A stretch of 64,000 nucleotides of DNA, from assembly GCA_038257155.1 (NCBI GenBank), contig JBBSJP010000015.1, positions 31,542 to 95,541 of the forward strand, read 5' to 3'. How positions within the stretch are numbered: position 1 is the first letter of the stretch; each line of letters begins with the position of its first letter. The translations under genes were made by a program, and so were the position numbers. This DNA comes from Lysobacterales bacterium. Lineage in GTDB: Bacteria > Pseudomonadota > Gammaproteobacteria > Xanthomonadales > Xanthomonadaceae. This document shows, piece by piece, positions 1-64,000 of this stretch. The notes under the pieces are model-generated. The model did no database searches. It was not told where the DNA came from and was given only the letters and a program-made list of their open reading frames with translations.

Positions 1-783
1 GTCTCCGTCGCCGTAGGTGCGGGTGATGTCCGAAGCATAGCCATCGATGCTGGCGCCGGCATCGATCAGGAACGAGCAGGAATGCGCCGGCGCGATCTGA
101 TCCTGGTACTGGTAGTGAAGGACGGCGCCGTGCGAGTTGAGTGCAACGATGCTGCTGTAGGGCAGGTCGACATCGCGCTGTGCCGTTGCCGCCAGATAGG
201 ATCGATGGATGGCCGCTTCCGAAGCACCTTCGCGAAATGCTGCTTCGGCCGCAATATGCCCGCGCACGGCGCACGCCGAGGCCAGGCGCATGCGCTCGAT
301 CTCGTAAGGCGTCTTGTAGCTGCGAAACCAGTGCAGGTGATCAATCACCGCGGTCGCGTTGTTCGGGGCAATTCCCGAGATGCCGGAATCGGCCTCCCCA
401 AGGATGGCGGCGCGCGTGGCTGCAGGCAGGTGCTTGGTTGCCTCGCAGGGTGAGCGGATCACCCGGATGTCGAAGTGCTGTACCCAATCGCCTTGCGGAT
501 CGGCAGGCGGCAGATGCCAGAAATCCTCGGGTTGGTGGTAGATCAGCACAGGGCGCTTGCCGGGCGTATAGGACAGCCAGCAGTCCGGATGATGAGTCAG
601 CGGCAGCCATTGCTTGAAGAGCGGATTCGGCGCAAACGAATAAGGGCGGTCATCGAGAAAGTGAAATTTCTCGACGCCGGCGGCAATCAGCAAGTGATCT
701 GCCTGACCTGCCTCGAGTGCTGCGTCGGCGCGACGCATCATTTCGCCAAGGTGGTTCGCGTAGGAAGACATGCTGGTGCTCAT
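1..783 (-). CDS. pepQ: Xaa-Pro dipeptidase (M24B), 5' portion; gene continues beyond window start
   Basis: Minus-strand ATG at 783-781. The N-terminus MSTSMSSYANHLGEMMRRADAALEAGQADHLLIAAGVEKFHFLDDRPYSFAPNPLFKQWLPLT parallels E. coli PepQ. The open frame runs to position 1 and ends in the YASDITRT M24B motif. It is missing from the ORF track only because it is truncated by the window edge. Confidence 0.85.
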   Translation of the reverse strand, partial: MSTSMSSYANHLGEMMRRADAALEAGQADHLLIAAGVEKFHFLDDRPYSFAPNPLFKQWLPLTHHPDCWLSYTPGKRPVLIYHQPEDFWHLPPADPQGDWVQHFDIRVIRSPCEATKHLPAATRAAILGEADSGISGIAPNNATAVIDHLHWFRSYKTPYEIERMRLASACAVRGHIAAEAAFREGASEAAIHRSYLAATAQRDVDLPYSSIVALNSHGAVLHYQYQDQIAPAHSCSFLIDAGASIDGYASDITRTYGDGD

Positions 784-922
784 TGGTCAGGCCGAACCCG
801 GTGCGCAGATTGGTAGGCGAAGGTGAAGATCAACAGGACTTGGCCGGGTGACCCATCCTGTGGCGGAATCCAGGGACCACTCGCCGATGGCCACCCAGCA
901 GCCGCGGTGCCCGACGCCTTGA

Positions 923-1978
923 TCAGCACGGCCCTGGTTCTCCGATGGCAGGACCCAGGCGGACTGGATCGCGATGCAGTTCGATACGCGTGTCCATTGC
1001 AGCGGTGATCAGCAGTTCGTTCTCTTCAGTCAACATCAGTGCGCACCGAATGCCAAGGCGACGGGTCATGCTCTCGAACAGTGCGGGGCCTCCGATGAAG
1101 ATCGCGGTTGAGGCGATATCGGCCAGCACGGCGTCGTGATGCAGCACTGCGACGGCGGCCGTGCCGCGGGTCGGGTACCCGGTCCGGACATCGAGAATGT
1201 GTGGCCAGCGCGCCCCGTCGGGTGCTTCGCGAAACTTGTTGTAGTTTCCGGACGAGAACAAGGACTCGCCATCCGAAAGTTCGACCGTGCCAAGCATGCC
1301 GCCGTAAGGGTCGCGCACGCCGACGCTCCAGGGTCGATTGCCTGCATTGCCCATGGCATGGATGTCGCCGCCCATGGTCAGCAGTACATTCTGCACCTGC
1401 TGCTTCAGCATGATGTCGCGGACCCGTTCGACCGCGACGCCCTCGGCCATGCCGCCAAAGTCCAGCTTCACCCGCCGATTGCGGCTGAACACGGTGCCGT
1501 CTTCCACGTGCACATCCGCCAGGCTGGGCGCGGCTTCCCGCCATTCGGCGATGGCCTGCGAAGAGGGTGCCGGCTGAGTGACAGGAAAGGTGCTGGTGTG
1601 AAAGCCCCACAGCGAAATCAAGCCGCCGGCCGCCGGGTCAAACAGGTAGTCGGTGTCCGGCACCACGCGCTTGGCACGTGCGATGAGGTCCTGGATCGAG
1701 GCGGGGGCAGGGGCAGCCGACCCGATCGCGATGGCGTCGTTCACGGCAGAAAGCGGTCCTGGTTCCCAAGGGTGCCACTCGCGGTGCAGTTGGGTCAGCA
1801 GTTGGGATGATTCTGCCAGTGCAGCGTCCACCCGTTCGTCTGGCTCGTTCGCGAAGCGCAACTCGGCCACGCCACCAAAAACCAGCAGCGTTTCGCTGCG
1901 ATGAACTGGCTCGGGAGTGCAAGCCGCAGCCAGCAGAACCAGGAAAAGCCCGATTGCCGCGGCCTTGCGACTGCGCAT
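923..1978 (-). CDS. apbE: FAD:protein FMN transferase (ApbE family lipoprotein)
   Basis: 351-aa ORF. Lipoprotein-like N-terminus (LLAAACTP). ApbE-like core with the DPYGGMLGTVEL and SGNY motifs. Confidence 0.8.
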   Translation of the reverse strand: MRSRKAAAIGLFLVLLAAACTPEPVHRSETLLVFGGVAELRFANEPDERVDAALAESSQLLTQLHREWHPWEPGPLSAVNDAIAIGSAAPAPASIQDLIARAKRVVPDTDYLFDPAAGGLISLWGFHTSTFPVTQPAPSSQAIAEWREAAPSLADVHVEDGTVFSRNRRVKLDFGGMAEGVAVERVRDIMLKQQVQNVLLTMGGDIHAMGNAGNRPWSVGVRDPYGGMLGTVELSDGESLFSSGNYNKFREAPDGARWPHILDVRTGYPTRGTAAVAVLHHDAVLADIASTAIFIGGPALFESMTRRLGIRCALMLTEENELLITAAMDTRIELHRDPVRLGPAIGEPGPC

Positions 1979-2358
1979 CAGACGTAGTTGCTGTCTGGCT
2001 GGTCTATCCAGGCGCGTAGCGCAGCGACGTCCTCATTGGCGATGTCGATGAAACGGAACCCGGACCATACCTGTCCTGGCATGTTCGCCTCATCCGACCA
2101 CAGGTGGTGGGCGCCGACCAGCAGATCACGTCCTGTGCCTCTGCCAGGCAGATGGAAGCGAAGCTGGAAGAGCGCGTCATCGAACAGCGCCTCGCCGCCG
2201 ATCATCAGCATTCCCGATTCGGAGATATTGCCGATCCGACCCATCACCTTGTCGGTCATGGTGTCGATAACCTCGATGACATCATTGGCCTGCTTGCGCT
2301 TGGCGCGACGATATTCCGTCATGGCGACGTCCTCAGGTGCTCGACGTGGAGGATTCAC
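1978..2358 (-). CDS. PilZ domain protein (c-di-GMP binding)
   Basis: 126 aa. RxxxR motif (YRRAKRK) followed by a D/NxSxxG motif (NISESG). Confidence 0.65.
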   Translation of the reverse strand: MNPPRRAPEDVAMTEYRRAKRKQANDVIEVIDTMTDKVMGRIGNISESGMLMIGGEALFDDALFQLRFHLPGRGTGRDLLVGAHHLWSDEANMPGQVWSGFRFIDIANEDVAALRAWIDQPDSNYV

Positions 2359-4903
2359 CGCGACCGGAGAAGGTCTTCAGTGCCCCGAGGATCGCGCTCC
2401 AGGCGCGGTCGATCATGCTGTCGCTGCTCGTCTCGATGACCCGCACATTGCCGCGCTTCAGCTCGCGTGCCAGCCAAACAAGGGGATACTCGCCGATCCG
2501 CTGGCCACGGTGGTTGACGAACAGGGTGTGGCCGGTGGTGGGGCTGAACCAGGACATGCGGCGGCGGGACTTGTCGCCTTGCTGGTTGATGGTGAATTCG
2601 AACCAGGTGCCATAGGGCAGATGCTTGATGCGCTCGAGCGCCGATTGTTCTTCGGCATCAAGCGGTATCAGCTTGTCACCCTTCGAATCCTGCGACTCAA
2701 CATTCTGGCCAAGGCGGGTGCGGCTCTTCAGGCGCATGGCCAGTTCGGTGCGCGAGGCCGGATCGGACTCGTCCTCATCCAGTGACGATGCCAGAAGTCG
2801 CATGGCGACCGATTGGGCATCCTCGCTGTGGTAGCCCACCTGGGTGAGTGACTGTTCAATCTCTGCCCGCAGCGACTGGACTTCCGCTGGACCAATCAGC
2901 GACTTGCCGGTGGTACGCAGGCTGACGGCGGACTCGATCAGTCGCTCCACGATTTGCAGCTGGTGGCGAAAGGCATCGGAATCCTCGCCCTGGCGCAGCA
3001 TGGTCAGGGAAAGCACGTCAGACCAGGCCTGCGCGAGCAGCGAATGCAGGAACTTCGGGATGCGCTTGCCGCGCAGTTTCTCGTCAATCGCTTCAGCGGC
3101 GCGAATCCGCGCTATCTCCAGTTTTTCCTTGCCGCGCGCGGCGTCGACGTGTCGCCTTTCAGCGACTTCGGCCTTGCGGGCCTGCAACTGCATGTGCTGG
3201 CTCAGATCGCCGAGCATCGACTCGAACAGGGCGTTGTCGCCGCTGAACTCGCTGGCCACCCGGTCAACCAGCATGCGCATCTTGTCGATCAGGTCGCGAT
3301 CGGCCTGCTCGTCGCTGACCCAGTAAGCGCCGGTCTCGGCGATGGCATTCAGCATCTGGCGTGCCGGATGCTGGCGCTGGGTGAAGAATCCCTTGTCATC
3401 CAATGCCACGCGCAGCAGGGGAACCTGCAGCTTGGTGAGCAAGGCCGCTGCCGGGCTGTTGGGGCGCACATCGCGCAGGATGTGATCGAACAGCATGCCG
3501 ACCAGGTCAATGGAATCGGCGTCCTTCTCCGCCAGCGCGGGGGCCTTGCCATCCGGTGCAAGCTGGCGCAGCTGGGCCAACAGGTCATGCTTGAGATGAG
3601 CAACGCTGCGCGTAACCGGTTTGCCTTCCAGCATGACCGGGGCAGGTGAGCGCTGCTGCAGCATCCCCAGAACGCTCTGCAAGTCCTCGGTGCGCGGAGT
3701 GAAGCTGTTGGCTTTCGGGGCCGCGGGCGCGCTGCCCCCTAGCTTGCCGAGCAGAGAGCGCCGTCCGGCGAGCAGCTGCCGGAGCACATCGAACATTTCC
3801 TGATCCTGTGGATCTCCCGCCGGCGCGACTTCCGGACGTTGACCGGGCCAGCCAGTCAAGGGTGCCGCGGGCCCGCCGCTGGGTCGCGGCGCGTGCTGGT
3901 CGCCCCCAGCATTGGCCGGAGGCTGTCTAGCGGCAGCAGCAGCTGTTTCGCTACGCGGTGCGGGCGGCTGCTTTGACGCCGGAACCGCCGGATCGACAGT
4001 AGCCGGCGCCCGGCGCTCGGCGCGCGCGGCGGCCTTGTTGGGTTCGGCCGCAAAGTTCGTGGGCTGGGCGCTCGGCTTGCTGCGCACTGGCACGAAGGTC
4101 AGGTGCGGTAGCACCTTCTCCTTGATGAGATAGTTGTTGACCATCTCGAAAAACGGCGAAAGGAACTGCAGCACCAGCCGGTCGAACTGCCGAAACAGCA
4201 GCTGTCGATGTTCACTGTTGAGGTCGAAGCAATGCGTCGCTTCCCGCAGTACGCGGCATAGCGCAGTGGGTCCGATCGGCAGGTGCTCGGCATCGAATGC
4301 GGGCCTGCCGGCGATGACGCCGAAGCGCTGCCCAAGCAGGAAAAGGGTCAGGCTGTTGCGCATTTCAGTGCGAGCGGCCACTTCATTCAGGACGATGTCC
4401 TCGTCCATGGCGACGTTCTCGACCAGCGAAAGCTCGGAATAGTTCAGACTGGAAAAGGCCTGCGCCTTGGGTGTCACCGGGTCGTGCAGGCGGGCCAGGG
4501 CTGCTTCCAGCTCCATGACGAAGCGCGGCACGAAGTCGGCACGCTTCATCCGTACTTCGCTCAGCGCCTCAAGGCACTGCTTCTGCACCTCATTGCTGCG
4601 GGCCTGTTCGGCGAGCTTGAAAAGGTGCTGCTCGGTCTCGTTGAGCATGGATCCGAGCCCGCGCTCCATCTCGTCCGACGCGTACTGGAGGACGCCTTCG
4701 AGAATGCTGCGCACGCGTCTTGGAAATCCGCGCTGGGCCAGCGTCGGCGGATGGGCATCCGCCTTCGGCCGGGGCGCTGCAGCCTTGCCGGTCATTTCAA
4801 TCAGCTCCCCCTGGGGTGCGGACCCCGATTCTATGCGAGCCGGCCCGCCCTTGCTAGGAGAAACCGGCGCAGCACCAAGGGTGCCTGCGCCGGACAGTTC
4901 CAT
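2333..4903 (-). CDS. Large cytoplasmic protein, DUF1631-like (tentative family call); start ambiguous (4903 or internal M at ~4795)
   Basis: 856-aa uninterrupted ORF co-oriented with the PilZ gene, which it overlaps by 26 nt. Pro/Ala-rich low-complexity centre flanked by helical regions. No recognisable catalytic motif. Confidence 0.55.
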   Translation of the reverse strand: MELSGAGTLGAAPVSPSKGGPARIESGSAPQGELIEMTGKAAAPRPKADAHPPTLAQRGFPRRVRSILEGVLQYASDEMERGLGSMLNETEQHLFKLAEQARSNEVQKQCLEALSEVRMKRADFVPRFVMELEAALARLHDPVTPKAQAFSSLNYSELSLVENVAMDEDIVLNEVAARTEMRNSLTLFLLGQRFGVIAGRPAFDAEHLPIGPTALCRVLREATHCFDLNSEHRQLLFRQFDRLVLQFLSPFFEMVNNYLIKEKVLPHLTFVPVRSKPSAQPTNFAAEPNKAAARAERRAPATVDPAVPASKQPPAPRSETAAAAARQPPANAGGDQHAPRPSGGPAAPLTGWPGQRPEVAPAGDPQDQEMFDVLRQLLAGRRSLLGKLGGSAPAAPKANSFTPRTEDLQSVLGMLQQRSPAPVMLEGKPVTRSVAHLKHDLLAQLRQLAPDGKAPALAEKDADSIDLVGMLFDHILRDVRPNSPAAALLTKLQVPLLRVALDDKGFFTQRQHPARQMLNAIAETGAYWVSDEQADRDLIDKMRMLVDRVASEFSGDNALFESMLGDLSQHMQLQARKAEVAERRHVDAARGKEKLEIARIRAAEAIDEKLRGKRIPKFLHSLLAQAWSDVLSLTMLRQGEDSDAFRHQLQIVERLIESAVSLRTTGKSLIGPAEVQSLRAEIEQSLTQVGYHSEDAQSVAMRLLASSLDEDESDPASRTELAMRLKSRTRLGQNVESQDSKGDKLIPLDAEEQSALERIKHLPYGTWFEFTINQQGDKSRRRMSWFSPTTGHTLFVNHRGQRIGEYPLVWLARELKRGNVRVIETSSDSMIDRAWSAILGALKTFSGRGESSTSST

Positions 4904-4986
4904 CTCGGCGGGGTTCCGCAGCGCACCGATGTGCAGCTCGGCAGCCTGCCTCGCAGCCTCGGCAGGTGCGCGATCTGCGCGGTGAC

Positions 4987-6783
4987 TCAGCGTTGCCAGC
5001 GAAGATTGAGCAGAAGACTGGCGCCAGGTGTGGCAAACCCCTCGACCAGAACGAAGTCGCGATCCAGCAGGTTGTCGAGGCGGGCATCAAGGGTCAAACC
5101 GGGGCGCAGGTTGAGGCCCGCATTCACCGCGAACGTGGCGTAGCCAGGCAGTGTTCCGGCAAAGTCGGCTATGCCCGAGGCCGCATGCACCTCCAGGCCC
5201 ATTTTCCAGCGCCCAAGGCTGCGCTCGGCACGAAGATTGGCCTTGCGCTGGGCGCGTCGCAGCAGGCGCTGGTCCGTGCTGCGGTCGCGAGGATCCTGCC
5301 AGGTTGCATTCCCGACCAGGTGCCAGCCGCCGATTTCGGTGGTGGCGCCCAGTTCGATGCCGTCTATCTGCACGCGGGCGATGTTGATCGCCTGAAAGTC
5401 GGTGCCGGCAAAGCTGATGAGATCACGAATGCCGGTGCGGAACGCACGCAATTCGACCCGCAGGGCAGAGTCGGAAAACAGACCCAAAGCAAACTCGAAG
5501 TTCTCGGAGCGCTCTGCACCCAGATCCGGGTTTCCCGCAAACAAGCCCCCAAAGCCGGGAGAGTACAGCTCGTTGAAGTTGGGTGCGCGGAAACCCTCAC
5601 CAAAGCCGGCGCGTAGCTCCAGGCTGCGCGAAAGCCGCCAGCCCCAAGCGGCCTGTGCCGTGGTAGCGCTGCCGAAAACGCTGTTGTCATCATGTCGCGC
5701 GGCCAGTTCCAGACTGTGGGAATCGAAACTGCCGCGCCAGCTCGCAAACGCAGCACGATTGCTGCGCTCGCCACGATAGCGTGGGGATCCGTCGAGGGTA
5801 TTCAGCAAGCCGCCCTTCTCCTCGACCCAGGCAAGCCCCAGCAGCAGGGCATGCTGTTCGGAAAGATCCAGGTCGAACTGCCAGTCGAGTTGCTGCCTGC
5901 GACTGTCGAAGCGGTTGAAGAAGGCCTCCGTTTCCAGTTGTTCGCGCGCGGCGCCGAAGCTGAGACGGTGAGTCAACGATTCGCCCAGGGGGCCTGCCAG
6001 CGAAACCTCACCATTGCTGTTCTGCGCGGTCGACACGCCTTGATCGAACTCCGCCCGATCATCGGTATGCAGTGCGCGCAGGGCCAGCAGCTGTTCGGCC
6101 AGCGGCAGGCTCGCGCTGAGCTGCAGGTTGCGCGCCAGGAATCCGTCACGATCCGGATCGAAACTGAAATTGCTGGGCGTGGTGGAATTGAAGCCGCGCG
6201 ACTCGGTGTAGCCGGCGCGCAAACCGATGCTGCCGCGCGTGCTGGTTGTTCCGATCCCTGCATCCAGGCCATGGGTATCGTGGCTGCCGACCCGCAGGCC
6301 GGCTTCGGCTCCCGTTGCCGGGCGGGTGAAGATCTGGATCACGCCACCGATGGCATCCGATCCGTACAGCGCTGCGCGAGGCCCGCGTACGATCTCGATG
6401 CGCTCGATCTGGCTGAGCGGCAGGTGTTCCCAGGCGTATCCGCCGACATTGACCGAGGCCACTCTTACGCCGTCGATCAGGACCAGCAGATGATTGGAAT
6501 TGCTGCCGCGCAGAAACACACTGGTCTGCTGGCCAAATCCGCCACCGCGCACCACGTCGACGCCGGTCTCGCGACGCAGCAGTTCCAGCAGATCGAGTGC
6601 ACCTGCTGACTCGATATCGGCACGCGTGATCACACCGACCGCTGCCAGCGAATCGGCCACCGGCATCGAGGTCCTCTGCGCGGTCACGACGACTTCAGGC
6701 TGTCTTGCCGGCTCTTCGGCCAATGCAGCACCAGACAGTCCGGCAAGCGCCAGACCGACACACTTCAAGCAACGATTCATCCA
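4987..6783 (-). CDS. btuB: TonB-dependent outer-membrane receptor, BtuB-like (cobalamin)
   Basis: Signal peptide MNRCLKCVGLALAGLSGAALA at the internal start. Plug-domain motifs (VVVTAQR, FLRGSNSNHLLVLIDGVR, IERIEIVRGPRAALYGSDAIGGVIQIF). C-terminal barrel. A cobalamin riboswitch lies immediately upstream. Confidence 0.8.
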   Translation of the reverse strand, partial: WMNRCLKCVGLALAGLSGAALAEEPARQPEVVVTAQRTSMPVADSLAAVGVITRADIESAGALDLLELLRRETGVDVVRGGGFGQQTSVFLRGSNSNHLLVLIDGVRVASVNVGGYAWEHLPLSQIERIEIVRGPRAALYGSDAIGGVIQIFTRPATGAEAGLRVGSHDTHGLDAGIGTTSTRGSIGLRAGYTESRGFNSTTPSNFSFDPDRDGFLARNLQLSASLPLAEQLLALRALHTDDRAEFDQGVSTAQNSNGEVSLAGPLGESLTHRLSFGAAREQLETEAFFNRFDSRRQQLDWQFDLDLSEQHALLLGLAWVEEKGGLLNTLDGSPRYRGERSNRAAFASWRGSFDSHSLELAARHDDNSVFGSATTAQAAWGWRLSRSLELRAGFGEGFRAPNFNELYSPGFGGLFAGNPDLGAERSENFEFALGLFSDSALRVELRAFRTGIRDLISFAGTDFQAINIARVQIDGIELGATTEIGGWHLVGNATWQDPRDRSTDQRLLRRAQRKANLRAERSLGRWKMGLEVHAASGIADFAGTLPGYATFAVNAGLNLRPGLTLDARLDNLLDRDFVLVEGFATPGASLLLNLRWQR

Positions 6784-6939
6784 CACACTCCTTGCACAAC
6801 GCACACCCGCGAATTGCGCGTTGCGGAGCAGGATCAAGGAACGAAGGCAGTCGCCCGCGCACGGGCGACGACTCCGTGCCGTCGCCCACCGCAACGCGCG
6901 CCGTGCGCGGCGCACCGACCTGTGGTCGACACGCGGCGC

Positions 6940-7115
6940 GCCCTGGACCGGTCTCCGGACTTGCAGGGCAGGCAGGCACTGGGCCTGGCTGGTGTCCGCC
7001 GTCTTCCCGGGAGCATTCCCAGTGACGTTTGGCGGACTACGCCTGCTTACCGTTGCGGGGGCAGTGCCGGACTCTCACCGGCTTCCCGAGCACCCGGGGC
7101 GGCGTGGAGTCTAGG
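6940..7115 (-). promoter_or_regulatory. Cobalamin (B12) riboswitch in 5' leader of the TonB receptor gene
   Basis: Minus-strand sequence reads ...GGGAAGCCGGTGAGAGTCCGGCACUGCCCCCGCAACGGUAAG...GUCACUGGGAA...AGCCAGGCCCAGUGCCUGCC. This matches the conserved cobalamin-riboswitch core (GGUGAGAGUCC, CUGCCCCCGCAACGGUAAG) and a B12-box-like element. Confidence 0.75.
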
Positions 7116-7137
7116 CGAAATCCATTGCACCTGTCAC

Positions 7138-7686
7138 TCAGAAATTCGGCTTGTCTTCCGCCGAATCGAAGCGCTGCACCGCCTCCATCACCAGGCGCCG
7201 GGCTTCCTCGGCATTGCCCCAGCCGTCGAGTTTCACCCACTTGCCGTCTTCGAGATCCTTGTAGTGCTCGAAGAAGTGGCCAATGCGCTGCAGCCAGTGC
7301 GGCGAAACCTGTTCGATATCGGCGATGTGCGAATAGCCTGCGAAAACCGAATCGATCGGTACCGCGAGCAGCTTCTCGTCGCTGCCCGCTTCGTCGCTCA
7401 TTCGCAGCACGCCCACGGGGCGGCAGCGGATCACGGCACCGGGAATCAGCGGCAGGGGCAACACCACCATGACATCGGCCGGATCGCCATCGCCGCACAG
7501 CGTATGCGGGATGTAGCCATAGTTGCAGGGGTAACGCATCGGGGTCGACAGGATGCGGTCGACGAAGATCGCGCCGGTGGCCTTGTCGACCTCGTACTTG
7601 ACCGGTTCGGCGTCCTTTGGAATTTCGATGACGACATTGATTTCGAACGGCAGGCGAGCACCGCTGGCTACGAGATCGAGGCCCAT
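7138..7686 (-). CDS. ppa: Inorganic pyrophosphatase
   Basis: 182 aa with near-complete family-I PPase signature (EIPKDAEPVKYEVDK, DGDPADVMVV, LDGWGNAEEA). Confidence 0.9.
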   Translation of the reverse strand: MGLDLVASGARLPFEINVVIEIPKDAEPVKYEVDKATGAIFVDRILSTPMRYPCNYGYIPHTLCGDGDPADVMVVLPLPLIPGAVIRCRPVGVLRMSDEAGSDEKLLAVPIDSVFAGYSHIADIEQVSPHWLQRIGHFFEHYKDLEDGKWVKLDGWGNAEEARRLVMEAVQRFDSAEDKPNF

Positions 7687-7753
7687 TCAGAGGCTCCAGG
7701 AGTCAGGGAGGCCGCTCAGAATACGCTGCATTGCCGCGCTGCAGCAAAGCACC

Positions 7754-8050
7754 TCAGTCGCCCAGGCCGTGCTGTTTGAGCTTTTTCCGCAACGTGGCCC
7801 GATTGATGCCGAGCGCCTGTGCAGCACGGCTCTGGTTGCCCTCGCAGTGGGCCAGCACCTCGGCGAACAAGGGCGCCTCGACTTCGCGCAACACGATGGC
7901 GTAGAGATCTTCCGGATCCTGCCCGTCCAACTTGGAAAGGTAGCGGCGCACCGCCATGCTGACGCATTCGCGCAATGGCGCCTGCGAGACCTGGACATTG
8001 GCAGCACTGTGTACGCCATCGGTACGCGGTGCCGCGGATTGGTTGAGCAC
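7754..8050 (-). CDS. fis: DNA-binding protein Fis
   Basis: 98 aa. C-terminal [28 protein letters not shown] typical of Fis. Located downstream of prmA as in the conserved prmA-(dusB)-fis neighbourhood. Confidence 0.85.
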
Positions 8051-8197
8051 GGGCTACTCCGGGGAGCTTTCAGCCACGCTGTCGGGCACATGCCTGAAAG
8101 CGCTGCTGGGAATTCGCGGGTCGGTCAGTGTACCGCCGAGATTGCGTGCTGTCCTGAATTGGACGAGAAATATTCCGCGACGAGCAGCACAAACGTT

Positions 8198-8911
8198 TCA
8201 GCGAAACTCGAAGGCAAAAGCGATCGCCTCCTTGCCCGGGTCCTGCAATTCCAGTGTTGCCGCCACCGACTGCCCAGGATCCAGCATGCTTTGCTGTGGT
8301 GGCACGCCCATGTATTCGGCTGGGCGAAAGCGCCGCAACGCCAGTGGCCGACCTTCGATGTCGGACAAGGCCAGTTCCAGCAAGGGCCAGGGCTGCGGCG
8401 ATGCTGCATCATTGCGAAAGCTTGCGCTGACCAGGAGGGCGTCGGGCACCGACGGATGCGGTCTGACATCGCGTGCCAGCAGCCGCAGACTGGTGACTTC
8501 AGTGGTCTGGTCGATCGGCAGTCCCAATCGTCCGGCGACTGCCTCGACTGCAGGACGCCAGGCCGGCAGACGAACCAGACGATCGCGCTCAGCCAGGCCC
8601 ATCTGGATCAGCAGCAGGAACAGCAGCGCCGCATTGGCGGCCCACATCGGCCAGCGTCGCGGCTTGCGTTGACGCGCCTGAGTGAAGCTCGGCTGCTCGA
8701 CCGCGAACAGGTCGCCCTGTTCGACTGGCGCGCCGCTGTCGGGCAGATGCGCCGGCCGAACGGACTGGCCACTTTGCGATCGCTCGCTCAGGTGTTCCAA
8801 CGCATCGAAGTCGCGGGCGCACACGACGCAGTGCAATCGCCCACGCGCTTGCGCCAGCTGAGATGGCGTGGGCTGGTAGACGGTGCGGCAATGGGTGCAC
8901 ATCGTGAACAT
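8198..8911 (-). CDS. Zinc-ribbon (MJ0042-type) / DUF3426-like membrane protein
   Basis: N-terminal CxxC...CxxC (MCTHCRTVYQP...LHCVVCARDF), one TM segment, C-terminal periplasmic domain. Occupies the position between prmA and fis. Confidence 0.6.
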   Translation of the reverse strand: MFTMCTHCRTVYQPTPSQLAQARGRLHCVVCARDFDALEHLSERSQSGQSVRPAHLPDSGAPVEQGDLFAVEQPSFTQARQRKPRRWPMWAANAALLFLLLIQMGLAERDRLVRLPAWRPAVEAVAGRLGLPIDQTTEVTSLRLLARDVRPHPSVPDALLVSASFRNDAASPQPWPLLELALSDIEGRPLALRRFRPAEYMGVPPQQSMLDPGQSVAATLELQDPGKEAIAFAFEFR

Positions 8912-9057
8912 GGCGGACAGTGTAACCGCGGCCTGGGGCAGGGCGCGGCATCACGCCGCAGTGCATCCGACAACAGCAGCGCGTTCGCGATGTGCGTTCC
9001 CTTGAACGTGACGCGGTGTGGTCGGCAATCCTTCCAGGTACCGGGCCCGCGGAATCC

Positions 9058-9966
9058 TCAGCTGCGGCGCACGCCGTCGATGCGGATCCAGTCTTCGCGA
9101 CGCGCGACCGAAAGCGCGTCGAACCAGGGTGCGTAGCGTGTCAGCAGCGCATCTTCCTGCCCCGCCAGAATGCCGGACAGCGCAATGCGTCCGCCAGGCG
9201 CAACCCGGCTCGCGAGGGTTTCTGCCAGAGCGTCCAATGCCGTAGCCAGGATGTTGGCGACCACCACCGGATACATTGCGGGCGGCTCCTGCTCGGGAAG
9301 ATGCACGCTCAAGCGGGTGCCGACACCGTTGCGCTCGGCGTTGTCGGCCGTGGCGATCAGTGCTTGCGGATCATTGTCAACGCCGACCGCGCGTTCGGCC
9401 CCCAACAGCAGCGCTGCCAGCGCCAGGATCCCTGATCCGCAGCCGAAGTCGAGCACCGCTTTGCCTTCCAGTTCGAGGCCATCCAGCCAGTCCAGGCACA
9501 AGGCCGTGGTTGGATGCGTGCCGGAACCAAAGGCCAGGCCAGGATCGAGTCGAACCACCACCGCGTCCGCAGTCCGCGCGGCATCGGGCAGTTCGCGGTT
9601 CCAGGGCAGGATCCAGGTGCGCCGCCCGAACTGCAGGGGTTCGTACTGATCCATCCAGGCGCGTTCCCAGTCCTGATCCTCGACCACCTCGAACTGCACG
9701 CCGGACAGATCCAGTCCCGGATCGAAAGACTCCAGCGCATGTAGCAGCGTCTGCTCGTCCGTACCGGCGGGAAACAACGCGTTCAGCACCATGTCCTGCC
9801 ACAGCGGCTGCTCTCCGACGCCCGGCTCGAAAATCGCCTGCTCGTCGGGCGCCTCGGCGTGCGCATCGGTCAGTGTGACCGCCAGCGCGCCGACGTCTTC
9901 CAGCGCCTGTTCAAGACGCGGTTGCTGTGATTCTGTGCAGGTCAAGGATAGTTGCAGAAAGGGCAT
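9058..9966 (-). CDS. prmA: Ribosomal protein L11 methyltransferase
   Basis: SAM-binding motif [20 protein letters not shown] plus GVDNDPQAL. Start chosen at internal ATG 9966 (MPFLQL...), giving a typical ~303 aa length; the ORF track extends further upstream. Confidence 0.85.
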
Positions 9967-10311
9967 TGCTGGATTTGACTGATTCGTGGGTCGGCGCGCG
10001 ATCTCAGGGAGGCTCGTGCAGCGCAATTGTGCGGTGATTACGCATAGCTGCAAGCCTGCTCGGGCAGGTGCTGGCAAGGTGTCGGTTCGATCTTGCTGCC
10101 GAGGATAACGGACTGTCATGCGTAAGGTGCATTCGGATCGGTTCAAAGGGCGATCGGTGCCTTGCAACCAGGCGGTGCCAGGTTGTCGATACGGTCAGCA
10201 GTTCTTGATCCGATCTGGCGGGGGTTCCGGGGTCCGGTGCGGGGTCCCGGGCGAGCTCAGGCCAGCCGGTGACCGACCCCGCCCCGAACCGAACCGTTAC
10301 AGCCAGCGCGC

Positions 10312-11898
10312 TTACTCGAAACCTGCGCGGAACACCCCCGCCGGATCACCCAGCGCTGTGATGGTGCCGGCACTGAACGCGCCCTCGCCCATGGCCTTGA
10401 TGCCGGTTTCCAGGACAGGCGGGACAACGCCGTCCTCCAGTTGAACCAATGCCGGCTTCAGGGCGCCTGTGACACCATCGATGCTGGCTTCTTCCGCAGA
10501 CACGAGCGTTCCCGGCAGCAGTTGGGCAAAGAAGGCTTCGCGTGTCAGCAGTTTCCCGGCAGCGTCCCGAAAAGCCGCCATCGAGGTGTCGATGGTGCGG
10601 CCCAGCACCTCGAGGGTGGGGTTGGCGATGGCGGTCACCGGGCCCTGTAGTCGCAGGTCGGCCACGTCTGGCGTTCCACGCTCGCGCAGCCGGGTCAGGA
10701 ACAGCATGCCGTTGGCATCAATGAAGGCTCGCAGTTCGACCTGCACCTCCGCAAGCGGACCATCGGGCAGTAACCCATCCTCATCGCGAACCTGTGGGGC
10801 CGCGACGAAATGCAAACCCAGAAGTTCGACCGAGGCGTCACCAGTGAAGGCGCCCGCATCGGCCGGTGCGATCAAACGCACCTGGGCCTGCAAAAAGCGT
10901 ATTTCGGTGGCAGTCAGCACGCCGGCATTGGCATCGAATTGACCATGCGCTTCGATCCGCACGCCCTCGTCCAGATCGTCCGGCGTGCCGCCGCGGAAGT
11001 CAGTCTGCGGGGTCGCATTGATGGTCACACCGGCTAGTTCGAAGGACAGCGGATCAGGCATCGGGTCCGCCAGGGCGGAGATGATTCCCTCAATTGAAGC
11101 ATCGCCTTCGGCAGGCTCGAACTCGTCGAACGCAGCGTCTTCACAGCTCGCCGAAACCACACCCTGCAGCGTGGCACCCGCGGCGAAGGCAGGATCAGGC
11201 ACCGCTTCTATCTCCACGAAGTGCCCCGGCTGAAGTGGACCACTGCAGTTGGCGGCTGTCACCCCCGAAATGTCCACCGCCTGCGCACCGATCGTCAGCG
11301 AATTGGCCGTTGCCGTCGTGATCGCGCCGGTTAGCTTCCAGTCCTGACCAGGATCGTCCATTCGGGCGATTCGGGTCGCTACCACCGTTCCGGCGATGAG
11401 GTCGGGAAAACCGCTGACTTCGACCTGATCGCCGATCGCGAGCGCTTCCAGTCCTGGCAAGCCATCGAACACCGTATCCCCGGTCACTAGCAGGGTCTGA
11501 GTTAGCACACTGGGTGGATCGATGCCGGTCATCGGGCCGCGCAGCAGGGTTTCGATGCGGATCATGTCCGCCACTCGAATACCGGCTGCATCCGGTGGCG
11601 AAGATGCCTCGACGTAGGCGCGATGGCCGCGTGCCAGTCGCAGCGCCTCGAGCGGAGCCAGCGTGTCGTTGTCGAGCAGGACAAGGGTGTCATCCGTTAC
11701 TCGGTACACGCCGGAGGCATTGATCCGAACCAGATCCTCGGGGCGTGCGTGAACACTCCCGGCGGCAAGTGCCAACGTCAATGCGAGCGCACCTGAATGC
11801 AGAAGAAGTAACCGATGGGACGGAAGGGTCATGCGAGACTCCAGTGAATACGGACGAGCGGAACGGTGGCTGGCCGTCAGGTTGTTGGGTGCGTTCAA
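10312..11898 (-). CDS. Secreted hypothetical protein (DUF5666-like repeats, tentative)
   Basis: Signal peptide MTLPSHRLLLLHSGALALTLALAAGSVHA (M23). The ATG at 11898 overlaps the upstream gene's stop by 4 nt (ATGA). Repetitive beta-rich sequence. Confidence 0.55.
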   Translation of the reverse strand: MNAPNNLTASHRSARPYSLESRMTLPSHRLLLLHSGALALTLALAAGSVHARPEDLVRINASGVYRVTDDTLVLLDNDTLAPLEALRLARGHRAYVEASSPPDAAGIRVADMIRIETLLRGPMTGIDPPSVLTQTLLVTGDTVFDGLPGLEALAIGDQVEVSGFPDLIAGTVVATRIARMDDPGQDWKLTGAITTATANSLTIGAQAVDISGVTAANCSGPLQPGHFVEIEAVPDPAFAAGATLQGVVSASCEDAAFDEFEPAEGDASIEGIISALADPMPDPLSFELAGVTINATPQTDFRGGTPDDLDEGVRIEAHGQFDANAGVLTATEIRFLQAQVRLIAPADAGAFTGDASVELLGLHFVAAPQVRDEDGLLPDGPLAEVQVELRAFIDANGMLFLTRLRERGTPDVADLRLQGPVTAIANPTLEVLGRTIDTSMAAFRDAAGKLLTREAFFAQLLPGTLVSAEEASIDGVTGALKPALVQLEDGVVPPVLETGIKAMGEGAFSAGTITALGDPAGVFRAGFE

Positions 11899-13451
11899 AG
11901 CGTTCCGCGCAGATAGACATTTGCGCCGCGAACCACTTCGATGAGCTTGCCCCGCGGATCGAAGTCAAGTAGGAGACTCCCGTCTCGTTCGGGGAAGCGG
12001 AAGCGCAACTCGCCTTCTTCGCCCGCGACCTGCACGGTGCCGCGGGTGACGCCGCCGACACGAAGCTCATAGCTGCCGTCATCAAGGTCTTCGACTTCGA
12101 CCTCGAATTCCTGCTCATTGCCGAAGGACTCGTACTGGGCTTTGCCCGAGGCATCGGCATCCATTCCGGTGGCCTGCAAGACGGTGCTGACAGAACTGCC
12201 GGCAGGAGGCGGAGGCGGTGTGCTACCCGAGTCATCACCGTCGCTAATGGAGGGCGTCAGGGGAAACACGCCGCTGATTGAAGTTCCATTCGGACCGAAT
12301 ACTGCAAGCACCTGCCCACGGGGATCGAAGTCGAGCAGCAACTTGCCCGGCTCGACCGGATTACGGAACTCGAGCTCGCCCTCAGTGCCGTCGGGGAAGG
12401 ACTGCACGGTCAACATGCCGCGTGTCACGCCTCCGACCTGGACCTGGTAGTCGCCGACCGGAACGTCCTCCAGCTCAAGCGAAAACTCGACCCGGTCGCT
12501 GCGTTGCTCGAGTTCGGCGTGCAACTCGGGGCCGTCGTTACCGGACGGCTCCACCACCAGTTCGTAGTACCCGCTACCGGTCGGAACGCCGCCACTGGGT
12601 GGTGGAGTGGGCGCGGGTGCATCGCTGCTGGTCACGCTGCCCCGGAACCATTCGCTGGCCCCGGAGGAAACCGAGAGCAGGCGTCCGCGCGGATCGAAAT
12701 CAAGCAGTTGCTTGCCCGGCTCCGCTGGGCTTCGGAACTCGAGCTCGCCGCGCGTTGAGGCCGCCGTGGACGTGACCATGATCGTGCCCTTGAACTCGCC
12801 ATCCACGCGGAAGTCGTAGTTTCCTGCCGGAACATCCTCAAGTTCGATGCTGAACTCGGTGCGATCCGGGCGCTGCTCGAACTTGACCTTGGCTGTGCCT
12901 CCAGCAGGCGCGCCTACCGGATCCAGGAAGCGCACCAGCTCCACTGCGCTGCCATCGCTGGGCCGATCATCCGAAAGGCCACCCGTGCAGTGCCCGTTGA
13001 AAAGCTGGGTCAGCCGCGTCAGTGGCATGATTCCGCTTGCGGAGCCCGCCGCGAACGGCGTGAAGTTGAGCTGTCCGTTGGTGCAGCTGGAGAAACTGAG
13101 CTGCAGTACCCCCCACGGCTCCACCACCACATTGGACGGCTGGAAATTGCCATCGAAGCTGCCGCCGCGGGTGCGGTAAGCCGTCACCGTAACGCTGTCG
13201 CCCACAACCGGGCCCGAGCCGTGCAGCCACAGCTGGGTGCCGTCCGGTTCGTAGGTGAACCAGTACATCACGGCTGTCTTGCCTGCAGCCGAGTCCACGA
13301 CTTCAAGTCCAAGCCCATGCCCGGAACGGCTTGGTTCATACCAGGCTGCGGTGAACTCGCGGGTAATGGCGACCGCATCGGCAGTAGGAAGCAGCGATGC
13401 CTGGCCAAGCACAACGGCGAGGGCGATGGCGAGGGGACGGATGGAACGCAT
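11895..13451 (-). CDS. Secreted protein with three internal ~105-aa tandem repeats
   Basis: Signal peptide MRSIRPLAIALAVVLGQASLLPTADA. Three repeats share the pattern [E/Q]..R.DR.EFS[I/L]ELEDVP.G.Y...V.G...G...V.......GELEFR.P.EPGK.LLDFDPRG, separated by Pro/Ser/Gly linkers. Confidence 0.7.
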   Translation of the reverse strand: MRSIRPLAIALAVVLGQASLLPTADAVAITREFTAAWYEPSRSGHGLGLEVVDSAAGKTAVMYWFTYEPDGTQLWLHGSGPVVGDSVTVTAYRTRGGSFDGNFQPSNVVVEPWGVLQLSFSSCTNGQLNFTPFAAGSASGIMPLTRLTQLFNGHCTGGLSDDRPSDGSAVELVRFLDPVGAPAGGTAKVKFEQRPDRTEFSIELEDVPAGNYDFRVDGEFKGTIMVTSTAASTRGELEFRSPAEPGKQLLDFDPRGRLLSVSSGASEWFRGSVTSSDAPAPTPPPSGGVPTGSGYYELVVEPSGNDGPELHAELEQRSDRVEFSLELEDVPVGDYQVQVGGVTRGMLTVQSFPDGTEGELEFRNPVEPGKLLLDFDPRGQVLAVFGPNGTSISGVFPLTPSISDGDDSGSTPPPPPAGSSVSTVLQATGMDADASGKAQYESFGNEQEFEVEVEDLDDGSYELRVGGVTRGTVQVAGEEGELRFRFPERDGSLLLDFDPRGKLIEVVRGANVYLRGTL

Positions 13452-13756
13452 GGGAAAGCTCCGGAAATCTGCGCGTCGAACGTCGACGCAACCGTGAAGT
13501 CAGTGTCATCAAATGGGGAGTAGGCAGGAATGGGTAAAAACCCCTGCCCCATCAGGGCGGCTTTGCCCAGCGCTAAAATGGAACAGATGGTCGATCCGAA
13601 GGCCGAAACGGGCGGCCGCGCGGTGTCGCCTGGGGGGAAAACCTCAGCTGGGCGGGTATTTCCGCCTAGCGCGCCACGGAATGTGGGCGAACCACTCGAC
13701 GCGCGCGCGACAGGGCTCTAAGGTTGAGAAGTATTTCTTCCTGGTTGGCACTTGTC

Positions 13757-14608
13757 ATGCGCGCGTCCCGAACCTGCCTGCTTGGCGCATTCCTCGCCGG
13801 ATCGATGATCGGCCCAGCGGCCTTTGCTGCGAGCACGATCAACGTGACCATCGTGGGTGACGTTGCGACGGCGGCTATCGAGGTGGACGACGGTGTAGAC
13901 AGCTATTCGGCCACACTCCGCCTGAGCTTCCAGCAGCCGCAGAACCTGACTGCCGCCTGCCTTGGCATAGACGCGGAACTGCTTGATGCGGGCGCGATTG
14001 CGGCCCTGGATGCGCGCTTGCCCGATCCGGCAGGTCAGCAGATCGATCCTGACTTTCCTGTTCGCATCGTTGTCGAACCGCCCCCAGGTTGTGGCTTGAG
14101 CTTCGTCAACGAGGTTTCCTTCGAACTGCACACCACAGAACTGAACTACACACCCTTCTCCCCATACCGACTGGTGAAGGCACCGATTGGAGGCGCCTTC
14201 GCTGACATTACGGCCGCGGTAGAGTCCGGCAGCATCCGTGCGCGGGGCAGCGGAGGCGCGTTCTCAGAGTTCGCCATGGTGCAGGATCTATCACAGGATC
14301 ACGCGCTGGATGCCGAGGGCCTGTTTGATGAGCTTTCCAACGAACTCGACGACCCGGACATAGCCCTAACCGCGCGCAGCACGCTGGAAGCTGATCTTGC
14401 GGTGGCCCGCGGCGCTTTTGATTCCAATCAGATCGCCGATGCGAGAACCGCCCTGGCCGGCTTCGAATCCGACTTGCGCGCGCTGGCAGGCGTGGGGGTG
14501 GACAACGATTACGATGCCGGCACCGCGCTTCCCAGTGAAGTGGGTGAGTTGCTCGGAATCAGTGGCGCCCTGGGCTTCCGGCTGGGGCGGCTGGACGGCG
14601 TTCCATGA
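13757..14608 (+). CDS. Secreted hypothetical protein, first gene of the FHA/kinase operon
   Basis: ATG 13757 with signal peptide MRASRTCLLGAFLAGSMIGPAAFAAS. Stop overlaps the next start (ATGA at 14605-14608). Confidence 0.6.
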   Translation: MRASRTCLLGAFLAGSMIGPAAFAASTINVTIVGDVATAAIEVDDGVDSYSATLRLSFQQPQNLTAACLGIDAELLDAGAIAALDARLPDPAGQQIDPDFPVRIVVEPPPGCGLSFVNEVSFELHTTELNYTPFSPYRLVKAPIGGAFADITAAVESGSIRARGSGGAFSEFAMVQDLSQDHALDAEGLFDELSNELDDPDIALTARSTLEADLAVARGAFDSNQIADARTALAGFESDLRALAGVGVDNDYDAGTALPSEVGELLGISGALGFRLGRLDGVP

Positions 14609-15492
14609 AGCAACCGGCCGCTCGGCTGGTCATCCATCTGCGCGGAGAGGCCAGCCAGAGTCACCTGCTTGACGATGATTGCCGGCATCACTTGGGACGC
14701 GACGCCGGGGTCGACATCAGCATCCCGCACCCATCCGTGTCACGTCGGCACGCCGCCCTTGAGCGACGCGATGGCCTCTGGTACCTGCTGGACCTGGGAT
14801 CCAAGAACGGCACCTTAATCGACGGCCGCCCGGTCCAAGAGACGCCCCTGGATGCGCCGACCTGGTTTTCAGTGGGCGACGTGTTCTGTGAATTCCAGCC
14901 ACTCAGCGCAACCGCACTGACCCGTATTCGCGAAACCGCCGCCACCCGACGGCATTCGTCGGCAGCCTGGCACGCTCGCGTCAATGTGCGACGCGGCATC
15001 GAGACCCTGCTTGCGGATGTCCTTGAGGGCGCCATCGACATCGCACAATGCCGTAGAGGCGTACTTCTGACTGGCATCAAGTCGGGCTCGCTCGACGTGG
15101 CTGCGGCTTTTTCACCGCCCGGAGAGGATCCTGCAGCCGCGCCGGAATGGAGCCGGACTGCCGTGGAGCGGGTCCTGCGTGAACGACGCCCTGTCTACCT
15201 GTCGAGTCAATCCGATCGCGCCTGGCTCAAGAACGCAGCTTCGGTCGTGGGGCAGGGGCTACGCTCACTGGCCTGCCTTCCGCTACTTTGCAGCGGGCGC
15301 CTGCTGGGCGTGCTCTATGTCGACACCGATGAATCGGCCAAAGTGTTCGATCAGCTGGATGTCGAACTGCTCGATGCGTTCGCCGAACGGGCCGCGTCCG
15401 CATTGGCACTGGCCGATATTGAACACACACTGCGCGCTATCGAGGCCGATGCCCTGATCGTCGCGCCGACGCCCAAGGGAATGCAGACGTGA
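14605..15492 (+). CDS. FHA domain - GAF domain protein
   Basis: N-terminal FHA signature (GRDAGVDISIPHPSVSRRHAALERRDGLWYLLDLGSKNGTLIDGRPV). C-terminal GAF-like fold (LACLPLLCSGRLLGVLYVDTDE). 4-nt overlaps on both sides. Confidence 0.75.
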   Translation: MKQPAARLVIHLRGEASQSHLLDDDCRHHLGRDAGVDISIPHPSVSRRHAALERRDGLWYLLDLGSKNGTLIDGRPVQETPLDAPTWFSVGDVFCEFQPLSATALTRIRETAATRRHSSAAWHARVNVRRGIETLLADVLEGAIDIAQCRRGVLLTGIKSGSLDVAAAFSPPGEDPAAAPEWSRTAVERVLRERRPVYLSSQSDRAWLKNAASVVGQGLRSLACLPLLCSGRLLGVLYVDTDESAKVFDQLDVELLDAFAERAASALALADIEHTLRAIEADALIVAPTPKGMQT

Positions 15493-18400
15493 CCGCGCCG
15501 GGTGCCCGTACGGTGATCCTGCCGGCAGGCGCCACGGTTACGGGGCTGTTGGCCGTGTCCCAGCTGCTGCCTGGGGACCGCGTGGCGCAGCGTTACGTGA
15601 TTCGCCGCATGCTTGGCATGGGCGGCATGGGTGTGGTCTACCTGGCGCAGGACGAACAGCTGAACATCGAGGTGGCCCTTAAGCTGCTGCGTCCGGAACT
15701 GGCCTCACGCCCCGACGCGTTCGAGCGTTTTCGCAACGAGGTGCTGCTGGCGCGGCAGGTATCGAGCCCGCACGTGGTCCGCATCCATGACCTCGTCCAG
15801 CACGAGGGCGCCTGGTTGCTGAGCATGGACTATGTTCCAGGCAGGCCGCTCGACCGCATCATCGATACCGAGGCGCCGCTCGCGCCGGACCGCGCACTGA
15901 ACCTGGTGCGACAGATCGCGCTGGGCCTGGCCGCCGCGCACCACCGCGGCGTGATTCATCGCGATCTCAAGCCCGCGAATGTCATGGTTTCCGACGATGA
16001 CGACGTGCAGATCACGGACTTCGGTGTGGCGCGCTCACTTGGTGCAACCGGACTCACCATGAGCGGCATGGTGGTCGGAACGCCCGAGTACCTGTCACCC
16101 GAGCAGGCCCGGGCCGACCCGGTTGATGGACGCAGTGATCTTTATGCCTTGGGACTTATCCTGCACGAGCTGTTGAGTGGACGATTGCCTTACGCGGGCG
16201 GCACACCGGCTGAAATGCTGGCTCAGCGCATCGTGCGCAGCCCGCCATCGGTCGCGCGAAGCCGTAGCGATCTGCCGCCGTTCGCGGTCACGCTCTGTGA
16301 CCGGTTGCTCGACGTGCGGCCTTCACGGCGCCTGCCCAGCGCCGAGGCTGTCGCGCGCGCGATCGAATCGCGCCACCTGCCATCGGCAGCTCTCCCGCCG
16401 CCAAGGCAATTGGCTCTGGTTGCCGGGTTGGCGATCGCGGCAACTGCGACGATCTGGTTTTCATCAGGACCCGTCTCGCGGATCGCCGTCCCGGCCGGGC
16501 CAGTTGCCGTCGCACCGGCGGCTTTGGCGGTACTGCCAGGCGATGCACCAGTCAGCGATGAGGATGCCGACCTGCAGCTAGGCTTGGTGCGTGCCCTCGC
16601 CGCGCGACTTTCACAAGGCGGCCTGGACACACTCGATTCCGCCCGCATTGAACGTAGCCTGCGTGAACTGGACATCGACCGCCACCAGATCGAGCGTCAA
16701 TGGCCGCGACTGATTCCGGCGCTCAATCTGCGCCAGTTTCTGAGCCTGGATATTGATCGCACTCCGGTCGGCCTGCAGGTCCAGTTGGCGATACGGGACG
16801 GAACCTCTCTGGAAACCCTGTGGCGCGATAGCGTGACGCTGGACGCGGCGCGCGATTCGGACGCAGATCTGGCACCGATAGGTCCGCTGCTGCGGCGCCT
16901 CGAGCAGTTCCTTCAAGCTGCACGACCTTTGAGGGATCTGCCCGATACCGCATCGATCCAACGGCTGGGAAGAATCTCGCCCTGGGATGGCGCAGCTTCG
17001 CTGCCGGCAGCGTCGCTGGGAGCGACCGCGTCCATCGACGAAGGGTGGTTTACGTTGAGTGTGCTGGAACGGGACGGACGCAATGCCGAGGCGCAGTCGC
17101 ATGGGCGCGAATGGATTCGCAGGCTGCAAGGGCAAGAGTCCGAACCTGCACTGCGCCTGCGTGCGCTGGCCGAGTACCTGACCGGTGCGCCGGAGGCCTC
17201 GCTCGAATTGATAGATGCATTGCCCGCCCGGGACACCGCCGTTAGCGAGCTGCGCGCACGGGCACTCATTGCACTGGGCCGATATGAGGACGCGGGGGAG
17301 GTGCTGCAGGCCCTGGTTAATCGCGACCCGCGCAATGTGGACGCCTGGTTCCAGCTGGGCAAGGCGCAATTGCAAATGGGACACGCGCAGACTGCGGTGG
17401 ACGATGCCTTGACTCGCGCGCTGGTGGTTGCCAACCGTCAGCGCGACCGACGCATGCAGGCCGACATCACCAATGCACTTGGTATCGGCTACAGACAATT
17501 GGGTCAGCTGGAGGCCTCCATTGAGCAGTTCGAACGAGCCGCCAGCCTGCGTGGGTCGCTGGATGATCCACGTGGACAAGGAGTCAGCCTGCGAAACCTC
17601 GCAGCGGCGCGCTCAATCGTCGGCGACTTCGACGGCGCAGACCAGGCCCTGTCGCAGGCGCGCAAGTTGCTGGAACCGATCGGCGATCCAGCAGTCTTGG
17701 CCGATCTGATAAATGACGTGGGCATGGTGGCAGAGGAACGCGGTGATTTCCGAGCGGCGCTGGACGCCTATCGCGAGGCTCTGGGATTCCGGCAGATGAC
17801 GGGGGACTCGGTATGGGTTGCCGCGAGTCTGCTCAACGTGGGCTTCGCGTACTACTTCGTGGGCGAGTTCGACAACGCACAGGTATTCCTTCAACAGGCC
17901 GAGCAAACCTACGCCACCATCGACGACCAAGCCGGTGCCATACGTGCCCATCAGGGGCTGGGTCTTGCCGAACTCGCGCGCGGCAATTTCGCGCGTTCCC
18001 GCGCGCTGGTGGAACAATCCCTGCTCGATGCGGAAACACTACAGATGCGCGAGGAGCAGAGCACTGCACTTGCCGCGCTGGCCGAACTTGACCGCCTCGA
18101 GGGTGACTACGGGTCGGCCTTGCGCCGCGCCCAGGCCGCCGCCAGTCTTTTCGAGTCGCGCGGAGACGCCCGCGGCCTTACTGAAATGCACTTGTTGCAG
18201 GCCGAGGTAGGTCTTGACATTGGCGACTGGGATGCGGCCGATGCCGCTCTGCAAACGGCACTGCAGGAGGGCATCCCGAATGCGGAGCAGCGTGCCATTG
18301 CGCTTACCCTGTCCGGCAGACTGTCACTGGTGCGCGGGGACCCGAAACAGGCGGCGGCGCTAGCGGCCGAAGCCTTGGACATAGCGGGCGGTGCTGGTGC

Positions 18401-18812
18401 TGCAGCGGCCAAGGTCAAGGCACGCCTTGTCTCGGCACGTGCGCAACTGGCTTTGGGCCAATCTTCCTCGGTCGGCGAAACGCTGCGTGATACGACCGCT
18501 GAACTTGAGCGCTTCGCCAGCCTGCCCTTGCGTCTTGCGGTGCTCGAGACGCGCCTCGCGACCACTCAGGGGGACGTCAATGCTTACCGGGACGCACGGA
18601 CCCTGTTGGCCATGCTGCCCGCTTTTGGTGCGGAATGGCGCCTAGCGGCCACCGCCGCCCGGAGTGGGCTGCCTGAAGCCGAGCGGCGCGAAGCGGGCCA
18701 GCGTGCGCGCCTAGCGTTGCAGCGCGTTGCGGCGGGCCTGGAACCACCACGCCGGGAGCGGTTTTTGGCGTGGGCCGAACCACAGATTCCTGTCGGAGAA
18801 GCGACCCCATGA
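15489..18812 (+). CDS. Hanks-type Ser/Thr protein kinase with TM segment and C-terminal TPR array
   Basis: GTG start overlapping the upstream stop. Kinase motifs LGMGGMGVVY, VALKLL, IHRDLKPANVM, TDFGVAR, GTPEYLSPEQ. Hydrophobic segment LALVAGLAIAATATIWF, then ~650 aa of TPR-like repeats. Confidence 0.85.
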   Translation: MTAPGARTVILPAGATVTGLLAVSQLLPGDRVAQRYVIRRMLGMGGMGVVYLAQDEQLNIEVALKLLRPELASRPDAFERFRNEVLLARQVSSPHVVRIHDLVQHEGAWLLSMDYVPGRPLDRIIDTEAPLAPDRALNLVRQIALGLAAAHHRGVIHRDLKPANVMVSDDDDVQITDFGVARSLGATGLTMSGMVVGTPEYLSPEQARADPVDGRSDLYALGLILHELLSGRLPYAGGTPAEMLAQRIVRSPPSVARSRSDLPPFAVTLCDRLLDVRPSRRLPSAEAVARAIESRHLPSAALPPPRQLALVAGLAIAATATIWFSSGPVSRIAVPAGPVAVAPAALAVLPGDAPVSDEDADLQLGLVRALAARLSQGGLDTLDSARIERSLRELDIDRHQIERQWPRLIPALNLRQFLSLDIDRTPVGLQVQLAIRDGTSLETLWRDSVTLDAARDSDADLAPIGPLLRRLEQFLQAARPLRDLPDTASIQRLGRISPWDGAASLPAASLGATASIDEGWFTLSVLERDGRNAEAQSHGREWIRRLQGQESEPALRLRALAEYLTGAPEASLELIDALPARDTAVSELRARALIALGRYEDAGEVLQALVNRDPRNVDAWFQLGKAQLQMGHAQTAVDDALTRALVVANRQRDRRMQADITNALGIGYRQLGQLEASIEQFERAASLRGSLDDPRGQGVSLRNLAAARSIVGDFDGADQALSQARKLLEPIGDPAVLADLINDVGMVAEERGDFRAALDAYREALGFRQMTGDSVWVAASLLNVGFAYYFVGEFDNAQVFLQQAEQTYATIDDQAGAIRAHQGLGLAELARGNFARSRALVEQSLLDAETLQMREEQSTALAALAELDRLEGDYGSALRRAQAAASLFESRGDARGLTEMHLLQAEVGLDIGDWDAADAALQTALQEGIPNAEQRAIALTLSGRLSLVRGDPKQAAALAAEALDIAGGAGAAAAKVKARLVSARAQLALGQSSSVGETLRDTTAELERFASLPLRLAVLETRLATTQGDVNAYRDARTLLAMLPAFGAEWRLAATAARSGLPEAERREAGQRARLALQRVAAGLEPPRRERFLAWAEPQIPVGEATP

Positions 18813-19588
18813 ATTCGTCGTCGCCTGCAGAACACACGCCAGCGAATGCCCTTCAGCGTCAGCTCGAGCAGTTGCGCGCGGACCAGGAGCGCTTGTTCCG
18901 GGAGCTGCAGAGCGGCGAATCGCGCCTGCGGCGAATCGCGCGCTCTGTGTCACGAATCGAAGAGGACGAGCGACGCCGCATTGCGCGTGATCTGCATGAT
19001 GGCGTCGGGCAAAACCTGTCGGCCCTGCGGCATCGTATCGAGGCGATACGTCCGCGACTCGATGCCGCTGATGGCATAAAGCTGCTGGACGAGGCACTCG
19101 AGATTTGCGGCCAGACCCTGGCCGACACGCGCCATCTGGCCCGGCTGCTGCGCCCACAGATCCTCGATGACCTCGGGCTTGAAGCGGCCTTGCGCTGGCT
19201 TGCCGCGAGCTGTGCCTCGGCGATCGGCTGCGAAATCGAAGTCGAAGCGAGCCTGGACGAAGCCGAACTTGACCCCGAGCTCAGTGCGTTGGCCTTCCGG
19301 ATCGTGCAGGAGTCGCTGACCAATGTGGTCCGGCACTCGCAGGCTAGCCACGTGACGATCCGCGTCGCCAGCCGCGGCGGGCAGCTCGCCGTCGTGGTGG
19401 TGGACGATGGTATTGGGTTCGACGTAAAAGCGTCCCAGGCCGCCGGCAGCCAGGCCCGCAGCGCTGGTCTCGCCGGCATGCAGGAGCGCGTGGGCCTGTT
19501 CGGCGGGCGCCTCAACCTGATCTCCGGTTCCGGCGCTGGAACCCAGGTGCGGGCGCATATTCCACTGTCCCTGCGAGCCGACACGTGA
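18809..19588 (+). CDS. Cytoplasmic sensor histidine kinase (HisKA_3 + HATPase_c, no TM or sensor domain)
   Basis: ATG 18809 overlaps the kinase stop (ATGA). H-box RRRIARDLHDGVGQNLSAL, G-boxes VVVVDDGIGF and GLAGMQERV. Confidence 0.8.
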   Translation: MNSSSPAEHTPANALQRQLEQLRADQERLFRELQSGESRLRRIARSVSRIEEDERRRIARDLHDGVGQNLSALRHRIEAIRPRLDAADGIKLLDEALEICGQTLADTRHLARLLRPQILDDLGLEAALRWLAASCASAIGCEIEVEASLDEAELDPELSALAFRIVQESLTNVVRHSQASHVTIRVASRGGQLAVVVVDDGIGFDVKASQAAGSQARSAGLAGMQERVGLFGGRLNLISGSGAGTQVRAHIPLSLRADT

Positions 19589-20229
19589 AGCGCATTCGCG
19601 TCATCGTCGCTGACGATCACACCATCCTGCGTGAAGGTGTCGTGGCCCTGCTTGAACGCAGCGGCGACATTGATGTCATCGCGCAAGCCAGCGACGGACT
19701 TGAGGCCGTCGAAGCCTCGCTCCGTCTGACACCCGATGTGATCGTCGTGGACATCGCCATGCCCGGGCTGTCTGGCCTAGAGGTGGTGCGACGATTGTCT
19801 GGTGATGGCTCCCGCATCCGTGCCCTGGTCCTCACCATGCATGCCGAGTCCGAATATGTGGTGCATGCGGTGCGTGCTGGTGCCTCAGGTTTCCTGCTCA
19901 AGGACAGTCCCGCGAGCGAGATGGTTGCCGCGGTGCGCACGCTTGCGGCGGGACGCGCCCATTTCGGCGGGCATGCCGCAGCGGTGCTGGCCCAGCAGAT
20001 GCTAGTTCCCAAGGCAGCGCTCGATGATCCCTACCGTGATATGACTGCCCGCGAGCGCGAAGTATTCCACCTCGTGGTCGAAGGTCTTACCAGCAAGGAA
20101 ATCGCCCACAAGCTCGACACCAGGCTCAAGACCGCCGAGAACCACCGCGCGCGGGTGCTGGACAAGGCGGGTGTGCGCAATAGCGCGGAACTGGTGCGCT
20201 ACGCAGTGCGGCACGGACTGTTCGACTAA
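19585..20229 (+). CDS. NarL/LuxR-family response regulator
   Basis: GTG start overlapping the HK stop. Receiver motifs (VADDH, DVIVVDIAMPGLSG) and C-terminal LuxR HTH (REREVFHLVVEGLTSKEIAHKLDTRLKTAENHRARVLDKAGV). Confidence 0.85.
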   Translation: MKRIRVIVADDHTILREGVVALLERSGDIDVIAQASDGLEAVEASLRLTPDVIVVDIAMPGLSGLEVVRRLSGDGSRIRALVLTMHAESEYVVHAVRAGASGFLLKDSPASEMVAAVRTLAAGRAHFGGHAAAVLAQQMLVPKAALDDPYRDMTAREREVFHLVVEGLTSKEIAHKLDTRLKTAENHRARVLDKAGVRNSAELVRYAVRHGLFD

Positions 20230-20243
20230 GGAACGAGATCGTT

Positions 20244-21509
20244 TTAGGGCAGGTTCGCGGGGCAGCCACTCGATGAGGGTTCAAGGCCGTCGGCAAACAC
20301 TTCCTCGGCCGGACGAAAGGCCAGCGCCAGGCCGACACGGTTCGTGAGGGGCGCGCTGGCCAGGCTCAGATCGCCCGCCTGCGCCAGTGCAAATCCGAAG
20401 GCGCCTGACGGTCTGCTGCGCCGGGTCGCCAGCACGCGGCCACTCCATGCCGACAGGCCGACTGGCTCGAACCACTCCGCCGTGCCACAGGCTTCACTGC
20501 CATCATCACCGGCAAACGGTGCCGCGGCCAGGATGCCGTTCGCGCTGAGCGAGACCGCCCATCCGAACCGACCGCCGGCTCGCGGCTGCGTCGAGGCAAG
20601 CGACGCAGCGGGCAGCCACGCGACTCCATCATGTTCGAATACGTCGACTCGACCTGTGCGCATGAGGTTGCCGGGAACACCGATGATGGCGCGTGTGCCC
20701 AGCAAAGCGAGCTGGCTGCCGAACCGGTCGCCGTCTGCCGCGGCTGTTGGCAGCAACATGCCCTGCGACTGCCAGCTCAATCCGTCGAAGTCGAAAGCGA
20801 CTACGGCACCGCGCGCGTAGGCTGCACCCGCACCGTCGGGATCGTACGTGGGCAGGCTGACCAAGGCTCGGTTGCCGCTCTGGGCGACACTGAAACCGAA
20901 GCGCTGTTGCGGAGCCGGAACTGGCGACTGCAGTCGCTCGCGGAATACCCAGGTGCCGGCCTCGCGCGCGAACGCGTACACCGCACCGCTGTTCTCAGCC
21001 ACTGCAGGGGCGCCCACCAGCAAACGATCGCCGGACAGGGCCAGGCTCCAGCCGAAGCGGGCATTGCTCTCGCCATCGGGCACGACAAGTCGTTGCGCAT
21101 GGGTCCATGTGCCCACCTGCAATTCAAACAGGTCGACATGGCCATCGTCGCGTTCCGGGCTGCCAACGGCGAGACGGCTGCCATCGAGAGACAAGGCGGC
21201 ACCAAACGCTTGTCGATCGCGTGGCTTCACGGCTTGGAGGCGCTGCACGGGGGCACAGCCTCCGGCGTCGCAATTGAATGCGTGCACTGCACCCGCTGCG
21301 CTGTCCTCGCCCGGCGCTCCAAGAAAAACCCAATTGCCGCCAGCGACGAGGGCATGGCCACGGTCAGCAAGCGCCTCGGAGTCCGAAATCGGTGCATTCA
21401 ACACATCGATTTCGTAACTTGCCACGGGCAGTGTGAACGCCAGCAGCGCGAACCCGGCAACAAGGCCCAGAGGCTCGATCCGAGTGTGCTTGAAAAGGCT
21501 GCAATCCAT
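20244..21509 (-). CDS. Secreted FG-GAP repeat (integrin-alpha-like beta-propeller) protein
   Basis: Signal peptide. Repeated FG..GAP-like units (RFGWSLALSGDRLLVGAP, RFGFSVAQSGNRALVSLP, RFGSQLALLGTRAIIGVP, RFGWAVSLSANGILAAAP). Convergent with the operon end. Confidence 0.75.
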   Translation of the reverse strand: MDCSLFKHTRIEPLGLVAGFALLAFTLPVASYEIDVLNAPISDSEALADRGHALVAGGNWVFLGAPGEDSAAGAVHAFNCDAGGCAPVQRLQAVKPRDRQAFGAALSLDGSRLAVGSPERDDGHVDLFELQVGTWTHAQRLVVPDGESNARFGWSLALSGDRLLVGAPAVAENSGAVYAFAREAGTWVFRERLQSPVPAPQQRFGFSVAQSGNRALVSLPTYDPDGAGAAYARGAVVAFDFDGLSWQSQGMLLPTAAADGDRFGSQLALLGTRAIIGVPGNLMRTGRVDVFEHDGVAWLPAASLASTQPRAGGRFGWAVSLSANGILAAAPFAGDDGSEACGTAEWFEPVGLSAWSGRVLATRRSRPSGAFGFALAQAGDLSLASAPLTNRVGLALAFRPAEEVFADGLEPSSSGCPANLP

Positions 21510-21909
21510 TGACGCAGTGTGCGTCGAAGCACCGCTGGACTGTCAAGCCGCGACTGAGGGAAAACACCCAGGTAAGACACAGCGGTTCAGGCAGCAGGCA
21601 GATTGATCAGGCTGACGAAGCCTCAGCTTCCTCCCAAGGTCCTCGACGGTTGCCGCCCCGCTGCCTAGCCGTGCCTGAACCTGTTTCGGCGTGAAGCAGG
21701 CTATGCGAATAGCCTCCAATCGCCGTGGGGCGAAACAGGCTGCATGCCGAAAGCGACCCGAAGACAAGAGAGCGGAACTTCCGAGGTACAAGAAAATGAC
21801 TTGTTAGCGCCGCACGCGACAGCTGCTGCTGTTGCCCATGACGCTCTGGTCGCCGCTGCCACGCCCGCAGGCGCAGTGTCATCGAAGCGAGATAACCTCA
21901 GCGCCTCTC

Positions 21910-23283
21910 TCACCCCAAATCAATCGCCTTTTCCTTGTGCTCCTTCAGCCGCTTCTCCAGGTAATGGATGTTCATCCCACCCTGTTGAAAACCGACATCC
22001 GACAGGATGCGCTGCTGCAGCGGGATGTTGGTCTTGATGCCATCGACCACCATCTCTGACAGAGCCACCCGCATGCGGGCGATGGCTTGGGCGCGGTCGG
22101 CGCCGTGCACGATCAGCTTGCCGATCATCGAGTCGTAGTTGGACGGCACCCGATAGCCCTCGTAGATGTGGCTGTCGACTCGAACGCCGGGGCCACCTGG
22201 GGCGTGGAAATGCTTGATCAGGCCGGGGCAGGGCAGAAAACTGTCCGGGTCTTCGGCGTTGATTCGGCATTCGATGGCGTGGCCGCGCAGCACGATATCC
22301 TGCTGGCGAATCGACAGTGGCCGGCCGGCGGCGATCATCAGCTGCTCGCGTACCAGGTCGACGCCGGTGATCATTTCGGTCACCGGATGCTCGACCTGGA
22401 TGCGGGTGTTCATTTCGATGAAATAGAAGCGGCCCTCCTCGAACAGGAATTCGAAGGTGCCCGCGCCGCGGTAGCCGATGCGGATGCAGGCCTCGACGCA
22501 GACCTTGCCGATCTCGGCGCGCTGCGCTTCGGTGATGCCGGGTGCCGGTGCCTCTTCAACCACCTTCTGGTGACGGCGCTGCATCGAGCAGTCGCGCTCG
22601 CCGAGATGTATTGCATTGCCCTGGCCATCGGCCAGTACCTGGATCTCCACGTGCCGTGGGTTCTCCAGGAATTTCTCCATGTACACCATGTCGTTGCCAA
22701 ACGCGGCCTTGGCTTCCGACTTGGTGGTCGCCACGGCGTTGGGCAGATGCGCTTCTGTGTGCACCACCCGCATGCCGCGTCCACCGCCACCGCCGGCGGC
22801 CTTGACGATGACCGGATAGCCGATTTCGCGCGCGATGCGCACGTTCTCTGCCGGATCATCGCCCAGCGGTCCGCCCGAACCCGGCACGCAGGGCACGCCA
22901 GCCGCCTTCATTGCACGAATGGCCTCGACCTTGTCGCCCATCAGGCGGATGGTGTCGGCCTTTGGCCCGATGAAGATGAAGCCGCTCTGCTCGACGCGCT
23001 CGGCGAAGTCGGCGTTTTCAGAGAGAAAGCCATAGCCCGGATGAATGGCCTGGGCATCGGTGACCTCGGCTGCGGCAATGATTGCCGGGATGTCGAGGTA
23101 GCTGCGGTTGGATGGCGGCGGGCCGATGCAGACCGATTCATCGGCCATCGCGACGTGCTTCAGGTTGCGATCGACGGTGGAATGCACCGCGACGGTCTGG
23201 ATGCCCAGCGCATGGCAGGCCCGCAGGATGCGCAGCGCGATCTCGCCACGATTGGCGATGACTACCTTGTCGAGAGTGTTCAT
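21910..23283 (-). CDS. accC: Acetyl-CoA carboxylase biotin carboxylase subunit
   Basis: Start at internal ATG ([23 protein letters not shown]...). ATP-grasp motifs. ~457 aa. Confidence 0.92.
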
Positions 23284-23564
23284 GCGGCGCTCCGGTACCA
23301 CACGCGCACGACTTGAACGCGTTGGGCAGTAAGTTCGAACATCCCGATGTTGTAGCGGACGTCATCGTGCGCGCTGGTGGAAGACTGCTCAGCCGCGGAC
23401 TGAGGCAGGATCAGGGTCTCGATGCTGAGCACGTCGACCTGCTCGCGCGCGATCCAGGCATTGGTTGCTTCAAGCACGGTATCCATGGTCTGCCGGCCAC
23501 CGATGGCCAGGCCGAGGACTTTCTGCTTCCAGTCGGGGGCGAAGTCGCGAAAACGGATTTTCAT
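23280..23564 (-). CDS. Small hypothetical ORF wedged between accB and accC (ATG 23564; alternative GTG 23576 overlapping accB stop)
   Basis: 94-aa [26 protein letters not shown]... filling an unusual 289-bp accB-accC gap. No recognised family. Coding status is uncertain. Confidence 0.35.
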
Positions 23565-23572
23565 TCCCCGTG

Positions 23573-24064
23573 TCACCCGATGACGAAAAGTGGCTCGTCG
23601 AACTCGACCGGCTGGCCGTTCTCGACCAGCACGGCGAGCACGGTGCCGGACACGTCCGCCTCGATCGGGTTGAACATCTTCATCGCTTCGATGATGCCCA
23701 TGGTGTCGCCGGCCTTTACCGACTGGCCGACCTTGACGAAGGCCGGGGCTTCGGGATTCGGCGAACCATAAAAGGTGCCGACCATCGGCGAGCGCATGGT
23801 GTGGCCGTCCGGTTGGGCAGGCACGGATCGGCCGCCGGTGGCAGCCTCGGTCGGCGAGACCATGCCCTGCACAGCACGTGGCGCCTCGAGCATTGGTGCA
23901 TGCATTGGCGCATGCATCGGCATCGAGGCATGCGAGTAGTGCATCGTGCCGCCGGTGGGCACGCGGGACAGGCGCACGGATTCTTCGCCTTCCTTGATCT
24001 CGATCTCGGAGAGGTTGGACTCTTCCAGCAGGTCGATCAGTTTCTTGATTTTTCGCAGGTCCAT
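23573..24064 (-). CDS. accB: Biotin carboxyl carrier protein
   Basis: Start [29 protein letters not shown]. Pro/Ala linker. Biotinyl motif [20 protein letters not shown]. Confidence 0.9.
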
Positions 24065-24082
24065 GGGGGCCTCTGGGTCTAG

Positions 24083-24240
24083 GGTCAGCGGCTGCGCCGC
24101 TTTTGGTAAGTGAGAGGTGAGGAAGTCAGTCGCCCGCTGCGCGGGCTGTAAGTTTTGGTCAGTCGGCGGCTGCGCCGCCTGTAAGAAGTGAGAAGTCAGC
24201 GACGCGACGCTTCGACTGACAGCCCGCGCAGCGGGCGACT
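24083..24240. repeat. GC-rich composite palindromic element (REP-like) between aroQ and accB
   Basis: 22-bp inverted repeat (AGTCGCCCGCTGCGCGGGCTGT at ~24128-24149 and its complement at ~24219-24240), each arm itself palindromic. Also direct repeats GGTCAG(T)CGGCTGCGCCGC...GTAAG.AGTGAGA. Confidence 0.6.
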
Positions 24241-24698
24241 TACTTTCTCTCCTCCTGACTCCCTGGAAGCCGCCGCAAGGCGGCATCCAGGGCAAGGCGG
24301 TAGCTTTCGGCTCCGAAGCCACAAATAACGCCAACCGCCAGGTCGCTCAAATAGCTGTGATGACGAAAGGGCTCGCGTGCGTGTGGGTTGGACACGTGGA
24401 TCTCGATGAACGGGATGGCCACCGCCGCCAGCGCGTCACGCAGCGCCACGGAGGTATGGGTGAAGGCGGCGGGATTGATCAGGATGAAGGCGGTACCATC
24501 GGTCCGTGCCGCCTGGACGCGCTCTACCAGCACGTGTTCGGCATTGGACTGCAGCGCATCCACGCGATGGCCAAGTGCAGCGGCCGACGCGCCGAGCTCC
24601 GCGTCTATCTCGGCCAGCGTGGTGCGGCCATAGACCTCCGGCTCGCGCTGTCCGAGCAGGTTCAGGTTGGGACCATGCAACAGCAGAATCTGCGCCAC
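24240..24698 (-). CDS. aroQ: 3-dehydroquinate dehydratase, type II
   Basis: GTG start ([24 protein letters not shown]). The type II DHQase core extends to ...[34 protein letters not shown]. aroQ-accB-accC order is conserved. Confidence 0.85.
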
Positions 24699-24904
24699 CC
24701 GCGTTCTCCCGAGGAAGGCGCGCAAGTCTGCGTGAAGGCCGCGTTGATGTCCAGTTTGCCGAAGATCGTCGCCGTTTCGGCGGATGTGCGGAAGTTGGCC
24801 CCAGTACCCATCGCCCTGACGGCACCACCCGATGGCGCGGAGGGTCCATCCACAAACGCAAAGCGCCAGGCATGCCTGGCGCTTTGGAGGCAAAGTAACG
24901 GGGC

Positions 24905-25081
24905 TTACTTCTTCGGAGTAACGGCTTCCTTGAGGTCGCCGTAGGCAGACTGCACCTTGCCAGTGACCTGCTCAACCTTGCCATTGCGCTCCATCGATTT
25001 GTTGCCGACGGCGCGTCCCACGGCTTCCTTGACCTTGCCCTTGTTCTCCTTGATCCGGCCCTTGATGTTGTCCTTGTTCAT
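24905..25081 (-). CDS. csbD: CsbD-family stress protein
   Basis: 58-aa product from internal ATG. Full product: [58 protein letters not shown]. Confidence 0.75.
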
Positions 25082-25260
25082 GTCACGCTCCTGCTGCAGC
25101 CCTGCGACGAATGCCCGGCGATTGCTACGGACCGTTCCTGCCGCGAACTGAACCGCCAAAACCGGACGCCAGTCCGGATCTTGTGTGCCATGGCGTTCGA
25201 TCGTCTGTTCGGAACCGCACGTCGCAAACCGCACCCGCAGGCACGCCGGACGGCAGGGCT

Positions 25261-25806
25261 TCAGTCATCCACCCACGTCGCCAGTTCGTCCGCTGTGAAT
25301 TCACCGAGTTTTTGCGCTGCGATGCGGCCCTGCGCGTCGATCAGCACCGAGTAGGGCAACACGCCGCGCGCATTGCCGAGGCGAGTGGAGAGGTCGACCA
25401 GGCCGACTTCCGCGATCGCGATCTGATAGGCGACAGGATGTTGAGCAAGGAAGGTTCGCACCGACCCGGCATCCTCCAGTGCGATACCGATGACATCAAT
25501 GCCCTGGTCGGCGTATTGCGTAGCGAAGACGTCGAGCATGGGCATTTCCTTGATGCAAGGAGGGCACCAGGAAGCCCAGAAGTTGATCAGCACGCGACGG
25601 CCGTTGCGTGGAAGCACCGAGACGGTCCGTCCCTCCGGGTCGAGCAGCTCAATGGCCGGGGCGGCATCGCCGATGCCCAGCACCTCGGTGCCGGGCGGCA
25701 ATGGCACTGCGGGTGGCAGGCGGCGGTCCTGCCCCAGCCACAGACCCAGGCCCGCAGCCAGCACGGCGACGAGAACAATCAGGACGGTCTGGCGCAGTGG
25801 CATCAA
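25261..25806 (-). CDS. TlpA-family periplasmic thiol:disulfide oxidoreductase
   Basis: N-terminal TM anchor. Thioredoxin motif WASWCPPC. Overlaps the dsbD stop by 4 nt. Confidence 0.85.
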   Translation of the reverse strand: MMPLRQTVLIVLVAVLAAGLGLWLGQDRRLPPAVPLPPGTEVLGIGDAAPAIELLDPEGRTVSVLPRNGRRVLINFWASWCPPCIKEMPMLDVFATQYADQGIDVIGIALEDAGSVRTFLAQHPVAYQIAIAEVGLVDLSTRLGNARGVLPYSVLIDAQGRIAAQKLGEFTADELATWVDD

Positions 25807-27986
25807 CGCGCTGCCCCGAGTGCCTCCAACACCACCGATTCGCTCAGCACCAGCGGCAGTACCAGCGGCTCACCACCACCGGCGGGGTACATCACATAGA
25901 GCGGAACACCCACCGCACCGTGCTCCTGCAGGAATGCCGTGATTGCTGGATCGACATTGGTCCAGTCGCCTTTCATGTAGACCGTTGCGGTGCTGGCAAG
26001 ACCGTCGCGGAACGCGTCGCCTGCCAGCACCCGGCGCTCGTTGGCCTTGCAGGTGACGCACCAGTCGGCGGTCATGTTGACGAACACGGCGCGGCCCTCG
26101 CTGCGCAGCGCCTGCAGGCGATCAGCCGAGTACGCCACACTGCCTTCGGTAACCGTGGCGCTGGGTGTTTCGAGGCGGGTCACCGCCCATAGCGGCAGCA
26201 GGGCCAACAGCAGCAGCGCAACGCCAAGCGCGCGCGACAGCGGACGCGACTGATGGCGCAGGCGCTCCAGCCACCACAGCGCGGCCGCCAGCAGCACCAC
26301 GCCGATCAGCAGCAGGGCAACCGCGTCGACGCCGCGCTGCTTGCCCAGCACCCAGGCCAGCCACACGGCCGTCAGGTACATCGGGAAGGCCATGGCCTGT
26401 TTGAAGCCATCCATCCAGGCGCCGGGGCGCGGCAGCATGCGGGCAAAGGCCGGCACGAAGCCGATCAGCAGGAAGGGCAGGGCCAGGCCGAGGCCCAGCG
26501 CCAGAAACACTGCCAGGGCCAGCGCGGTCGGCGCGGCGAAGGCGAAGGCCAGGGCGGTGCCCATGAAGGGAGCGGTGCAGGGGCTTGCAACCACGACGGC
26601 GAGCACGCCGGTGAAGAAATCGCCAGCCGGGCCGGATTTCTGGGTGAGGTTCTGGCCGAGTCCGGCGACGCCGGCGCCGAGTGTGAATACCCCCGACAGG
26701 GACAGGCCGATTGCCAGCATCACATAGGCCAGCGCCGCAACAAAGATTGGCTGCTGCAGCTGGAAGCCCCAGCCGAGTGCCTCGCCGGCGGCACGCAGAC
26801 CAATCACGGCAAGTCCCACGGCCGCGAATGTCGTCAGCACGCCGGCGGTGTACCAGAGCGCGTGCGAGCGAGCCTTCTCGCGGCTTTCGCCACTCGATGC
26901 CAGTCCCAGTGCCTTGAGCGACAGGATCGGCAGCACGCATGGCATCAGGTTCAGCACCAGCCCGCCGATCAATGCGCCACCCAGCGCGGCAAGCAAGGCC
27001 AGGAAGCCCAAGCTGGACTTGCCAGCATCCATGGGCGAAGTCGGTGGTGTCTCGGGCAGCGCGGTCGCCTCGCCAGCCGGCAGATCTACCGCAACCACGC
27101 GGGTCATCGGGGGATAGCAGACGCCATCCGTCTGGCAGCCCTGGAATGTTGCTTCCAGCATGACGCGCTGGGCGCCACCGTCACGGCGGCCAATCGACAT
27201 CGGCAGTTCAACCTGGTCGAAGTAGACCAACACCTCGCCGAAGTGTTCATCGGCATGGGGCGTGGCTTGCGGCCAGCGCGGTGCGCCCAGCCCTACGCCC
27301 TCACCCTCGATGATGCGGAAGCTGCTGCGGTCCTGATAAAGGTAATAGCCGGGCGCTGGGGTGAAGCGCAGCAGCAGTTCGCTGCTCGACACGGCAATGG
27401 CGTCGAAGGCGAAAGCCTCGTCCTCTGGCAGCGGCAGCGAATCTGTCACCAATGGCCCCGTGCCACCGAGCTGCAGGCCGCTGGACTGCTGCCCCAGCGT
27501 CAGTCCCAGCGGGTTGGACGTCGCGGCTGGTGCAGGCAGTGCCGTGGCAGCAGGCAGCGCCACGCTGATCGTCTGCTTGTGCGGCGGATAGCAAACGCCG
27601 ACATCGGCGCAGCCCTGATAGCGCAGGGTGAAGCTCGCCTCGCGCGCGCCAAGGACCGGGCTGCCGGCAAGCACGGCTTCGACGCTGTCGCGGTAAGTTT
27701 CCACGTCGCCGAAGAATTCGTCGGTGTAGGCCTCTCCCGGCGGCAGCTGCAGCGGGTCGGCCTTGAACTTGCCGTCGGCGCTCTCGGCGCCCATTCGATG
27801 CCGGTAAAGGTAGTAGCCCTCGGCAATCCTGAAATGAAAGACGATGCGCTGGTCCGACTCGGCACGAGCAGTCAGCGCGAAGGCCTGATCGATTGGCAAC
27901 AGGTCATCCGGGTCGACCGCGTGGCTGGGCGAAGCAGCCAGCAAGGCGGTGCAGAACAGCAGGAAGCGCAACAGGGAAGCGGGCAT
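25803..27986 (-). CDS. dsbD: Thiol:disulfide interchange protein DsbD with duplicated N-terminal alpha domain (start 27986, or 28055 overlapping cutA)
   Basis: Two alpha-domain signatures (YQGCADVGVCYPP and FQGCQTDGVCYPP). Central 8-TM beta domain with conserved Cys (NLMPCVLP, SPCTAP). C-terminal thioredoxin-like gamma domain (DWCVTCK). Confidence 0.85.
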   Translation of the reverse strand: MPASLLRFLLFCTALLAASPSHAVDPDDLLPIDQAFALTARAESDQRIVFHFRIAEGYYLYRHRMGAESADGKFKADPLQLPPGEAYTDEFFGDVETYRDSVEAVLAGSPVLGAREASFTLRYQGCADVGVCYPPHKQTISVALPAATALPAPAATSNPLGLTLGQQSSGLQLGGTGPLVTDSLPLPEDEAFAFDAIAVSSSELLLRFTPAPGYYLYQDRSSFRIIEGEGVGLGAPRWPQATPHADEHFGEVLVYFDQVELPMSIGRRDGGAQRVMLEATFQGCQTDGVCYPPMTRVVAVDLPAGEATALPETPPTSPMDAGKSSLGFLALLAALGGALIGGLVLNLMPCVLPILSLKALGLASSGESREKARSHALWYTAGVLTTFAAVGLAVIGLRAAGEALGWGFQLQQPIFVAALAYVMLAIGLSLSGVFTLGAGVAGLGQNLTQKSGPAGDFFTGVLAVVVASPCTAPFMGTALAFAFAAPTALALAVFLALGLGLALPFLLIGFVPAFARMLPRPGAWMDGFKQAMAFPMYLTAVWLAWVLGKQRGVDAVALLLIGVVLLAAALWWLERLRHQSRPLSRALGVALLLLALLPLWAVTRLETPSATVTEGSVAYSADRLQALRSEGRAVFVNMTADWCVTCKANERRVLAGDAFRDGLASTATVYMKGDWTNVDPAITAFLQEHGAVGVPLYVMYPAGGGEPLVLPLVLSESVVLEALGAAR

Positions 27987-28051
27987 GGAAGGGGCGGACG
28001 CAGTACGGAATGGGGTAGAGACAGCAAAGGTGGCAAAGGGTTCGCGCCTGA

Positions 28052-28377
28052 TCATCGGTTTTCCGGTGAGGTCTCGGTTTGAATCCAGGACAGATAGGCT
28101 GGTAGGCCATCGGAGATGTCCACGGCGATGATCTCCGGCACATCAAAGCGGTGCAGCGCCTCAATTCGATCGCGCAGGGCGGCAAAGCGCTGCGCAGTCG
28201 TCTTGATCATCAGCAGGACCTCCGCGGCCTCCTCGATCCGGCCTTGCCAGCGGTACACCGAACGGACCTGCGGCAGCTGGTTCACGCATGCCGCAAGCCG
28301 CTGTTCGACGAGGTCTCGCGCGATGCTGCTGGCGGAGTCTGCATCGGGGCAGCTACAGAACACGATGAGTTCGGACA
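28052..28377 (-). CDS. cutA: Divalent-cation tolerance protein CutA
   Basis: 108 aa, MSELIVFCSCPDADSASSIARDLVEQRLAACVNQLPQVRSVYRWQGRIEEAAEVLLMIKTTAQRF... Lies at the 3' end of a long spurious antisense ORF. cutA-dsbD order is conserved. Confidence 0.8.
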
Positions 28378-28486
28378 TGGTCGCGAGCGAATGGATCGTC
28401 AGAAGGAGGTATTGAAGCCAGCCATGGTACGCGGAACCTGCCGGGCGCTTCTGGCACCATGCAGGCAGTCCACAGACTGCACGCCA

Positions 28487-30997
28487 ATGGAACGTGACCC
28501 AATGGATTCCGCCCTCGCCCTGCTCGCCCTGCCGGCGGATGAGCGCGAAGCGCAACTGGCCGCGCTGCAGCGCGAGGCACCGGAGCGCGCTGCAGAGCTT
28601 CAAGCGCTGATCGATACGCTCAACGCGGCGACGTCTGCGGGTGACAGCCCTTCCATTGCCGCGGCATTCGGCGCACCCGAACGCATCGCGCGCTATCGGA
28701 TATTGGATACGCTGGGCGAAGGCGGCATGGGCACGGTCTACCGGGCGCGGCAGGATCAGCCGGAACGAGACGTCGCGCTCAAGCTGATTCGCGCCGCATC
28801 GGACGACCACGAAGCCCTGACCCGCTTTCGGCTGGAGGCTGAAGCCCTGGCACAGCTCGAGCACCCCGGAATCGCGCGCATCCATGAAGCCGGCACCGCG
28901 CAGATCGGCGCCCGTGAATTGCCTTGGCTGGCGATGGAGTACGTACGTGGCCCCGATCTGCTGGGCTACGCGGCGCAGCACAAGCTCGATCTGAAGGCCC
29001 GGCTCGAGCTGCTGATTGGCCTCGCTCGCGCCGTGCATCACGCACACAGCCGTGGCGTGATCCACCGTGACCTGAAGCCGCAGAACATCCTGGTCGATCC
29101 GCTCGGCCAGCCGAAGGTGCTGGATTTTGGCGTTGCCCGCATCCAGACCAATGCCGCGACCATGACCCGTATCGGTCAGGTCGTCGGCACGCTGGGCTAC
29201 ATGAGCCCGGAGCAATTGAGCGGCAACGCGGCGCAGGCCGACGCGCGCAGCGATGTCTACGCGCTGGGCGTGATCGCCTACCAGCTGCTGAGCGGACGCA
29301 TGCCCTATCCCGACCTGGCGCGCAGTTCGCTGATCGATGCCCTCGACCAGATCCGCCGCAGCGACCCTGAAGCCTTGGGCAAGGTGGATGCCAGCCTGCG
29401 CGGCGATATCGAAACCGTGGTGATGAAGGCGCTTGCTTCCGACCCGGCCAAGCGCTACGACTCGGCCGCCGGCCTGGCGGCGGATATCGAGCGCGTCCTG
29501 CTGCATCGACCGGTGGAAGCCCGGCCACCAACCCCGATGTATCTGCTTGGCCGCTTTGCGCGTCGCCATCGCGTGCTGGTATCGGCCGTCACCCTGGTGG
29601 CAGTGGCGCTGCTGGTCAGCGTGGTGGTCAGTCTGAATTTCGCCTTGTCCGAAGCGGCCGCGCGGCAGGAAGCGGAAGAGCGCCGCCAGCAGGCAGAAGC
29701 GGTATCCGCATTCCTCAGTGGCATGTTCGAGCAGGCCACGCCCGAGAAGGCCTTGGGCCGCGAGTTGGGAGTGCGCGAAGTGTTGGACGAAGCGGCGCGA
29801 GCGGTGAAATCGGGCAGCACGCCAGCGCGGGTGCGGGCAGGCGTGCACCGCGCGCTGGGTGAAAGTTACTACGGCCTGGGCCGCTACCAGGAAGCGGTTG
29901 AGCAGTTGCAGGCTGCTGTCGACGCGCTGCAGGAACTGGCCACGGTCGATGCGGATGAACTCTGGTTGGCGCAGCGTGATTTGAGCAGAACCCTGATTGA
30001 CGCTGGCCAACTGGATGAGGCCGAGGCTTTGCTGGACCAACTGGATTCCCCGGACTGGGCCGCGCCACGGCAGGCCATGCTGCTGGTCAGTCGCGCTCGC
30101 CTGGCGGAGGATCGCGGCGAGCAGACGCTTGCGATAGCGCGCTATCGCGAAGTGCTGACAACGGCTGATCCTGCAACACAGTCCGACCTGATTGCTTCCG
30201 CCCGACTCAATCTCGCCAATTTGTTGAGCGCATCCGGCGCGACCGACGAGGCCGCCGCGCTGCTGCAGTCGCTGTTGCAACAACGGATGGGTGAATTGGG
30301 CGCTGACCACCCGCGCACCCTGTCGGTGCAACATGGTCTGGCACATCTGTTCGATCGCACTGGCAAACGCGACAAGGCCGAGGTGCTCTATGTTGACACC
30401 CTGAGCCGACGCCGCGTCGTGTTGGGCGACCGGCATGGTCAGACCCTGGCCACACTGCAGAGCTATGCTGCCCTGCTCAGCCAGACCGGGCGTGCCGCCG
30501 AGGCCGAGCCGCTGATGCGCGAGGCGGCCGCGGCAATGCGCGAGATTTTCGGAACCCGCGCCGCCGACACGCAGGCGACCCTGGGCGGCCTCGCCAACGT
30601 CTATGAGGAACTGGGCCGGATGGACGACGCCGAGCTGCTGTATCGCGAGATCATCGAAGCGCAGGAAGGTGCCGGCGAGCGTGGAGGGCACGTGGCCATT
30701 GCCCGCAACAACCTCGCCATGTTGCTGATGCAGACGGACCGGCTGGAGGCAGCCTGCGAAGGCTTTGCGCAAGCGGTTGACGAAGCTGATTCCAGTGCTG
30801 GCCCAGACCATCCAATGAGCGCCATCCTGCTTGGCAACCTTGGTGAATGCCTGTCGCGCCAGCGCAAGACGGTCGCCGCACGTGATGCCCTGCAACGGGC
30901 GCACAGCGTGCTGGCGGAACGCCTGGGCGAGGACCACGAACGTACGCGCAAGGTCGAGCGTTTGCTGAGCGAGCTGAGTGCCGCTGGAGGTGGGTAA
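28487..30997 (+). CDS. Hanks-type Ser/Thr protein kinase with TM segment and C-terminal TPR array (paralog 2)
   Basis: Start MERDPMDSAL. Kinase motifs LGEGGMGTVYRA, VALKLI, IHRDLKPQNILV, LDFGVAR, GTLGYMSPEQ. TM segment VLVSAVTLVAVALLVSVVVSL. TPR-rich tail. Confidence 0.85.
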   Translation: MERDPMDSALALLALPADEREAQLAALQREAPERAAELQALIDTLNAATSAGDSPSIAAAFGAPERIARYRILDTLGEGGMGTVYRARQDQPERDVALKLIRAASDDHEALTRFRLEAEALAQLEHPGIARIHEAGTAQIGARELPWLAMEYVRGPDLLGYAAQHKLDLKARLELLIGLARAVHHAHSRGVIHRDLKPQNILVDPLGQPKVLDFGVARIQTNAATMTRIGQVVGTLGYMSPEQLSGNAAQADARSDVYALGVIAYQLLSGRMPYPDLARSSLIDALDQIRRSDPEALGKVDASLRGDIETVVMKALASDPAKRYDSAAGLAADIERVLLHRPVEARPPTPMYLLGRFARRHRVLVSAVTLVAVALLVSVVVSLNFALSEAAARQEAEERRQQAEAVSAFLSGMFEQATPEKALGRELGVREVLDEAARAVKSGSTPARVRAGVHRALGESYYGLGRYQEAVEQLQAAVDALQELATVDADELWLAQRDLSRTLIDAGQLDEAEALLDQLDSPDWAAPRQAMLLVSRARLAEDRGEQTLAIARYREVLTTADPATQSDLIASARLNLANLLSASGATDEAAALLQSLLQQRMGELGADHPRTLSVQHGLAHLFDRTGKRDKAEVLYVDTLSRRRVVLGDRHGQTLATLQSYAALLSQTGRAAEAEPLMREAAAAMREIFGTRAADTQATLGGLANVYEELGRMDDAELLYREIIEAQEGAGERGGHVAIARNNLAMLLMQTDRLEAACEGFAQAVDEADSSAGPDHPMSAILLGNLGECLSRQRKTVAARDALQRAHSVLAERLGEDHERTRKVERLLSELSAAGGG

Positions 30998-31121
30998 TCA
31001 GCGCCGTACTGGAAGCTTCAGCATGCCGGCATGAACTGCGTCTCTGCGCGTACCTGCGTCCGCCCCACGGGTGCAGCAACCTGCCATCGTTTGCCATGGC
31101 ACCAATGAGAGGGGCGACATA

Positions 31122-32252
31122 ATGATCGAGACGAGCATGCCTGCGGATCGGATCCTGCCGCCAGACTGGTTGCCCGCGGCGCTGGTCAGCAGCTGGAATT
31201 TTCTCGCCACATATCCCGTGGCACTGGCCTTGATCGTGTTGTTGATCGGCATCGGCATGGCCGTACTCGGTCGCGTCTTCGTGCTGTACTGGGGTGGCAA
31301 GCTCGCCCGTCGCGCGAACGCGGACCTCGGCCCGCGGCTGCTGCGGATCTGCGCCAACGTAGCGGCCTTGCTGCTGGCCTACTTCGCCATGGTGGTCGCG
31401 ATCCGGATCCTCGGCCTGCCGGAGGGTGTCGAGCGTAATCTGATTCGCGTCCTGCTGAGCCTGTTGATCCTGCGACTGATCGTATCTGCGATGCGCGCCA
31501 GCCACATTGGGCTGGAAATTCTGGGACGCATACGCGACCGATTCAACATCGTCGAGGAGCGCACCATTCCGCTCTTCGATCTGGTCAGCACCCTGCTGAT
31601 CATCGGAGCCGCGGCCTACACCCTGCTGATGGTGTGGAACATCGACCCCACTGCCTGGCTGGCTTCGGCCGGCGTGGTCGGCATCGCGGTGGGTTTTGCC
31701 GCGCGCGACACCCTGGCCAATCTGTTCGCCGGCTTCTTCATCATTGCCGACTCGCCCTACAAGCTCGGCGATTACATCGTGCTCGATTCGGGCGACCGCG
31801 GCGAAGTGACCAAGGTCGGCATTCGCTCCACCCGCTTGCTGACCCGCGACGACGTCGAAATCACGGTGCCGAACGCGGAAATGGCCAATGCCAAGATCTT
31901 CAACGAGTCCGGTGGACGCTGGGTCAAGTTTCGCATCCGGATCAAGGTCGGCGTGGCCTACGGTTCAGACGTAGACGAGGTCGTCGCGCTGCTGGAGCGC
32001 ATCGCTAGTGAGCACGACAACATCTGTCGCGAGCCCGAGCCGCGCGTGCGCATGCGCGGATTTGGCGATTCCAGCCTGGACTTCGAACTGCTGTGCTGGG
32101 TCAATCACCCATCCGAACGCGGCCTGGTGACGCACGAGCTTTACATGCACATCTACAAGGAACTGGGTCGCGCCGGCATCCGAATCCCGTTCCCGCAGCG
32201 CGATGTGTGGATGCGCGATGCCGGTCCCGGAGTGGCGCTGGAACGAGACTGA
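31122..32252 (+). CDS. Small-conductance mechanosensitive channel (MscS family)
   Basis: ATG 31122 with upstream GAGAGGGG RBS. Three TM segments. MscS core (GFAARDTLANLFAGFFIIADSPYKLGDYIVL...GEVTKVGIRSTRLLTRDDVEITVPN). Confidence 0.85.
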   Translation: MIETSMPADRILPPDWLPAALVSSWNFLATYPVALALIVLLIGIGMAVLGRVFVLYWGGKLARRANADLGPRLLRICANVAALLLAYFAMVVAIRILGLPEGVERNLIRVLLSLLILRLIVSAMRASHIGLEILGRIRDRFNIVEERTIPLFDLVSTLLIIGAAAYTLLMVWNIDPTAWLASAGVVGIAVGFAARDTLANLFAGFFIIADSPYKLGDYIVLDSGDRGEVTKVGIRSTRLLTRDDVEITVPNAEMANAKIFNESGGRWVKFRIRIKVGVAYGSDVDEVVALLERIASEHDNICREPEPRVRMRGFGDSSLDFELLCWVNHPSERGLVTHELYMHIYKELGRAGIRIPFPQRDVWMRDAGPGVALERD

Positions 32253-32324
32253 ATTCGATTACGGATCGGTGGGCGGGCTGTCCTCACTGCGTCGCGATGT
32301 TCTGATGCCCAAGCAGCCAGGGGT

Positions 32325-35234
32325 TCATTCGAACCCGTCACGCAGGATGTCCTGCGGACCCATCAGCGAGGAAAAGTCGACGGCTACGCGGGTGATGTTG
32401 CCCTGCTGGTCGCGCACTTCGGCCTCGAGCTGTGCTTCTGCAAATCGCGGCAGTGGCTCGGACAAGGCCAAGGTCCAAACGCCTGGCGCGGTTTCCTGCA
32501 ACAGGTCGGCCAGTTCGCTGCCGGGTGCCCGGCCTTCAACTTCGAAGTCGGCGCGCAGCGAGAGCGAGCCGTCTTCGAGGCCGCTGTTGGCATCGGCCGC
32601 GCCGACCCGGATCTCACGCACATGCGTGCGGTTCAGTCCGGGGCGCGGCATGGAAACGGTGAGGGCGGGTCGCAAGTCGTCGAGCAACCAGCCGAACGCG
32701 GCATTGCCGGTGTCGATCGGTGCACCGAGGTCGATCCAGCGCACGAAAAGCAGCTTTTCGTCTTCACTCAGCGGCAGTGCCGGTGGCGGCGGCATCGGGC
32801 TGCCGCTGTAGTCAAGGTCGGCGCTGTTCGGATCGGCACCGAGCGGCAGGGTCGTCGCATCGCCGGGCACGGACTCGGTCGGGTGGTCGGCATTGCTCCA
32901 GCCGTCCAGACGTTCACCGTAGAGCTTCCAGATCAGCAAGGATCGACGGCTCTGGAAGGCGCGCACGTAGCGACTCGTGTTGCTTTGCCGCCAGCTACCG
33001 TTGCTGATAACCGGGGCATGGCCGAAGCGTGCGTCCTGATCGGCGGCGAGCCGGTAATAGTCGCCGGGCAGACCATCGACCTCCGTCAGGTCATTGAGAT
33101 CGAGATTGCCGGCTGCATTCGGACTCTGGTGGCAGCCTGCGCAATGCGTCTGCAGGATGGGTCGGATGTCGCGCAGGAACTCGACGTCGACATGGGAGAC
33201 CGGCTCAATGAGCAGCGCCGGCGCATCGTCCACCCGGGTCAGCAGCGGTGTCAGCTCGGACAGGTCGAAGACCGGATAGTCCGCAGCGGCAGCCGCAGTG
33301 CCTTCGAAAGCCAGCGGCTGCTGGCTGTGCGCGTGGCAGCCGCCGCAATCCACGCGCATTTCGCCGGGCCGAACCTGATGCCAGGTCTGCGCCATGTTCA
33401 GCAGCATGCCGCGGCGGTCGAGGGTTTGGAAGGTAAAGGGCGTATCGGCCGGAATCTTTGCCAGGAAACTGGTGTCCGGGTTGCCTTCGCCATCCAGCAG
33501 CGGGCCGCCGCCCTGCGCAGTCTTGCGCAAGGGGATTTCACCCAGCACGCGCAGGCGTTCGTTGGCATGGTTGTAGAACTGGCGGCCCTCATTGGGCCCG
33601 TAGCTGCGATGCGTGTTGGGCTCCATGGCGAGCAGGCGCACCGCCCAGATATCGGCATTGGAATAGGAGCCGGCATCGGAACCTTGCACGAACCAGTTGC
33701 TCGATTGGCCATTTTCGCTGGTATTGAAGGCGTCCAGCCCGTCGAAGGTGTTGGCCCAGCTGGTCACATGGCCGGGAAAACTCTCACGCTTGTAAAAGCT
33801 CGACGCACCGACCAGTCCGAAGGGCGTTCCGGCCGGCAGCTCGGCGTGCAGGCTGCCGTCATTGGGCAGCCAGGGCAATGCATCCGGTTCGGCCACGCCA
33901 TGGATGGCCGAATACGGCACCACGGCACGCGGCCAGGCCTCGTTGAAGCCGGGATCGTTCTTGATCAGCACCAGCTCTTGTGGGCTGTTGACGGTCTCAC
34001 CGTCGGCAATCAGGTACAGACCGGCGTCGTAGTAGGGCAGGGTGGTTGGACGGTTCAGGTCGTTGGCCGGTCCGGGAGTCCATACCACCAGCAGGTCGTT
34101 GCCCGGCGCAGCGGAAGGATGGGTGAACTTGCCGACCCGTACGCCGCCCGCACCGACTGGCGCCGCCTCGTCGTCACCATGGGTGAAGGGGGTGATCGAG
34201 CGCATGTCGCGCGGCTGGAACGGCATGGTGAAGTCATAGCGAAAGCCAGCACCAACGGTGCGGGCGATCGGCGGTGCGTCGGAGGCGAAAGCATCATGGA
34301 ACGGCGGTGGGCCCGGCGGCGGTGAAGGCGGCAGCCGATAGAGCGCGCCGAAGCCGTTGTTGTTCAAGTTGTAGTAGTCGACCACGACGATGTCGCCATC
34401 GCCAAGCTGGGTCATGAAGTGGAACGACTGCGGCTCGCGGAAGGCGCTGATCAAGGGATTCCAGTTGCGCCCGTCCGGCCAGATCGTCCAGATGCCCCAC
34501 AGGCGTCGGTCGCGCAGACCCTGGCTCTCGTGCGTGCTGAACATCAGCCGTCCATCGCGCAGCACGGTCGGATGCAGGGCGCTGGAGATGCTCATCGGCG
34601 CGATCGGCGTCAGGTTGCCGCCGTCCTCGTCCATCACGAAGATTTGCAGCGTGGGGTGCGTGAAGCCCTTGGGCGGCACGAAAGCGTTGCGGTTGCTGGT
34701 AAACGCGATCCTGCCGTCCGGCAGGGGCATCGGCCCAAGGTTGAGGATGCCGTAGCCAAGCCGGTTGTAGCCGGCGGGCGGGTCGAGCGGATTGGACTCG
34801 TCCCAGTTTCCCGCCCCGGTATTGGGGGTGAACTCACCATGGGTGAGGCGCTCGACACTGCGCGTGGCCAGATGGATGCGGTAGATGTCGGCCCCGGCAT
34901 AGGGAAGATCGCGCTGCGAGTTGATCGCCTCGGGCCGCATGTCGGGGAAATAACTGTAGTAGACCCACTGCGCGTCGAATGACAGCACCGGATCAGTCAC
35001 GCTGCCATTGCCACCGGCGACCAGCACTTCCTCGCTGCCGTCCGGGTGCAGCAGCATCAGATCCGCACCGGGATCGATACGTGCTGGATGGAATACTTCA
35101 GGCCATGTCGTGTTGATCTGGTCGCCGTAGCGAGGCTGGCGAACGTAGACAATGTCGTAGGGGAGCGCAGCCTGCACGGCGCTGCTGGCGAGCGCAGCAA
35201 GCAGAACGGCCAGGCGCAGCGAGAATGAACTCAT
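32325..35234 (-). CDS. Large secreted beta-propeller-like protein with two CXXCH c-type heme-binding motifs
   Basis: Start MSSFSLRLAVLLAALASSAVQA (signal peptide). ~969 aa. Two CXXCH motifs (DCGGCHAHS and THCAGCHQSP). Confidence 0.7.
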   Translation of the reverse strand: MSSFSLRLAVLLAALASSAVQAALPYDIVYVRQPRYGDQINTTWPEVFHPARIDPGADLMLLHPDGSEEVLVAGGNGSVTDPVLSFDAQWVYYSYFPDMRPEAINSQRDLPYAGADIYRIHLATRSVERLTHGEFTPNTGAGNWDESNPLDPPAGYNRLGYGILNLGPMPLPDGRIAFTSNRNAFVPPKGFTHPTLQIFVMDEDGGNLTPIAPMSISSALHPTVLRDGRLMFSTHESQGLRDRRLWGIWTIWPDGRNWNPLISAFREPQSFHFMTQLGDGDIVVVDYYNLNNNGFGALYRLPPSPPPGPPPFHDAFASDAPPIARTVGAGFRYDFTMPFQPRDMRSITPFTHGDDEAAPVGAGGVRVGKFTHPSAAPGNDLLVVWTPGPANDLNRPTTLPYYDAGLYLIADGETVNSPQELVLIKNDPGFNEAWPRAVVPYSAIHGVAEPDALPWLPNDGSLHAELPAGTPFGLVGASSFYKRESFPGHVTSWANTFDGLDAFNTSENGQSSNWFVQGSDAGSYSNADIWAVRLLAMEPNTHRSYGPNEGRQFYNHANERLRVLGEIPLRKTAQGGGPLLDGEGNPDTSFLAKIPADTPFTFQTLDRRGMLLNMAQTWHQVRPGEMRVDCGGCHAHSQQPLAFEGTAAAAADYPVFDLSELTPLLTRVDDAPALLIEPVSHVDVEFLRDIRPILQTHCAGCHQSPNAAGNLDLNDLTEVDGLPGDYYRLAADQDARFGHAPVISNGSWRQSNTSRYVRAFQSRRSLLIWKLYGERLDGWSNADHPTESVPGDATTLPLGADPNSADLDYSGSPMPPPPALPLSEDEKLLFVRWIDLGAPIDTGNAAFGWLLDDLRPALTVSMPRPGLNRTHVREIRVGAADANSGLEDGSLSLRADFEVEGRAPGSELADLLQETAPGVWTLALSEPLPRFAEAQLEAEVRDQQGNITRVAVDFSSLMGPQDILRDGFE

Positions 35235-35476
35235 GCGGATTCCTACCGGTTGAGCGGCGGACTGCTGCCGCCATGGCCCCTGATTGACCCCGCCGATCAT
35301 AGTCCTGTCCCGCTGCCGGGTGGAGGCGAGGCAGTCCAGTCCACGCAGCGTCGGAACTTGCCGACCCTCGACTCGGGCACGAGCGACCAGCGGCGCGCCA
35401 AGGTGAACCGAAGACCGGAACCAAGCCCGTTGCGGTGCGTTTGTCTGCGTCCCCGATCTACTTTCGGATCGACGGA

Positions 35477-35646
35477 CCCTAGGAGCCTGCGCGGCGGAAG
35501 CAATCGAGGCGAAAGCGAGACTGCGCGAGAGCGGAGTTTCGACGATTCGCCGGCCTGTAGTGGTTCTACAGGCCAAGAATCGGCGGAATTCCGGGCCGCG
35601 CAGGCGCGGTTGCAGCCCGGTTGTCTTCTGCCGCGCAGGCTCCTAG
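35477..35646. other. Structured GC-rich element in the 5' leader of the beta-propeller gene (long-range inverted repeat plus internal hairpin)
   Basis: CCTAGGAGCCTGCGCGGCGG (35477-35496) is complementary to CCGCGCAGGCTCCTAGG (35630-35646). Internal hairpin GCCTGTAGTGGTTCTACAGGC at ~35552-35574. Confidence 0.4.
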
Positions 35647-36824
35647 GTCCCTGCAGGCTTGGCCGCCAGCCACTGCAGCACGCTTGGGGGCAGGCTCGAC
35701 TCCTGCTGGCTTCCGCTGCCATCCACTTTTTCTGTAGACCCGCTGCGCGCTGCCAGCAGGCGCGTGGCGCGCAGGCCCAATTCATGTCGACTGGGGTCGG
35801 AGCCGCGCATCACGAAAATCAGCGCGCCCTGCGCAAGGGGCCTGATGGCGTATGCGTCGAGCAATTCTGCCTCGGCGCTCGTCGCCTGAACTGACGCCGT
35901 CGCCACCTCGCTCTGTGCATCCCAGGCTGGCGCCAGCAAGCCATCCTCGGCCAGTCCCTCAGCCTGCCCCACCGCACGCATCAGGTACGTGGCGACCCCG
36001 ACGCGCTCGGCATACGCCAGCGGCGCAAGGCTTAAAGCGGGCGCTGCGCGATAACGCACCTCGACGAACCACGCATCCGGGTCAGCGAGATCGACATCGC
36101 GGTGAACTGCCCAGCCAAGGGTTTCGTCGTCCAGGCTCACTTCGCGCAGACGAGCCACGATCAGCAAGGAACTCTTGGTGGCGAAACGGAATTCGCCCGG
36201 CAGCGCCAGGGTCGCGCCGCCGGAACCCAGCTCGATCTTGCCAAGACGGTAGGAAAGCCGGCTGGCAACCACATCCAGACTGGGAGCTTCAGGCTCGCGT
36301 TCTACCACGGGCACGCTGCGTTCGGGTTCGCGCGACGAGGTGCCGGGTGCGGAGGGCGCCGGCATGGCGCGACGAGCTGGTGGCGCAGTACTCACCCGAG
36401 GGGTTACGGGCACCTGCGGATCAGCACCCTCGGAATCGTCATACCCGGCGTCGTCGTATTCTTCCTCGTCGTAGTCTTCGTACTGCTGACCCTCGCGCGC
36501 CGCCATGATCTTGTCGGCCATTTCGGGATTGTCGCGGCGGATGCGTTCGATGTCGGCTTCAGTCATGTAGGGCGCCTGATCGAGAATGAACTGCTCGACC
36601 GCCTGATTGCCGCTGTGGAACGCCAGCGCGCCGACGATCACTGCCAGGACAAAGGGCAGGCGGATGTCGGAGGCAGGGTCGCCCCAGTGCTTGATTACCG
36701 CAATCAGCGCCGCGGGCCAGAAAAGGAACACCAGGATGGCCAGGCCGCCGCTGGCGCGCGCGGTCTTGACCGTCATCCACAGGATCAGGCCAAACAGGAT
36801 CAGCCACCAGAACGTTGCGGACAT
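35643..36824 (-). CDS. Hypothetical membrane protein (3 N-terminal TM helices, acidic linker, C-terminal globular domain)
   Basis: ATG 36824 preceded by an AGGAGT RBS. MSATFWWLILFGLILW... TM segments. DE-rich linker QYEDYDEEEYDDAGYDDSEG. Confidence 0.6.
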   Translation of the reverse strand: MSATFWWLILFGLILWMTVKTARASGGLAILVFLFWPAALIAVIKHWGDPASDIRLPFVLAVIVGALAFHSGNQAVEQFILDQAPYMTEADIERIRRDNPEMADKIMAAREGQQYEDYDEEEYDDAGYDDSEGADPQVPVTPRVSTAPPARRAMPAPSAPGTSSREPERSVPVVEREPEAPSLDVVASRLSYRLGKIELGSGGATLALPGEFRFATKSSLLIVARLREVSLDDETLGWAVHRDVDLADPDAWFVEVRYRAAPALSLAPLAYAERVGVATYLMRAVGQAEGLAEDGLLAPAWDAQSEVATASVQATSAEAELLDAYAIRPLAQGALIFVMRGSDPSRHELGLRATRLLAARSGSTEKVDGSGSQQESSLPPSVLQWLAAKPAGT

Positions 36825-36828
36825 GCCA

Positions 36829-37176
36829 TTACTCCTGGCTGATGTGCTGGATCTGCGACGGGCCAAGGCGCAGCCGCGCGTAGCCGCTCGGCAGGATCAC
36901 CCGCAGGGTGAGCGAGCGCGCATCGGCACGTTCCACACGGCCGCGTCGCGAGCGGCCATCCGACATGACCACCCGCACGTCTTGGCCCTGCATGGTGGAC
37001 AGTTGCGCAAACTCGACGCGTCGCGATGTGCCATTGCCGGGCGCGCGCGTGGCAAGGCGTTTGTTGTCGGCGACGTAGCGCGAGATCCAGCGCTCGTCCT
37101 CTTCAACGCTGGCCTTGCTTTCGGCCGGGCTCAACAGGGCTGCTGCGACAAACAAGGCCGCAATGAGTCGATACAT
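36829..37176 (-). CDS. Small secreted hypothetical protein
   Basis: Internal ATG gives MYRLIAALFVAAALLSPAESKA signal peptide. 115 aa. Directly upstream of and co-oriented with the membrane protein gene. Confidence 0.5.
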   Translation of the reverse strand: MYRLIAALFVAAALLSPAESKASVEEDERWISRYVADNKRLATRAPGNGTSRRVEFAQLSTMQGQDVRVVMSDGRSRRGRVERADARSLTLRVILPSGYARLRLGPSQIQHISQE

Positions 37177-37339
37177 GAGTTGGTTACCGTCCTGTGGGCC
37201 CATGGCTGATTGCCGGCCGGCGTGCTGCCGTATGCGGGCGCGCCCCACGCGCCGCGGCGCGGATAATGACGGTGTCTTCAGGCCTGCGCAAGTTTTCGGC
37301 CAGTTTTGCGCGGCCTGAGAGGCATGGCCAATCGCCCTG

Positions 37340-40300
37340 CTACTTCGCCGCCGGCTTGCGCGGCGCGGGCGTCCCGCCGGCCTTGTCGCGTAGTCCGCTG
37401 ATCAGCAGGTCGAGGCGCGTGGCGATGGTGGTGAGCAGCTTCTGCTGCTCGCCGCGGCCCTCGTTGCGCGCGCGGATTTCGTCAACCAGCGGGCGGAAGC
37501 CAACCTCCAGGGCTGAGCGCAGGCCGCCCAGCCACATTGCACTTTCAGTTGCGGTATCGCGCGAGAAGGTGCGCGCCAGGGCCTGCTCGCTCGCGATGCG
37601 CTGCAGCAGGTCGATCAGGGCGGGCCAATGTTCGCTGTTTGCGGCGACGTCGTCGGCGCTGGCGGGCTCGGCGCCGCGCTGGGTGCTGGCATCGGCCAGC
37701 TCGCGCAGGGCCTGGGCAAGCAGGTCGAGGCGCGCGACGACATGCTGGCCGGTTTCGGCCTGCGCGCCCTGCGCCGCACCGAGGGACGACAGGCCTCGCA
37801 CGCCCTCGACCAGGTCATGCAACTGCCCGACCACACGCACGCCGACGTCGCTGTCGGCGCCGCCCATCGATTTGTTGCGGCGGTAGTCGCGCAGGATCTG
37901 CTCCCAACGCGCCTTTTCCACATCGGTCTGGCGGCCGAGCAGTTCGGCCAGCTTGAGCAGGTTCTCTTCGGCGCCGGCGGTGAGCAACTGGGCCTCGCCC
38001 TGGTAGTGGTCGCGCAGCACCTGCTCGATGTCGGCATCGTTCATCGCCGGCGAGAGCTTCTCGGCCAGCTTGTTCATGTTGCGGTAGCTGCCCTGCAGGC
38101 GGAACGGCGGCTCGGTGCGGTAGTCGTCGTCCTGCGCCGCCGAGGCGATGTACTGCTGGTTGACCCGGAACACCGTGTCGCGCACCTGCATCAATCGCCG
38201 CAGCACGGCCTCGATCTCGCCGATCTCGGCGGCGCTGTAGGTGTGTGCCAGTTCGTTGGCGGAAAACGCCTTGCCCTCGGCCTTGGCGATCAGCTTGTAG
38301 ACATCGCTCATCTGGCGCGTGGCCAGCGGCGCCAGGATCGGATTGGAGGTGAGGCAGATCTCCACGTAGCTCATCGCGAAGGCCTCCTGCATGCCGCCCA
38401 GCACGTCGCCCAGGTTGTAGACGTCGGCGCGGTTGGCCAGCATGTCGGGAATCTTGAAGACCTCGCCGGACTCGGTGTAGGGGTTGCCCGCCATCACCAC
38501 GCAGAACTTCTTGCCGCGCAGGTCGAAGGTGCGGGTCTTGCCCTGCCAGACGCCCTCGATGCGGCGGGTGCCGTCGCACAGCGAGATGAATTTCTGCAGG
38601 AATTCCGGATGGGTGTGCTGGATGTCGTCGACATACAGCATGGTGTTGTTGCCCATCGCCAGCGCGAGATTGAGTTTTTCCAGCTCGCGCGCGGCGGTGG
38701 CATCGGGCGCCTGTGCCGGGTCGAGCGAATGCACCGCATGGCCCAGGGCCGGGCCATTGATCTTCATGAAGTTCAGGCCCATGCGATGCGCCACGTACTC
38801 CATCAACGTGGTCTTGCCGTAGCCGGGCGGCGAGATCAGCAGCAGCAGGCCCATCAGGTCGCTGCGCTTGCCTTCGCCGACCGTGCCCATCTGCTTGGCA
38901 AGGTTGTCGCCGATGATCGGCAGGTAGACCTCGCTGATCAGCCGGTTGCGCACGAAGGCGGTCAGCGGCTTTGGCTTGAATTCGCCCAGGCGCATCGATT
39001 CGCGCTCGCGCTCCAGGCGCGCGTGGCGCTGCGCGTGGTACTGCTTGAGGCCCGGCAGGAAGGCGTGGCGGTGATGCTCGAAGCGCGCCTCGAAGTCGTC
39101 CAGCGCTAGCGCCAGGCGGCCGTCCTGGATGCGCGCATGCACACCGAGCAGGCCGGCGACTTCGGTGCGCAGGTCGGCCTGCGCAATTCGATTCGGCAGG
39201 CTCTCGCCGAGCAGCAGCAAGGCGGCGGCCTCGTTGCGGTAGTCGCGCAGCGCGCCGAGCTCAGTATCGCCAAGCAGGGCGTCGAGCCAGCCCAGCAGCA
39301 GGTTCCAGCGCGCGTCCAGGCGACCATCTAGGCGCTTCAGGGTGTCCTGCAGTTCGTGCCAGGCATGCGCGGTTTCCAGGCGCTCGCGCAAGGCCTTGGC
39401 AAGCTGGGCGGCGTATTTGCTGAAGTGGAACTGCACATGCTCGGCAGCCAGTTCGTGCTGCAGATAGTCGGCTGCGCGCTTGAGGTGCACGCCGTCCAGC
39501 GGCAGTCCGCGCTCAAGGGCAAAAGCTTCCAAGGCCTGCGCGAGTTCATTGCGCAGCGCCAGACCGCCACCGCCATGACCGAACAGCTCGCGCATGCGGC
39601 GCGCGGCGCGTGCGCGTTCGGGCCAGGTCGCGGACTGCTTGTGCGAGTTGATCAGCTCGGACCAGCCGAGCAGGGCGAGGGCGCGGTCATCGGGTGCATA
39701 GCGCAATGAACCGGCCTGCGCACGCAGCGGCAGCAGCGCAGACAGGATCAGGCTGGCGTCGTGGTCGTGGATGCCCTTCTCGTAGCCCTCGCGATAGCGC
39801 GCGGAAGCGAAATCGCGCAGGCGCTGCTGCAGGCCATCGGGCTGCAGCGCGAGGCGTTCCAGCTCGCTCATGCTCCAGCCATCGCTGCCGGCTTCGGCCG
39901 CCTCCAGCACGCAGCCCGCAAGGTACTCGCCGCGATACAGCGTGGCCGATTCGGATTCCAGATCGACCGCCCAGTAATCGCGTGCCGCGTCCAGTTCCGG
40001 ATCGTGCAGGGCCTGCAGGTAATCGGTGCCGGTGAGGTGCAGGTAGAGCCCGTCCTCACGCGGCATCAGGGTGAGGTCGAGCTCCTGGCGATTGACGCTG
40101 AAGCGGTGCCGACCGAAGCGCAGGGTTTCGCCGCCGGCGTCGAACAGTTCACTGCGGTCGCGCAGCGCGCGCAGGGCCTGGTCACGCGCCGCCTTGAGGC
40201 GCGATTCGACATCGTCGGCTTTGACGTTGTCCTTCAGGCCGCGCAGGCGCTCGGCCAGATCGCGCAGCTTGAGCACCAGCGGATCGCCGGCGAAGAAGGC

Positions 40301-42736
40301 GTTGAGCTGGTCCTGGTCGGTGAGTCGCTCGCTGCGCCGCGGCAGGCCTTCCAGGATGCGGATGGCGGCATCGTGCACGCCCTGCGCCTTGCGCTGGCGT
40401 TCGTCGAGCAGCGCCTGGCGCTGGCCCTCGAAGGCTTCCAGCACTTCCTCGCGCTTGGCCAGGATGTCGCCGAGGAACTGCTCGTGCTCGCCGAACTGGC
40501 TTTCCAGTTCTTCCAGTTGCACCAGCACGCGCGCCAGTTGTTCCTCGCAGGCTTCCGGCTCGCGTGCCTGCGACAGGGCGCTGGCGACACTCTGGCCAAA
40601 CAGCTGGAACTGCGCGCCGAACTGCGCCACGGCCTCCGATGAGCCGAGTGATTTGCGTCGTTGCTCGGCGCGCGCGCGGGCCTGGTTGAGGCGGGCATAC
40701 AGTGCCGAGATCGCCTCGACCACGCGGGTGCGTTCGGCCGCGTCTTCGACCGGCAGGCTGCCCATCAGGTTCGACAGCATGTCGAGATCGGAGCCCAGGT
40801 CAGCCAGGCCCTTGAGCGGCTCGCGCAGCTGACCACCGCTGCTGGCGGCCTGCGCCTTCGTATCCAGCGCAGTCAAACGGTCGCCGAGCGGTGTCAGCGC
40901 GGCGGGACTGGCGACGAAGCTGCCAGTGGCCTGGCCGGTGCGCTGCTGCGCCTCGAGCAACTCGGCCTCCATCGCGTCGATGGCGGCCACGTCGATGTAG
41001 CGGAAGTCGCGGATCGTCAGCAGGCGGCCGCGCAACGCGGCGATGCCGTTCAGCGCGTCGACGTAATCCTGCACCTTGTCCCAGCGCTCGGGCTGCAGCG
41101 ACTTCAGCAGTGCAGCCTGCTGCGTGCGCGCTTCAGTCAGGGCCTGCTCGGACTGACGCCGGATGCTGACGACTTTCTCGTACTCGTCGAGCACCTGTTC
41201 GCTGGTCGCGGCGATCTCGCGCACCAGGCTGGCGGCGCCCTGGCAGTTGCTGTCGTCGACCCAGTGGTGCAGGTCGAACAGGCGACGGGTCTCGGCCACC
41301 AGGCGCTCGAAGCGCTGCGCCGAGATGTCGGTCGATTCGATTTCGCGCGCCACGCCGAGCAGGTCGGACAGGCCGCGTACCAGTTCGGCATTGCCGATCT
41401 TGCCCATGAAGCTGGTGCGCGGCGGCTGGCGCGCGGCGAACTCTTCGGTGGTGAAGGGCGTTTGCCAGATCTGCATCGGATGCACGCGCGTGGCTTCGGC
41501 GCTCTCGGCGCTGAACACCACCATGCGGCCGTCCTCCATCATGGCGTAGCCATGCGCGAAGATCGGCGTCTGCAGGCGACGCTGGATCAGGTTGTAGGTG
41601 AACAGCGCGAAGCGGCCTTCCTCGGGCTCGTAGAACACGTACAGCACGTCTTCGCCATTCGGCGAACGCAGCACGCGCTTGAAACCCATGCCGTCCATCG
41701 AGCGTTCGAAGCGGCGGTACTCGCCGTTCTGCAGCACATAACCGCCGGGGAACACGATGCCGTGGTCTTCCGGCAACTGGATGCAGGCCGCGCCGATGGC
41801 ATCAATGCGCAACACGCTTTGCGTGATGCGGTTGTAGACCAGGTAGCGCCAGACCTCTTCGCGATAGGGCAGCACCCGCAGCAGGATGAGGCTGCCGACC
41901 TGGGCGAACTCGACGATCGCGTCGTCGAGCGACTGGGTCTTGTCGGCAACTGGCTCGCGGTACACGCCGAGGCCGTCTTCGGTGTTGTTCTCGACCTTGA
42001 CGGTGAGGTCGCCGGCAACGGTCTCGACGAACACGGTGTCGAGGATGTTCAGATGCGGGTGGCGGCCGTGCACCGCGTGCTCGCGCGTGCAGCGTGTCCA
42101 CTCGAAGTCATAGGCCGGCGGCGGCGCGATGTCGCGTTCGCCGCGGTTGTCGATGTAGCGGATCTGGCTGCCGTCGGACGAGACGTTCCAGCGAAACACG
42201 CGCACATCGGTCAGGCGCTCGCCGATCTGGAAGCTGGCCAGCAGCTTGCCCTGCCGCACCACCAGCTGCAGCAGGCGGGTGTGCTTGTAATAGGCGTACA
42301 GCTCGCGGAAATCGTTGCGGAAATCGGGCGCATCGAGAAAGCTGCCCGCGACCGGCACTGGCTCGCCTTCGAAGCCCTCGCCCTCCTCTTTCAGGCGATA
42401 GAGCGAGAACACATCCTCGACAACGGTTTCCTTCTTCAGCCCGATGAAGACGTTGTAGCCGAACAGCAGCAGATGCCCGACCTGCACGATATCGCGCGCC
42501 GCACAGTTGTTCTCGGTGCGCACCCGCAGCCGCCCGGCGACAGCCATCTCGCTGCTGCCGAACTCGGCCAGGCGCTGGGTGTTGAGCGCATCGACCACAC
42601 CCGCAAGCCGCGAGCCCTGTTCAACCAGGCGCTTGTGCAGCACTTCGTAAGCGCCACCTTCGGTGACGGCGCGGTCGACATTGCTGGTATCGGGGGTGGG
42701 GTTGGTCATGGGGCGAGTTTCAAACGTGTGAGACAT
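37340..42736 (-). CDS. Giant (1798 aa) protein with a single central AAA+-like P-loop ATPase module and extensive helical regions
   Basis: Uninterrupted 5.4-kb ORF. Walker A LISPPGYGKTTLMEYV, Walker B-like MLYVDDIQH, sensor-like VVMAGNP. Long helical Glu/Arg/Leu-rich stretches. No signal peptide. Confidence 0.85.
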   Translation of the reverse strand: MSHTFETRPMTNPTPDTSNVDRAVTEGGAYEVLHKRLVEQGSRLAGVVDALNTQRLAEFGSSEMAVAGRLRVRTENNCAARDIVQVGHLLLFGYNVFIGLKKETVVEDVFSLYRLKEEGEGFEGEPVPVAGSFLDAPDFRNDFRELYAYYKHTRLLQLVVRQGKLLASFQIGERLTDVRVFRWNVSSDGSQIRYIDNRGERDIAPPPAYDFEWTRCTREHAVHGRHPHLNILDTVFVETVAGDLTVKVENNTEDGLGVYREPVADKTQSLDDAIVEFAQVGSLILLRVLPYREEVWRYLVYNRITQSVLRIDAIGAACIQLPEDHGIVFPGGYVLQNGEYRRFERSMDGMGFKRVLRSPNGEDVLYVFYEPEEGRFALFTYNLIQRRLQTPIFAHGYAMMEDGRMVVFSAESAEATRVHPMQIWQTPFTTEEFAARQPPRTSFMGKIGNAELVRGLSDLLGVAREIESTDISAQRFERLVAETRRLFDLHHWVDDSNCQGAASLVREIAATSEQVLDEYEKVVSIRRQSEQALTEARTQQAALLKSLQPERWDKVQDYVDALNGIAALRGRLLTIRDFRYIDVAAIDAMEAELLEAQQRTGQATGSFVASPAALTPLGDRLTALDTKAQAASSGGQLREPLKGLADLGSDLDMLSNLMGSLPVEDAAERTRVVEAISALYARLNQARARAEQRRKSLGSSEAVAQFGAQFQLFGQSVASALSQAREPEACEEQLARVLVQLEELESQFGEHEQFLGDILAKREEVLEAFEGQRQALLDERQRKAQGVHDAAIRILEGLPRRSERLTDQDQLNAFFAGDPLVLKLRDLAERLRGLKDNVKADDVESRLKAARDQALRALRDRSELFDAGGETLRFGRHRFSVNRQELDLTLMPREDGLYLHLTGTDYLQALHDPELDAARDYWAVDLESESATLYRGEYLAGCVLEAAEAGSDGWSMSELERLALQPDGLQQRLRDFASARYREGYEKGIHDHDASLILSALLPLRAQAGSLRYAPDDRALALLGWSELINSHKQSATWPERARAARRMRELFGHGGGGLALRNELAQALEAFALERGLPLDGVHLKRAADYLQHELAAEHVQFHFSKYAAQLAKALRERLETAHAWHELQDTLKRLDGRLDARWNLLLGWLDALLGDTELGALRDYRNEAAALLLLGESLPNRIAQADLRTEVAGLLGVHARIQDGRLALALDDFEARFEHHRHAFLPGLKQYHAQRHARLERERESMRLGEFKPKPLTAFVRNRLISEVYLPIIGDNLAKQMGTVGEGKRSDLMGLLLLISPPGYGKTTLMEYVAHRMGLNFMKINGPALGHAVHSLDPAQAPDATAARELEKLNLALAMGNNTMLYVDDIQHTHPEFLQKFISLCDGTRRIEGVWQGKTRTFDLRGKKFCVVMAGNPYTESGEVFKIPDMLANRADVYNLGDVLGGMQEAFAMSYVEICLTSNPILAPLATRQMSDVYKLIAKAEGKAFSANELAHTYSAAEIGEIEAVLRRLMQVRDTVFRVNQQYIASAAQDDDYRTEPPFRLQGSYRNMNKLAEKLSPAMNDADIEQVLRDHYQGEAQLLTAGAEENLLKLAELLGRQTDVEKARWEQILRDYRRNKSMGGADSDVGVRVVGQLHDLVEGVRGLSSLGAAQGAQAETGQHVVARLDLLAQALRELADASTQRGAEPASADDVAANSEHWPALIDLLQRIASEQALARTFSRDTATESAMWLGGLRSALEVGFRPLVDEIRARNEGRGEQQKLLTTIATRLDLLISGLRDKAGGTPAPRKPAAK

Positions 42737-42748
42737 TCAAGCCCCTCT

Positions 42749-42840
42749 CCCGCCGGGAGAGGGGTTGGGGAGAGGGGCAAACGGAGCCCGAAGCTTTGGG
42801 CAAGTCCAGCCCCTCACCCCCGCCCCTCTCCCGTGGGGAG
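42749..42840. repeat. Pair of GC-rich hairpins sharing the stem CCCCTCTCC...GGAGAGGGG (REP-like)
   Basis: CCCCTCTCCCGCCGGGAGAGGGG at 42749-42771 and CCCCTCTCCCGTGGGGAGAGGGG at ~42818-42840, immediately after the giant gene's start. Confidence 0.65.
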
Positions 42841-42880
42841 AGGGGAGCGAAGCGGAACGGCCCAGCACCACTCCAGTTTC

Positions 42881-43051
42881 CCGTTCGTGGTGAGGAGCGA
42901 TCGAGGCATCCGCGCAGCGGATGACCGAGAGCGCGTCTCGAACCACATGCTGGATGGTTCGAGACGCCACCTCGTTCGGCCGCCAACGCGGCTGCGAGGC
43001 GCTGCGCGCCTTCGCGCTGCGCGCGCCTCGATGGCTCCTCACCACGAACGG
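42881..43051. repeat. Nested inverted-repeat element (MITE/REP-like) between flotillin and giant ATPase genes
   Basis: 26-bp terminal IR CCGTTCGTGGTGAGGAGCGATCGAGG (42881-42906) versus its complement at 43026-43051 (25/26 match). Inner palindrome GCGTCTCGAACCA...TGGTTCGAGACGC at ~42932-42969. Confidence 0.65.
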
Positions 43052-43105
43052 TTTATGGGGGAGGCTCATGGCAGCAGTTCAAGCAATCAAGAACCCAGCG
43101 CTCGC

Positions 43106-45064
43106 CTATTCCTCCCCACCCTTCTTCGGCACCTTGCGCTTGCCCTCATCCCCATCGCTCTTGCCCAGATACTTCGCCAACAAGTCCTGCACGATTGGAC
43201 TTTTGCCGGCAATGCCTTCGATCGCCTTGCCCACCGACAGCGACCTGGCAAAGGAATTGAAGAAGTCGCCCTCGCCGCCAACGATGTCGATCTTGGCCTT
43301 GGACAGCGCCGCCGACAGCACTTCGGCCTGTTCGCGTGCGATGTCCTTGCTGGCATCGATCGAGGCAATCGCCTGCTCGAAGTTCTTTTCGAGCTGCATG
43401 CGGAATTCCTCGTGGGTGCGGGCACCGTCGTCGAGCTTGGATAGCGCATCAAACTTCTCGGTGAGGCCCTTGGCCTCGGCCTGGAACTTCTGCAGCAGCA
43501 CATCGGCCTCGGCCGTGCCCTGCTTGCGCCAGGCCTCGGCCTTGGCTTCGGTGACGCGAGCCTGGGAAAGGCCCTTCTCCTGTTCGCCGCGCGCTTCAGC
43601 CATCAGTTGCTCTTCGAGCGACTTTGCTTTGGCCAGTCCCTCGCGTTCGGTCGCCGCGGCGCCAACCTCGCGCACCCGCGCATCGGCCAGGCCCGGCGCG
43701 GCGCGCTCGGCCTCGGTGCCTTCGGCCATCTTCTTCTTGCCCTCGGACTGCTTGCCTGCGGCTTCCAACTCGGCTTGCGCCAAGGTGGTGATCTCGATCG
43801 CCTTGTGCTTGGCCTTTTCCTCGTCGGCCTCGGCCTGCTTGACCTGGCGCACCAGTTCTTCTTCGGCCATCGCCTGGGCATTGAGGATCGCGACCTGCTT
43901 GGCGCGATCGGCAAAGGAAACTTCGCGAACTTCCTTGATGCGCTCCTCTTCCTGCGCCACGGATTTCTCCACCACGATGCGCTCGCGGATCACCCCGGCG
44001 ATGATCTGGCGCTGTTCTTCCAGGGCTTTTTCCTTTTCGATGCGCTGCAGCTCGACTTCACGTTCCCGGGCCACCTGCTCCAGGGCCTTGGCGCGGGCCA
44101 CCTTCTCGACTTCGATCACCACCGCGCGCTGACGGTTCTGCTGCGCCACTTCCACTTCGCGTTGGCGGTTCTCTTCGCGGATCTCGATGGTTTCCTGGGT
44201 CTGGATGCGGGCCTGCTCGGAACGCAGGCGCTCTTCCTCCTGAACCTTCTTGGTTTCGGCCTGTTCGCGCGCCTGGATGGTTTCGATCTCGCGCTTCTGG
44301 CGCGCCTCGGCGTCGGCCTGCTGGCGCTCCAGCGCCAGGGTCGCCTCGCGCGTCTCGACGTTCTTCTTCTTCATCGCCAGCTCTTCGTTGCGCTCGAGCT
44401 CGTTGGTGATGACGTTCTGCGCGGCGGTCAGCTCGGTGATCTTGCGGATGCCCTCGGCATCGAGGATGTTGTTGGGATCGAGCGAGGACTTCGGCGTCTG
44501 CTCCAGGTAGTCGATCGCCACGTCTTCCAGCACGTAGCCGTTCAGATCGTTGCCGATCACTTCCACGATGCGGTCGCGGAATTCCTGGCGGTTCTCGAAC
44601 AGCTTGACGAAGTCGATCTTCTTGCCGACCGTCTTCAGCGCCTCGGAGAACTTGGCATTGAACAGTTCGTTCACCGCGCCCTTTTCCGAGGCGCGATCCA
44701 CGCCGATCGCCTTGGCCACTTTCAGCACGTCCTGCTGGGTCTCATTGACGCGCAGGTAGAACGCCACCGTGATGTCGGCGCGCATATTGTCCTGGCAGAT
44801 CAGCCCATCCTTGCCGCGCCGGTCGACCTCCAGCGTGATCAGGGAGATCTTCATGAACTCCTTCTTGTAGACCACCGGGTACACCAGGGCGCCGGTGAAG
44901 TGCACCTTGGGAGTGGAAGACAGGTCGTTGACGATCAGCGCGGTGCCCTGCGGGACCTTGATGTAGAAGGCCTTGAACAGGGCGAACAGGCCCACGATCA
45001 CGACGACAACAACGCCAAGTCCGATCAGGAACGGCATCAGGAAGGCAAGATCCATGGCAAACAC
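43106..45064 (-). CDS. Flotillin-like SPFH/band-7 protein (YqiK-like) with extended coiled coil
   Basis: N-terminal TM hairpin (LAFLMPFLIGLGVVVVVIVGLFALF). SPFH domain (YIKVPQGTALIVNDLSSTPKVHFTGALVYPVVYKKEFMKISL...). ~350 aa EA/EQ/K-rich coiled coil. Confidence 0.85.
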   Translation of the reverse strand: MFAMDLAFLMPFLIGLGVVVVVIVGLFALFKAFYIKVPQGTALIVNDLSSTPKVHFTGALVYPVVYKKEFMKISLITLEVDRRGKDGLICQDNMRADITVAFYLRVNETQQDVLKVAKAIGVDRASEKGAVNELFNAKFSEALKTVGKKIDFVKLFENRQEFRDRIVEVIGNDLNGYVLEDVAIDYLEQTPKSSLDPNNILDAEGIRKITELTAAQNVITNELERNEELAMKKKNVETREATLALERQQADAEARQKREIETIQAREQAETKKVQEEERLRSEQARIQTQETIEIREENRQREVEVAQQNRQRAVVIEVEKVARAKALEQVAREREVELQRIEKEKALEEQRQIIAGVIRERIVVEKSVAQEEERIKEVREVSFADRAKQVAILNAQAMAEEELVRQVKQAEADEEKAKHKAIEITTLAQAELEAAGKQSEGKKKMAEGTEAERAAPGLADARVREVGAAATEREGLAKAKSLEEQLMAEARGEQEKGLSQARVTEAKAEAWRKQGTAEADVLLQKFQAEAKGLTEKFDALSKLDDGARTHEEFRMQLEKNFEQAIASIDASKDIAREQAEVLSAALSKAKIDIVGGEGDFFNSFARSLSVGKAIEGIAGKSPIVQDLLAKYLGKSDGDEGKRKVPKKGGEE

Positions 45065-45133
45065 TCCGAGGCGATGGACGAACAGTGGCGGCGGCGCCCT
45101 GCGGCGATGCCGTGAAGCAGGAAGTGAAACGGG

Positions 45134-45760
45134 TCAGGCGGCGTGCTTGGCGATCACGCGGTAGGCATTCTGCAGCGTCAGGTATTCCACTAGTACCACT
45201 TCGTCACCGCGTGAGAATTGGCCAGGGTCAGCGCGGACCTGCAGGACCAGTCCTGCACCGCCGTCCTCCAGATTCGCGGTTCCCTGCGAATCGGTGACAT
45301 GAGGGCTGCGCACGATGGCGATCTTGCCGAGCAGGGATTCGCTGTCGGTGGGCTTGAGCTTGGCAAATAACGGTGACAGCGGGCGCAGTGCCAGGCCGGT
45401 GATCGGCATGGCAACAACAACAGCGCCCAACAGCAGGCCGGAACCGAGGGCATAGCGCATCACTCCGGTGCCCAGGTGCTGCAGCAGGAACAGGTCGACG
45501 AAGTAGGTGAGCAGCCAGCCAAAAAATATGAAGCCGGTAGCGATCAAGGTCACCGGCACCCCATCCAGGCCCCATTTCATCAGCAGGCCGGCAACACCGC
45601 CAACATCCAGATCCATACCGTCCGGCATGGGCGCGAAATTCAGGATCTCCAGATCGATCAGGCCGATCATGGCCATCATCCAATAGATCACCGCCACCGC
45701 CAGCAGAACGCTGAAAACCACGGTGGGAAATGAAAGCGCGATTTGCAGGAACTCGTCCAT
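45134..45760 (-). CDS. YqiJ/NfeD-like inner-membrane protein (flotillin partner)
   Basis: Start MDEFLQIALSFPTVVFSVLLAVAVIYW. Multiple TM helices then a C-terminal OB-like segment (GKIAIVRSPHVTDSQGTANLEDGGAGLVLQVRADP...GDEVVLVEY). 69 bp upstream of the flotillin gene. Confidence 0.7.
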   Translation of the reverse strand: MDEFLQIALSFPTVVFSVLLAVAVIYWMMAMIGLIDLEILNFAPMPDGMDLDVGGVAGLLMKWGLDGVPVTLIATGFIFFGWLLTYFVDLFLLQHLGTGVMRYALGSGLLLGAVVVAMPITGLALRPLSPLFAKLKPTDSESLLGKIAIVRSPHVTDSQGTANLEDGGAGLVLQVRADPGQFSRGDEVVLVEYLTLQNAYRVIAKHAA

Positions 45761-45918
45761 GGTTCGAAGGCCCCCCGACGGCGTCTTTACGTTCCGAGAC
45801 AGCTGGAAGGATAGGCAATAGCGGCGCCGCGCGCCATGTCCCGGAGGGCAGGCTTGGTTTTCGGCTCGCCTGCCCCAAGAGATTTCGGTTACCCGTGGCT
45901 GAAACTGACTACCCATCC

Positions 45919-46169
45919 TCCGTTCGCACTGAGCGTAGCTGGCCGCAGGCCGGCGAAGTCGAAGTGCCTACCGCGTGTCCTTCGACTTCGGCCCCGCGGG
46001 CCTACGCTCAGGACGAACGGGTGTGGTTGGGCGGATGGGTGGTGCTGTCTGAGTCAATCTCTCCATGCCGTTCGCACTGAGCTTGGCTGGCCGCAGGCCG
46101 GCGAAGTCGAAGTGCCTGCCACGGGTCCTTCGACTTCGACCCCGCGGGCCTACGCTCAGGACGAACGGG
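45919..46169. repeat. Two tandem ~100-bp hairpin-forming repeat units (REP/MITE-like)
   Basis: Unit 1 at 45919-46022 and unit 2 at 46068-46169. Each has terminal IR CCGTTCGCACTGAGC(G/T)T.G...CTACGCTCAGGACGAACGG and inner IR GAAGTCGAAGTGCC...CTTCGACTTC. Confidence 0.8.
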
Positions 46170-46242
46170 CTGGCGAACAGGTGACGCCCCGCCGTTGTCT
46201 CGATACCATCGACCAAACCTCAACAAAGCCCTCGATAGCCCC

Positions 46243-46491
46243 ATGTCAGAAAGCCGCGACTACCTCGAGATGTCCTTCAAGTCGATCGAGTATTTCGCCA
46301 AGGACGGACGCCTGCATGCGCACGAGCTGGAGCAGCTCTACGCGCTGGCAATGCGCGATGGCAAGCTCGATGCCAATGAGGTGCGGGTGCTGAAGTCGGT
46401 GATCGATCGCATCCGCCCGGAGGAACTCGACGACGCGATGAAGGTGACGCTCGGTGAGATTACGCGCCGGCTCGGCAAGCCGGGCGGCTGA
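46243..46491 (+). CDS. Small hypothetical protein (possibly TerB-like helical)
   Basis: ATG 46243, 82 aa, MSESRDYLEMSFKSIEYFAKDGRLHAHELEQLYALAMRDGKLDANEVRVLKSVIDRI... Confidence 0.45.
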   Translation: MSESRDYLEMSFKSIEYFAKDGRLHAHELEQLYALAMRDGKLDANEVRVLKSVIDRIRPEELDDAMKVTLGEITRRLGKPGG

Positions 46492-46528
46492 GCCCGCCCA
46501 ACAAGGGCGCGCTGCCACCGACGGTGGC

Positions 46529-47134
46529 GTGCGCGTTTGGCCATGCCTTGCGACCAGCCTGCTCGCTGCCGCGCTGGTACTCGGCAGTGGATGCCAGGAA
46601 GTCCAGGCGCCGATCACCCTGGTCTCCGGCACGGCGCTGAGCACGCCGCGCGAGATTCCGGACTTCACGCTCGACGCCGGTGCGCCACAGCCGCTGACCC
46701 GCGCCGCGTTCGTCGGTCACTGGACCCTGCTGTCGATCGGCTTTACCCATTGCCCGGATGTGTGTCCGCAGACGCTGTCGCAACTCGCGGCCGTGCTTGC
46801 CCGGCTGGACGGCGCCGGTCCGTCCCTGCAAACGGTCTTCGTCAGCGTCGATCCGCAGCGCGACGCGAGCCCGCAGTTGGGCGAGTACGTTGCCTATTTC
46901 AATCCCCGTTTTATCGCCGCCACCGGCGCCAAAGCGGAGCTGGACCGGCTCTGCGAGAGCCTCGGTTTCGCCTACGTGCAGGTGCCAGATCGCGATGGCC
47001 GTTACAGCGTCGACCACTCCACCGCGGTGGCATTGATCGACCCGCAGGCGCGCGTCGCCGGTTATTTCACCCAGCCCTTGCAGATTCAGGCGATGGTTGA
47101 CGATCTGCGCGCGTTGCCGCGCGCCGCGCGGTGA
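46529..47134 (+). CDS. SCO1/SenC-family copper chaperone lipoprotein
   Basis: GTG start. Lipobox LAAALVLGSGC. Thioredoxin-like CxxxC (FTHCPDVCP). Conserved His (DHSTAVALIDPQ). Confidence 0.8.
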   Translation: MRVWPCLATSLLAAALVLGSGCQEVQAPITLVSGTALSTPREIPDFTLDAGAPQPLTRAAFVGHWTLLSIGFTHCPDVCPQTLSQLAAVLARLDGAGPSLQTVFVSVDPQRDASPQLGEYVAYFNPRFIAATGAKAELDRLCESLGFAYVQVPDRDGRYSVDHSTAVALIDPQARVAGYFTQPLQIQAMVDDLRALPRAAR

Positions 47135-47196
47135 CCGTCCGCGCTTCTGCTTGGGAGGCACTGATCAGAGTTGCTCTAAAGCATGAGCTTCACTGA

Positions 47197-48900
47197 TCAG
47201 AAGCGCGATGCAGTGAGCGCAACGTCGGAATCGCCCCATGCCTGCGCGAAGCGTCGCTCCACGTCCGCCGCTTCGGCTTCGCGACCCTGCGCTTGCAAGG
47301 CCAGCGCCAGACCTTTGAGCGACCAGCCATTCTCAGGATTGCGTCGCAGTTCGGCGAGGTATTCGCGTTCTGCGTCACTGGCCTGTTTGGCATCGAGCAA
47401 CACCGCGCCGAGGATCTGTCGAACCGGCTGATGCCAGCCCGGCGGTTCGTCATAGGGAATCGCCTCCTCGAGCACCACTGCCTCGCGCAGCATGCTGATC
47501 GATGCCTCGAAGTCGTTCTGCGCGGCGGCAAGCTCGGCCGCCACGACGCGTTCTGCCACGCCGACGGCAAGGCTCAAGGGGTAGCGATCAAAGGCCATCA
47601 TCGACTTCAGCGCAGGGTCACTGGACAAGGTGATCAGGCTCTCGTGATGGCTGCTGGCTTCATCCGGGCGCCCCGTACGCAGTGCCGCTATGGCCTGCGC
47701 GTAGTGCCACATCGCATTCATCAGTGGCAGGTCTGCGGCCGGTTGCGGCGTACCGGCGACCTCCTGCCAGCGGCCGAATCGCACGCGGGCAAACATCGGT
47801 GTCATGGCGAAGTTCTGCATCGCCTCAAGCCCGGGGGCTCGCATCAGTTCCGGATTGCTGGTGCGCTCGGCGGTTGCCTCGGCAGCTGCCAGCGCGGTGG
47901 CGCTGTCGCCGATCATGCTGGACGCGAACCACAGGAAGTGGTGGTTGTGTGGCACATAGCCGAGCGGATAGACGCCGGGAGCAGGCCGGCAGGCGGCGAG
48001 GTAGGCATCGTCGGCCTTGATCGCATCGCGATTCACTGCCGCGGCATCGCGCCAGCGACCGACGCGCGCATAGATATGCGCCGGCATGTGCACCAGGTGA
48101 CCGGAGCCGGGAAACAGGCCGCGCAAGGTATCGGCCGCGGCGACGCCGCGCTCGGGCTCGGCCGAGGCTTCGACCGCGTGCACGTAGAGATGCAGGGCCC
48201 CGGCATGCTTTGGCGCGCTGCGCATCACCGATTCCAGGATCGCGACGATCTGCGCGGTCTCGCCCTTGGGCGATCCGTCCGCGTTCCAGAAGTCCCAGGG
48301 CTGCAGATTCATCAGCGACTCGGCGTGCAGGGTCGCCGCGTCGACGTCTTCCGGGAAACGCCGCGACATATCGCCCATCGCCGCGGCATAGGCCTGGTCG
48401 AGTGGTTTGCGGTCGGTTGGCGGATCGGCGGCATAGCGCGTCGCCAGCGCGGCGATATAGGCCTGTTCGCGCTCGCTGGCCTTGGGCGCCAGGGCCTGCG
48501 CCTTCTGCACGCGTTCGAGCGCGGCGCCATTGCGCGCCGGATCCATCGCCGCGTTGACATGCGGGCCGAGCACCAGGGCCGCGCCCCACCAGCACATCGC
48601 GCAGTCCGGATCGAGTTCCGCCGCCTTCAGGAAGGAGCGCTCCGCCGCGTCGTGGTTGAAGCCGTAAGTCAGCATCAGGCCCTGATCGAACCAGCGCTGG
48701 GCCTGCGCCTGGCTGGTGCTGATCGGCATGCGGTAATCGCCCAGCCCATCCAGCAGGGTGGCGCCGGGTGGCGCCAGGTCCGGCAGCGCGGCAGGTGCTG
48801 GTTTGGCGACGGTATTCTCGGGCGGCTTGGCCCGGTCGCAGGATGTGCTCGCCAGGACAGCGGCAGCGAGCAGGATCGACACGGTGGCGATGCGGTTCAT
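47197..48900 (-). CDS. Secreted TPR-repeat lipoprotein
   Basis: Start MNRIATVSILLAAAVLASTSC (lipobox). ~567 aa of TPR-like helical repeats. Confidence 0.7.
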   Translation of the reverse strand: MNRIATVSILLAAAVLASTSCDRAKPPENTVAKPAPAALPDLAPPGATLLDGLGDYRMPISTSQAQAQRWFDQGLMLTYGFNHDAAERSFLKAAELDPDCAMCWWGAALVLGPHVNAAMDPARNGAALERVQKAQALAPKASEREQAYIAALATRYAADPPTDRKPLDQAYAAAMGDMSRRFPEDVDAATLHAESLMNLQPWDFWNADGSPKGETAQIVAILESVMRSAPKHAGALHLYVHAVEASAEPERGVAAADTLRGLFPGSGHLVHMPAHIYARVGRWRDAAAVNRDAIKADDAYLAACRPAPGVYPLGYVPHNHHFLWFASSMIGDSATALAAAEATAERTSNPELMRAPGLEAMQNFAMTPMFARVRFGRWQEVAGTPQPAADLPLMNAMWHYAQAIAALRTGRPDEASSHHESLITLSSDPALKSMMAFDRYPLSLAVGVAERVVAAELAAAQNDFEASISMLREAVVLEEAIPYDEPPGWHQPVRQILGAVLLDAKQASDAEREYLAELRRNPENGWSLKGLALALQAQGREAEAADVERRFAQAWGDSDVALTASRF

Positions 48901-49048
48901 TGCGCTCTCCTTCGGCCTGGATGTGGCTTCCTGATACGCCCGGAAACGGCGCCTGTCAACCGCGCGGCGGGCGGTTCGACCCGCGTCGCGGGCGAGACGC
49001 AGCGAGGCACGCGACTGTTGGCCGGCGCGTGTCGTTTCCGAGCCCGGA

Positions 49049-49984
49049 TCAGGCTTCCCGCAGTCGCGGATCCAGCGCCGCGCGCAGCGCATCAATCAGC
49101 GCATTGATCAGCACGATGGCAATGCCGATCGCCAGCACCACGCCCAGCACCAGGGTGTAATCACGATTCAGTGCACCCTGCACGAAACTGCGGCCGATGC
49201 CGGGAATGCCGAAGATCTGCTCGACCACGGCCGAGCCGGTGACAACATTGATCAGGGCCGGCGACAGCCAGGCGACGATCGGCAGCAGGGCTGGCTTCAG
49301 CGCATGCGCCAGCAGAACGCGTGCCGCCGAAAGCCCGCGTGCCCGCGCGGCGCGGATGTAATCCTGCCCCAGCACGTCCAGCAGGCTGGCGCGGGTAAGC
49401 CTCGCGCAGGCCGCAAGATTCGGCAGCGACAAGGCGATCACCGGCAGAACGAATTCGCGCCAGCCGCCCCAACCGCCTGCGGGCAGCCAGCCCAGTGCCA
49501 GCGCGAACAACAGGATCAGCAGCGGCGCCGCAACGAACTTCGGCACCGCCAAGCCAAGCCCAGCCAGCAGCATCAGGCCGCGATCCCACAGCCGGCCTTC
49601 GTGCAGCGCAGCCCACACGCCCAGCGGAATGCCGATCAGCAGCGACAGCAGCAGTGCGAGGCCGCCAAGCACTGCGGATACCTTCAGGCCTGACCAGACC
49701 AGCTCCGACACGCGATAGTCGGGATACTGGAACGATGGCCCCAGGTCGCCGTGCGCCACATCGGCGAGATAGCCAAAGTACTGCGCAGCGAGTGGCTGAT
49801 CCAGGCGGTAATGCGTTTCCAGCGAGGCGATGACTTCCGGCGGCGCCGCCTTCTCACTGTCGAAGGGACCGCCCGGTGCGGCGCGCAGCAGGAAGAAACA
49901 CAAGGTGACCAGCAGCAGCACGGTGACAAAGGCTTCCAGCACGCGTGCCGCGAAACGGCGAGCCGGCGATGCCAGCGCATTCAT
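49049..49984 (-). CDS. ABC transporter permease (OppB/DppB-type)
   Basis: Start MNALASPARRFAARVLEAFVTVLLLV. BPD_transp_1 core (EAA-like IRAARARGLSAARVLLAHALKPALLPI). 311 aa. Confidence 0.8.
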   Translation of the reverse strand: MNALASPARRFAARVLEAFVTVLLLVTLCFFLLRAAPGGPFDSEKAAPPEVIASLETHYRLDQPLAAQYFGYLADVAHGDLGPSFQYPDYRVSELVWSGLKVSAVLGGLALLLSLLIGIPLGVWAALHEGRLWDRGLMLLAGLGLAVPKFVAAPLLILLFALALGWLPAGGWGGWREFVLPVIALSLPNLAACARLTRASLLDVLGQDYIRAARARGLSAARVLLAHALKPALLPIVAWLSPALINVVTGSAVVEQIFGIPGIGRSFVQGALNRDYTLVLGVVLAIGIAIVLINALIDALRAALDPRLREA

Positions 49985-51609
49985 GGCGCCTCCCCGGTTT
50001 TCCAGCGCAGCCAGCGGCTGGGATGGCGATCGAGCAGGTTGGGCTCGAAGCCCTCCAGGCGTGGATCCACCAGATGCTTCGAGGTATAGATGTAGAGCGG
50101 CAGGATGGCGTGCGCCGCAAGCAGGCGCGCCTCGGCCTGTTGCAGCAGCGCATCGCGCTGCGCGGCGTCGGACTCGGCGGTCGCCTGCTGCAACAAGGCA
50201 TCGAAGTGTGGGTCGCGCAGCCCGCTCCAGTTCTGCGGGCTGCGGCTGTCGAACAGCGACAAGAAATTCATCGGGTCGTCGTAGTCGGCGATCCAGCCGC
50301 CGCGGAACACTTCGGTCACCACGCGTTGCGCGCGGTTTTGCACGAACACCTTCCACTCTTCATTGCGCAGGCGGGTTTGCACGCCCAGGGTCTGGCGCCA
50401 CATCGCCGCAACCGCCAGCGCCATGCGGCGGTGCGATGTCGAGGTGTTGTAGCGCAGCTCCAGCTGCAGAGGCCGCCCCGTTCCATGCCCGGCCTCGGCA
50501 TAGCGCCGTCGCGCCAGGGCTTCGCGTTCGGCCTGGCTCCAGTCGGCCCAGGGCAGGCGCGCCGGTTGATAGTCGCCGATGCCGGGTGGTACCAGCGCAT
50601 AGGCCGCAGTTTCGCCCATGCCGGTGACGTGCTGCACCAGGATTGCGCGGTCCACCGCCAGCGAGAGTGCTTCGCGCAGCGCCGCGGCCTTGCTGTCGCA
50701 CGGCAAGGCGTTTGACGGAGTTGCTGAAAAAGGGCAGCGGCCTTCACCCGCCAGCGGACCGCGCTGCAGATTGAAGCCGAAGTAGAAGCTGCCGGTGTAG
50801 GGCGACAGGCGCAACGCATCGCCGAAGCGCTCGCGCAGCGAGGCGAGACGCCCGGGCGGCACGGCCTCGCTGATGTGCAGGTCGCGGGCCATGAAGCGCT
50901 TGAGCTCGCTCGATGGATCTTCGGTAACGTGGAAGCGCACCGCGCTAATCGCGGGTGCCTCGCGAAAATGCGGATTGATCTGCAGGGTGAGGTGCGCCTG
51001 CAGGGTCCAGTCGCGCAGCATGTAGGCGCCATTGCTGACAAGATTGCCAGGCCGCGTGTGCTGGCCGCCGTGCTCGGCCAGGCCCGGCAGGTACACCGGC
51101 ATGGCCGGCGGCAGGCGCAGCAGTGACAGCAGCGGGGCAGGGCGAATCAGTTCGATCTCGATGGTGCGCTCATCAAGCGCGCGCACGGCCAGGCTTTCAG
51201 GCAGGGCTTCGCCGCGTCGAATCGCCGCTGCGCCAGCAATGGGCTCAAACCAGGCCGCCCCGGGTGAGGCGGTGGAAGGCGTCAGCGCACGCTGAAAACT
51301 GGCCACGATCTGCCCGGCATCCAGCGGCTCGCCATTCGACCAGCGCAGGTTCTCGCGCAGGGTAAAACGCCAGCGCAGGCCGTCGGCCGAGCTCTGCCAG
51401 GACTCCGCCATGCCCGGAATCGCCCGCCCCTGCGCATCATCCGCCACCAGCCCTTCGTACAAATCGCGCAGGATATTGCTGCACGCCACTTCGCTGCAGC
51501 GGTGTGCATCGAGAGTCGACGGATCAGGGCCGTTGCCACGCTGCAGGATGGTTTCGGCGTCGGCAGTAGCGCCGCCAACCGCCAGCAGCGCAGCCAGCAC
51601 GCTTGGCAT
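49981..51609 (-). CDS. ABC transporter substrate-binding protein, family 5 (oligopeptide/dipeptide-like)
   Basis: Start MPSVLAALLAVGGATADA (signal peptide). ~543 aa typical SBP_bac_5 length. 4-nt overlap with the permease. Confidence 0.8.
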   Translation of the reverse strand: MPSVLAALLAVGGATADAETILQRGNGPDPSTLDAHRCSEVACSNILRDLYEGLVADDAQGRAIPGMAESWQSSADGLRWRFTLRENLRWSNGEPLDAGQIVASFQRALTPSTASPGAAWFEPIAGAAAIRRGEALPESLAVRALDERTIEIELIRPAPLLSLLRLPPAMPVYLPGLAEHGGQHTRPGNLVSNGAYMLRDWTLQAHLTLQINPHFREAPAISAVRFHVTEDPSSELKRFMARDLHISEAVPPGRLASLRERFGDALRLSPYTGSFYFGFNLQRGPLAGEGRCPFSATPSNALPCDSKAAALREALSLAVDRAILVQHVTGMGETAAYALVPPGIGDYQPARLPWADWSQAEREALARRRYAEAGHGTGRPLQLELRYNTSTSHRRMALAVAAMWRQTLGVQTRLRNEEWKVFVQNRAQRVVTEVFRGGWIADYDDPMNFLSLFDSRSPQNWSGLRDPHFDALLQQATAESDAAQRDALLQQAEARLLAAHAILPLYIYTSKHLVDPRLEGFEPNLLDRHPSRWLRWKTGEAP

Positions 51610-51927
51610 GGCGAGGGAGCGGGTCACGCCCTCATCGTAGTGCGGCGGTCGGCGATTGGCGAGCCGTGGAGATGCGTCGCGTACGCGTCGAGCCTGGTCA
51701 CTCCCTGCTGGAGTGCACCCTTGGTGCGACCACAGCGATGCAACGCCCCAACGCCACCACTCCCAAATAATGCCGTTTATCACACCCGGTGATTGAGTGC
51801 GGTTCGCGCGGTTGGATGGCTGATCGATACTGGCCCTGGATTCCGAGTGATTGGATGGGGGCAGGCCTTTCTGGCCTGGCTTCAGGGTCGGATTTGGCTC
51901 GCCACCAGCGCCAGGAGCACGCGACGC

Positions 51928-52893
51928 ATGAACGAAAGCACGCACGATGGACAGGTTGTCGAGGCCGGGCGCACGCTTGCACAGGCGGTGATCCAGGATC
52001 GAATGGAGGTGCTCAAGCGGGGGGCCTCACCCGGCGTAACAATGGCGGCACCTGGCGGGGCAGTCACGCTGGAAGCTCGGTCCGTCGGACCCGCAGGCCG
52101 CATCGCCATGGCCGCGGCTCGTCCCCGCGGATACCTGATTGCGGAAGGCGACAGCTGGTTCGACTACCCGCGGTCCGACGTGCTGGATGTACTGGAAGAC
52201 GACCACGGTTATCGCGTGGAACGTTTGGCACACGGCGGGGACACAGTTGAAGACATGGCATTCAACGAGTCGCAGATCGGCGCACTGGCAAAGCGCTTCG
52301 AGCGACTTCTTCAGGACCGCAGGCCGGTCGATGCGGTACTTCTGTCGGGCGGCGGCAACGACATCGCCGGCAACGAGTTCAGCATGTTGTTGGAGCACGC
52401 CAGTTCGGGCAAGGCAGCCATCAACGCGGTAATCGCCGAGCAGGTGATCTATGGGCGCATCCGGGACGCCTTCCTTCGGATCATCGGTACTGTGAACGCG
52501 ATCTCCGAAGCCTACCTGGATCGTCATGTGCCCATCATCCTCCACGGCTATGGCTATCCCGTGGCCGACGGTCGCGGGTTCCTGGGAGGCGCCTGGTTTC
52601 TGCCCGGTCCATGGCTTGGCCCAGGCTTCGAACGCAAGGGGATTAGCGATTCGATTGTCCGCCGCCAGGTTATGCGAAGCCTGATGGACGACTTCAACGC
52701 AATGCTCTCTGCTCTGACGAGCGTGCCCGATCTCGATGGCGTGGTGAGTTACGTCGACCTTCGCGATCTGCTGTCCGACGACCTGGCGAACTATCGTGAC
52801 GATTGGGCGAACGAATTGCACCCGACGCAGTCAGGTTTTCGTCGAGTGGCGGCAAGCATCGCAGCCGAAGTTGAACGACGCACCGAAAGCTGA
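51928..52893 (+). CDS. SGNH/GDSL-family hydrolase without signal peptide
   Basis: ATG 51928. GDSx block LIAEGDSWFDYP, GGGND block (VLLSGGGNDIAGNEF), C-terminal DxxH-like block (WANELHPT). 321 aa. Confidence 0.7.
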   Translation: MNESTHDGQVVEAGRTLAQAVIQDRMEVLKRGASPGVTMAAPGGAVTLEARSVGPAGRIAMAAARPRGYLIAEGDSWFDYPRSDVLDVLEDDHGYRVERLAHGGDTVEDMAFNESQIGALAKRFERLLQDRRPVDAVLLSGGGNDIAGNEFSMLLEHASSGKAAINAVIAEQVIYGRIRDAFLRIIGTVNAISEAYLDRHVPIILHGYGYPVADGRGFLGGAWFLPGPWLGPGFERKGISDSIVRRQVMRSLMDDFNAMLSALTSVPDLDGVVSYVDLRDLLSDDLANYRDDWANELHPTQSGFRRVAASIAAEVERRTES

Positions 52894-52969
52894 TCGCCGC
52901 TGCGTCCTGACGAAAGCCTTGCAGTTCTTTCGTCCAGTTCCATCACCCAGACGCTGACTGGACACTGCG

Positions 52970-55318
52970 ATGAAGAAGCGAGCCACTCCGAAAGACAAGC
53001 CCGCAAAACCGGTCGTTGCGAAATCGACCGCTGGCAAGGTTTCTGGCAAGGCAGCACCGGCCAAGAAGACAGCGGGAAGGATTGCGCCCAAGCCGTTCAG
53101 CGGCGTCAAGGGCTTGCAGAAGCAGGCGATAGTCGAGGCGTTGGCGAGCCAATTGCTCAAAGCCTCCAAAGCCATAGTCCAGACCTTGGCGGTCGCGGGT
53201 CGAAAGAGCGACGTGCGTTCGTTGGTGGTCGGGCCGCTCGACATGGCGAGGTTTGGCAAGGACGCGCGACTGGTCCTGAACCTGGATTACCGAATCCTGC
53301 CGTCGGGCAAAGTGAGCCTTGAGGATTCCGAGTCTCTGCGTCCGTCGGTACAGGTGCTTGAGGGAGACGATTGGAGCGACCTTCCCGCCCAGGTGACGTC
53401 ATATCTTGCTGACACTGCGGCCTCGTCTCCGGTGTTCGCGATGTCCGATGTCGATTCTGGCGTTGAGGCCGAGTCCGACGATACCCGCGAATCCATGCCC
53501 TTGCCCGCGGTGGCAAAGCTTTGTACCCGTATCGGTACCAGTGCGCCGGCCACGATCGAGCAACTGGTAACCTCCGATGTGGCGGTGGCCGCGTCGATGG
53601 ATCCGCGCCTTCAGCTGGTGATGCTCAATCGTCGCAGCGGCAAGCACTCCGCCGCGACGTCCTCGACCGGCGAGGGCGAAGTTGCTGTGATCGCGAAAGT
53701 CACGGATGCAGATGCTTGGATCGAAACGGATGATGTATTCACGGGTGCCGATCTTGGCCCGGCACCCGACGGCGCACACATAGTGACCGCACGGATTCCG
53801 ATCCGGCGGATCGCGGAGATTCGGCGCCTGCCCTTCGTCCAGAGTTTGAAAGCCTCGTATCCCGTTCGCGGGCAGCTGAGAGCGACCCTCAGCGCCATGG
53901 ACGCGTCGTCGCGGGCACTCGGGCCGCGCGATCCTGACGGCGGCGCTGGGGTTGTCATCGGGATAGTGGACTTCGGCGGTGATTTCGCGCACCGCAACTT
54001 CCGTCATGTCGATGGTACAACGCGGCTGCTGGCCTTGTGGGATCAGAGCGGTGAGTCCAACGCCGACAGCCCCTTCGGCTACGGTCGCGTCTTCTGGCCA
54101 GACCAGATCGACGCGGCACTGTCCACGCCACATCCTCACTCGGCCTTGGGATATCGCCCGGAAGCCCTGGCGCATGGCACGCACGTGATGGACATTGCGG
54201 GCGGCAACGGAGAGGGAACGGGATTGCCAGGCCTTGCGCCAAAGGCTGACCTCATCTTCGTGGAAGCGGCTGCGTCCGATGTGGAATGGGAGGGACCGGA
54301 TGGTGTCGGCCAACACTTCGGCGATTCGGTGCAGATACTGGAAGCGGTACGCTGGATCTTCGATCAGGCGGGTGACCGGCCCTGCGTGGTCAACCTCAGC
54401 CTGGGCACGAACGGTGGCCCGCACGACGGAACCTCCCTGGTAGAAATCGGGCTGGACGCGATGTTGGGCGAGGCACCCAATCGAGCCATCGTGGTCTCTG
54501 CGGGCAACGCCCAGGAGGACGGCGTGCATGCGATGGACACGATTCCTGCCGAGGGTCAGTACGACCTGCACTGGCGAGTCGATCTGCCAGGCGAATGCGA
54601 ACTCGAGCTGTGGTACCCGGGCGCGGAGCGATTGACTGCCAGCCTGATCGCCCCGAATGGACAGGAGTTGCTGCAGGTCGCGCCGGGCGATTCCCGATCC
54701 TTGACCACGCCGGGTGGCAAACCGGCGGTTTTCGCTGCCAACCGTTTGCATGATCCCAACAACGGCGACAACCTCATCGGGATCTGGCTCTCCGGAGGTT
54801 TGCCTGCGGGGCAATGGACACTCAGGCTGACGTCTTCTTCAACGCGGACTGTCGCGTTCCATGCATGGATCGAGCGCAATGACGAGGCGCAGGCGAGCTT
54901 CGTCAATCCAACGGTCTCGCACCTGCTGGGCTCGATTTCGACTGGCCGGAACACCCTCGTGGTTGGATCTTTCGATGCGCACAAGAAGGCCTTGCCGATC
55001 TCGCGTTTTTCCGGCTCAGGGCCCACCCGCGATGGGCGAGAGAAGCCGGAGCTCTCCGCGCCCGGCCACAATGTGTCGGCAGCCCGCTCGCGAACCCGTA
55101 CTGGCCTCACCCGAATGTCAGGCACCAGCATGGCAGCGCCGGCCGTTTCCGGACTGGCAGCTCTGGTGCTTGCGAAAGCCGCGCGAGTGGGACAATCGCT
55201 CTCGGCGGCTGAGCTTGGAAGGCAGGTGCTCGCCAACCTCGCGAAGCACCCGCAGGTGGCTGCCAACGCCTGGCACCCACAGTTTGGTGCCGGCCTTGCC
55301 TCCGGCGACGCCGTCTGA
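52970..55318 (+). CDS. S8 subtilisin-family serine peptidase with Lys/Ala/Pro-rich N-terminal tail; no signal peptide
   Basis: Catalytic triad regions VVIGIVDFGGD (Asp), ALAHGTHVMDIAGG (His), SGTSMAAPAVSGLAALV (Ser). N-terminus MKKRATPKDKPAKPVVAKSTAGKVSGKAAPAKKTAGRIAPKP. Confidence 0.85.
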   Translation: MKKRATPKDKPAKPVVAKSTAGKVSGKAAPAKKTAGRIAPKPFSGVKGLQKQAIVEALASQLLKASKAIVQTLAVAGRKSDVRSLVVGPLDMARFGKDARLVLNLDYRILPSGKVSLEDSESLRPSVQVLEGDDWSDLPAQVTSYLADTAASSPVFAMSDVDSGVEAESDDTRESMPLPAVAKLCTRIGTSAPATIEQLVTSDVAVAASMDPRLQLVMLNRRSGKHSAATSSTGEGEVAVIAKVTDADAWIETDDVFTGADLGPAPDGAHIVTARIPIRRIAEIRRLPFVQSLKASYPVRGQLRATLSAMDASSRALGPRDPDGGAGVVIGIVDFGGDFAHRNFRHVDGTTRLLALWDQSGESNADSPFGYGRVFWPDQIDAALSTPHPHSALGYRPEALAHGTHVMDIAGGNGEGTGLPGLAPKADLIFVEAAASDVEWEGPDGVGQHFGDSVQILEAVRWIFDQAGDRPCVVNLSLGTNGGPHDGTSLVEIGLDAMLGEAPNRAIVVSAGNAQEDGVHAMDTIPAEGQYDLHWRVDLPGECELELWYPGAERLTASLIAPNGQELLQVAPGDSRSLTTPGGKPAVFAANRLHDPNNGDNLIGIWLSGGLPAGQWTLRLTSSSTRTVAFHAWIERNDEAQASFVNPTVSHLLGSISTGRNTLVVGSFDAHKKALPISRFSGSGPTRDGREKPELSAPGHNVSAARSRTRTGLTRMSGTSMAAPAVSGLAALVLAKAARVGQSLSAAELGRQVLANLAKHPQVAANAWHPQFGAGLASGDAV

Positions 55319-55392
55319 GACTGAATCCTTGCTGGCCGCGGAAATTGCACCTGCGTTCGGGGGCGCGTAACGTGGTGCCTGAGGTGACCTGC

Positions 55393-55653
55393 ATGCCCAT
55401 TGATCTTGCCCAACTGATCCTGAGTGATAGTGATACGGAGTCCTCGCCGAGGCTTGGCAGCGGGCGTTTTCATGCCGTGCTGCGACTCCATCACGGCGAG
55501 TCCGTGCCCGAATATGTGCACGTTCGCAGCAAGATTGCCGAAGAATTGTTAACCATCGATTTTTCCGCAGAGGATCTGGATCGCATCACGAATGATCCAC
55601 GGGTGATTTCGGTCGCCCTGGCCAAGCCACTGCAGGCGTTCTCCGAAGGCTGA
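55393..55653 (+). CDS. Small protein resembling a subtilisin propeptide / I9 inhibitor, encoded separately
   Basis: ATG 55393. 86 aa ending ...EELLTIDFSAEDLDRITNDPRVISVALAKPLQ, an I9-like beta-alpha-beta pattern. 74 bp downstream of the S8 gene. Confidence 0.45.
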   Translation: MPIDLAQLILSDSDTESSPRLGSGRFHAVLRLHHGESVPEYVHVRSKIAEELLTIDFSAEDLDRITNDPRVISVALAKPLQAFSEG

Positions 55654-55904
55654 GATTGCTGTTTCACTTCCCGATCCAGGCGGAGGGCATTTCCAGGCGG
55701 TGCCCCGGGTAACCGCTTGCCAGCGGCTCGGCGGAAATCAAACCGAGGCACGCAGACGCCGACCAGACCTGATGCGGCAACTGCTCCTGATGTTCGCGCT
55801 GGGCCTGAGTCGGGCGTTCGCGGGTTCTGGCTCGCGAAGCGATAAACGGAGAAGATGGACGGAGACAGGGCATCCGCCATGTCGATCTTGTTGTGCTGAT
55901 CGAA

Positions 55905-56768
55905 TCAAGGCGGGTCAGCCACCACAGTGTACGGCCGGTCGGGACTGGGCCAGTCTTCCTCACGGTAGCGCAGTGCTTCGAGCGCCTCATGCGCTGCGTT
56001 CAACTCGTTTTCCAACCCGCAGATACGCTCGACCGCGGCACTCACGGATGCGGCTGCTTCCAGCGCCTTGTCGAGAAGAATTTGCACGTCCGTTGATTGC
56101 ACGGCATCAACGCGAAATTCGGCATCGCCGTGGCGCAGGCCCGTCAGGCTCCGCACCAACATCGCGACGTCGCGTCCGCAGTTCCAGAAACCGCCGTCCA
56201 CGCGTCCGATCGTGTCGATATCCACCAGTGTGCCCGGCCAGTCCGGAATCAGGTGGGCCAGGAATTCGAGGCGGTGGACCAGAAACAGGGAGCGGACATC
56301 GCCCTCGCTCTTGAGCAGTGTTCTGGCGATTTCATCGAGGAGAGAGCGGATCGTCAAGGAAGCGAAGCTGACCTCGTTGGAAGCCAAGGCCAGCTTGATC
56401 AGCGCGTTGCGGGACGCCAACAGTCGCTCGATCTCCTGCCGCTGTTCCGACCATCGTTTGGCCGTCAGCGCGATGGCGGCGCGACCCGCCGCGTCTGGCT
56501 GACGCCACTTGGCCAAGCCTGACCCTTCCGGTTCGACAAGCGCCGCCATTCGCGCGTCGATTCGATCGCGACGGGACTCAAGCGCTTCCATCGCCTCTTC
56601 GTCGCCTTCTGCGGCTTGGCGAGCCTCCTTCTCCAGATGCATCAGGTGGTAGTGAACTTCATGAAGTCCGGCGTCCTGATCGCTGCCAGGTGAGCAGGCA
56701 AGCAAGGCGAGACACAGCAGGCAGGTCACGAGGCGACGGACGCCAGGCACTGACACTTCCAACTTCAT
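55905..56768 (-). CDS. Hypothetical lipoprotein (paralog A)
   Basis: Lipobox LLCLALLACS. Helical protein. Confidence 0.6.
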   Translation of the reverse strand: MKLEVSVPGVRRLVTCLLCLALLACSPGSDQDAGLHEVHYHLMHLEKEARQAAEGDEEAMEALESRRDRIDARMAALVEPEGSGLAKWRQPDAAGRAAIALTAKRWSEQRQEIERLLASRNALIKLALASNEVSFASLTIRSLLDEIARTLLKSEGDVRSLFLVHRLEFLAHLIPDWPGTLVDIDTIGRVDGGFWNCGRDVAMLVRSLTGLRHGDAEFRVDAVQSTDVQILLDKALEAAASVSAAVERICGLENELNAAHEALEALRYREEDWPSPDRPYTVVADPP

Positions 56769-57586
56769 GGCGTGGTGCTCCGTTCCGCATTCGAAGTTGA
56801 AGCAATGAGGCGCTCCACGCCAGCATCGACGGACTCGCGCGAGTCATGCATGGCGGGCATCCAGGGCGCCGAGTCCAGGATCGTGCCGATCAGGGGCACG
56901 ATCTGTCGGTGTTCGGCCAGCACCTCAGCCAGGGCGGCTCGCGACCTGGGTCCGCTGATCTGCCGCAGCCCGCGCTCTTCGTCGCCGCTTTCCAGTGCCG
57001 GCAGCAGCATGCCGAGGATGGTCCAGCTTCGCTCCAGTCCCCAGTGGTGGCCGTCGGTTCCACGGATCTCGCCGGTGCGAATGTCGACGAAGTAGGCGGT
57101 CAGCGACTTTGCCATTCTGGCGAGTTCCATGGCCGCGAAGATCTGCCGTGGTTCACCCTGCTCGTGCAGCAGTTGATTGACCAATTCATGCGACGAGTAT
57201 TCGAGCCGTTGCAGGGCTTTCGTCGCCGTATCGCAGGCAGCCGCGAGGGCGATCAGGTCGGACCTCCTGGCCAGCAGAGCGTCGACATGCAATCGAACAG
57301 CCTTCCATTGCAGCTCAAGGTCAGCAGGGCCCATGGCGGGGAATGACTTTGCCAACGCCCATTGCAGATCATCGGCATCGGGCGACCGCACCTGGCCAGC
57401 GAGCAACGACTCTATCCGCTCGCGCCGCAAGGGCAGCGCTCGCAGGGCTGCCTCATCGCCAAGGCTTGCGTCGTGCACTTCCTGCTTCAGACGCAACAAC
57501 TGGTAGCGCAGTTCGCCGATCTCGGGACTTCGGTCGGGGTGCGGTGCACAGCCTGTCAGCGACAAGCCAAGCAAAAACCAGAGCAT
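56765..57586 (-). CDS. Hypothetical lipoprotein (paralog B; start 57586 or 57670)
   Basis: Lipobox MLWFLLGLSLTGC. Shares architecture and motifs with the downstream paralog (LKQEVHDASLGDEAALRALPLRRERIESLLAGQV vs LEKEARQAAEGDEEAMEALESRRDRIDARMAALV). 4-nt overlap with it. Confidence 0.6.
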   Translation of the reverse strand: MLWFLLGLSLTGCAPHPDRSPEIGELRYQLLRLKQEVHDASLGDEAALRALPLRRERIESLLAGQVRSPDADDLQWALAKSFPAMGPADLELQWKAVRLHVDALLARRSDLIALAAACDTATKALQRLEYSSHELVNQLLHEQGEPRQIFAAMELARMAKSLTAYFVDIRTGEIRGTDGHHWGLERSWTILGMLLPALESGDEERGLRQISGPRSRAALAEVLAEHRQIVPLIGTILDSAPWMPAMHDSRESVDAGVERLIASTSNAERSTTP

Positions 57587-57810
57587 GTTGGCCAGATTGG
57601 CGCGCGCGAGCGTGTACAGGGGCGGCAGTTCGACGACTGGCGTACGCGAAAGTCCGTTCCTGTCAGTCATGCAATTCGTGCCTCCAATATCGCTTGGGCG
57701 GACCAGGGCGCTGGGCGCGCTACCGCACAGATGCGGCCCGCATGTCAGTCCATGATTTGTCGACGATGCCGCTGGTGGGTGCAGTGTCGCCGCCGTACCC
57801 GGAGACCGCA

Positions 57811-58116
57811 ATGCGCAAAGTTTTGCTCATTCCGCTGTTGATTCTCATCCCGCTTTCCGGAGTGCAGGCGCTGTCGAGCAGTGGCACCACGCCGGGCGCC
57901 AGCGTGCTGCATGGCGGGCTGGCTCGATGGAGCAGCGCTGAGGTGCAGGAGTGCGATATCCACGACCAGAACACCAATGCTGTCGCCATTCTCGGTGACC
58001 CAGCGCGACTTGCGAGCATCGGTGAGACAGCACCGCAACGGCCGTCTGCGGAAGTCGGTGTGCTCAAGTCCGAAGCCGAGCGCGTCGCAGCCCAGGACGT
58101 TTGCGACAACGAGTGA
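57811..58116 (+). CDS. Small secreted hypothetical protein
   Basis: ATG 57811. Signal peptide MRKVLLIPLLILIPLSGVQA. 101 aa. Confidence 0.5.
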   Translation: MRKVLLIPLLILIPLSGVQALSSSGTTPGASVLHGGLARWSSAEVQECDIHDQNTNAVAILGDPARLASIGETAPQRPSAEVGVLKSEAERVAAQDVCDNE

Positions 58117-58195
58117 GAGCACGGGGAGACATCCTCGAATCGGCTCACGACACCTTTTGCAGAACGCAATCAATTGAGTTTCCGGGAGACACACA

Positions 58196-58522
58196 GTGAA
58201 CAAACCACCCAAGAAGCGCGCCGACTTCAGTCGCGTAAGCTCAACCGTCAGCAGCACTGAGAAGACCAAGGCGGATTTTGGCAATGTCCGCGCCAGCGTG
58301 AACTCCACTGAGTTCACGACGGACCGCATAGAGACGCCCCATCGGACCTACACGGTTGTCAGCGGCGACTCGCTGTCACGCATCGCCTTGCAGGTGTACG
58401 GCAAGGCGAGCCGCTGGCCGGCGATTTTCGAGGCCAACCGCGATCAGCTAAGCGACCCTGACCGGATCCAGCCCGGACAGGTGCTGAAACTGCCTGACAT
58501 CGACGACCAGTCCGACGTCTGA
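58196..58522 (+). CDS. LysM peptidoglycan-binding domain protein
   Basis: C-terminal LysM (YTVVSGDSLSRIALQVYGKASRWPAIFEANRDQLSDPDRIQPGQVLKLP). GTG start. Confidence 0.7.
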   Translation: MNKPPKKRADFSRVSSTVSSTEKTKADFGNVRASVNSTEFTTDRIETPHRTYTVVSGDSLSRIALQVYGKASRWPAIFEANRDQLSDPDRIQPGQVLKLPDIDDQSDV

Positions 58523-58548
58523 TCACCCCACCTGCCGGAGATGCATCC

Positions 58549-59043
58549 ATGAATCGCACTGCCCTGTATCACGCAAGCGCCATCGCCCTGACCGCCACCC
58601 TCGCCTTGGCCGGTTGCGGCAAGAAGGACGCGGAGCCGTTGCCGACGCCGACCACCACTCGGCCTGCGACCACGCCTGCGCCGGCTCCTCCCGCTTTAGC
58701 GGCCACCGCAACTGTCACTGCGGTGAGCGTCGGCAACAGCGTGGGTCCAGATGGCTCGGTCTCGGCCGTCGGCACCACGTTCGCCACCACGGACACCATC
58801 ACGGCCTCGGTCAAGACGGAGACCTCAAATCCGAGTGCGAACGTGTCCGGATCACTGGGCGCGCGCTGGCTGTTCGAGGACGGCCAGGTCGTGAATCTCG
58901 AATCGAAGTCCTTCACCTTCACCGGCCCGGGCACGACGAACTTCCAGATCAGCAAGCCCGACGGCTGGCCGGTTGGGCGCTATTCGCTGGAAGTGTCCTT
59001 GAACGGCGCTGTCGTGAAGACCACCCAGTTCGATATCCGGTAA
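58549..59043 (+). CDS. Hypothetical lipoprotein with Thr/Pro/Ala-rich linker
   Basis: Lipobox LALAGCGKK. TPTTTRPATTPAPAPP linker. Beta-rich C-terminal domain. Confidence 0.65.
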   Translation: MNRTALYHASAIALTATLALAGCGKKDAEPLPTPTTTRPATTPAPAPPALAATATVTAVSVGNSVGPDGSVSAVGTTFATTDTITASVKTETSNPSANVSGSLGARWLFEDGQVVNLESKSFTFTGPGTTNFQISKPDGWPVGRYSLEVSLNGAVVKTTQFDIR

Positions 59044-59499
59044 GCCCGCACGAAACCCGGGGATGCGGCTGCCGTATGAACGGCTTGCGCCGGGGCGGTT
59101 GATCGCGCGTGCGAGCCACTGGCTCGCATAGCGCGAGGGGCCGTCGCGTGTTCATTGGCCGGCTGTCGTTGACGTCTGAATTCGGCGACATCCGCCGGAC
59201 GTCTGACGACGTGAACACTCTCAGCCTTTCAATCCAGCGCTCGGTTTGCCCCTTGCGACTCCACCGACGGAAAAAGGGGCTTCGAGCAGCAAGGCGGTTT
59301 CGTCGACCTGCAGCCGCTGTGGATTGCGGAAACTGGTTCGGGTGACTGCCTCAAACGGCAAGGGTTGATGCTTCTTCAAGCCGCCCTGAACACCAGGCGC
59401 CGCCTTGCAATTTCCTAACACTTTGAACACCAGGTCGCCCGTATCCTGCGGCGCCGGTGAGTCGTGTCCGCGACTTGCCACCAAGCACGATGACCCGGA

Positions 59500-60543
59500 A
59501 TGCCCAGAAAGCTGACGACCACCATGCGCCCGATGGCTCTTGTCCTGCTGTTGTCCTGTCTGCTGCCCGGGATCTTGGCCGCGGATACGCCGGGGCAATC
59601 ACTGCCCAGCGAACGCGAACCCTTGCAGACGACCGTACTGGATGAGGTGCTGGTCACCGGCGATCAGCCCGGGCCGGGGCTGTGGCGGATCAGCCGTGGC
59701 GAAAATACGATGTGGCTGTTGGGCAACCAGTCACCTCTGCCGCGCCGGATGCGCTGGCGCTCGGATGAGGTGCTGGCCTTGGTTGCTTCGTCGCAGCTCG
59801 TGTTGGCATCCCCCACGCTGACCTTCGGTAGCGACATCGGACGCATCCGGGGTCTGCTGCTGGTGCCGGCCTTGCTCGGCGCGCGCCGTAACCCGGACCA
59901 GGCCAGCCTCGCCGAGGTGCTGCCGGAGGAAACCTATCAACGCTGGAGCGCTCTCAAGCGGCGCTATCTGCCGCGCAATCGCGGCGTAGAGAAGTGGCGG
60001 CCGCTGTTCGCTGCGCAAAAACTGTACGAAGCCGCGGTGGAGGATTCCGGTCTGCGCTTTGACAATATCGTCTGGCCGCTGGTGGAGAAGGCCGCCAAGC
60101 GCGCGCGGGTCGAAGTCATCGTGCCCGCGGTGAGCGTGCGCATCGAAGCGCCACGCGCTGCGATCAAGGATTTCGCAAAGACCTCGCTGGATGACCTTGC
60201 CTGCCTGGAGCTGACCCTGGAGCGCCTCGAAACCGACCTCGAATCAATGCGCGATCGCGCCAATGCCTGGGCCGTTGGCGATGTGGCTTTGCTGCGCGAT
60301 CTGCCGTTCATCGACCAGGGGCCGGCCTGCATCGATGCGGTGCTGCAATCCAGTGTGCTGAGCGAGCGCGGTTTTGCCGATCTGCCGCAGCAGGCAAAGA
60401 CCGTCTGGCTGGAAGCCGCCGAGAAAGCTCTGGAGGAGAACTCGCAGACGTTTGCCGTGCTGCCGATGCGCCTGGTGCTGGGCGATGATGGATTTGTCGC
60501 TGCCTTGCGCGAGCGCGGGTACCACGTTGAAGCGCCGCTCTGA
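59500..60543 (+). CDS. gumN: TraB/GumN-family protein
   Basis: Signal peptide. ~347 aa with GumN-like layout (LWRISRGENTMWLLG..., conserved mid-region PLVEKAAKRARVEVIVPAVSVRIE). Confidence 0.65.
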   Translation: MPRKLTTTMRPMALVLLLSCLLPGILAADTPGQSLPSEREPLQTTVLDEVLVTGDQPGPGLWRISRGENTMWLLGNQSPLPRRMRWRSDEVLALVASSQLVLASPTLTFGSDIGRIRGLLLVPALLGARRNPDQASLAEVLPEETYQRWSALKRRYLPRNRGVEKWRPLFAAQKLYEAAVEDSGLRFDNIVWPLVEKAAKRARVEVIVPAVSVRIEAPRAAIKDFAKTSLDDLACLELTLERLETDLESMRDRANAWAVGDVALLRDLPFIDQGPACIDAVLQSSVLSERGFADLPQQAKTVWLEAAEKALEENSQTFAVLPMRLVLGDDGFVAALRERGYHVEAPL

Positions 60544-60567
60544 TCGCGGCAGGCCATTGGGTGCCGA

Positions 60568-60933
60568 TCAGCGCTTCAGCATGTCTCTCAGGCTTGCAAA
60601 CGGGTTGGATGTGGCAGGTGCGTCTTTCGCCGCCGAGCCCAGGCCACCCACTTCGATCTGACGCTGGTGCTCGTTGTCGTGGCAGTACACGCACAGCAGT
60701 TCCCAGTTGCTGCCGTCGCTTGGGTTGTCATCGTGGTTGTGATTGCGATGGTGCACGGTGAGTTCGCGCAGGTTGACGCGGGTGAATTCGCGCGCGCAGC
60801 GCCCGCAGATCCACGGGTAAAGCTTCAGGGCCTGCTCACGGTAGCCCTTGTCGCGCTCCGCCGCGGCGCGATGCGCTTTGGCCACGATCTGGTCGAGTTT
60901 GGCGGAATCCGGAGTCTTGGGTCGGCCGGTCAT
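60568..60933 (-). CDS. yajD: YajD-family HNH nuclease
   Basis: ALKLYPWICGRCAREFTRVNLRELTVHHRNHNHDDNPSDGSNWELLCVYCHDNEH closely parallels E. coli YajD. Confidence 0.85.
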   Translation of the reverse strand: MTGRPKTPDSAKLDQIVAKAHRAAAERDKGYREQALKLYPWICGRCAREFTRVNLRELTVHHRNHNHDDNPSDGSNWELLCVYCHDNEHQRQIEVGGLGSAAKDAPATSNPFASLRDMLKR

Positions 60934-61062
60934 GGGGTGTCCTGGATGTGTCAAATGGATGGCAACCGTCGTCGCGCCCGCAGGTGACAGCGTTCAGGTC
61001 GCCCGGGCAGGCGCCTGACGGGTAGTATTCGCGGCCACGCCCACTTCCGCAACGCGTAGCGC

Positions 61063-62106
61063 ATGTCCGTGCCTGTCGATACCGATACCGCCGGTTCAAC
61101 GGCTTTCCCCAGCGTGGAGACATCTGCCTGGCAGCTTTCGGTTGCGCCAATGATGGATTGGACCGACCGCCATTGCCGCATGTTTCATCGCGCACTGGCG
61201 CCGCGGGCGCGGCTTTACACCGAGATGGTGCATGCGCAGGCCGTGCTGCACGGCGATCGCGAGCGCCTGCTTGGCTTTGATCCGGTCGAACATCCGCTGG
61301 CGCTGCAGCTGGGTGGCAGCGAGCCGGTCGAACTGGCGCAGGCCGCGCGCATCGGTGCCGACTGGGGCTATGGCGAGATCAATCTCAATGTCGGCTGTCC
61401 CTCCGACCGGGTGCAGGCCGGGCGCTTCGGCGCCTGCCTGATGCGGGAATCGGGCCTGGTTGCCGATTGTGTGGCCGCGATGTGCGCCGCGGTGAGCATT
61501 CCGGTAACCGTGAAGTGTCGCCTGGGCGTGGATGAAGATGCCGACTACGACGTGCTGCGCGCGTTTGTCGATCCCGTGGCCGCCGCAGGCTGCGGCATCT
61601 TCGTGGTGCATGCGCGCAAGGCCTGGCTGCAGGGCCTGTCGCCTAAGGAAAACCGCGAGGTGCCGCCGCTTCGCTATGAGTGGGTGCATAGACTGAAGGC
61701 AGAGCGACCTGATCTGGTGGTGGTGATCAACGGAGGTCTGCTCAGCCTGGCGCAGGTGCAGGCGCAACTGGCGCATGTTGATGGCGTGATGCTGGGACGG
61801 CTGGCCTACCACGAGCCCTATGCGCTGCACTGCATCGCACACGCGCTTTACTCGTCAGGCGCTGAACCGCAGCCGCGCGCCGAGCTATTGCGATCGCTTG
61901 AACCCTATGTGCAGGCCATGCTGTCGCGCGGCGACGCGTTGAAACATTTCAGTCGCCATATCCTGGGCCTGTTTCATGGCGAGCCAGGCGGGCGGCGTTA
62001 TCGCCAGATCCTCAGCGAAGGCGCACATCGCGCCGGCGCAGGTTGGGAACTGATCGAACGCGCGCTGGCTGCGGTGGAGTCGGTCGCAGGGGAGCGCGCC
62101 GCATGA
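61063..62106 (+). CDS. dusA: tRNA-dihydrouridine(20/20a) synthase
   Basis: SVAPMMDWTDRHCRMFHRALAPRARLYTEMV, GYGEINLNVGCPSDRVQAGRFGACLM, and VTVKCRLGVD motifs of DusA. Confidence 0.9.
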   Translation: MSVPVDTDTAGSTAFPSVETSAWQLSVAPMMDWTDRHCRMFHRALAPRARLYTEMVHAQAVLHGDRERLLGFDPVEHPLALQLGGSEPVELAQAARIGADWGYGEINLNVGCPSDRVQAGRFGACLMRESGLVADCVAAMCAAVSIPVTVKCRLGVDEDADYDVLRAFVDPVAAAGCGIFVVHARKAWLQGLSPKENREVPPLRYEWVHRLKAERPDLVVVINGGLLSLAQVQAQLAHVDGVMLGRLAYHEPYALHCIAHALYSSGAEPQPRAELLRSLEPYVQAMLSRGDALKHFSRHILGLFHGEPGGRRYRQILSEGAHRAGAGWELIERALAAVESVAGERAA

Positions 62107-63017
62107 TCATCGACAGTGCGAGTGGCTGGCGCAGTTGTGCGCTGGCGAACAGCCTGCCTGGTGGTCGCGCCAGTACGCCCAAAGCGGTGTTCCTGGTGAC
62201 ACCCGAAGGCTTTTCCCTGGCTGAGCAATCGGCGCAGGACAACCGTTACATGGCGATGCAGCAGGGCGTTTCGAGCGAACGTGCGCTGGCCCAGCACCGC
62301 GCCCTGCAGCGCGCGTTGGCGTCTGAACGCCCTGCGCTGACTTTCCCCGGCGATCCTCAGACCCCCGATGCGGTGTTCCCCAACAACGCGTTCGCCACCG
62401 CGCCCGGACGCCTGGTGCTGGGGCACATGCGGCATCCGGTTCGTCAGCGCGAATCCGAGCGCCGCGACGTGCGCGACTTCTTCAGCGACGTGCTGGACTA
62501 CGTCACGCACGACCTGCGCGAGCAGCCAGGCATCTGCGAACTGACCGGCTCGCTGGTCATCGAGCGCGGTCGCGGTATTGGTTACTGCGGACTGTCCGAA
62601 CGTTGCGATGCGCTGGGTGCCGCCGCCATGTACGACGCCTTCGACCTGCGCGCCAGTTTCGTGTTCGAACTGGCCAAGGGCGAGTACCACACCAATGTTG
62701 TCATGAGCGTGCTGGCTGGGCGGGCCGTGGTGTTGTGTCCGGATGGATTCGCCGATGCGGCAGTGGTTGACGCCATCGCGGCCGATTTCGCGCCGCATGT
62801 GGTGATGCTGTCGGCCGCCGAGAAGCATGCCTTTGCCGGCAACTGCATTGCGATATCCGATTCGTCGGTCTGGATGAGCGAGGCGGCTGCTGATGGTCTG
62901 GAGCCTTCGAGTCGAGTTGCGTTCGAGCGCGCCGGATTCCAGATCCGCAGCGTGGCGCTGGATGAGATCGAGAAGGCCGGTGGTTCGCTCAGGTGTTGTG
63001 TGGGGGAGATCTACTGA
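62103..63017 (+). CDS. Amidinotransferase-superfamily protein (arginine deiminase/DDAH-related)
   Basis: ATG 62103 overlaps the dusA stop (ATGA). C-terminal catalytic Cys motif GGSLRCCVGEI. ~304 aa. Confidence 0.7.
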   Translation: MIIDSASGWRSCALANSLPGGRASTPKAVFLVTPEGFSLAEQSAQDNRYMAMQQGVSSERALAQHRALQRALASERPALTFPGDPQTPDAVFPNNAFATAPGRLVLGHMRHPVRQRESERRDVRDFFSDVLDYVTHDLREQPGICELTGSLVIERGRGIGYCGLSERCDALGAAAMYDAFDLRASFVFELAKGEYHTNVVMSVLAGRAVVLCPDGFADAAVVDAIAADFAPHVVMLSAAEKHAFAGNCIAISDSSVWMSEAAADGLEPSSRVAFERAGFQIRSVALDEIEKAGGSLRCCVGEIY

Positions 63018-63180
63018 TTCCGGGCACTGTGCCGATCTTTCGGCACTGCTGACTCGCCCAGAAGGGACAAAGCTCCTGCGGCGCTGCTGTTCTCCGCTGT
63101 CGGAGGGGCAGCCTGGGTTTGAAGTTGGAGGGCGGATCTTGATCCGCCAGTGCGGGGTGGTCGGTTTGCTGTTCCGACAT

Positions 63181-63790
63181 CAACCGCAACTGCAACTACA
63201 GCCGCAACTGCAACTGCAACCTCAGCATCAAGATCAAGATCAAGATCAAACGCTTTCGCGCCCCTACGGGGCCACGAGTCACTTTCTCTTGCTTGTCCAA
63301 GAGAAAGTAACCAAAGAGAAGGACACCCCAGTCTCGCGCCGCGCGGGTGAAGCTCGCGCGGTCCCCTGCGCTGCTCGCCATGACCGGGCCGGCGCGAACT
63401 CGGCCATCCATGGCCTCGGACATGCGCGCCTTTCCCCCGGCCCTGGCTCCGCTGCTCGGCACGAGCCGATGGGGACCCAAGAGCCAACAGCAGCAGCCAA
63501 AGCAACAGCCAAAGCAACAGCCAAAGCCAAAGCCACAGCCAAAGCCACAGCACAGCCACAGCGGGCTTTGTCCCGGATCCAACTGCGACGTGGCGAGCGC
63601 AGCGATGCCACGCACTTCAACAAAGCGAGTGAAGCCGCGGCATTGATCGAAGCATGCAATTGCTCTTTGCTCTTTGCTCTTTGCCGTTGGCTCTGAATCC
63701 CCGTTCATTTTCCGCCGAGTAGCGGAAGAATCTGGCGGGGAAAGGCGCGCATGTCCGAGGCCATGGATGGCCGAGTTCGCGCCGGCCGGC
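63181..63790. repeat. Cluster of microsatellites (hexamer, hexamer, nonamer, heptamer) partly enclosed by a 49-bp inverted repeat
   Basis: (CAACTG/CAGCCG)x7 at 63181-63222, (CAAGAT)x3.5 at 63226-63249, (CAGCCAAAG)-type units at 63486-63560, (CTCTTTG)x3 at 63663-63686. IR GGCCGGCGCGAACTCGGCCATCCATGGCCTCGGACATGCGCGCCTTTCC at ~63385-63433, with its complement at ~63739-63787. Confidence 0.8.
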
Positions 63791-64000
63791 GGATTCTGAG
63801 CAACGCAGGGCACCCCGCGCGCTCTTTGCGCGGGGCGGGAAATCCGGGGTGCCCTTCTCTTTATCTCTTGCCAACCCGCTACGCTGCGGGTCGAGAGCGC
63901 CGGCGTGCGTGCCCGTTTCTCTTGTGGTCTTTCGACCGTTACCCAGCAAGGCGCCGCACGCCGGTTGCTCACGTCTTCGCCCGAACAGTTGCCCGACTAT

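Follow-up and report, generated by a model that had tools for sequence, protein, structure and literature searches.

Introduction

Cross-talk between Ser/Thr kinases and two-component systems is already well documented. Its physiological wiring is hard to establish because most known cases involve unlinked, promiscuous kinases that act on regulators. In the Myxococcus xanthus Esp system, the FHA-containing hybrid histidine kinase EspA is accompanied by two Ser/Thr kinases, PktA5 and PktB8. The threonine phosphorylation pathway of the Pseudomonas aeruginosa H1-T6SS comprises the kinase PpkA, Fha1, periplasmic TagR and a linked PP2C phosphatase, PppA. DosS and DosT of Mycobacterium tuberculosis have the architecture GAF-GAF-HisKA_3. 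DegS of Bacillus subtilis, a cytosolic HisKA_3 kinase, is phosphorylated by Hanks kinases, which stimulate transfer to DegU (PMC3033389). Phosphorylation of DosR by PknH and an action of PrkC on WalR are cited in PMC6213207, which also lists PpkA/Fha1.

Here we describe a five-gene cassette (g1 to g5, Table 1) in a window of 64,000 nucleotides, the whole stretch of DNA that was analysed, from a Lysobacterales bacterium. Like the H1-T6SS pathway, it combines a Hanks kinase, predicted to be bitopic and to have a domain in the periplasm, with a co-encoded putative periplasmic accessory; the putative phospho-dependent partner is an FHA protein of the cytoplasm. However, the H1-T6SS pathway activates a secretion machine post-translationally, whereas the cassette ends in a histidine kinase/response regulator pair, and its FHA domain is fused to a GAF domain. 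As in the Esp system, an FHA domain would connect Hanks kinases with histidine-kinase signalling. EspA combines FHA, PAS, kinase and receiver domains in one polypeptide without a DNA-binding regulator, whereas the FHA-GAF protein and the histidine kinase of the cassette are separate and a NarL-type transcription factor provides the output. GAF sensing, a HisKA_3 kinase and a NarL-type regulator are also combined in DosS/DosT-DosR, where a Hanks kinase (PknH) converges on the regulon. There the GAF domains are fused to the kinase. PknH, which is unlinked, has the regulator as its target (reference in PMC6213207). In the cassette the GAF domain is found on the FHA protein instead, as though a sensor kinase had been split and made dependent on phosphothreonine docking. 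With DegS/DegU the cassette shares a cytosolic, sensor-less HisKA_3-class kinase, a LuxR/NarL-type regulator and, putatively, modulation by a Ser/Thr kinase. The kinases acting on DegS are unlinked and promiscuous and work without an FHA or GAF protein (PMC3033389), whereas the cassette kinase gene lies between its presumed partners and overlaps them. Finally, the PknB-GarA and PknG-OdhI pairs of actinobacteria resemble the cassette in its PknB-like kinase and GarA/OdhI-like FHA domain, and the activation-loop T-x-S of the cassette kinase could recruit the FHA domain. GarA and OdhI, in contrast, are small, consist of FHA only and control metabolic enzymes; they have no GAF domain, two-component partner or gene cassette.

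Results and discussion

The five-gene order is conserved

ORF calling and Pfam searches identified five plus-strand ORFs with the domains that the original prediction had assigned to them. The same order of DUF6689, FHA-GAF, Hanks kinase-TM-TPR, HisKA_3 kinase and REC-GerE regulator was observed in all 25 independent loci examined, judged as far as each contig reaches. These loci belong chiefly to Lysobacterales, with additional relatives named Thermoanaerobaculia. The order was found in 17 species-level genome loci identified via DUF6689, in 5 metagenomic loci reached from distant DUF6689 members, and in 4/4 loci reached independently via distant stand-alone FHA-GAF proteins (31-37% identity). 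Every DUF6689 or FHA-GAF homologue with readable context stood in this order. The idea that the five genes form one unit, which would be at risk if homologues were never co-located elsewhere, is decisively borne out by this conservation in all readable loci. Judged by gene order, the five genes are a fixed syntenic unit, which supports a functional one. Such linkage shows that the genes share a function; it does not show how they are wired. In the literature searched, no paper mentions DUF6689 or this architecture.

The T6SS threonine-phosphorylation pathway (PpkA/PppA/Fha1/TagR) was considered as an identity for the cassette and rejected. No T6SS or PP2C families were found among the cassette-flanking genes in the window and every locus read, and no PP2C phosphatase gene lies in or beside the cassette in any of these loci. 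The g2 protein reaches 25 bits against TIGR03354 VI_FHA (cut-off 120), and by family and fold searches, which gave no match, DUF6689 is unrelated to TagR.

Table 1. Features of the cassette and its surroundings (positions in the window)
Feature	Position	Strand	Evidence and remarks
g1, DUF6689 protein, 283 aa	13757..14608	+	Pfam PF20396, E 4.5e-69
g2, FHA-GAF protein, 295 aa	14605..15492	+	Pfam FHA 1.1e-16, GAF 2.7e-15
g2 FHA domain	14692..14877	+	residues 30-91; PF00498, E 1.1e-16
g2 GAF domain	14995..15408	+	residues 131-268; PF01590 2.7e-15, PF13185 2.7e-14
g3, Hanks-type Ser/Thr kinase, 1107 aa	15489..18812	+	Pfam Pkinase 2.5e-47, TPR_12 1.3e-20
g3 Thr16	15534..15536	+	N-terminal extension; near-invariant
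g3 kinase domain	15594..16352	+	residues 36-288; PF00069 2.5e-47
g3 single TM helix	16410..16466	+	residues 308-326; hydropathy
g3 TPR array	17217..18572	+	residues ~577-1028
g4, HisKA_3 histidine kinase, 259 aa	18809..19588	+	Pfam HisKA_3 3e-14, HATPase_c 8e-14
g5, NarL/FixJ-class response regulator, 214 aa	19585..20229	+	Pfam Response_reg 1.9e-25, GerE 2.7e-13
Secreted two-DUF5666-domain protein gene	10312..11832	-	Pfam PF18914 2.5e-34; downstream of 518-aa gene
518-aa secreted protein gene	11895..13451	-	divergent; N-terminal beta-barrel, then three ~110-aa beta-sandwich repeats
Weaker palindrome ATGGGTAAAAACCCCTGC	13530..13547	.	8.0 bits; centre 88 bp upstream of divergent 518-aa gene ATG
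Palindrome CTGGGGGGAAAACCTCAG	13630..13647	.	16.4 bits; divergent promoter region, centre 118 bp upstream of g1 ATG
Secreted FG-GAP-repeat (beta-propeller) protein gene, 421 aa	20244..21509	-	convergent; Pfam FG-GAP_2 3.7e-36
Palindrome CTGAGGGAAAACACCCAG	21554..21571	.	21.0 bits, window's strongest; centre 54 bp upstream of FG-GAP ATG

Gene overlaps permit translational coupling

As originally described, each junction in the window is a 4-nt stop/start overlap (ATGA at 14605, GTGA at 15489, ATGA at 18809 and GTGA at 19585). A census of start codons at -4 was taken over cassette loci at 31-69% protein identity. The -4 start is kept at g2/g3 in 22/25 loci, at g3/g4 in 15/21 and at g4/g5 in 21/21. 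At g1/g2 it was observed in only 6/26, a gap of 8-19 nt being the usual case, and this overlap is not conserved. A lone -4 overlap is ordinary, but by this census its conservation over 25 other loci is not. Shine-Dalgarno-like sequences, AAGGGA for g3 and GGAG for g4, lie 12-14 nt upstream within the preceding gene. No promoter-like site was found inside 13757-20229, and no terminator-like sequence there was convincing.

Might the overlaps be gene-calling artefacts, with genes that are separately initiated behind gaps and internal promoters? Alternative in-frame starts exist for g3 (at +20 in the window, at +17 in some loci) and for g4 (GTG at 18770), and [AGT]TGA stops are frequent in G+C-rich DNA and can arise by chance. 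Nevertheless, miscalled starts are a very improbable explanation. Orthologues share the kinase N-terminus ('MTxPG(R)...T.TG') from residue 1 onwards, the regulator alignment begins at residue 1 in all loci, and an independent gene caller places all five starts identically in L001, a public contig from this organism. The lack of a promoter-like site within the operon and the census counts at g2/g3 and g4/g5 also speak against it.

Translational coupling requires co-directional genes, a -4 or -1 overlap and downstream translation that depends on upstream translation. The geometry is present and conserved across g2-g5. A -4 overlap is the commonest spacing of co-directional prokaryotic genes; translation is coupled by such overlaps, and genes for heteromeric complexes are enriched in them (PMC10666635). 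'Obligate co-translation', as first proposed, is an overstatement because -4 is the default bacterial junction, g3 and g4 have Shine-Dalgarno-like sequences of their own, and the g1/g2 overlap is not conserved. The overlaps permit termination-reinitiation coupling. Through the conserved ones, the cytoplasmic partners are probably made in fixed proportion for complex formation.

A transmembrane kinase and a DUF6689 protein

The g3 protein was classified as a Hanks-type kinase by its Gly-rich loop, VAxK lysine, HRDxKxxN, DFG and an activation loop ending in (A/T)PE, which appear as GMGGMG, VALK, HRDLKPAN, DFG and TPEYLSPE and are conserved in the orthologue alignment. It is PknB-like (best match 8e-52), and the T-x-S of its activation loop is conserved. 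The single transmembrane segment after the kinase domain lies at the same position (residues ~305-330) in nearly all full-length orthologues, two of which fall below the hydropathy threshold. The C-terminal ~780 residues, including the TPR array, are thus predicted to lie outside the cytoplasm, in the periplasm and hence in the same compartment as the DUF6689 protein, with hydropathy prediction as the sole basis. The TPR array had been taken for a protein-interaction sensor; the single transmembrane helix is predicted to put it outside the cytoplasm, which speaks against an interaction platform on the cytoplasmic side.

The g1 protein is a full-length member of DUF6689, a family with 411 representatives at 50% clustering. 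It scores 233 bits against the profile (cut-off 27) over profile positions 8-274 of 275. Residues 1-26 form a signal peptide, ending in AFA before AS, and a hydrophobic N-terminal segment occurs in nearly all orthologues; the protein is predicted to be periplasmic or secreted. The AlphaFold2 model (pLDDT 92) contains a beta-sandwich (25-177) followed by a four-helix bundle (182-279). Cys68 and Cys112 were either both present or both absent in a 27-sequence alignment. A fold search against the PDB gave no convincing match. Since there is no informative structural relative, any role for DUF6689 is a guess from location and linkage.

The FHA-GAF protein as a putative phosphothreonine reader

Phosphothreonine binding by an FHA domain is recognized by the fold together with conserved Gly-Arg, Ser-x-x-His and Asn-Gly residues. 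In g2 these correspond to GR, SVSRRHA and SKNG, which are conserved in 25 orthologues, and by fold and residues the domain classifies as phosphothreonine-binding. It is most like FHA-1 of Rv1747, GarA and OdhI, and the NCBIfam EspA model matches it weakly. The GAF domain is a match at the level of the fold, which points to no particular ligand class; ligand specificity is set by pocket residues. A conserved RRxSS motif lies in the linker between the domains. No TM segment was found in g2, g4 or g5, and the FHA-GAF protein is cytoplasmic. In a sister architecture, FHA-GAF is fused to an adenylate/guanylate cyclase domain and flanked by two kinase-REC-cyclase genes. This cyclase fusion suggests that FHA-GAF is used repeatedly, in association with kinases, as the input module of an output enzyme.

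A sensor-less histidine kinase and its regulator

HisKA_3 kinases (NarX/DesK/DegS class) carry an HDxxxQ H-box and N, G1 and G2 boxes and, as a rule, have a sensor or TM region at the N-terminus. In g4 (PF07730, PF02518), LHDGVGQ, QESLTN, DDGIGF and GLAGM are conserved among orthologues. A coiled-coil-like N-terminal segment of ~50 aa is followed by the DHp domain with the H-box and by the catalytic domain. The protein resembles DesK, VraS and DevS, with matches of its catalytic domain to DevS and DosT. None of the 19 orthologues has a sensor or TM region, which makes g4 a soluble sensor-less member like DegS. The earlier label 'orphan cytoplasmic HK' holds as to a soluble kinase without a sensor but fails as to 'orphan', because the gene of its regulator, g5, overlaps g4.

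NarL/FixJ regulators are defined by an acidic receiver pocket, phospho-accepting Asp, Thr and Lys, and a C-terminal GerE helix-turn-helix. The g5 protein (PF00072, PF00196) has conserved DD, D, T and K residues and a highly conserved helix-turn-helix segment. It is the best-conserved protein of the cassette, with 64-73% identity over residues 1-214 in genome loci L004-L018. It is not a named orthologue, since it falls under every NCBIfam equivalog cut-off (best MctR, 167 bits against 300). Residues needed for the originally proposed flow from Ser/Thr phosphorylation to a two-component output are intact throughout, in the kinase, the FHA domain (GR...SxxH...NG), the H-box (LHDGxGQ) with N/G boxes, and the receiver (DD...D...T...K).

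The kinase might instead act directly on the regulator, as PknH does on DosR and Stk1/PrkC on VraR/WalR, or on the histidine kinase, as with DegS. The FHA-GAF protein would then be only a substrate, a scaffold or a GarA/OdhI-like feedback inhibitor. The precedents published in PMC3033389, in PMC6213207 and in the references there are all of this direct type, the RRxSS linker motif would suit a GarA-like self-binding phospho-switch, and the closest FHA domains are those of Rv1747, GarA and OdhI. We still regard direct action as unlikely, because it leaves unexplained the constant attachment of GAF to FHA and the loss of all histidine-kinase sensor domains in all loci, and because the cyclase fusion suggests an enzyme input module. 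Furthermore, no invariant Ser/Thr was found in the g4 N-terminal segment among 19 orthologues, and thus DegS-like direct modification is not specifically supported. An invariant equivalent of DegS Ser76 was not found in the g4 orthologues, and the Ser of 'LARSVWRVQE' is replaced by Ala in 3/19.

It is also conceivable that kinase/FHA-GAF/DUF6689 and histidine kinase/regulator are parallel, co-expressed pathways that serve a common physiological process, centred on one set of secreted proteins, without phosphoryl exchange. The kinase could, for example, modify the export or assembly machinery of secreted proteins while the two-component pair sets transcription. Operon membership proves co-expression only, and an unlinked partner or the coiled-coil segment alone could regulate the histidine kinase. 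Two separate pathways are, in our estimate, quite improbable, given that the g2/g3/g4/g5 order and tight junctions persist at 31-37% identity, into the relatives named Thermoanaerobaculia, that the histidine kinase lacks its own sensor domain in every case, and that physically interacting subunits are over-represented among overlapping gene pairs (PMC10666635).

A palindrome marks candidate target genes

An 18-bp palindrome, CTGGGTGGAACCACCCAG-like, precedes the cassette and nearby genes for secreted proteins. The position weight matrix was derived from g1-upstream regions; outside these training regions, 14 matches reached at least 16 bits where 0.3 were expected, and 6 reached at least 20 bits where the expectation was 0. 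In untrained sequence, the palindrome lies upstream of FG-GAP, DUF5666 and PKD genes and of an extra first gene. Equivalents of the g1-upstream site are centred 114-136 bp upstream in most loci with a site; in some distant loci (L019, L022-L024) the site is weak or undetected. The weaker copy near the 518-aa gene corresponds in position to stronger second sites of other loci, centred 76-87 bp upstream of the orthologue. A 'terminator-like' prediction coincides with this weak copy. The copy upstream of the FG-GAP gene is outside the training set, and 10 other loci have equivalents upstream of FG-GAP or DUF5666 genes. The palindrome is a candidate operator for the regulator encoded by g5, although another regulator could bind it. 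The high conservation of g5, and of its helix-turn-helix segment, is in line with this assignment.

Probable regulon members are the genes for the 518-aa repeat protein, the two-DUF5666 protein (start taken from the L001 call, 506 aa) and the FG-GAP protein. DUF5666 homologues adjoin the cassette in 7 loci. The FG-GAP gene lies downstream of g5 in 12/14 genome loci whose contig extends past g5, and also in L021.

A model of the signalling route

We consider it probable, with moderate confidence, that the cassette is a conserved five-protein signalling unit in which a Hanks-type Ser/Thr kinase pathway is joined to a two-component output as follows. The periplasmic TPR domain, probably with DUF6689 as an accessory or ligand-presenting partner, would sense an envelope or extracellular cue. 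The cytoplasmic kinase domain would then become active and autophosphorylate, with the activation-loop T-x-S and Thr16 as candidate sites, and the FHA domain of g2 would dock on a phosphothreonine. The FHA-GAF protein and/or direct Ser/Thr phosphorylation would set the balance between kinase and phosphatase activity in the sensor-less HisKA_3 kinase, and the GAF domain may contribute a cytoplasmic small-molecule input. The phosphorylated regulator would bind CTG-N12-CAG palindromes, autoregulate the operon and control neighbouring secreted beta-rich proteins, here the 518-aa repeat protein, DUF5666 and FG-GAP proteins, and in distant relatives S8 and M23 peptidases, PKD/fn3 and BNR proteins. 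We infer the wiring from kinase through FHA-GAF to the two-component pair from gene linkage, intact motifs and precedents.

More tentatively, and as a possibility short of even odds, the cassette may be a distinct, widespread hybrid phosphorelay. The Hanks kinase would serve as transmembrane receptor for a sensorless histidine kinase, TPR/DUF6689, as a periplasmic pair, would be an extracytoplasmic receptor of a new kind, and the FHA-GAF adaptor would lead to a CTG-N12-CAG regulon of secreted proteins. In such a relay, a GAF ligand would gate the conversion by FHA-GAF of a phosphothreonine mark into control of His-Asp phosphotransfer.

The cassette is a testable and, in the literature searched, undescribed case of probable cross-talk. 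It keeps one kinase, an FHA reader, a sensor-less histidine kinase and a regulator in fixed overlapping order in many Lysobacterales and metagenomic relatives. DUF6689 gains its first context, as proposed periplasmic partner of a receptor kinase, and so does the family of the 518-aa repeat protein, which is probably a cassette target. The model is testable because some hosts are in culture, namely Chiayiivirga flava DSM 24163, Dokdonella fugitiva and Dokdonella immobilis. Together with the candidate operator and the small candidate regulon, the cassette would offer a genetically closed system for dissecting a route from phosphothreonine to phospho-aspartate.

Conservation of the cassette

The window carries five forward-strand open reading frames at 13757-20229, as the original prediction had it, and successive genes overlap by 4 nt at every junction (ATGA at 14605, GTGA at 15489, ATGA at 18809 and GTGA at 19585). 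The same five starts were chosen by an independent gene call on a public 12.5-kb contig of the same organism (L001). Each product is a genuine member of the respective domain family; none of them reaches an NCBIfam equivalog cut-off, and therefore none is a named orthologue. The literature searched contained no mention of DUF6689 and no description of the cassette's domain combination.

Features of the window discussed in the text
Feature	Position	Strand	Assignment or detail
prmA	9058-10167	-	one flank of block
518-aa protein gene	11895-13451	-	barrel at the N-terminus, then three SOD-like repeats of beta-sandwich type (predicted structure)
Weak palindrome site	13530-13547		ATGGGTAAAAACCCCTGC; 8.0 bits; centre 88 bp upstream of divergent 518-aa gene
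Hairpin	13542-13558	-	'terminator-like'
Palindrome site	13630-13647		16.4 bits; centre 118 bp upstream of g1
g1	13757-14608	+	DUF6689 (Pfam, E 4.5e-69)
g2	14605-15492	+	FHA and GAF (Pfam)
g3	15489-18812	+	Pkinase and TPR array (Pfam)
g4	18809-19588	+	HisKA_3 and HATPase_c (Pfam)
g5	19585-20229	+	Response_reg and GerE (Pfam)
Palindrome site	21554-21571		21.0 bits; centre 54 bp upstream of FG-GAP ATG
accC	21910-23301	-	other flank of block
Kinase-TPR paralogue	28151-30997	+	948 aa; Pkinase 3.6e-45, TPR_12 5.5e-37
Long ORF	32325-35576	-	1083 aa; weak hydrazine-synthase-alpha-like domain match
Isolated palindrome match	33528-33545		CAAGGGGATTTCACCCAG; 15.9 bits

A genome scan with one genome per species found 17 loci, and the order DUF6689, FHA-GAF, kinase, histidine kinase (HK), response regulator (RR) was observed in 17/17, as far as the contig reaches. 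Since the query consisted of the 12 closer DUF6689 sequences and not the full 27-sequence alignment, the scan is biased towards Lysobacterales. Homologues of DUF6689 come mainly from this order (Pseudomarimonas, Chiayiivirga, Dokdonella, Rhodanobacteraceae), and a few are named Thermoanaerobaculia. Distant members (31-39% identity), reached via individual look-ups alone, lie in the same cassette in three public loci (L019, L021 and L023) and at its beginning in a fourth (L022). Independent entry via distant stand-alone FHA-GAF proteins (31-37% identity) led to the full cassette with an upstream DUF6689 gene in all four cases. Because these three lines agree, the notion that homologues of the five genes are never co-located elsewhere decisively fails. 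The unit and its putative logic are well supported by comparative genomics.

A profile search collected 411 DUF6689 representatives (50% clustering), among them proteins with the domain in two tandem copies. Of the top 150, about 30 (within P0187-P0253) have lengths of 520-670 aa and match the profile over two stretches; judged from these matches, they are tandem-duplicated DUF6689 proteins.

Gene junctions and translation starts

The starts are sound, not miscalled. In the orthologue alignment the kinase sequence is conserved from its very first residue (MTxPG(R)...T.TG), and the regulator alignment begins at residue 1 in all loci. Shine-Dalgarno-like sequences precede g3 (AAGGGA) and g4 (GGAG) by 12-14 nt, and no promoter-like site was found inside the operon.

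Stops of the form [AGT]TGA are common where DNA is G+C-rich. The background of -4 overlaps was taken from published genome-wide statistics, not from a count in the window; in these, co-directional prokaryotic genes meet in this way more often than in any other (PMC10666635). For both reasons the overlaps by themselves are weak evidence. A GC3/GC2-based gene call of the window, made for the same background, rejected the operon's own genes at its filter; codon-position G+C is a poor discriminator of genes here.

A junction census of 26 loci, the window included, scored start codons at -4. They were present in 21/21 loci at g4/g5, 22/25 at g2/g3, 15/21 at g3/g4 and just 6/26 at g1/g2, where a gap of 8-19 nt is the usual arrangement. 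Where g3/g4 departs from this, the genes mostly overlap by 11 or 17 nt instead or are separated by 13 nt. A further exception is a Lysobacterales MAG (L011:11871-15253), in which the kinase gene is in pieces and no in-frame start was found for the histidine-kinase ORF; this is either a pseudogenised cassette or the result of assembly errors. From the counts by junction, a tight, potentially coupled arrangement of the genes for the four cytoplasmic-face proteins (g2-g5) is a conserved trait; it does not extend to the gene of the secreted protein. The claim of 'obligate co-translation' was thus overstated, also because it asks more of the overlaps than geometry can show.

Component proteins

The DUF6689 protein has a signal peptide and two cysteines that co-occur, both being present or both absent across the family. 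A confident AlphaFold2 model (pLDDT 92) places a beta-sandwich before a four-helix bundle, and a fold search against the PDB returned no informative relative.

The g3 kinase retains all catalytic motifs, and its activation loop is PknB-like, with a T-x-S that is conserved. An N-terminal extension of ~35 residues holds a near-invariant Thr16. A single hydrophobic helix with basic residues ahead of it follows the kinase domain at residues ~305-330; its position is conserved among orthologues, its sequence is not. Because the kinase domain must face ATP and one helix follows, everything beyond that helix (~780 residues, among them the TPR array) is predicted to lie outside the cytoplasm. The compartment of the TPR array proposed as a sensor needs correction. 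Elsewhere in the window lies a stand-alone kinase-TPR paralogue with a 180-aa N-terminal extension, flanked by cutA/dsbD (- strand) and an mscS-like gene and lacking FHA, HK or RR partners.

No transmembrane segments were found in the FHA-GAF protein, the HK or the RR. The FHA domain keeps its pThr-binding residues across orthologues, and an RRxSS motif is likewise conserved in the FHA-GAF linker. The FHA-GAF protein encoded at another public locus (L028:5992-11560) carries a fused adenylate/guanylate cyclase domain. Two kinase-REC-cyclase fusion genes flank its gene, and AHH nuclease/Imm11 toxin-immunity pairs in turn bracket these. This sister architecture supports the idea of FHA-GAF as an input module that couples kinases to an output enzyme. 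The HK, which is DesK-, VraS- and DevS-like, is built from a helical segment of ~50 residues plus the DHp and CA domains, and a sensor is absent in every orthologue. The RR is the most conserved cassette protein, with 64-73% identity across genome loci L004-L018.

A palindrome and its candidate regulon

The g1-upstream regions have in common an 18-bp palindrome, consensus CTGGGTGGAACCACCCAG, which is perfect in three loci (L007, L009 and L010). A PWM trained on these regions was used to scan the remaining 462 kb of the window and loci, with Markov shuffles as expectation: 14 matches of at least 16 bits were observed (0.3 expected) and 6 of at least 20 bits (0 expected). Nearly all of the untrained matches are intergenic and adjoin the cassette. 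The palindrome precedes the FG-GAP gene, in most loci with its centre 33-77 bp from the start; it is also found upstream of the DUF5666 gene and, in L024, of a PKD/fn3 gene. Its size and symmetry fit a dimeric LuxR/NarL-type HTH protein, and the obvious candidate for its binder is the cassette RR.

Every 'terminator-like' hairpin of the divergent intergenic region coincides with the weak motif copy, so that the hairpin listed in the table is better explained as an operator-like copy than as a terminator. An isolated moderate match lies inside the long ORF and is probably due to chance.

Neighbouring secreted-protein genes

All neighbouring genes of the cassette encode signal-peptide proteins. 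In the predicted structure of the divergently encoded 518-aa protein, an avidin/lipocalin-like barrel is followed by three Cu,Zn-SOD-like sandwiches, and a fold search returned the same two kinds of fold. The protein was not assigned as a dismutase: reading the repeats revealed no SOD-type metal-binding His cluster. The family exceeds 730 hypothetical proteins (Xanthomonadales, Marinicella, Wenzhouxiangellaceae, Ahniella), a distribution much wider than that of the cassette. The other neighbours in the window are a double-DUF5666 protein and an FG-GAP propeller; distant loci have S8 or M23 peptidases and PKD/fn3 or BNR proteins in their place. Three loci without the divergent 518-aa gene (L014, L015 and L018) have an extra secreted-protein gene before DUF6689 on the same strand (L014:8744-9754, 336 aa). 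In its C-terminal half the product is similar to the 518-aa protein's N-terminal barrel domain, and the palindrome precedes this extra first gene ~135 bp upstream of its own start.

The DUF5666, 518-aa, cassette and FG-GAP genes form a block of ~11.7 kb between prmA and accC (9058-23301), with the same G+C content as its flanks. In gammaproteobacteria prmA and accC are usually close neighbours. In other genomes no homologues of either were found within 10 kb of the cassette, and for this reason the cluster seems to have been relocated as a unit.

Proposed mechanism and relation to known systems

The periplasmic TPR domain and DUF6689 would sense a cue, upon which the kinase would autophosphorylate. 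FHA-GAF would dock on pThr and control the sensor-less HK, and the phosphorylated RR may then act at the palindromes. This scheme builds on the syntenic gene order with its conserved overlaps, on the integrity of the motifs, on the predicted topology and on the distribution of the palindrome; the phospho-wiring from kinase through FHA-GAF to HK/RR is what we infer. Its main rival, compatible with the same observations, is that the kinase phosphorylates the HK or RR directly, a type precedented by DegS (PMC3033389) and, through references in PMC6213207, by DosR and WalR. Against it, a DegS-like phospho-Ser was sought in the HK and not found as an invariant residue, nor did the orthologue alignment contain any invariant Ser/Thr in the HK N-terminal segment.

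With FHA-GAF as the proposed intermediary, the cassette works like a mixture of three systems and is a member of none. It resembles the PpkA/TagR/Fha1 pathway in combining a receptor kinase with a putative accessory protein in the periplasm and an FHA-domain partner, but T6SS or PP2C genes were not found among the flanking genes and membership of that type was rejected. As in DegS/DegU or DosS/DosR, a HisKA_3 kinase and a NarL-type regulator would be under Hanks-kinase influence, whereas here the kinase gene is tied to those of its partners. As in EspA, an FHA domain would join kinases to a histidine kinase, although FHA and HK are separate proteins in the cassette. The general principle of cross-talk between Ser/Thr kinases and two-component systems is already established; the candidate operator and regulon are new. 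To a specialist, such a closed and conserved set of kinase, FHA, HK and RR genes, candidate operator included, would be a useful and somewhat surprising model.

Follow-up and report, generated by a model that had tools for sequence, protein, structure and literature searches.

The gene at positions 32325..35234 of the window (the whole stretch of 64,000 nucleotides of Lysobacterales DNA that was analysed) encodes an exported dihaem protein of 969 aa which, by sequence and model comparison, is a distant stand-alone relative of HzsA, homologous in all three HzsA domains. HzsA is the alpha subunit of hydrazine synthase (kuste2861 of Kuenenia stuttgartiensis, PDB 5C2V chain A). The 969-aa protein is neither a hydrazine synthase nor an indicator of anammox. 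It joins a catalogued, large and very conserved but uncharacterised family. On balance we lean towards a periplasmic redox enzyme that is self-contained, one of its haems being catalytic and the other transferring electrons. HzsA-like genes have been used as a marker for anammox potential in metagenomes (PMC11828985), a reading disputed in PMC12758564. The present protein is not to be read as anammox, since it is a stand-alone protein without the HZS-specific residues, and its closest relatives are in the Lysobacterales. It is a clear case of an HZS_alpha protein that is unfit as an anammox marker, and calls for caution in nitrogen-cycle surveys.

Gene, domains and haem sites

The mechanical ORF of the gene extends to a TTG at 35576 and its stop codon lies at 32325..32327 of the minus strand. 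Judged from the sequence, the ATG at 35234 is the credible start and gives the 969-aa product. The features of the gene and its product are as follows.

32325..35234, minus strand: HzsA-related dihaem cytochrome, complete coding sequence, 969 aa plus stop (ORF list and translation)
35241..35244, minus strand: AGGA, candidate ribosome binding site 6 nt upstream of the ATG (sequence read directly)
35166..35234, minus strand: Sec-type signal peptide, aa 1-23, predicted cleavage after VQA
33792..35165, minus strand: six-bladed TolB/PD40-like beta-propeller, aa 24-481, carrying the family-wide H221, H272, Y287 and Y288
33555..33791, minus strand: linker or insert, aa 482-560, the most conserved segment, poorly modelled
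33195..33554, minus strand: HZS_alpha middle domain with haem 1, aa 561-680 (PF18582 match and HzsA alignment)
33327..33347, minus strand: haem 1 motif CGGCH plus His636 (CGGCHAH, aa 630-636), from the translation; family signature
32685..33194, minus strand: C-terminal cytochrome c domain with haem 2, aa 681-850, aligning with the HzsA haem alphaII domain
33129..33143, minus strand: haem 2 motif CAGCH, aa 698-702 (translation)
32787..32795, minus strand: Met814-Pro-Pro, Met814 being the likely sixth ligand of haem 2
32328..32684, minus strand: C-terminal all-beta (Ig-like) domain, aa 851-969 (AF2 strands), absent from HzsA

Read from the ATG at 35234, the N-terminus is MSSFSLRLAVLLAALASSAVQA-A, where the hyphen marks the predicted cleavage of the signal peptide. 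The signal peptide contains neither a twin-arginine motif nor a lipobox. A signal peptide was found at the equivalent place in 120 of 120 close homologues, and all homologue N-termini were hydrophobic, though the signal segment was only 23% identical among them. These results agree with an earlier sequence-only reading, in which the protein was described as secreted and of about 970 aa. An identical (100%) protein is already present in the public collection (P0001). The G+C content of the window was 62-68%.

The AF2 model of the whole protein was of moderate quality (pLDDT 66), with the haem loops below 50. The N-terminal beta-propeller proposed earlier was confirmed by the model and the fold matches as a six-bladed propeller of the TolB/PD40 type. 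The label "quinoprotein-like" was rejected, because PQQ propellers ranked far below the TolB proteins, which gave the best matches for the propeller. Mean identity among homologues was 77% in the propeller and 80% in the linker, exceeding that of the haem domains. The linker had a pLDDT of only 23-50 despite its high mean identity, and may pack against a cofactor that is absent from the model. The middle domain matched Pfam HZS_alpha (PF18582) over aa 586-634 with 46.3 bits against a gathering threshold of 26.6 (E 6.5e-12), and a precomputed PF18582 assignment was present on 120 of 120 close homologues. Matches of the C-terminal haem domain to Cytochrome_CBB3 and PSCyt1 were weak and below threshold (PSCyt1, PF07635: 12.4 bits, threshold 22, E 0.26). 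We take the domain to resemble PSCyt1 in its motif order, CxxCH ... MPP ... L..E...WI..GA, but treat this as a lead only. The strands of the Ig-like domain spanned aa 857-955 with a pLDDT of about 80-93. This domain had no Pfam match and was the least conserved (51% identity), and relatives bear additional Ig, fn3, TSP3 or He_PIG modules in this region.

The two CXXCH motifs noted in the sequence-only reading are present, but they are spaced 68 aa apart (C630-H634 to C698-H702) and not about 100 aa as stated there. The first begins at 65% of the length of the protein, with CGGCH itself at window positions 33333..33347 and DCGGCHAH at aa 629-636. All four cysteines of the protein lie within the two motifs. 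A disulphide bridge between cysteines found at positions 169 and 838 of many homologues was considered; both cysteines occur in only 34 of 120 homologues, and the 969-aa protein has neither. Loss of the CXXCH motifs in orthologues had been named as evidence against the earlier reading, and the opposite was found: both haem sites were kept in 120 of 120 close homologues, motif 2 being exact in 119 and CX3CH in one. C630, C633, H634 and H636 of haem 1 were found in all 120 close homologues and in 96/96 divergent representatives. The haem 2 motif was present in about 85/96 of the latter, some subfamilies being without haem 2. Judged from these alignments, the two haem sites are under selection, beyond chance.

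The sole methionine of the cytochrome c domain, M814, was invariant in alignment A1. All 120 close homologues had MPP, and a methionine occupied that column in 38 of the 51 non-gap representatives. This conservation suggests that haem 2 has His/Met ligation (His702/Met814) and not bis-His ligation. Q638 was at least 90% conserved in alignment A1. Among the divergent representatives, S589 was found in 96/96, and D587 and W618 in 95/96. The signature CxGCHxH, together with the flanking D-x-S and TW motifs, was derived in the present analysis and is not curated.

Close relatives were found at no fewer than 568 loci in species-representative genomes from many phyla, with 58-84% identity, and the family was divided into 2942 clusters at a 90% identity level and 2617 at a 50% level. 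The family can thus not be called rare, as had been supposed. Mean identity across phyla was 66% (alignment A1). Among the matches listed, the closest orthologues were those of Pseudomarimonas (84-85%), a Lysobacter MAG, Chiayiivirga and Dokdonella. The Dokdonella protein P0041, which carries the UniRef name 'HzsA-related protein', was 72% identical over 97% of the query. Cultured isolates with orthologues belong to Pseudomarimonas, Dokdonella, Tahibacter and Marinicella. A large orthogroup that spans many phyla, is unusually conserved (58-85% identity over a length of about 950 residues) and is found in cultured isolates offers a practical route to the role of the HzsA fold before hydrazine synthase. 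If an activity is found, it would provide a function for thousands of exported haem proteins now called 'hypothetical'.

Relation to HzsA and to other known systems

HzsA (5C2V_A) was the sole sequence match in the PDB, with both CXXCH motifs in register with haems alphaI and alphaII. The same chain was the top Foldseek match, with an E value of 1.4e-23 over 945 columns, a TM-score of 0.58 (target-normalised) and 16% identity. Together with the PF18582 match above threshold, this bears out the description "HzsA-like" given earlier. The middle domain aligns to HzsA chain residues 511-576 and the cytochrome c domain to residues 643-728 and 749-768. Both proteins have the domain order six-bladed propeller, c-haem middle domain and C-terminal cytochrome c domain with a second haem, and both have the flanking elements D..S, TW..RP and S-LL-W and a final 'L..DE....WIDLGA' helix.

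The differences concern the haem surroundings. In HzsA, haem alphaI is ligated by Tyr591, four residues past the CXXCH histidine; the 969-aa protein has Gln638 at this place, and the gap-free HMMER alignment of HzsA CSGCHYGSY with CGGCHAHSQ pairs the two residues. Two residues past the haem histidine, the 969-aa protein has the invariant His636 where HzsA has a glycine. The zinc site of HzsA is formed by His587 and the propeller residue Cys303, and the 969-aa protein has no cysteine for such a site. Cys303 is, however, a weak discriminator, since it is missing from Scalinduaceae too (PMC12758564). The invariant His636 allows for a non-canonical arrangement resembling the HzsA zinc site. Haem alphaII of HzsA is bis-His with the distal His772, whereas haem 2 of the 969-aa protein probably uses Met814. 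The stretch before the 'L..DE...WIDLGA' helix is unaligned to HzsA, and Met814 (MPP) is the only invariant ligand candidate in it.

Further differences are the extra C-terminal Ig-like domain of about 115 aa and the occurrence of the protein as a stand-alone product with a Sec signal peptide and without beta and gamma partners. The closest relatives of the 969-aa protein belong to heterotroph lineages (Lysobacterales), whereas HzsA is from an anammoxosome-bearing planctomycete. The HzsA equivalog model NF052339 gave 71 bits against a cut-off of 800 (E 5.1e-20) and matched partial stretches only. This low score, Gln638 in place of Tyr591, the lack of a spare cysteine and the likely His/Met ligation of haem 2 argue that the protein is not a hydrazine synthase, as do the absence of an HzsB or HzsC gene nearby and the closest relatives in the Lysobacterales.

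HzsA homologues outside anammox were described by Hagglund et al. 2025 as clades I-IV, from Aquisphaera, Thermogutta, Novipirellula, Syntrophobacter and Opitutus (PMC12758564). They are without the key HZS residues, and none has been assigned a function (PMC12758564), in line with the earlier statement that such proteins are functionally uncharacterised outside anammox. Like the 969-aa protein, they are non-anammox HZS_alpha proteins without Tyr591 and Cys303, and a canonical haem pocket is predicted for them (PMC12758564). The clades are defined by an adjacent fused beta-gamma homologue (propeller plus peroxidase-like), often with FG-GAP/CRTAC1 (PMC12758564), which is absent near the present orthogroup. 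They have a two-residue gap at Ser590/Tyr591 (PMC12758564), where the 969-aa protein is gap-free by HMMER. The alpha homologues of clades I-IV are described as few and from obligate anaerobes (PMC12758564), whereas members of the present orthogroup are numerous and include proteins of cultured isolates such as Dokdonella, Tahibacter and Marinicella.

The likeness to TolB is confined to the six-bladed PD40 propeller. TolB is without haem domains, whereas the 969-aa protein has two conserved haem c sites; it also lacks the TolB N-terminal domain and is 16% identical to TolB. No tol or pal genes were found in the window. The NCBI name 'TolB family protein' on the Tahibacter orthologue reflects the fold only. 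The dihaem cytochrome c peroxidases and MauG offer an analogy, in that a His/Met electron-transfer haem serves a second, catalytic c-type haem in the periplasm, with the general cytochrome c pool as partner. They are not homologous, their fold being different from that of the 969-aa protein, and CCP_MauG (PF03150) gave no match on the separate domains even at E values of up to 10. Cytochrome cd1 nitrite reductase and the quinohaemoprotein dehydrogenases combine a periplasmic beta-propeller with a cytochrome c and are likewise analogies only.

Proposed function and its alternatives

In the proposed redox enzyme, the two c-type haems would be attached in the periplasm by the host cytochrome c maturation system. 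Haem 1 would be located between the middle domain and the propeller, like haem alphaI of HzsA, and is the probable catalytic site. Its ligand is probably the canonical His634, given that glutamine takes the place of the HzsA tyrosine ligand. Going by the conserved residues, H221, H272, Y287 and Y288 of the propeller and E559, D587, S589, T617, W618, H619 and E625 of the middle domain may line its pocket. The degree of conservation is also enzyme-like: mean identity reaches 66% across phyla, the propeller and the linker vary less than the haem domains, and the polar residues persist to about 35% identity. Haem 2, with its probable His702/Met814 ligation, would for this reason exceed the bis-His haem alphaII of HzsA in potential. 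It would trade electrons with the general periplasmic cytochrome pool, which would account for the absence of a nearby partner gene. The substrate would, speculatively, most likely be small and diffusible, either an oxidant or a reductant. Speculative candidates are hydroxylamine or NO-type nitrogen species, suggested by descent from the HzsA fold, and peroxide, suggested by analogy with the dihaem peroxidases. In HzsA, haem alphaII is reported to be too far from the other haems for efficient electron transfer (PMC12607021); if the same geometry applies here, the relay from haem 2 to haem 1 fails.

We consider it unlikely that the protein is a non-catalytic electron carrier or structural protein, in which the TolB-like propeller is a binding platform and the haems merely shuttle electrons. 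Such a role would fit the propeller, the best matches of which are TolB proteins, binding modules and not enzymes, and the adhesion-type modules on relatives. It would also fit the profile searches of the protein and its separate domains, in which no catalytic family was matched. However, the set of conserved polar residues (His, Tyr, Glu, Asp and Ser) and the invariant CxGCHxH persist among divergent representatives down to about 35% identity, and the homologous haem of HzsA is five-coordinate and a proposed active site (PMC12607021). A carrier of 970 residues without a conserved partner gene is also hard to justify. The modules fused to homologues are Ig, fn3, He_PIG, TSP3 and FG-GAP surface modules, plus one ECF sigma factor, and no catalytic partner domain was found among these fusions. 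The surface modules give no hint of chemistry.

A role as a haem-based periplasmic sensor, in which haem 1 would bind a gas or redox signal and relay it to a membrane partner (ECF sigma/anti-sigma or Ser/Thr kinase), appears more doubtful still, and the redox enzyme is favoured over it. The sensor draws on a metagenomic protein (P0133) in which the HzsA-related module shares a single ORF with an ECF sigma factor, a transmembrane segment and an extra N-domain, and on a locus (L083) where an operon of an ECF sigma factor and a Ser/Thr kinase divergently adjoins the HzsA-related gene. A TPR-repeat Ser/Thr kinase is encoded 1.3 kb downstream of the gene in the window. This kinase is convergent, however, with an MscS gene in between, and two such kinases occur in the window, so that they are common paralogues here. 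Of the 82 loci, 7 had a kinase gene and 5 an ECF sigma gene within 10 kb, and neither kind was clearly enriched around the HzsA-related gene. Furthermore, the 969-aa protein has neither a transmembrane segment nor an output domain, and a protein that is 60-85% identical across phyla over some 950 residues would be unusual as a sensor.

It is a long shot that the orthogroup represents a widespread single-gene haem enzyme of heterotrophs with hydroxylamine/NO-type chemistry on N-O or N-N bonds, ancestral to the hydrazine-forming subunit. In such an enzyme a second metal might be held beside haem 1 by His634-x-His636 together with H221 and H272. Such a site would echo the His587/Cys303 zinc site that adjoins the haem in HzsA.

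A true hydrazine synthase alpha subunit, with cryptic anammox-type N-N bond formation outside the planctomycetes, is highly improbable: the three-domain architecture and both haem motifs are common with HzsA, and HzsA-like genes from ten phyla have been proposed as anammox-type and taken as anammox potential outside Brocadiales (PMC11828985), but the NF052339 score, the 16% identity, the residues at Tyr591 and Cys303, the probable His/Met ligation of haem 2, the missing beta and gamma homologues, hosts from Lysobacterales and other heterotroph lineages instead of Brocadiia and the likewise negative verdict on other HzsA homologues (PMC12758564) all stand against it.

Gene neighbourhood and upstream region

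The neighbours of the gene in the window encode a Ser/Thr kinase, MscS, an unknown membrane protein, a DUF3686 ATPase and DsbD. Conservation of neighbours was analysed at 82 loci, where ORFs of at least 110 aa within 10 kb on each side were clustered all against all. Leaving aside the target gene with its shadow ORFs, every family was confined to 9 or fewer of the 82 loci, and an operon partner was therefore rejected. The gene contexts were dissimilar in Tahibacter, Pseudomarimonas and three other genomes. No homologues of HzsB or HzsC (beta and gamma) were found in the window or at the 82 related loci, nor was a homologue of the fused beta-gamma type, whether or not accompanied by FG-GAP/CRTAC1, found within 10 kb on either side at these loci. 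No second credible gene with a CXXCH motif was found among the ORFs of at least 150 aa in the window. An FG-GAP_2 gene is located at 20244..21509, 11 kb from the target, and belongs to another FG-GAP family.

The scan of the upstream region revealed neither a sigma-70-like promoter nor a called terminator. The region was not conserved relative to the three nearest orthologous loci and matched no Rfam family. It contains the following hairpin.

35552..35574, minus strand: perfect 9-bp hairpin GGCCTGTAG-AACCA-CTACAGGCC, in the 408-nt gap after the upstream gene

The hairpin could be the terminator of the upstream gene, in which case the target would form its own transcription unit. This evidence is weak, since the hairpin lacks a T tract and the terminator scan did not call it. 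The RNA fold of the intergenic region with the hairpin had a z-score of -2.9.

Gene, export and domain layout

The gene for the HzsA-related dihaem cytochrome (32325..35234, minus strand) ends at 32325, and the mechanical open reading frame reaches up to a TTG at 35576. The ATG at 35234 was taken as the credible start because an AGGA lies 6 nt upstream of it, the N-terminus that follows resembles a Sec signal peptide, and the same start layout, with a signal peptide directly before a conserved YDIVYVRQPR, opens 120/120 close homologues. The N-terminus, MSSFSLRLAVLLAALASSAVQA followed by A after the cut, has the features of a typical Sec signal peptide, with neither a twin-arginine motif nor a lipobox. 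The product is an exported protein of 969 aa.

A match to HZS_alpha (PF18582) was found at aa 586-634 (E 6.5e-12, 46.3 bits against the Pfam gathering score of 26.6). HzsA, the alpha subunit of the anammox hydrazine synthase (PDB 5C2V chain A), was the only match among all PDB sequences, with the single sequence (E 2.5e-11) as well as with the family profile (E 9e-14), and two aligned stretches set both CXXCH motifs of the protein on the motifs of HzsA haems alphaI and alphaII. An AlphaFold2 model of moderate quality (pLDDT 66, pTM 0.68) was made from a 30-sequence alignment. The top Foldseek match of the model was again 5C2V_A (E 1.4e-23, 945 aligned columns, 16% identity, TM 0.58 normalised to HzsA), with TolB propellers ranking after it. 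Thus the two haem domains are covered by sequence, and the TolB-like propeller and overall layout by structure. The HzsA-like character proposed in the sequence-only reading was thereby borne out. The family is already catalogued, as PF18582 in Pfam and in UniRef, where a Dokdonella orthologue is named "HzsA-related protein"; the protein described here is a new member of this uncharacterised family.

Table. Domains of the protein and mean identity of homologues to the query. Boundaries were placed by us from AlphaFold2 secondary structure and the regions matched in Pfam and PDB.
aa 1-23: signal peptide, 23%
aa 24-481: propeller, 77%
aa 482-560 (33555..33791): conserved linker, 80%
aa 561-680: HZS_alpha middle domain with haem 1, 71%
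aa 681-850: cytochrome c domain with haem 2, 69%
aa 851-969: all-beta Ig-like C-terminal domain, 51%

The C-terminal Ig-like domain is absent from HzsA. The linker is the most conserved segment, yet its pLDDT was just 23-50; its folding may depend on contact with a cofactor or with the surface of a partner.

Haem sites and proposed chemistry

Translation placed the haem motifs as follows.
33333..33347, minus strand: haem 1 motif CGGCH, aa 630-634
33129..33143, minus strand: haem 2 motif CAGCH, aa 698-702

The presence of two CXXCH motifs, noted earlier from the DNA, was confirmed (C630-H634 and C698-H702), but they are 68 aa apart and not about 100 aa as had been stated. The four cysteines of the protein all lie within these motifs. 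Both motifs are kept in 119 of the 120 close homologues, the exception being homologue P0084 with a CX3CH variant (CTGACH) at haem site 2. In the wider superfamily haem 2 is missing in several shorter representatives (about 830-950 aa), and its absence has likewise been reported for clades II and III of the non-anammox HzsA homologues (PMC12758564). Cysteines at alignment positions 169 (propeller) and 838 (cytochrome c domain) are common among homologues; both positions are Cys in only 34/120, and neither is Cys in the present protein.

S589, C630, C633, H634 and H636 were present in all 96 divergent representatives of the wider family. H272, Y287, Y288, E559, D587, T617, W618, E625, S765, W833, D852 and P856 were found in at least 93% of them, H221 in 88% and H619 in 85%. 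The polar residue set in the propeller and middle domain is kept down to about 35% identity.

Haem 1 would be ligated by the canonical His634, since Tyr591, the unusual haem ligand of HzsA, aligns gap-free to Gln638 and the protein has no cysteine to rebuild the HzsA His587/Cys303 Zn site. Canonical ligation was also concluded for other HzsA homologues (PMC12758564). In a weak profile alignment query residues 216-243 matched HzsA chain residues 223-250, which may place Cys303 of HzsA no more than a few residues from the conserved H272; this is taken as a lead only. Haem 1 is the likely catalytic centre, because its HzsA counterpart is five-coordinate and a proposed active site (PMC12607021), and because the polar residues are kept family-wide. 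The same conserved polar pattern argues against a passive carrier or scaffold, a role for which the TolB-like fold and the adhesion-type fusions seen in relatives could speak and which we consider unlikely.

Haem 2 would be ligated by His702/Met814, as M814, within an MPP motif, is the only Met in the cytochrome c domain and is invariant. Haem alphaII of HzsA is bis-His with a potential of -330 mV, and reportedly lies too far away to exchange electrons efficiently with the remaining haems (PMC12607021), which is a caveat for any relay between the two haems of the present protein. The separation of the two haems in HzsA is about 30 Å. A His/Met haem 2 would be expected to have a potential above that of bis-His haem alphaII, and would suit exchange with ordinary periplasmic cytochromes. 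The substrate may be a small diffusible molecule; hydroxylamine, NO-type species and peroxide are the leading guesses, each of low confidence.

Genomic context

The following genes of the window were considered.
15489..18812, plus strand: second Ser/Thr kinase with a long TPR region, a large paralogue of the kinase at 28151..30997
20244..21509, minus strand: FG-GAP_2 repeat protein, 11 kb from the target gene
25803..28055, minus strand: DsbD thiol:disulfide interchange protein, whose DsbD_N domain was matched in two stretches
28151..30997, plus strand: Ser/Thr kinase with TPR repeats, 1.3 kb from the target gene
31071..32252, plus strand: MscS, convergent with the target gene
35643..36866, minus strand: unannotated membrane protein of 407 aa, 408 nt upstream of the target gene
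37340..42736, minus strand: DUF3686 ATPase of 1798 aa
AccB and AccC lie farther from the target gene.

Neither an HzsB nor an HzsC partner was found near the gene, and the window held no other credible CXXCH protein. All-against-all clustering of the ORFs in 82 related loci (10 kb either side) gave no neighbour family present in more than 9 loci, and Tahibacter, Pseudomarimonas and two other genomes each show a different annotated context. Taken together, this makes the gene a stand-alone unit. Its upstream region held nothing recognisable as a promoter or riboswitch and no conserved motif; the one feature there was a perfect 9-bp hairpin that follows the preceding gene.

A role as a haem sensor is quite improbable. 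One fusion of an ECF sigma factor, a transmembrane segment and an HzsA-related module (homologue P0133) and one locus with a divergent ECF/kinase operon would fit it; however, signalling neighbours are not clearly enriched, kinase adjacency included (82 loci), and the protein has no output domain. P0133 comes from a JGI metagenome and is 1567 aa long; its one ORF combines the full HzsA-related module with an ECF sigma factor (Sigma70_r2 and r4_2), a transmembrane segment and a roughly 270-aa N-domain. It could be a sigma factor tethered to the membrane, with a haem protein as its ectodomain, or else a read-through in gene calling. Homologue P0136 has the same N-domain without the sigma factor. 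The two large paralogous kinases of the window sit at most 13 kb apart.

DsbD proteins are of generic relevance to cytochrome c maturation; no link between DsbD and the HzsA-related family was found in other loci. FG-GAP/CRTAC1 genes separate the alpha from the beta-gamma homologues in clades I-II (PMC12758564), and in relative P0176 an FG-GAP_3 module is fused to the C-terminus; the FG-GAP_2 gene in the window is probably a coincidence. The ORF at 35643..36866 has N-terminal transmembrane segments and a very acidic low-complexity stretch, EDYDEEEYDDAGYDDSEG; it gave no Pfam match and is not conserved beside the family in other genomes. The DUF3686 protein ("ATPase involved in DNA repair", E 9.5e-202) also carries DUF7902 and AAA/AAA_5. 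It is followed by large ORFs without Pfam match at 43106..45064 (minus strand) and 42921..44132 (plus strand), with which it could form an uncharacterised ATPase system.

Family size and relation to hydrazine synthase

A word-indexed search gave 2942 clusters at 90% identity, the best 120 being full-length and at least 66% identical to the target. An exhaustive search gave 2617 clusters at 50% identity (E up to 1e-3), 527 of them at E up to 1e-30, and at least 568 loci in the species-representative genomes scanned encode a relative. The family is thus not rare, contrary to what the sequence-only reading had held. The best 80 of these loci were 58-84% identical to the target. Their hosts include the Lysobacterales Pseudomarimonas, Dokdonella, Tahibacter and Chiayiivirga, further Marinicella, Arenicella, Thermoanaerobaculia and other Acidobacteriota, and Binatia, and also Verrucomicrobiota, Myxococcota, Planctomycetia and Anaerolineae. 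Acidobacterial copies are 67-70% identical to the target, compared to 61-62% for the gammaproteobacterial Marinicella and Arenicella. Identity does not track taxonomy, suggesting that horizontal transfer has acted in addition to strong constraint.

Despite the architecture and haem motifs common to both, the protein is almost certainly not a true hydrazine synthase, as it scored 71 bits against the cut-off of 800 for the hydrazine synthase alpha equivalog (NCBIfam). HzsA homologues outside anammox have been interpreted as anammox potential in ten phyla (PMC11828985), as a broader enzyme family with suggested alternative substrates (PMC10732223) and, for clades I-IV beside beta-gamma homologues, as not hydrazine synthases (PMC12758564). 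These three papers give no account of the stand-alone, highly conserved orthogroup and assign no function. The protein is a caution against the use of HZS_alpha hits as anammox markers, and a tractable starting point for learning which chemistry the HzsA fold ancestrally carried out. Two full-length copies (loci L014 and L056) were found on different contigs of one Thermoanaerobaculia MAG (CAMYOG01), so paralogy exists within the orthogroup.

Follow-up and report, generated by a model that had tools for sequence, protein, structure and literature searches.

Introduction

SPFH cages partner AAA+ machines, as in HflK/C-FtsH, in prohibitin with the m-AAA protease, and in SLP2-YME1L-PARL. Ravi et al. 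(2024; mSystems, PMC11237479) have reported a bacterial operon in which genes for PspA and a CesT-like protein precede those for a YqiJ-like protein, a flotillin, and an AAA+ ATPase that bears a beta-propeller and a coiled coil, together with abbreviated operons that lack PspA. These authors propose a role in chaperone-like membrane dynamics, draw an analogy to Snf7/Vps4 for the PspA-associated AAA+ ATPases, and suggest that the abbreviated operons work with PspA encoded elsewhere; neither a mechanism nor an experiment is given, and TerB-like, TelA, and rhomboid neighbors do not appear in the main text. In Pseudomonas aeruginosa, the bacABCDEF genes are transcribed together, as RT-PCR shows for bacD-bacE-bacF, all of which are 6-13-fold up in a bacA mutant (Wallart et al., 2024; PMC10948618). 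PA3728-PA3732 respond to phage infection with increased expression (PMC12041424), a PA3731 mutant has defects in biofilm formation, swarming, and virulence (PMC2587700), and deletion of the P. aeruginosa flotillin gene paFlo3 causes only ~20% less biofilm and no strong stress phenotype (PMC13086221).

Here, we analyze a locus in a 64,000-nucleotide stretch of Lysobacterales DNA (the window, by which we mean that whole stretch), on the minus strand of which lie three co-oriented genes for a YqiJ-like protein (208 aa), a flotillin (649 aa), and an AAA+ protein (1798 aa). An earlier note, made from the letters alone, had proposed that they form an undescribed membrane-microdomain module. The three ORFs are all found where the note had placed them, but the operon had already been described, PspA-less abbreviated forms included (Ravi et al., 2024; PMC11237479). 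The genes are real and belong together, as a short form of the described bacC-bacD-bacE membrane-stress operon, and we think it rather probable that the locus represents a minimal, three-gene (bacC-bacD-bacE type) version of a conserved envelope-stress operon.

Results

The first gene (45134-45760, minus strand) encodes a YqiJ/short-NfeD-like inner-membrane protein with N-terminal transmembrane (TM) helices followed by a beta-rich soluble C-terminal domain. Its start had been placed at M53 of a longer ORF, which is right, the orthologs in P. aeruginosa, in the 94%-identical relative L083, and in other genomes starting there as well. It is 49% identical to P. aeruginosa PA3730 (BacC; E = 2e-58) and is matched by no Pfam model, including those for NfeD (PF01957) and YqiJ (PF07290 and PF21001); YqiJ_N is matched by only 1 of 21 orthologs (E = 0.018). 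When a profile of the 21 orthologs is aligned with E. coli YqiJ by hhalign, a probability of 90.8% is obtained (E = 1.2e-6, 137 collinear columns), i.e., the apparent kinship of the window protein to YqiJ is visible only through profile comparison. The Hymenobacter counterpart is named DUF1449 (YqiJ family) by NCBI, and a PDB sequence search with the YqiJ-like profile returned no match.

The second ORF spans 43106-45064 and extends to a GTG at 45064; translation most likely begins, as in the orthologs, from the ATG at 45055, which gives a protein of 649 aa (43106-45055, minus strand). An N-terminal TM segment is followed by a Band-7 domain and a long E/A/R/Q-rich coiled coil, and the protein is 75% identical to its ortholog PA3729 (BacD/PaFlo3) and 29% identical to E. 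coli YqiK over 461 aa (E = 5e-38). At full length it has no match in Pfam or NCBIfam, and its N-terminal 228 aa, scanned alone, match Band_7 (PF01145) at E = 2.6e-7, so that the TM helix, Band-7 domain, coiled coil, and homology to a named flotillin that characterize an SPFH/flotillin protein are all present. No match was found in a PDB sequence search. Among the sampled loci, the flotillins are 43-79% identical, and the window's protein belongs to a distinct, ATPase-linked subfamily.

The third gene (37340-42736, minus strand) is, as the earlier note had read it, an uninterrupted ORF of 1798 codons; its product is the ortholog of P. aeruginosa PA3728/PA14_16190 (BacE; P0017), with 66% identity. 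The sequence around the ATPase core, previously assigned to no nameable family, does match known families in a Pfam profile search: PF12458 (DUF3686; E = 9.5e-202, 670.8 bits against a cutoff of 25, profile positions 2-448 of 448) and PF25472 (DUF7902; aa 613-696, at 40649-40900 on the minus strand; E = 3e-22, 79 bits against a cutoff of 26). Pfam AAA is matched with 30.8 bits (cutoff 21.2), and AAA_5 likewise scores over its gathering threshold. With full-length coverage, a C-terminal AAA part, and a length within ~1600-1900 aa, the protein is a member of the DUF3686/DUF7902 giant family. The 120 best database homologs are 62-94% identical to it and share its architecture, and family members are encoded in at least 586 of 185,579 species genomes, those of P. 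aeruginosa, Stenotrophomonas, and Proteus among them.

The core had also been described as buried in ~1700 aa of helical sequence, and this description has to be revised: aa ~65-425 (41462-42544, minus strand), inside the DUF3686 match, are beta-rich and are predicted to form a beta-propeller. An AF2 model of aa 1-950 (mean pLDDT 79.7) contains about 26 strands, and the top PDB matches of this N-terminal model in Foldseek are propellers (KLHDC3 kelch, Ski8 WD40, sialidases, PON1, and prolyl oligopeptidase; E = 1e-6 to 1e-4). In front of the predicted propeller lies a long helix (aa 16-59), and aa ~430-860 form a ~430-aa helical/coiled-coil region enclosing DUF7902; in all, the protein has ~900 aa of helical scaffold. 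When the giant ATPase was used for a PDB sequence search, nothing was found past the Walker A region. The protein is soluble, with no TM segment, and the earlier suggestion of a cytoplasmic scaffold or remodeler is therefore reasonable.

The family carries another label in the databases ("ATPase involved in DNA repair" for DUF3686 in Pfam, "DNA repair ATPase" in NCBI, the latter also the name given to the giant ATPase), and one may ask whether the protein is a repair ATPase that adjoins a flotillin gene incidentally. There is local Walker A similarity to RuvB, and in Pseudomonas recJ lies a few genes downstream. The RuvB models, however, reach 21-24 bits against cutoffs of 282-299, in the Walker A region only (~45 residues around the P-loop for the match with 23.7 bits against 282), and a Pfam scan of the giant ATPase found no nuclease, helicase, or DNA-binding domain; the gene for YaeQ, which adjoins recJ in P. 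aeruginosa, is present in only 7 loci, all of the Pseudomonas group, against a flotillin linkage that is universal (see below). Assignment as a RuvB or SMC/RecN-like repair ATPase was likewise rejected, since no family-level HMM match and no DNA-processing domain were obtained. Because neither DUF3686 nor PF12458 is mentioned in any paper returned by a literature search, the "DNA repair" name has no traceable experimental basis, and we regard a repair function with incidental flotillin adjacency as hardly credible.

The three ATPase motifs quoted earlier each occur once (GYGKTT at aa 1305, LYVDD at aa 1367, and VVMAGNP at aa 1413), and no second P-loop is found in the 1798 aa, in agreement with the claim of exactly one ATPase core. 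In this single AAA+ module (aa ~1290-1560; 38057-38869, minus strand), the motifs follow each other in canonical order, from Walker A (SPPGYGKTT, aa 1302-1310) through Walker B (LYVDD, aa 1367-1371), sensor-1 (N1418), and a candidate Arg finger (R1436, in PDMLANRAD) to a candidate sensor-2 (R1552, in QGSYRNM). Among 46 sequences, with identities as low as 32%, none of SPPGYGKTT, LYVDD, N1418, R1436, and R1552 varies. Walker B ends in DD, not DE, which may imply slow hydrolysis. It should be noted that the AAA+ fold match is weak and assigns no clade, and that the AAA+ part of the model has moderate confidence only; in this weak match, Vps4 is not the closest AAA+ fold.

Across related loci, a flotillin gene lies directly upstream of the ATPase gene, on the same strand, in 78 of the 78 loci that have upstream DNA, and 72 of 81 loci have a YqiJ-like gene on the upstream side of the flotillin gene, neighborhood counts that refer to the 80 best-matching loci (46-67% identity) and not to a random sample of the family, which comprises ~740 DUF3686 clusters. 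The sampled loci come from Proteobacteria, Myxococcota, Acidobacteriota, and Actinomycetota; in Bacteroidota and Deinococcota (Hymenobacter and Deinococcus), and also in Streptomyces, the genes again stand in the order YqiJ-like, flotillin, giant ATPase. The gene order thus kept, together with the flotillin gene in 78 of 78 loci, supports the proposal that the giant ATPase is tied functionally to the flotillin/NfeD-like pair; homologs that never adjoin SPFH/NfeD genes, the pattern that would speak against it, are not what the comparison returned.

Other neighbors recur less regularly: PspA (YjfJ type) in 42 of 83 loci, its DUF2170/CesT-like partner in 41 of 83, a PLD (HKD) gene in ~16 loci, where it follows the ATPase gene, TelA in 13, and rhomboid and TerB-like genes in 12 each. 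These recurrent neighbors are all membrane-stress genes, and the recurrence of TerB-like, rhomboid, and TelA genes beside the module is a minor addition of the present comparison. The window has the 3TM YqiJ/YuaF-like gene upstream of the flotillin gene, the flotillin-AAA+ arrangement, and, by the AF2 model and the Foldseek propeller matches, the ATPase N-terminal architecture of the operon type of Ravi et al. (2024). The CesT/Tir-like DUF2170 and PspA/IM30 genes upstream and the PLD gene downstream that make up a full bacABCDEF operon are missing, so that the window holds the abbreviated form. Searches of the 64 kb by tblastn and profiles found no PspA, DUF2170, PLD, TelA, or rhomboid gene.

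[quoted passage not shown] (PMC11237479). Since PspA, DUF2170, PLD, TelA, and rhomboid genes are all missing, a PspA-centered mechanism cannot be asserted for the window. We consider the Vps4-like reading unlikely.

Between the flotillin and ATPase genes lies a spacer of 369 bp (42737-43105), which is rich in palindromes, as had been noticed, and contains several inverted repeats. The earlier note had offered two interpretations of these repeats, a mobile-element footprint and separate regulation of the two genes, of which the former is borne out. A 171-bp MITE-like palindromic element (42881-43051; inverted repeat I2), bounded by 27-nt terminal inverted repeats (CCGTTCGTGGTGAGGAGC...) that are 96% complementary, is missing from the spacer of the 94%-identical relative L083, which measures 175 bp; the extra length is a recent insertion, and it is because of this insertion that the spacer reaches 369 bp. 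Two GC-rich hairpins (CCCCTCTCCC-N-GGGAGAGGGG; 42741-42845, inverted repeats I1 and I4-I7) sit just 5' of the ATPase start codon, are also present in the L083 spacer, and are not followed by a T-run.

Separate regulation, i.e., an ATPase gene that is regulated and acts apart from the flotillin pair here, uncoupled by the repeat-filled spacer, would be in line with a spacer longer than that in 83% of related loci and with the hairpins and the MITE-like insertion that it holds. At the same junction, L015 and L036 carry selfish genes of 2-3.4 kb, which suggests that expression of the ATPase is possible without tight coupling. Against this, no terminator-like or sigma-70-like site beyond chance is found in the spacer, the added length is the insertion missing from L083, the gene order is conserved in all related loci, and in P. 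aeruginosa co-transcription extends across the orthologous junction (PMC10948618). With a median of ~105 bp over 78 loci and 4-bp overlaps of the flotillin and ATPase genes in some lineages, the junction gives no indication of separate regulation, and uncoupling appears quite improbable. In a scan of 36700-46500, no sigma-70-like or terminator-like signals stood out above shuffled sequences. In a consensus search, the intergenic region yielded no sigma-54-like site; the consensus has 54 matches against ~40 expected by chance, and the single nearby match (46360-46375) is inside a coding region. Rfam models matched nothing in the whole window but an unrelated cobalamin riboswitch.

Upstream, the neighbors are a divergent small gene and SCO1, and the wider flanks of the window hold housekeeping genes (SCO1, a peptide ABC transporter, and TPR). 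The small gene (46243-46491, plus strand), divergent from the YqiJ-like gene, encodes an 82-aa TerB-like protein that is recognized by a profile from 11 other loci (E = 1.2e-36); TerB itself (PF05099) is matched below threshold, the best member scoring 23.8 bits against a cutoff of 24.4. A TerB-like homolog is located between the flotillin and giant genes in 5 loci and directly after the giant gene in 2, making the protein a candidate accessory component of the module. A resemblance of the TerB-like protein to the N-terminus of PLD (hhalign probability 64%, 38 columns) is too weak to be claimed.

Downstream, the small secreted protein and the membrane protein of the earlier note are both present on the minus strand, the former with ~115 aa and a signal-like N-terminus (36829-37176), the latter with ~400 aa and N-terminal TM segments (ORF 35643-36866). 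Neither matches a Pfam family, and homologs are found only in the closest relatives L083 and L084 and in none of 80 other loci; the two genes are lineage-specific and were rejected as module members, their membership being doubtful.

Defense systems often contain large ATPases that carry propeller and coiled-coil sensor domains, a fact that could favor a reading of the locus as an anti-phage or abortive-infection system, in which the ATPase would sense infection and membrane or PLD-type effectors would kill or protect the cell. The rise of PA3728-PA3732 on phage infection (PMC12041424) and the PLD gene after the ATPase gene in ~16 loci point the same way; the classic Psp membrane-stress response, however, is also phage-induced. 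The six proteins have no meaningful match in PADLOC, where only P-loop-level similarity to IetA and mad8 was seen (E = 0.003-0.03, ~28 residues), and homologs occur in none of 50,697 phage records and in only 13 of 72,556 plasmid records, most of which are megaplasmids or chromosomes filed in error. As the flanks moreover hold housekeeping genes and no defense island, we judge a defense function very improbable.

Discussion

The locus is best read as an envelope-stress module with a flotillin/YqiJ platform at which a soluble AAA+ remodeler is active. The flotillin, held by its one N-terminal TM anchor, and the YqiJ/NfeD-like protein would form an SPFH platform or cage at the cytoplasmic face of the inner membrane, and the 1798-aa protein would contact it and assemble, probably as a hexamer, via its single AAA+ module. 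Through ATP hydrolysis, the giant ATPase could then act on protein assemblies at the stressed membrane by remodeling, extraction, or disassembly, possibly in membrane repair, with the flotillin assembly, its clients, or (where encoded) an ESCRT-III-like PspA polymer as putative targets.

A possible, if speculative, extension is that the three-gene core is a self-contained machine that parallels HflK/C-FtsH but is soluble and non-proteolytic, with an SPFH cage to which a propeller-bearing AAA+ ring of ~1.2 MDa is recruited. Such a ring would act on membrane proteins or on the cage, by extraction or remodeling, and would be combined in different lineages with exchangeable effectors and adaptors (PspA/CesT, PLD, rhomboid, TelA, and TerB-like proteins), the docking adaptor being the TerB-like protein and perhaps also a related PLD N-terminus.

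The DUF3686 family, widespread and strictly flotillin-linked under a database name that is probably misleading, is the obvious candidate motor for remodeling of bacterial SPFH/flotillin assemblies. The system in the window is of a known kind, a clean instance of the minimal three-gene form, and the recurring TerB-like, rhomboid, and TelA neighbors could guide experiments.

Compared with the abbreviated band-7/flotillin, YqiJ/YuaF, and AAA+ operons of Ravi et al. (2024), the window differs in nothing of kind. The order and orientation of bacC, bacD, and bacE in P. aeruginosa bacABCDEF (PA3732-PA3727; Mace 2008, Wallart 2024) are the same in the window, which lacks bacA (DUF2170/CesT-like), bacB (PspA), and bacF (PLD) and, unlike bacABCDEF, has a divergent TerB-like gene upstream, two lineage-specific genes downstream, and no evident sigma-54 site. 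E. coli yqiJK is a membrane pair of two genes, ordered as in the window, with YqiK a clear and YqiJ a remote homolog, but no AAA+ gene follows yqiK. As for ESCRT-III/Vps4, about half of the related loci encode a membrane-remodeling polymer (PspA) together with the AAA+ ATPase, whereas in the window PspA is missing, and the ATPase has no MIT domain. Finally, with HflK/C-FtsH and the mitochondrial prohibitin/SLP2 AAA-protease complexes the window shares the combination of an SPFH scaffold and an AAA+ machine, and the rhomboid gene added in 12 related loci echoes SLP2-YME1L-PARL; no homology to the SPFH-linked AAA proteases was detected past the AAA+ fold, and, in contrast to the FtsH type, the window's AAA+ protein is soluble, lacks a protease domain and a TM segment, and carries instead a predicted beta-propeller and the ~900-aa helical scaffold.

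The module is a known operon type

The region 37340-45760 holds three genes in the same orientation on the minus strand, encoding a YqiJ/NfeD-like membrane protein (45134-45760), a flotillin (ORF 43106-45064) and a giant ATPase (37340-42736, an uninterrupted ORF of 1798 codons), and the co-oriented ORFs, single-copy ATPase motifs and repeat-filled 369-bp spacer previously read from the sequence are confirmed. The internal ATG chosen then for the 208-aa YqiJ-like protein is borne out by its orthologs, which begin at the same MxxFLQ motif. For the flotillin, the ATG at 45055 (649 aa) is the most likely start, since the same length is called in L083, a 94%-identical relative.

The earlier note's description of the module as undescribed does not hold. 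Ravi et al. [quoted passage not shown] 2008), later extended to bacABCDEF (Wallart et al. 2024, PMC10948618). The module is therefore of a known but mechanistically uncharacterised operon type, to which the window adds a minimal-form member; literature searches for DUF3686 (PF12458), the Pfam family of the ATPase, returned no paper.

The full-length flotillin has no Pfam or NCBIfam match; Band_7 is visible only in its first 228 aa (E 2.6e-7), so that automated annotation of such flotillins may miss the SPFH domain. It is 29% identical to E. coli YqiK (E 5e-38) and 75% identical to PA3729. The small membrane protein gave no match in Pfam and no similarity to E. coli YqiJ by BLASTP; it is 49% identical to PA3730, a 21-ortholog profile aligns collinearly with YqiJ in hhalign (90.8% probability, E 1.2e-6), and its Hymenobacter counterpart is labelled DUF1449, YqiJ family, by NCBI.

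The giant ATPase combines one AAA+ module with a predicted propeller

The giant protein, for which no family had been recognized, matches Pfam DUF3686 ('ATPase involved in DNA repair') from end to end (E 9.5e-202), with further matches to DUF7902 (aa 613-696) and to AAA and AAA_5 (around aa 1298-1425). GYGKTT (aa 1305), LYVDD (aa 1367) and VVMAGNP (aa 1413) each occur once, and neither a second P-loop nor a TM-grade hydrophobic segment was found in the 1798 aa. Homologs number in the thousands, many carrying the NCBI name 'DNA repair ATPase', and the one in P. aeruginosa is 66% identical; for the DNA repair activity that the Pfam and NCBI labels imply, we found no support beyond a P-loop-level match to RuvB. 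Searching with the protein's N-terminal 520 aa against 1.84 billion cluster representatives returned 740 clusters, in which full-length members measure 1550-2036 aa. One copy (59% identity) is carried by the 425-kb plasmid pQBR103 of P. fluorescens SBW25 (NC_009444.1 92404-97332).

Modelled with AlphaFold2 (mean pLDDT 79.7), aa 1-950 comprise a long helix near the N-terminus (aa 16-59), then a domain rich in beta strands (aa 65-425), ~430 aa of helices and a small beta domain. Foldseek matched the beta-rich domain to beta-propellers (kelch, WD40, sialidase, PON1 and prolyl oligopeptidase), so the earlier reading of the ~1700 aa as helical fails for the N-terminal fifth, a predicted propeller. 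The protein is soluble, with one conserved AAA+ module that appears competent, plus a predicted propeller and coiled coils.

Flotillin and ATPase genes are strictly linked

Scanning one genome per species gave at least 586 relatives of the ATPase, and the best 80 loci were kept, so that the neighbourhood counts describe best matches rather than a random sample; these loci come from Gamma-, Beta- and Zetaproteobacteria, Myxococcota, Acidobacteriota, a Clostridia MAG and Actinomycetota. Far from never adjoining SPFH/NfeD genes, the ATPase gene is immediately preceded by a co-oriented flotillin homolog in 78 of the 81 non-window loci searched by tblastn; the other three are contigs that start with the ATPase gene. 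By the same search, 72 loci have a YqiJ-like gene ahead of the flotillin, 38 have PspA and 37 have DUF2170 (opposite-strand copies in 4 loci each), and 16 have a PLD gene downstream of the ATPase. All-against-all ORF clustering left the core unchanged and brought PspA up to 42 loci and DUF2170 up to 41. Gene order is kept in annotated records from Hymenobacter (Tir chaperone, PspA, DUF1449, hypothetical protein, 'DNA repair ATPase'), Deinococcus and Streptomyces ('flotillin family protein', 'DNA repair ATPase'). The P. aeruginosa series runs DUF2170 (PA3732), PspA_IM30 (PA3731), the 213-aa PA3730, the 688-aa PA3729 and the giant ATPase PA3728, followed by PLDc_2 and then YaeQ, RecJ and LasB. 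Among these best-matching loci the flotillin and ATPase genes are linked about as strictly as genes can be, and the strict three-gene linkage strongly supports the partnership of the two proteins proposed earlier.

Several accessory genes recur, and the main text of Ravi et al. 2024 (PMC11237479) makes no mention of TerB, TelA or rhomboid. TelA genes (13 loci, PF05816 E 1e-73) lie downstream of the ATPase, mostly in Xanthomonadales without PspA, and rhomboid genes (12 loci, PF01694 E 1.7e-18) directly after it; loci with neighbours of these types include L003 (15214-15780) and L034 (16077-17180). In 12 loci a gene for a ~115-aa RHH-like protein separates PspA from the YqiJ-like gene. In 12 of 83 loci the module adjoins a gene for an ~80-aa protein with two DGxLDxxE-type repeats and a sub-threshold TerB match; this gene lies between flotillin and ATPase in 5 and right after the ATPase in 2. 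In the window it is a divergent neighbour (46243-46491, plus strand; profile E 1.2e-36), and it recurs in L003 (9604-9843), L008 (9632-9874), L017 (9567-9827), L021 (9622-9861), L031 (15464-15700), L032 (15408-15638) and L068. The small protein's resemblance to the N-terminus of the PLD is too slight for kinship to be asserted.

The window carries a minimal form

Whereas the P. aeruginosa bac operon includes DUF2170, PspA and PLD genes, profiles built from the related loci found no PspA, DUF2170, TelA, rhomboid or RHH-like gene in the 64-kb window, which is a minimal form of the module. Upstream, on the opposite strand, are the gene for the TerB-like protein, here 82 aa, and SCO1/SenC, then TPR-protein and peptide ABC-transporter genes. 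The ~115-aa and ~400-aa genes downstream match no Pfam family, and their homologs are confined to the two closest relatives (ATPases 94% and 82% identical), the other 80 loci having none; these are lineage-specific genes of doubtful membership in the module. Just past them, a 1083-aa protein (32325-35576, minus strand), not found at the corresponding position in L083, matches the hydrazine synthase alpha-subunit middle domain (PF18582, E 1e-11), far under the equivalog cutoff. A cobalamin riboswitch (RF00174, 85.2 bits) lies at 6929-7129 on the minus strand.

In 78 loci the flotillin and ATPase genes are a median of ~105 bp apart, the gap shrinking to a 4-bp overlap at its shortest, and the 369 bp of the window, filled with inverted repeats, fall in the top sixth. 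The ATPase start codon is closely preceded by a pair of GC-rich hairpins, CCCCTCTCCC...GGGAGAGGGG (42741-42778 and 42809-42845), that have no T-run; both are present in the 175-bp spacer of L083 (9826-10000). A 171-bp palindromic, MITE-like element with 27-nt terminal inverted repeats (42881-43051) is missing from that spacer, and two tandem 102-bp copies of a similar element, 94% identical (45920-46021 and 46068-46169), stand upstream of the YqiJ-like gene and share its CCGTTCG...CGAACGG termini. The extra spacer length is thus a MITE-like insertion, in line with the second of two earlier suggestions, a mobile-element footprint; in a promoter and terminator consensus scan of the spacer, nothing stands out. 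Elsewhere the junction holds the TerB-like gene or selfish genes, and it tolerates large insertions of the latter: NYN-domain and HepT genes in L015 (6600-9990) and two PDDEXK_2 transposase genes in L036 (7950-9990).

A candidate SPFH-ATPase partnership

The module combines strict three-gene linkage with a context of membrane-stress genes. The orthologous P. aeruginosa operon is co-transcribed, co-regulated and induced by stress: RT-PCR products span every bacABCDEF junction, bacD-bacE included, and all downstream proteins rise 6-13-fold when bacA is mutated (Wallart et al. 2024, PMC10948618). Phage infection induces PA3728-PA3732 (PMC12041424), and deletion of paFlo3 (PA14_16180) gives mild phenotypes only (PMC13086221). 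That the module is an anti-phage defence system is unlikely: PADLOC returned no matches above P-loop level, the ATPase has no phage copies and few plasmid copies (only 13 plasmid records, pQBR103 among them), and the flanks are housekeeping genes.

We favour a membrane role, in which the flotillin and YqiJ-like proteins would build an SPFH platform at the membrane's inner face, and the ATPase would oligomerise, dock on this platform and, under envelope stress, remodel assemblies associated with the membrane. As the primary target, the flotillin assembly or its clients are favoured over PspA, because PspA lies outside the invariant core and is missing from the window. SPFH cages pair with AAA+ machines in HflK/C-FtsH, in prohibitin with m-AAA and in SLP2-YME1L-PARL. 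The proposed module would parallel these pairs, and likewise the pairing of ESCRT-III with Vps4.
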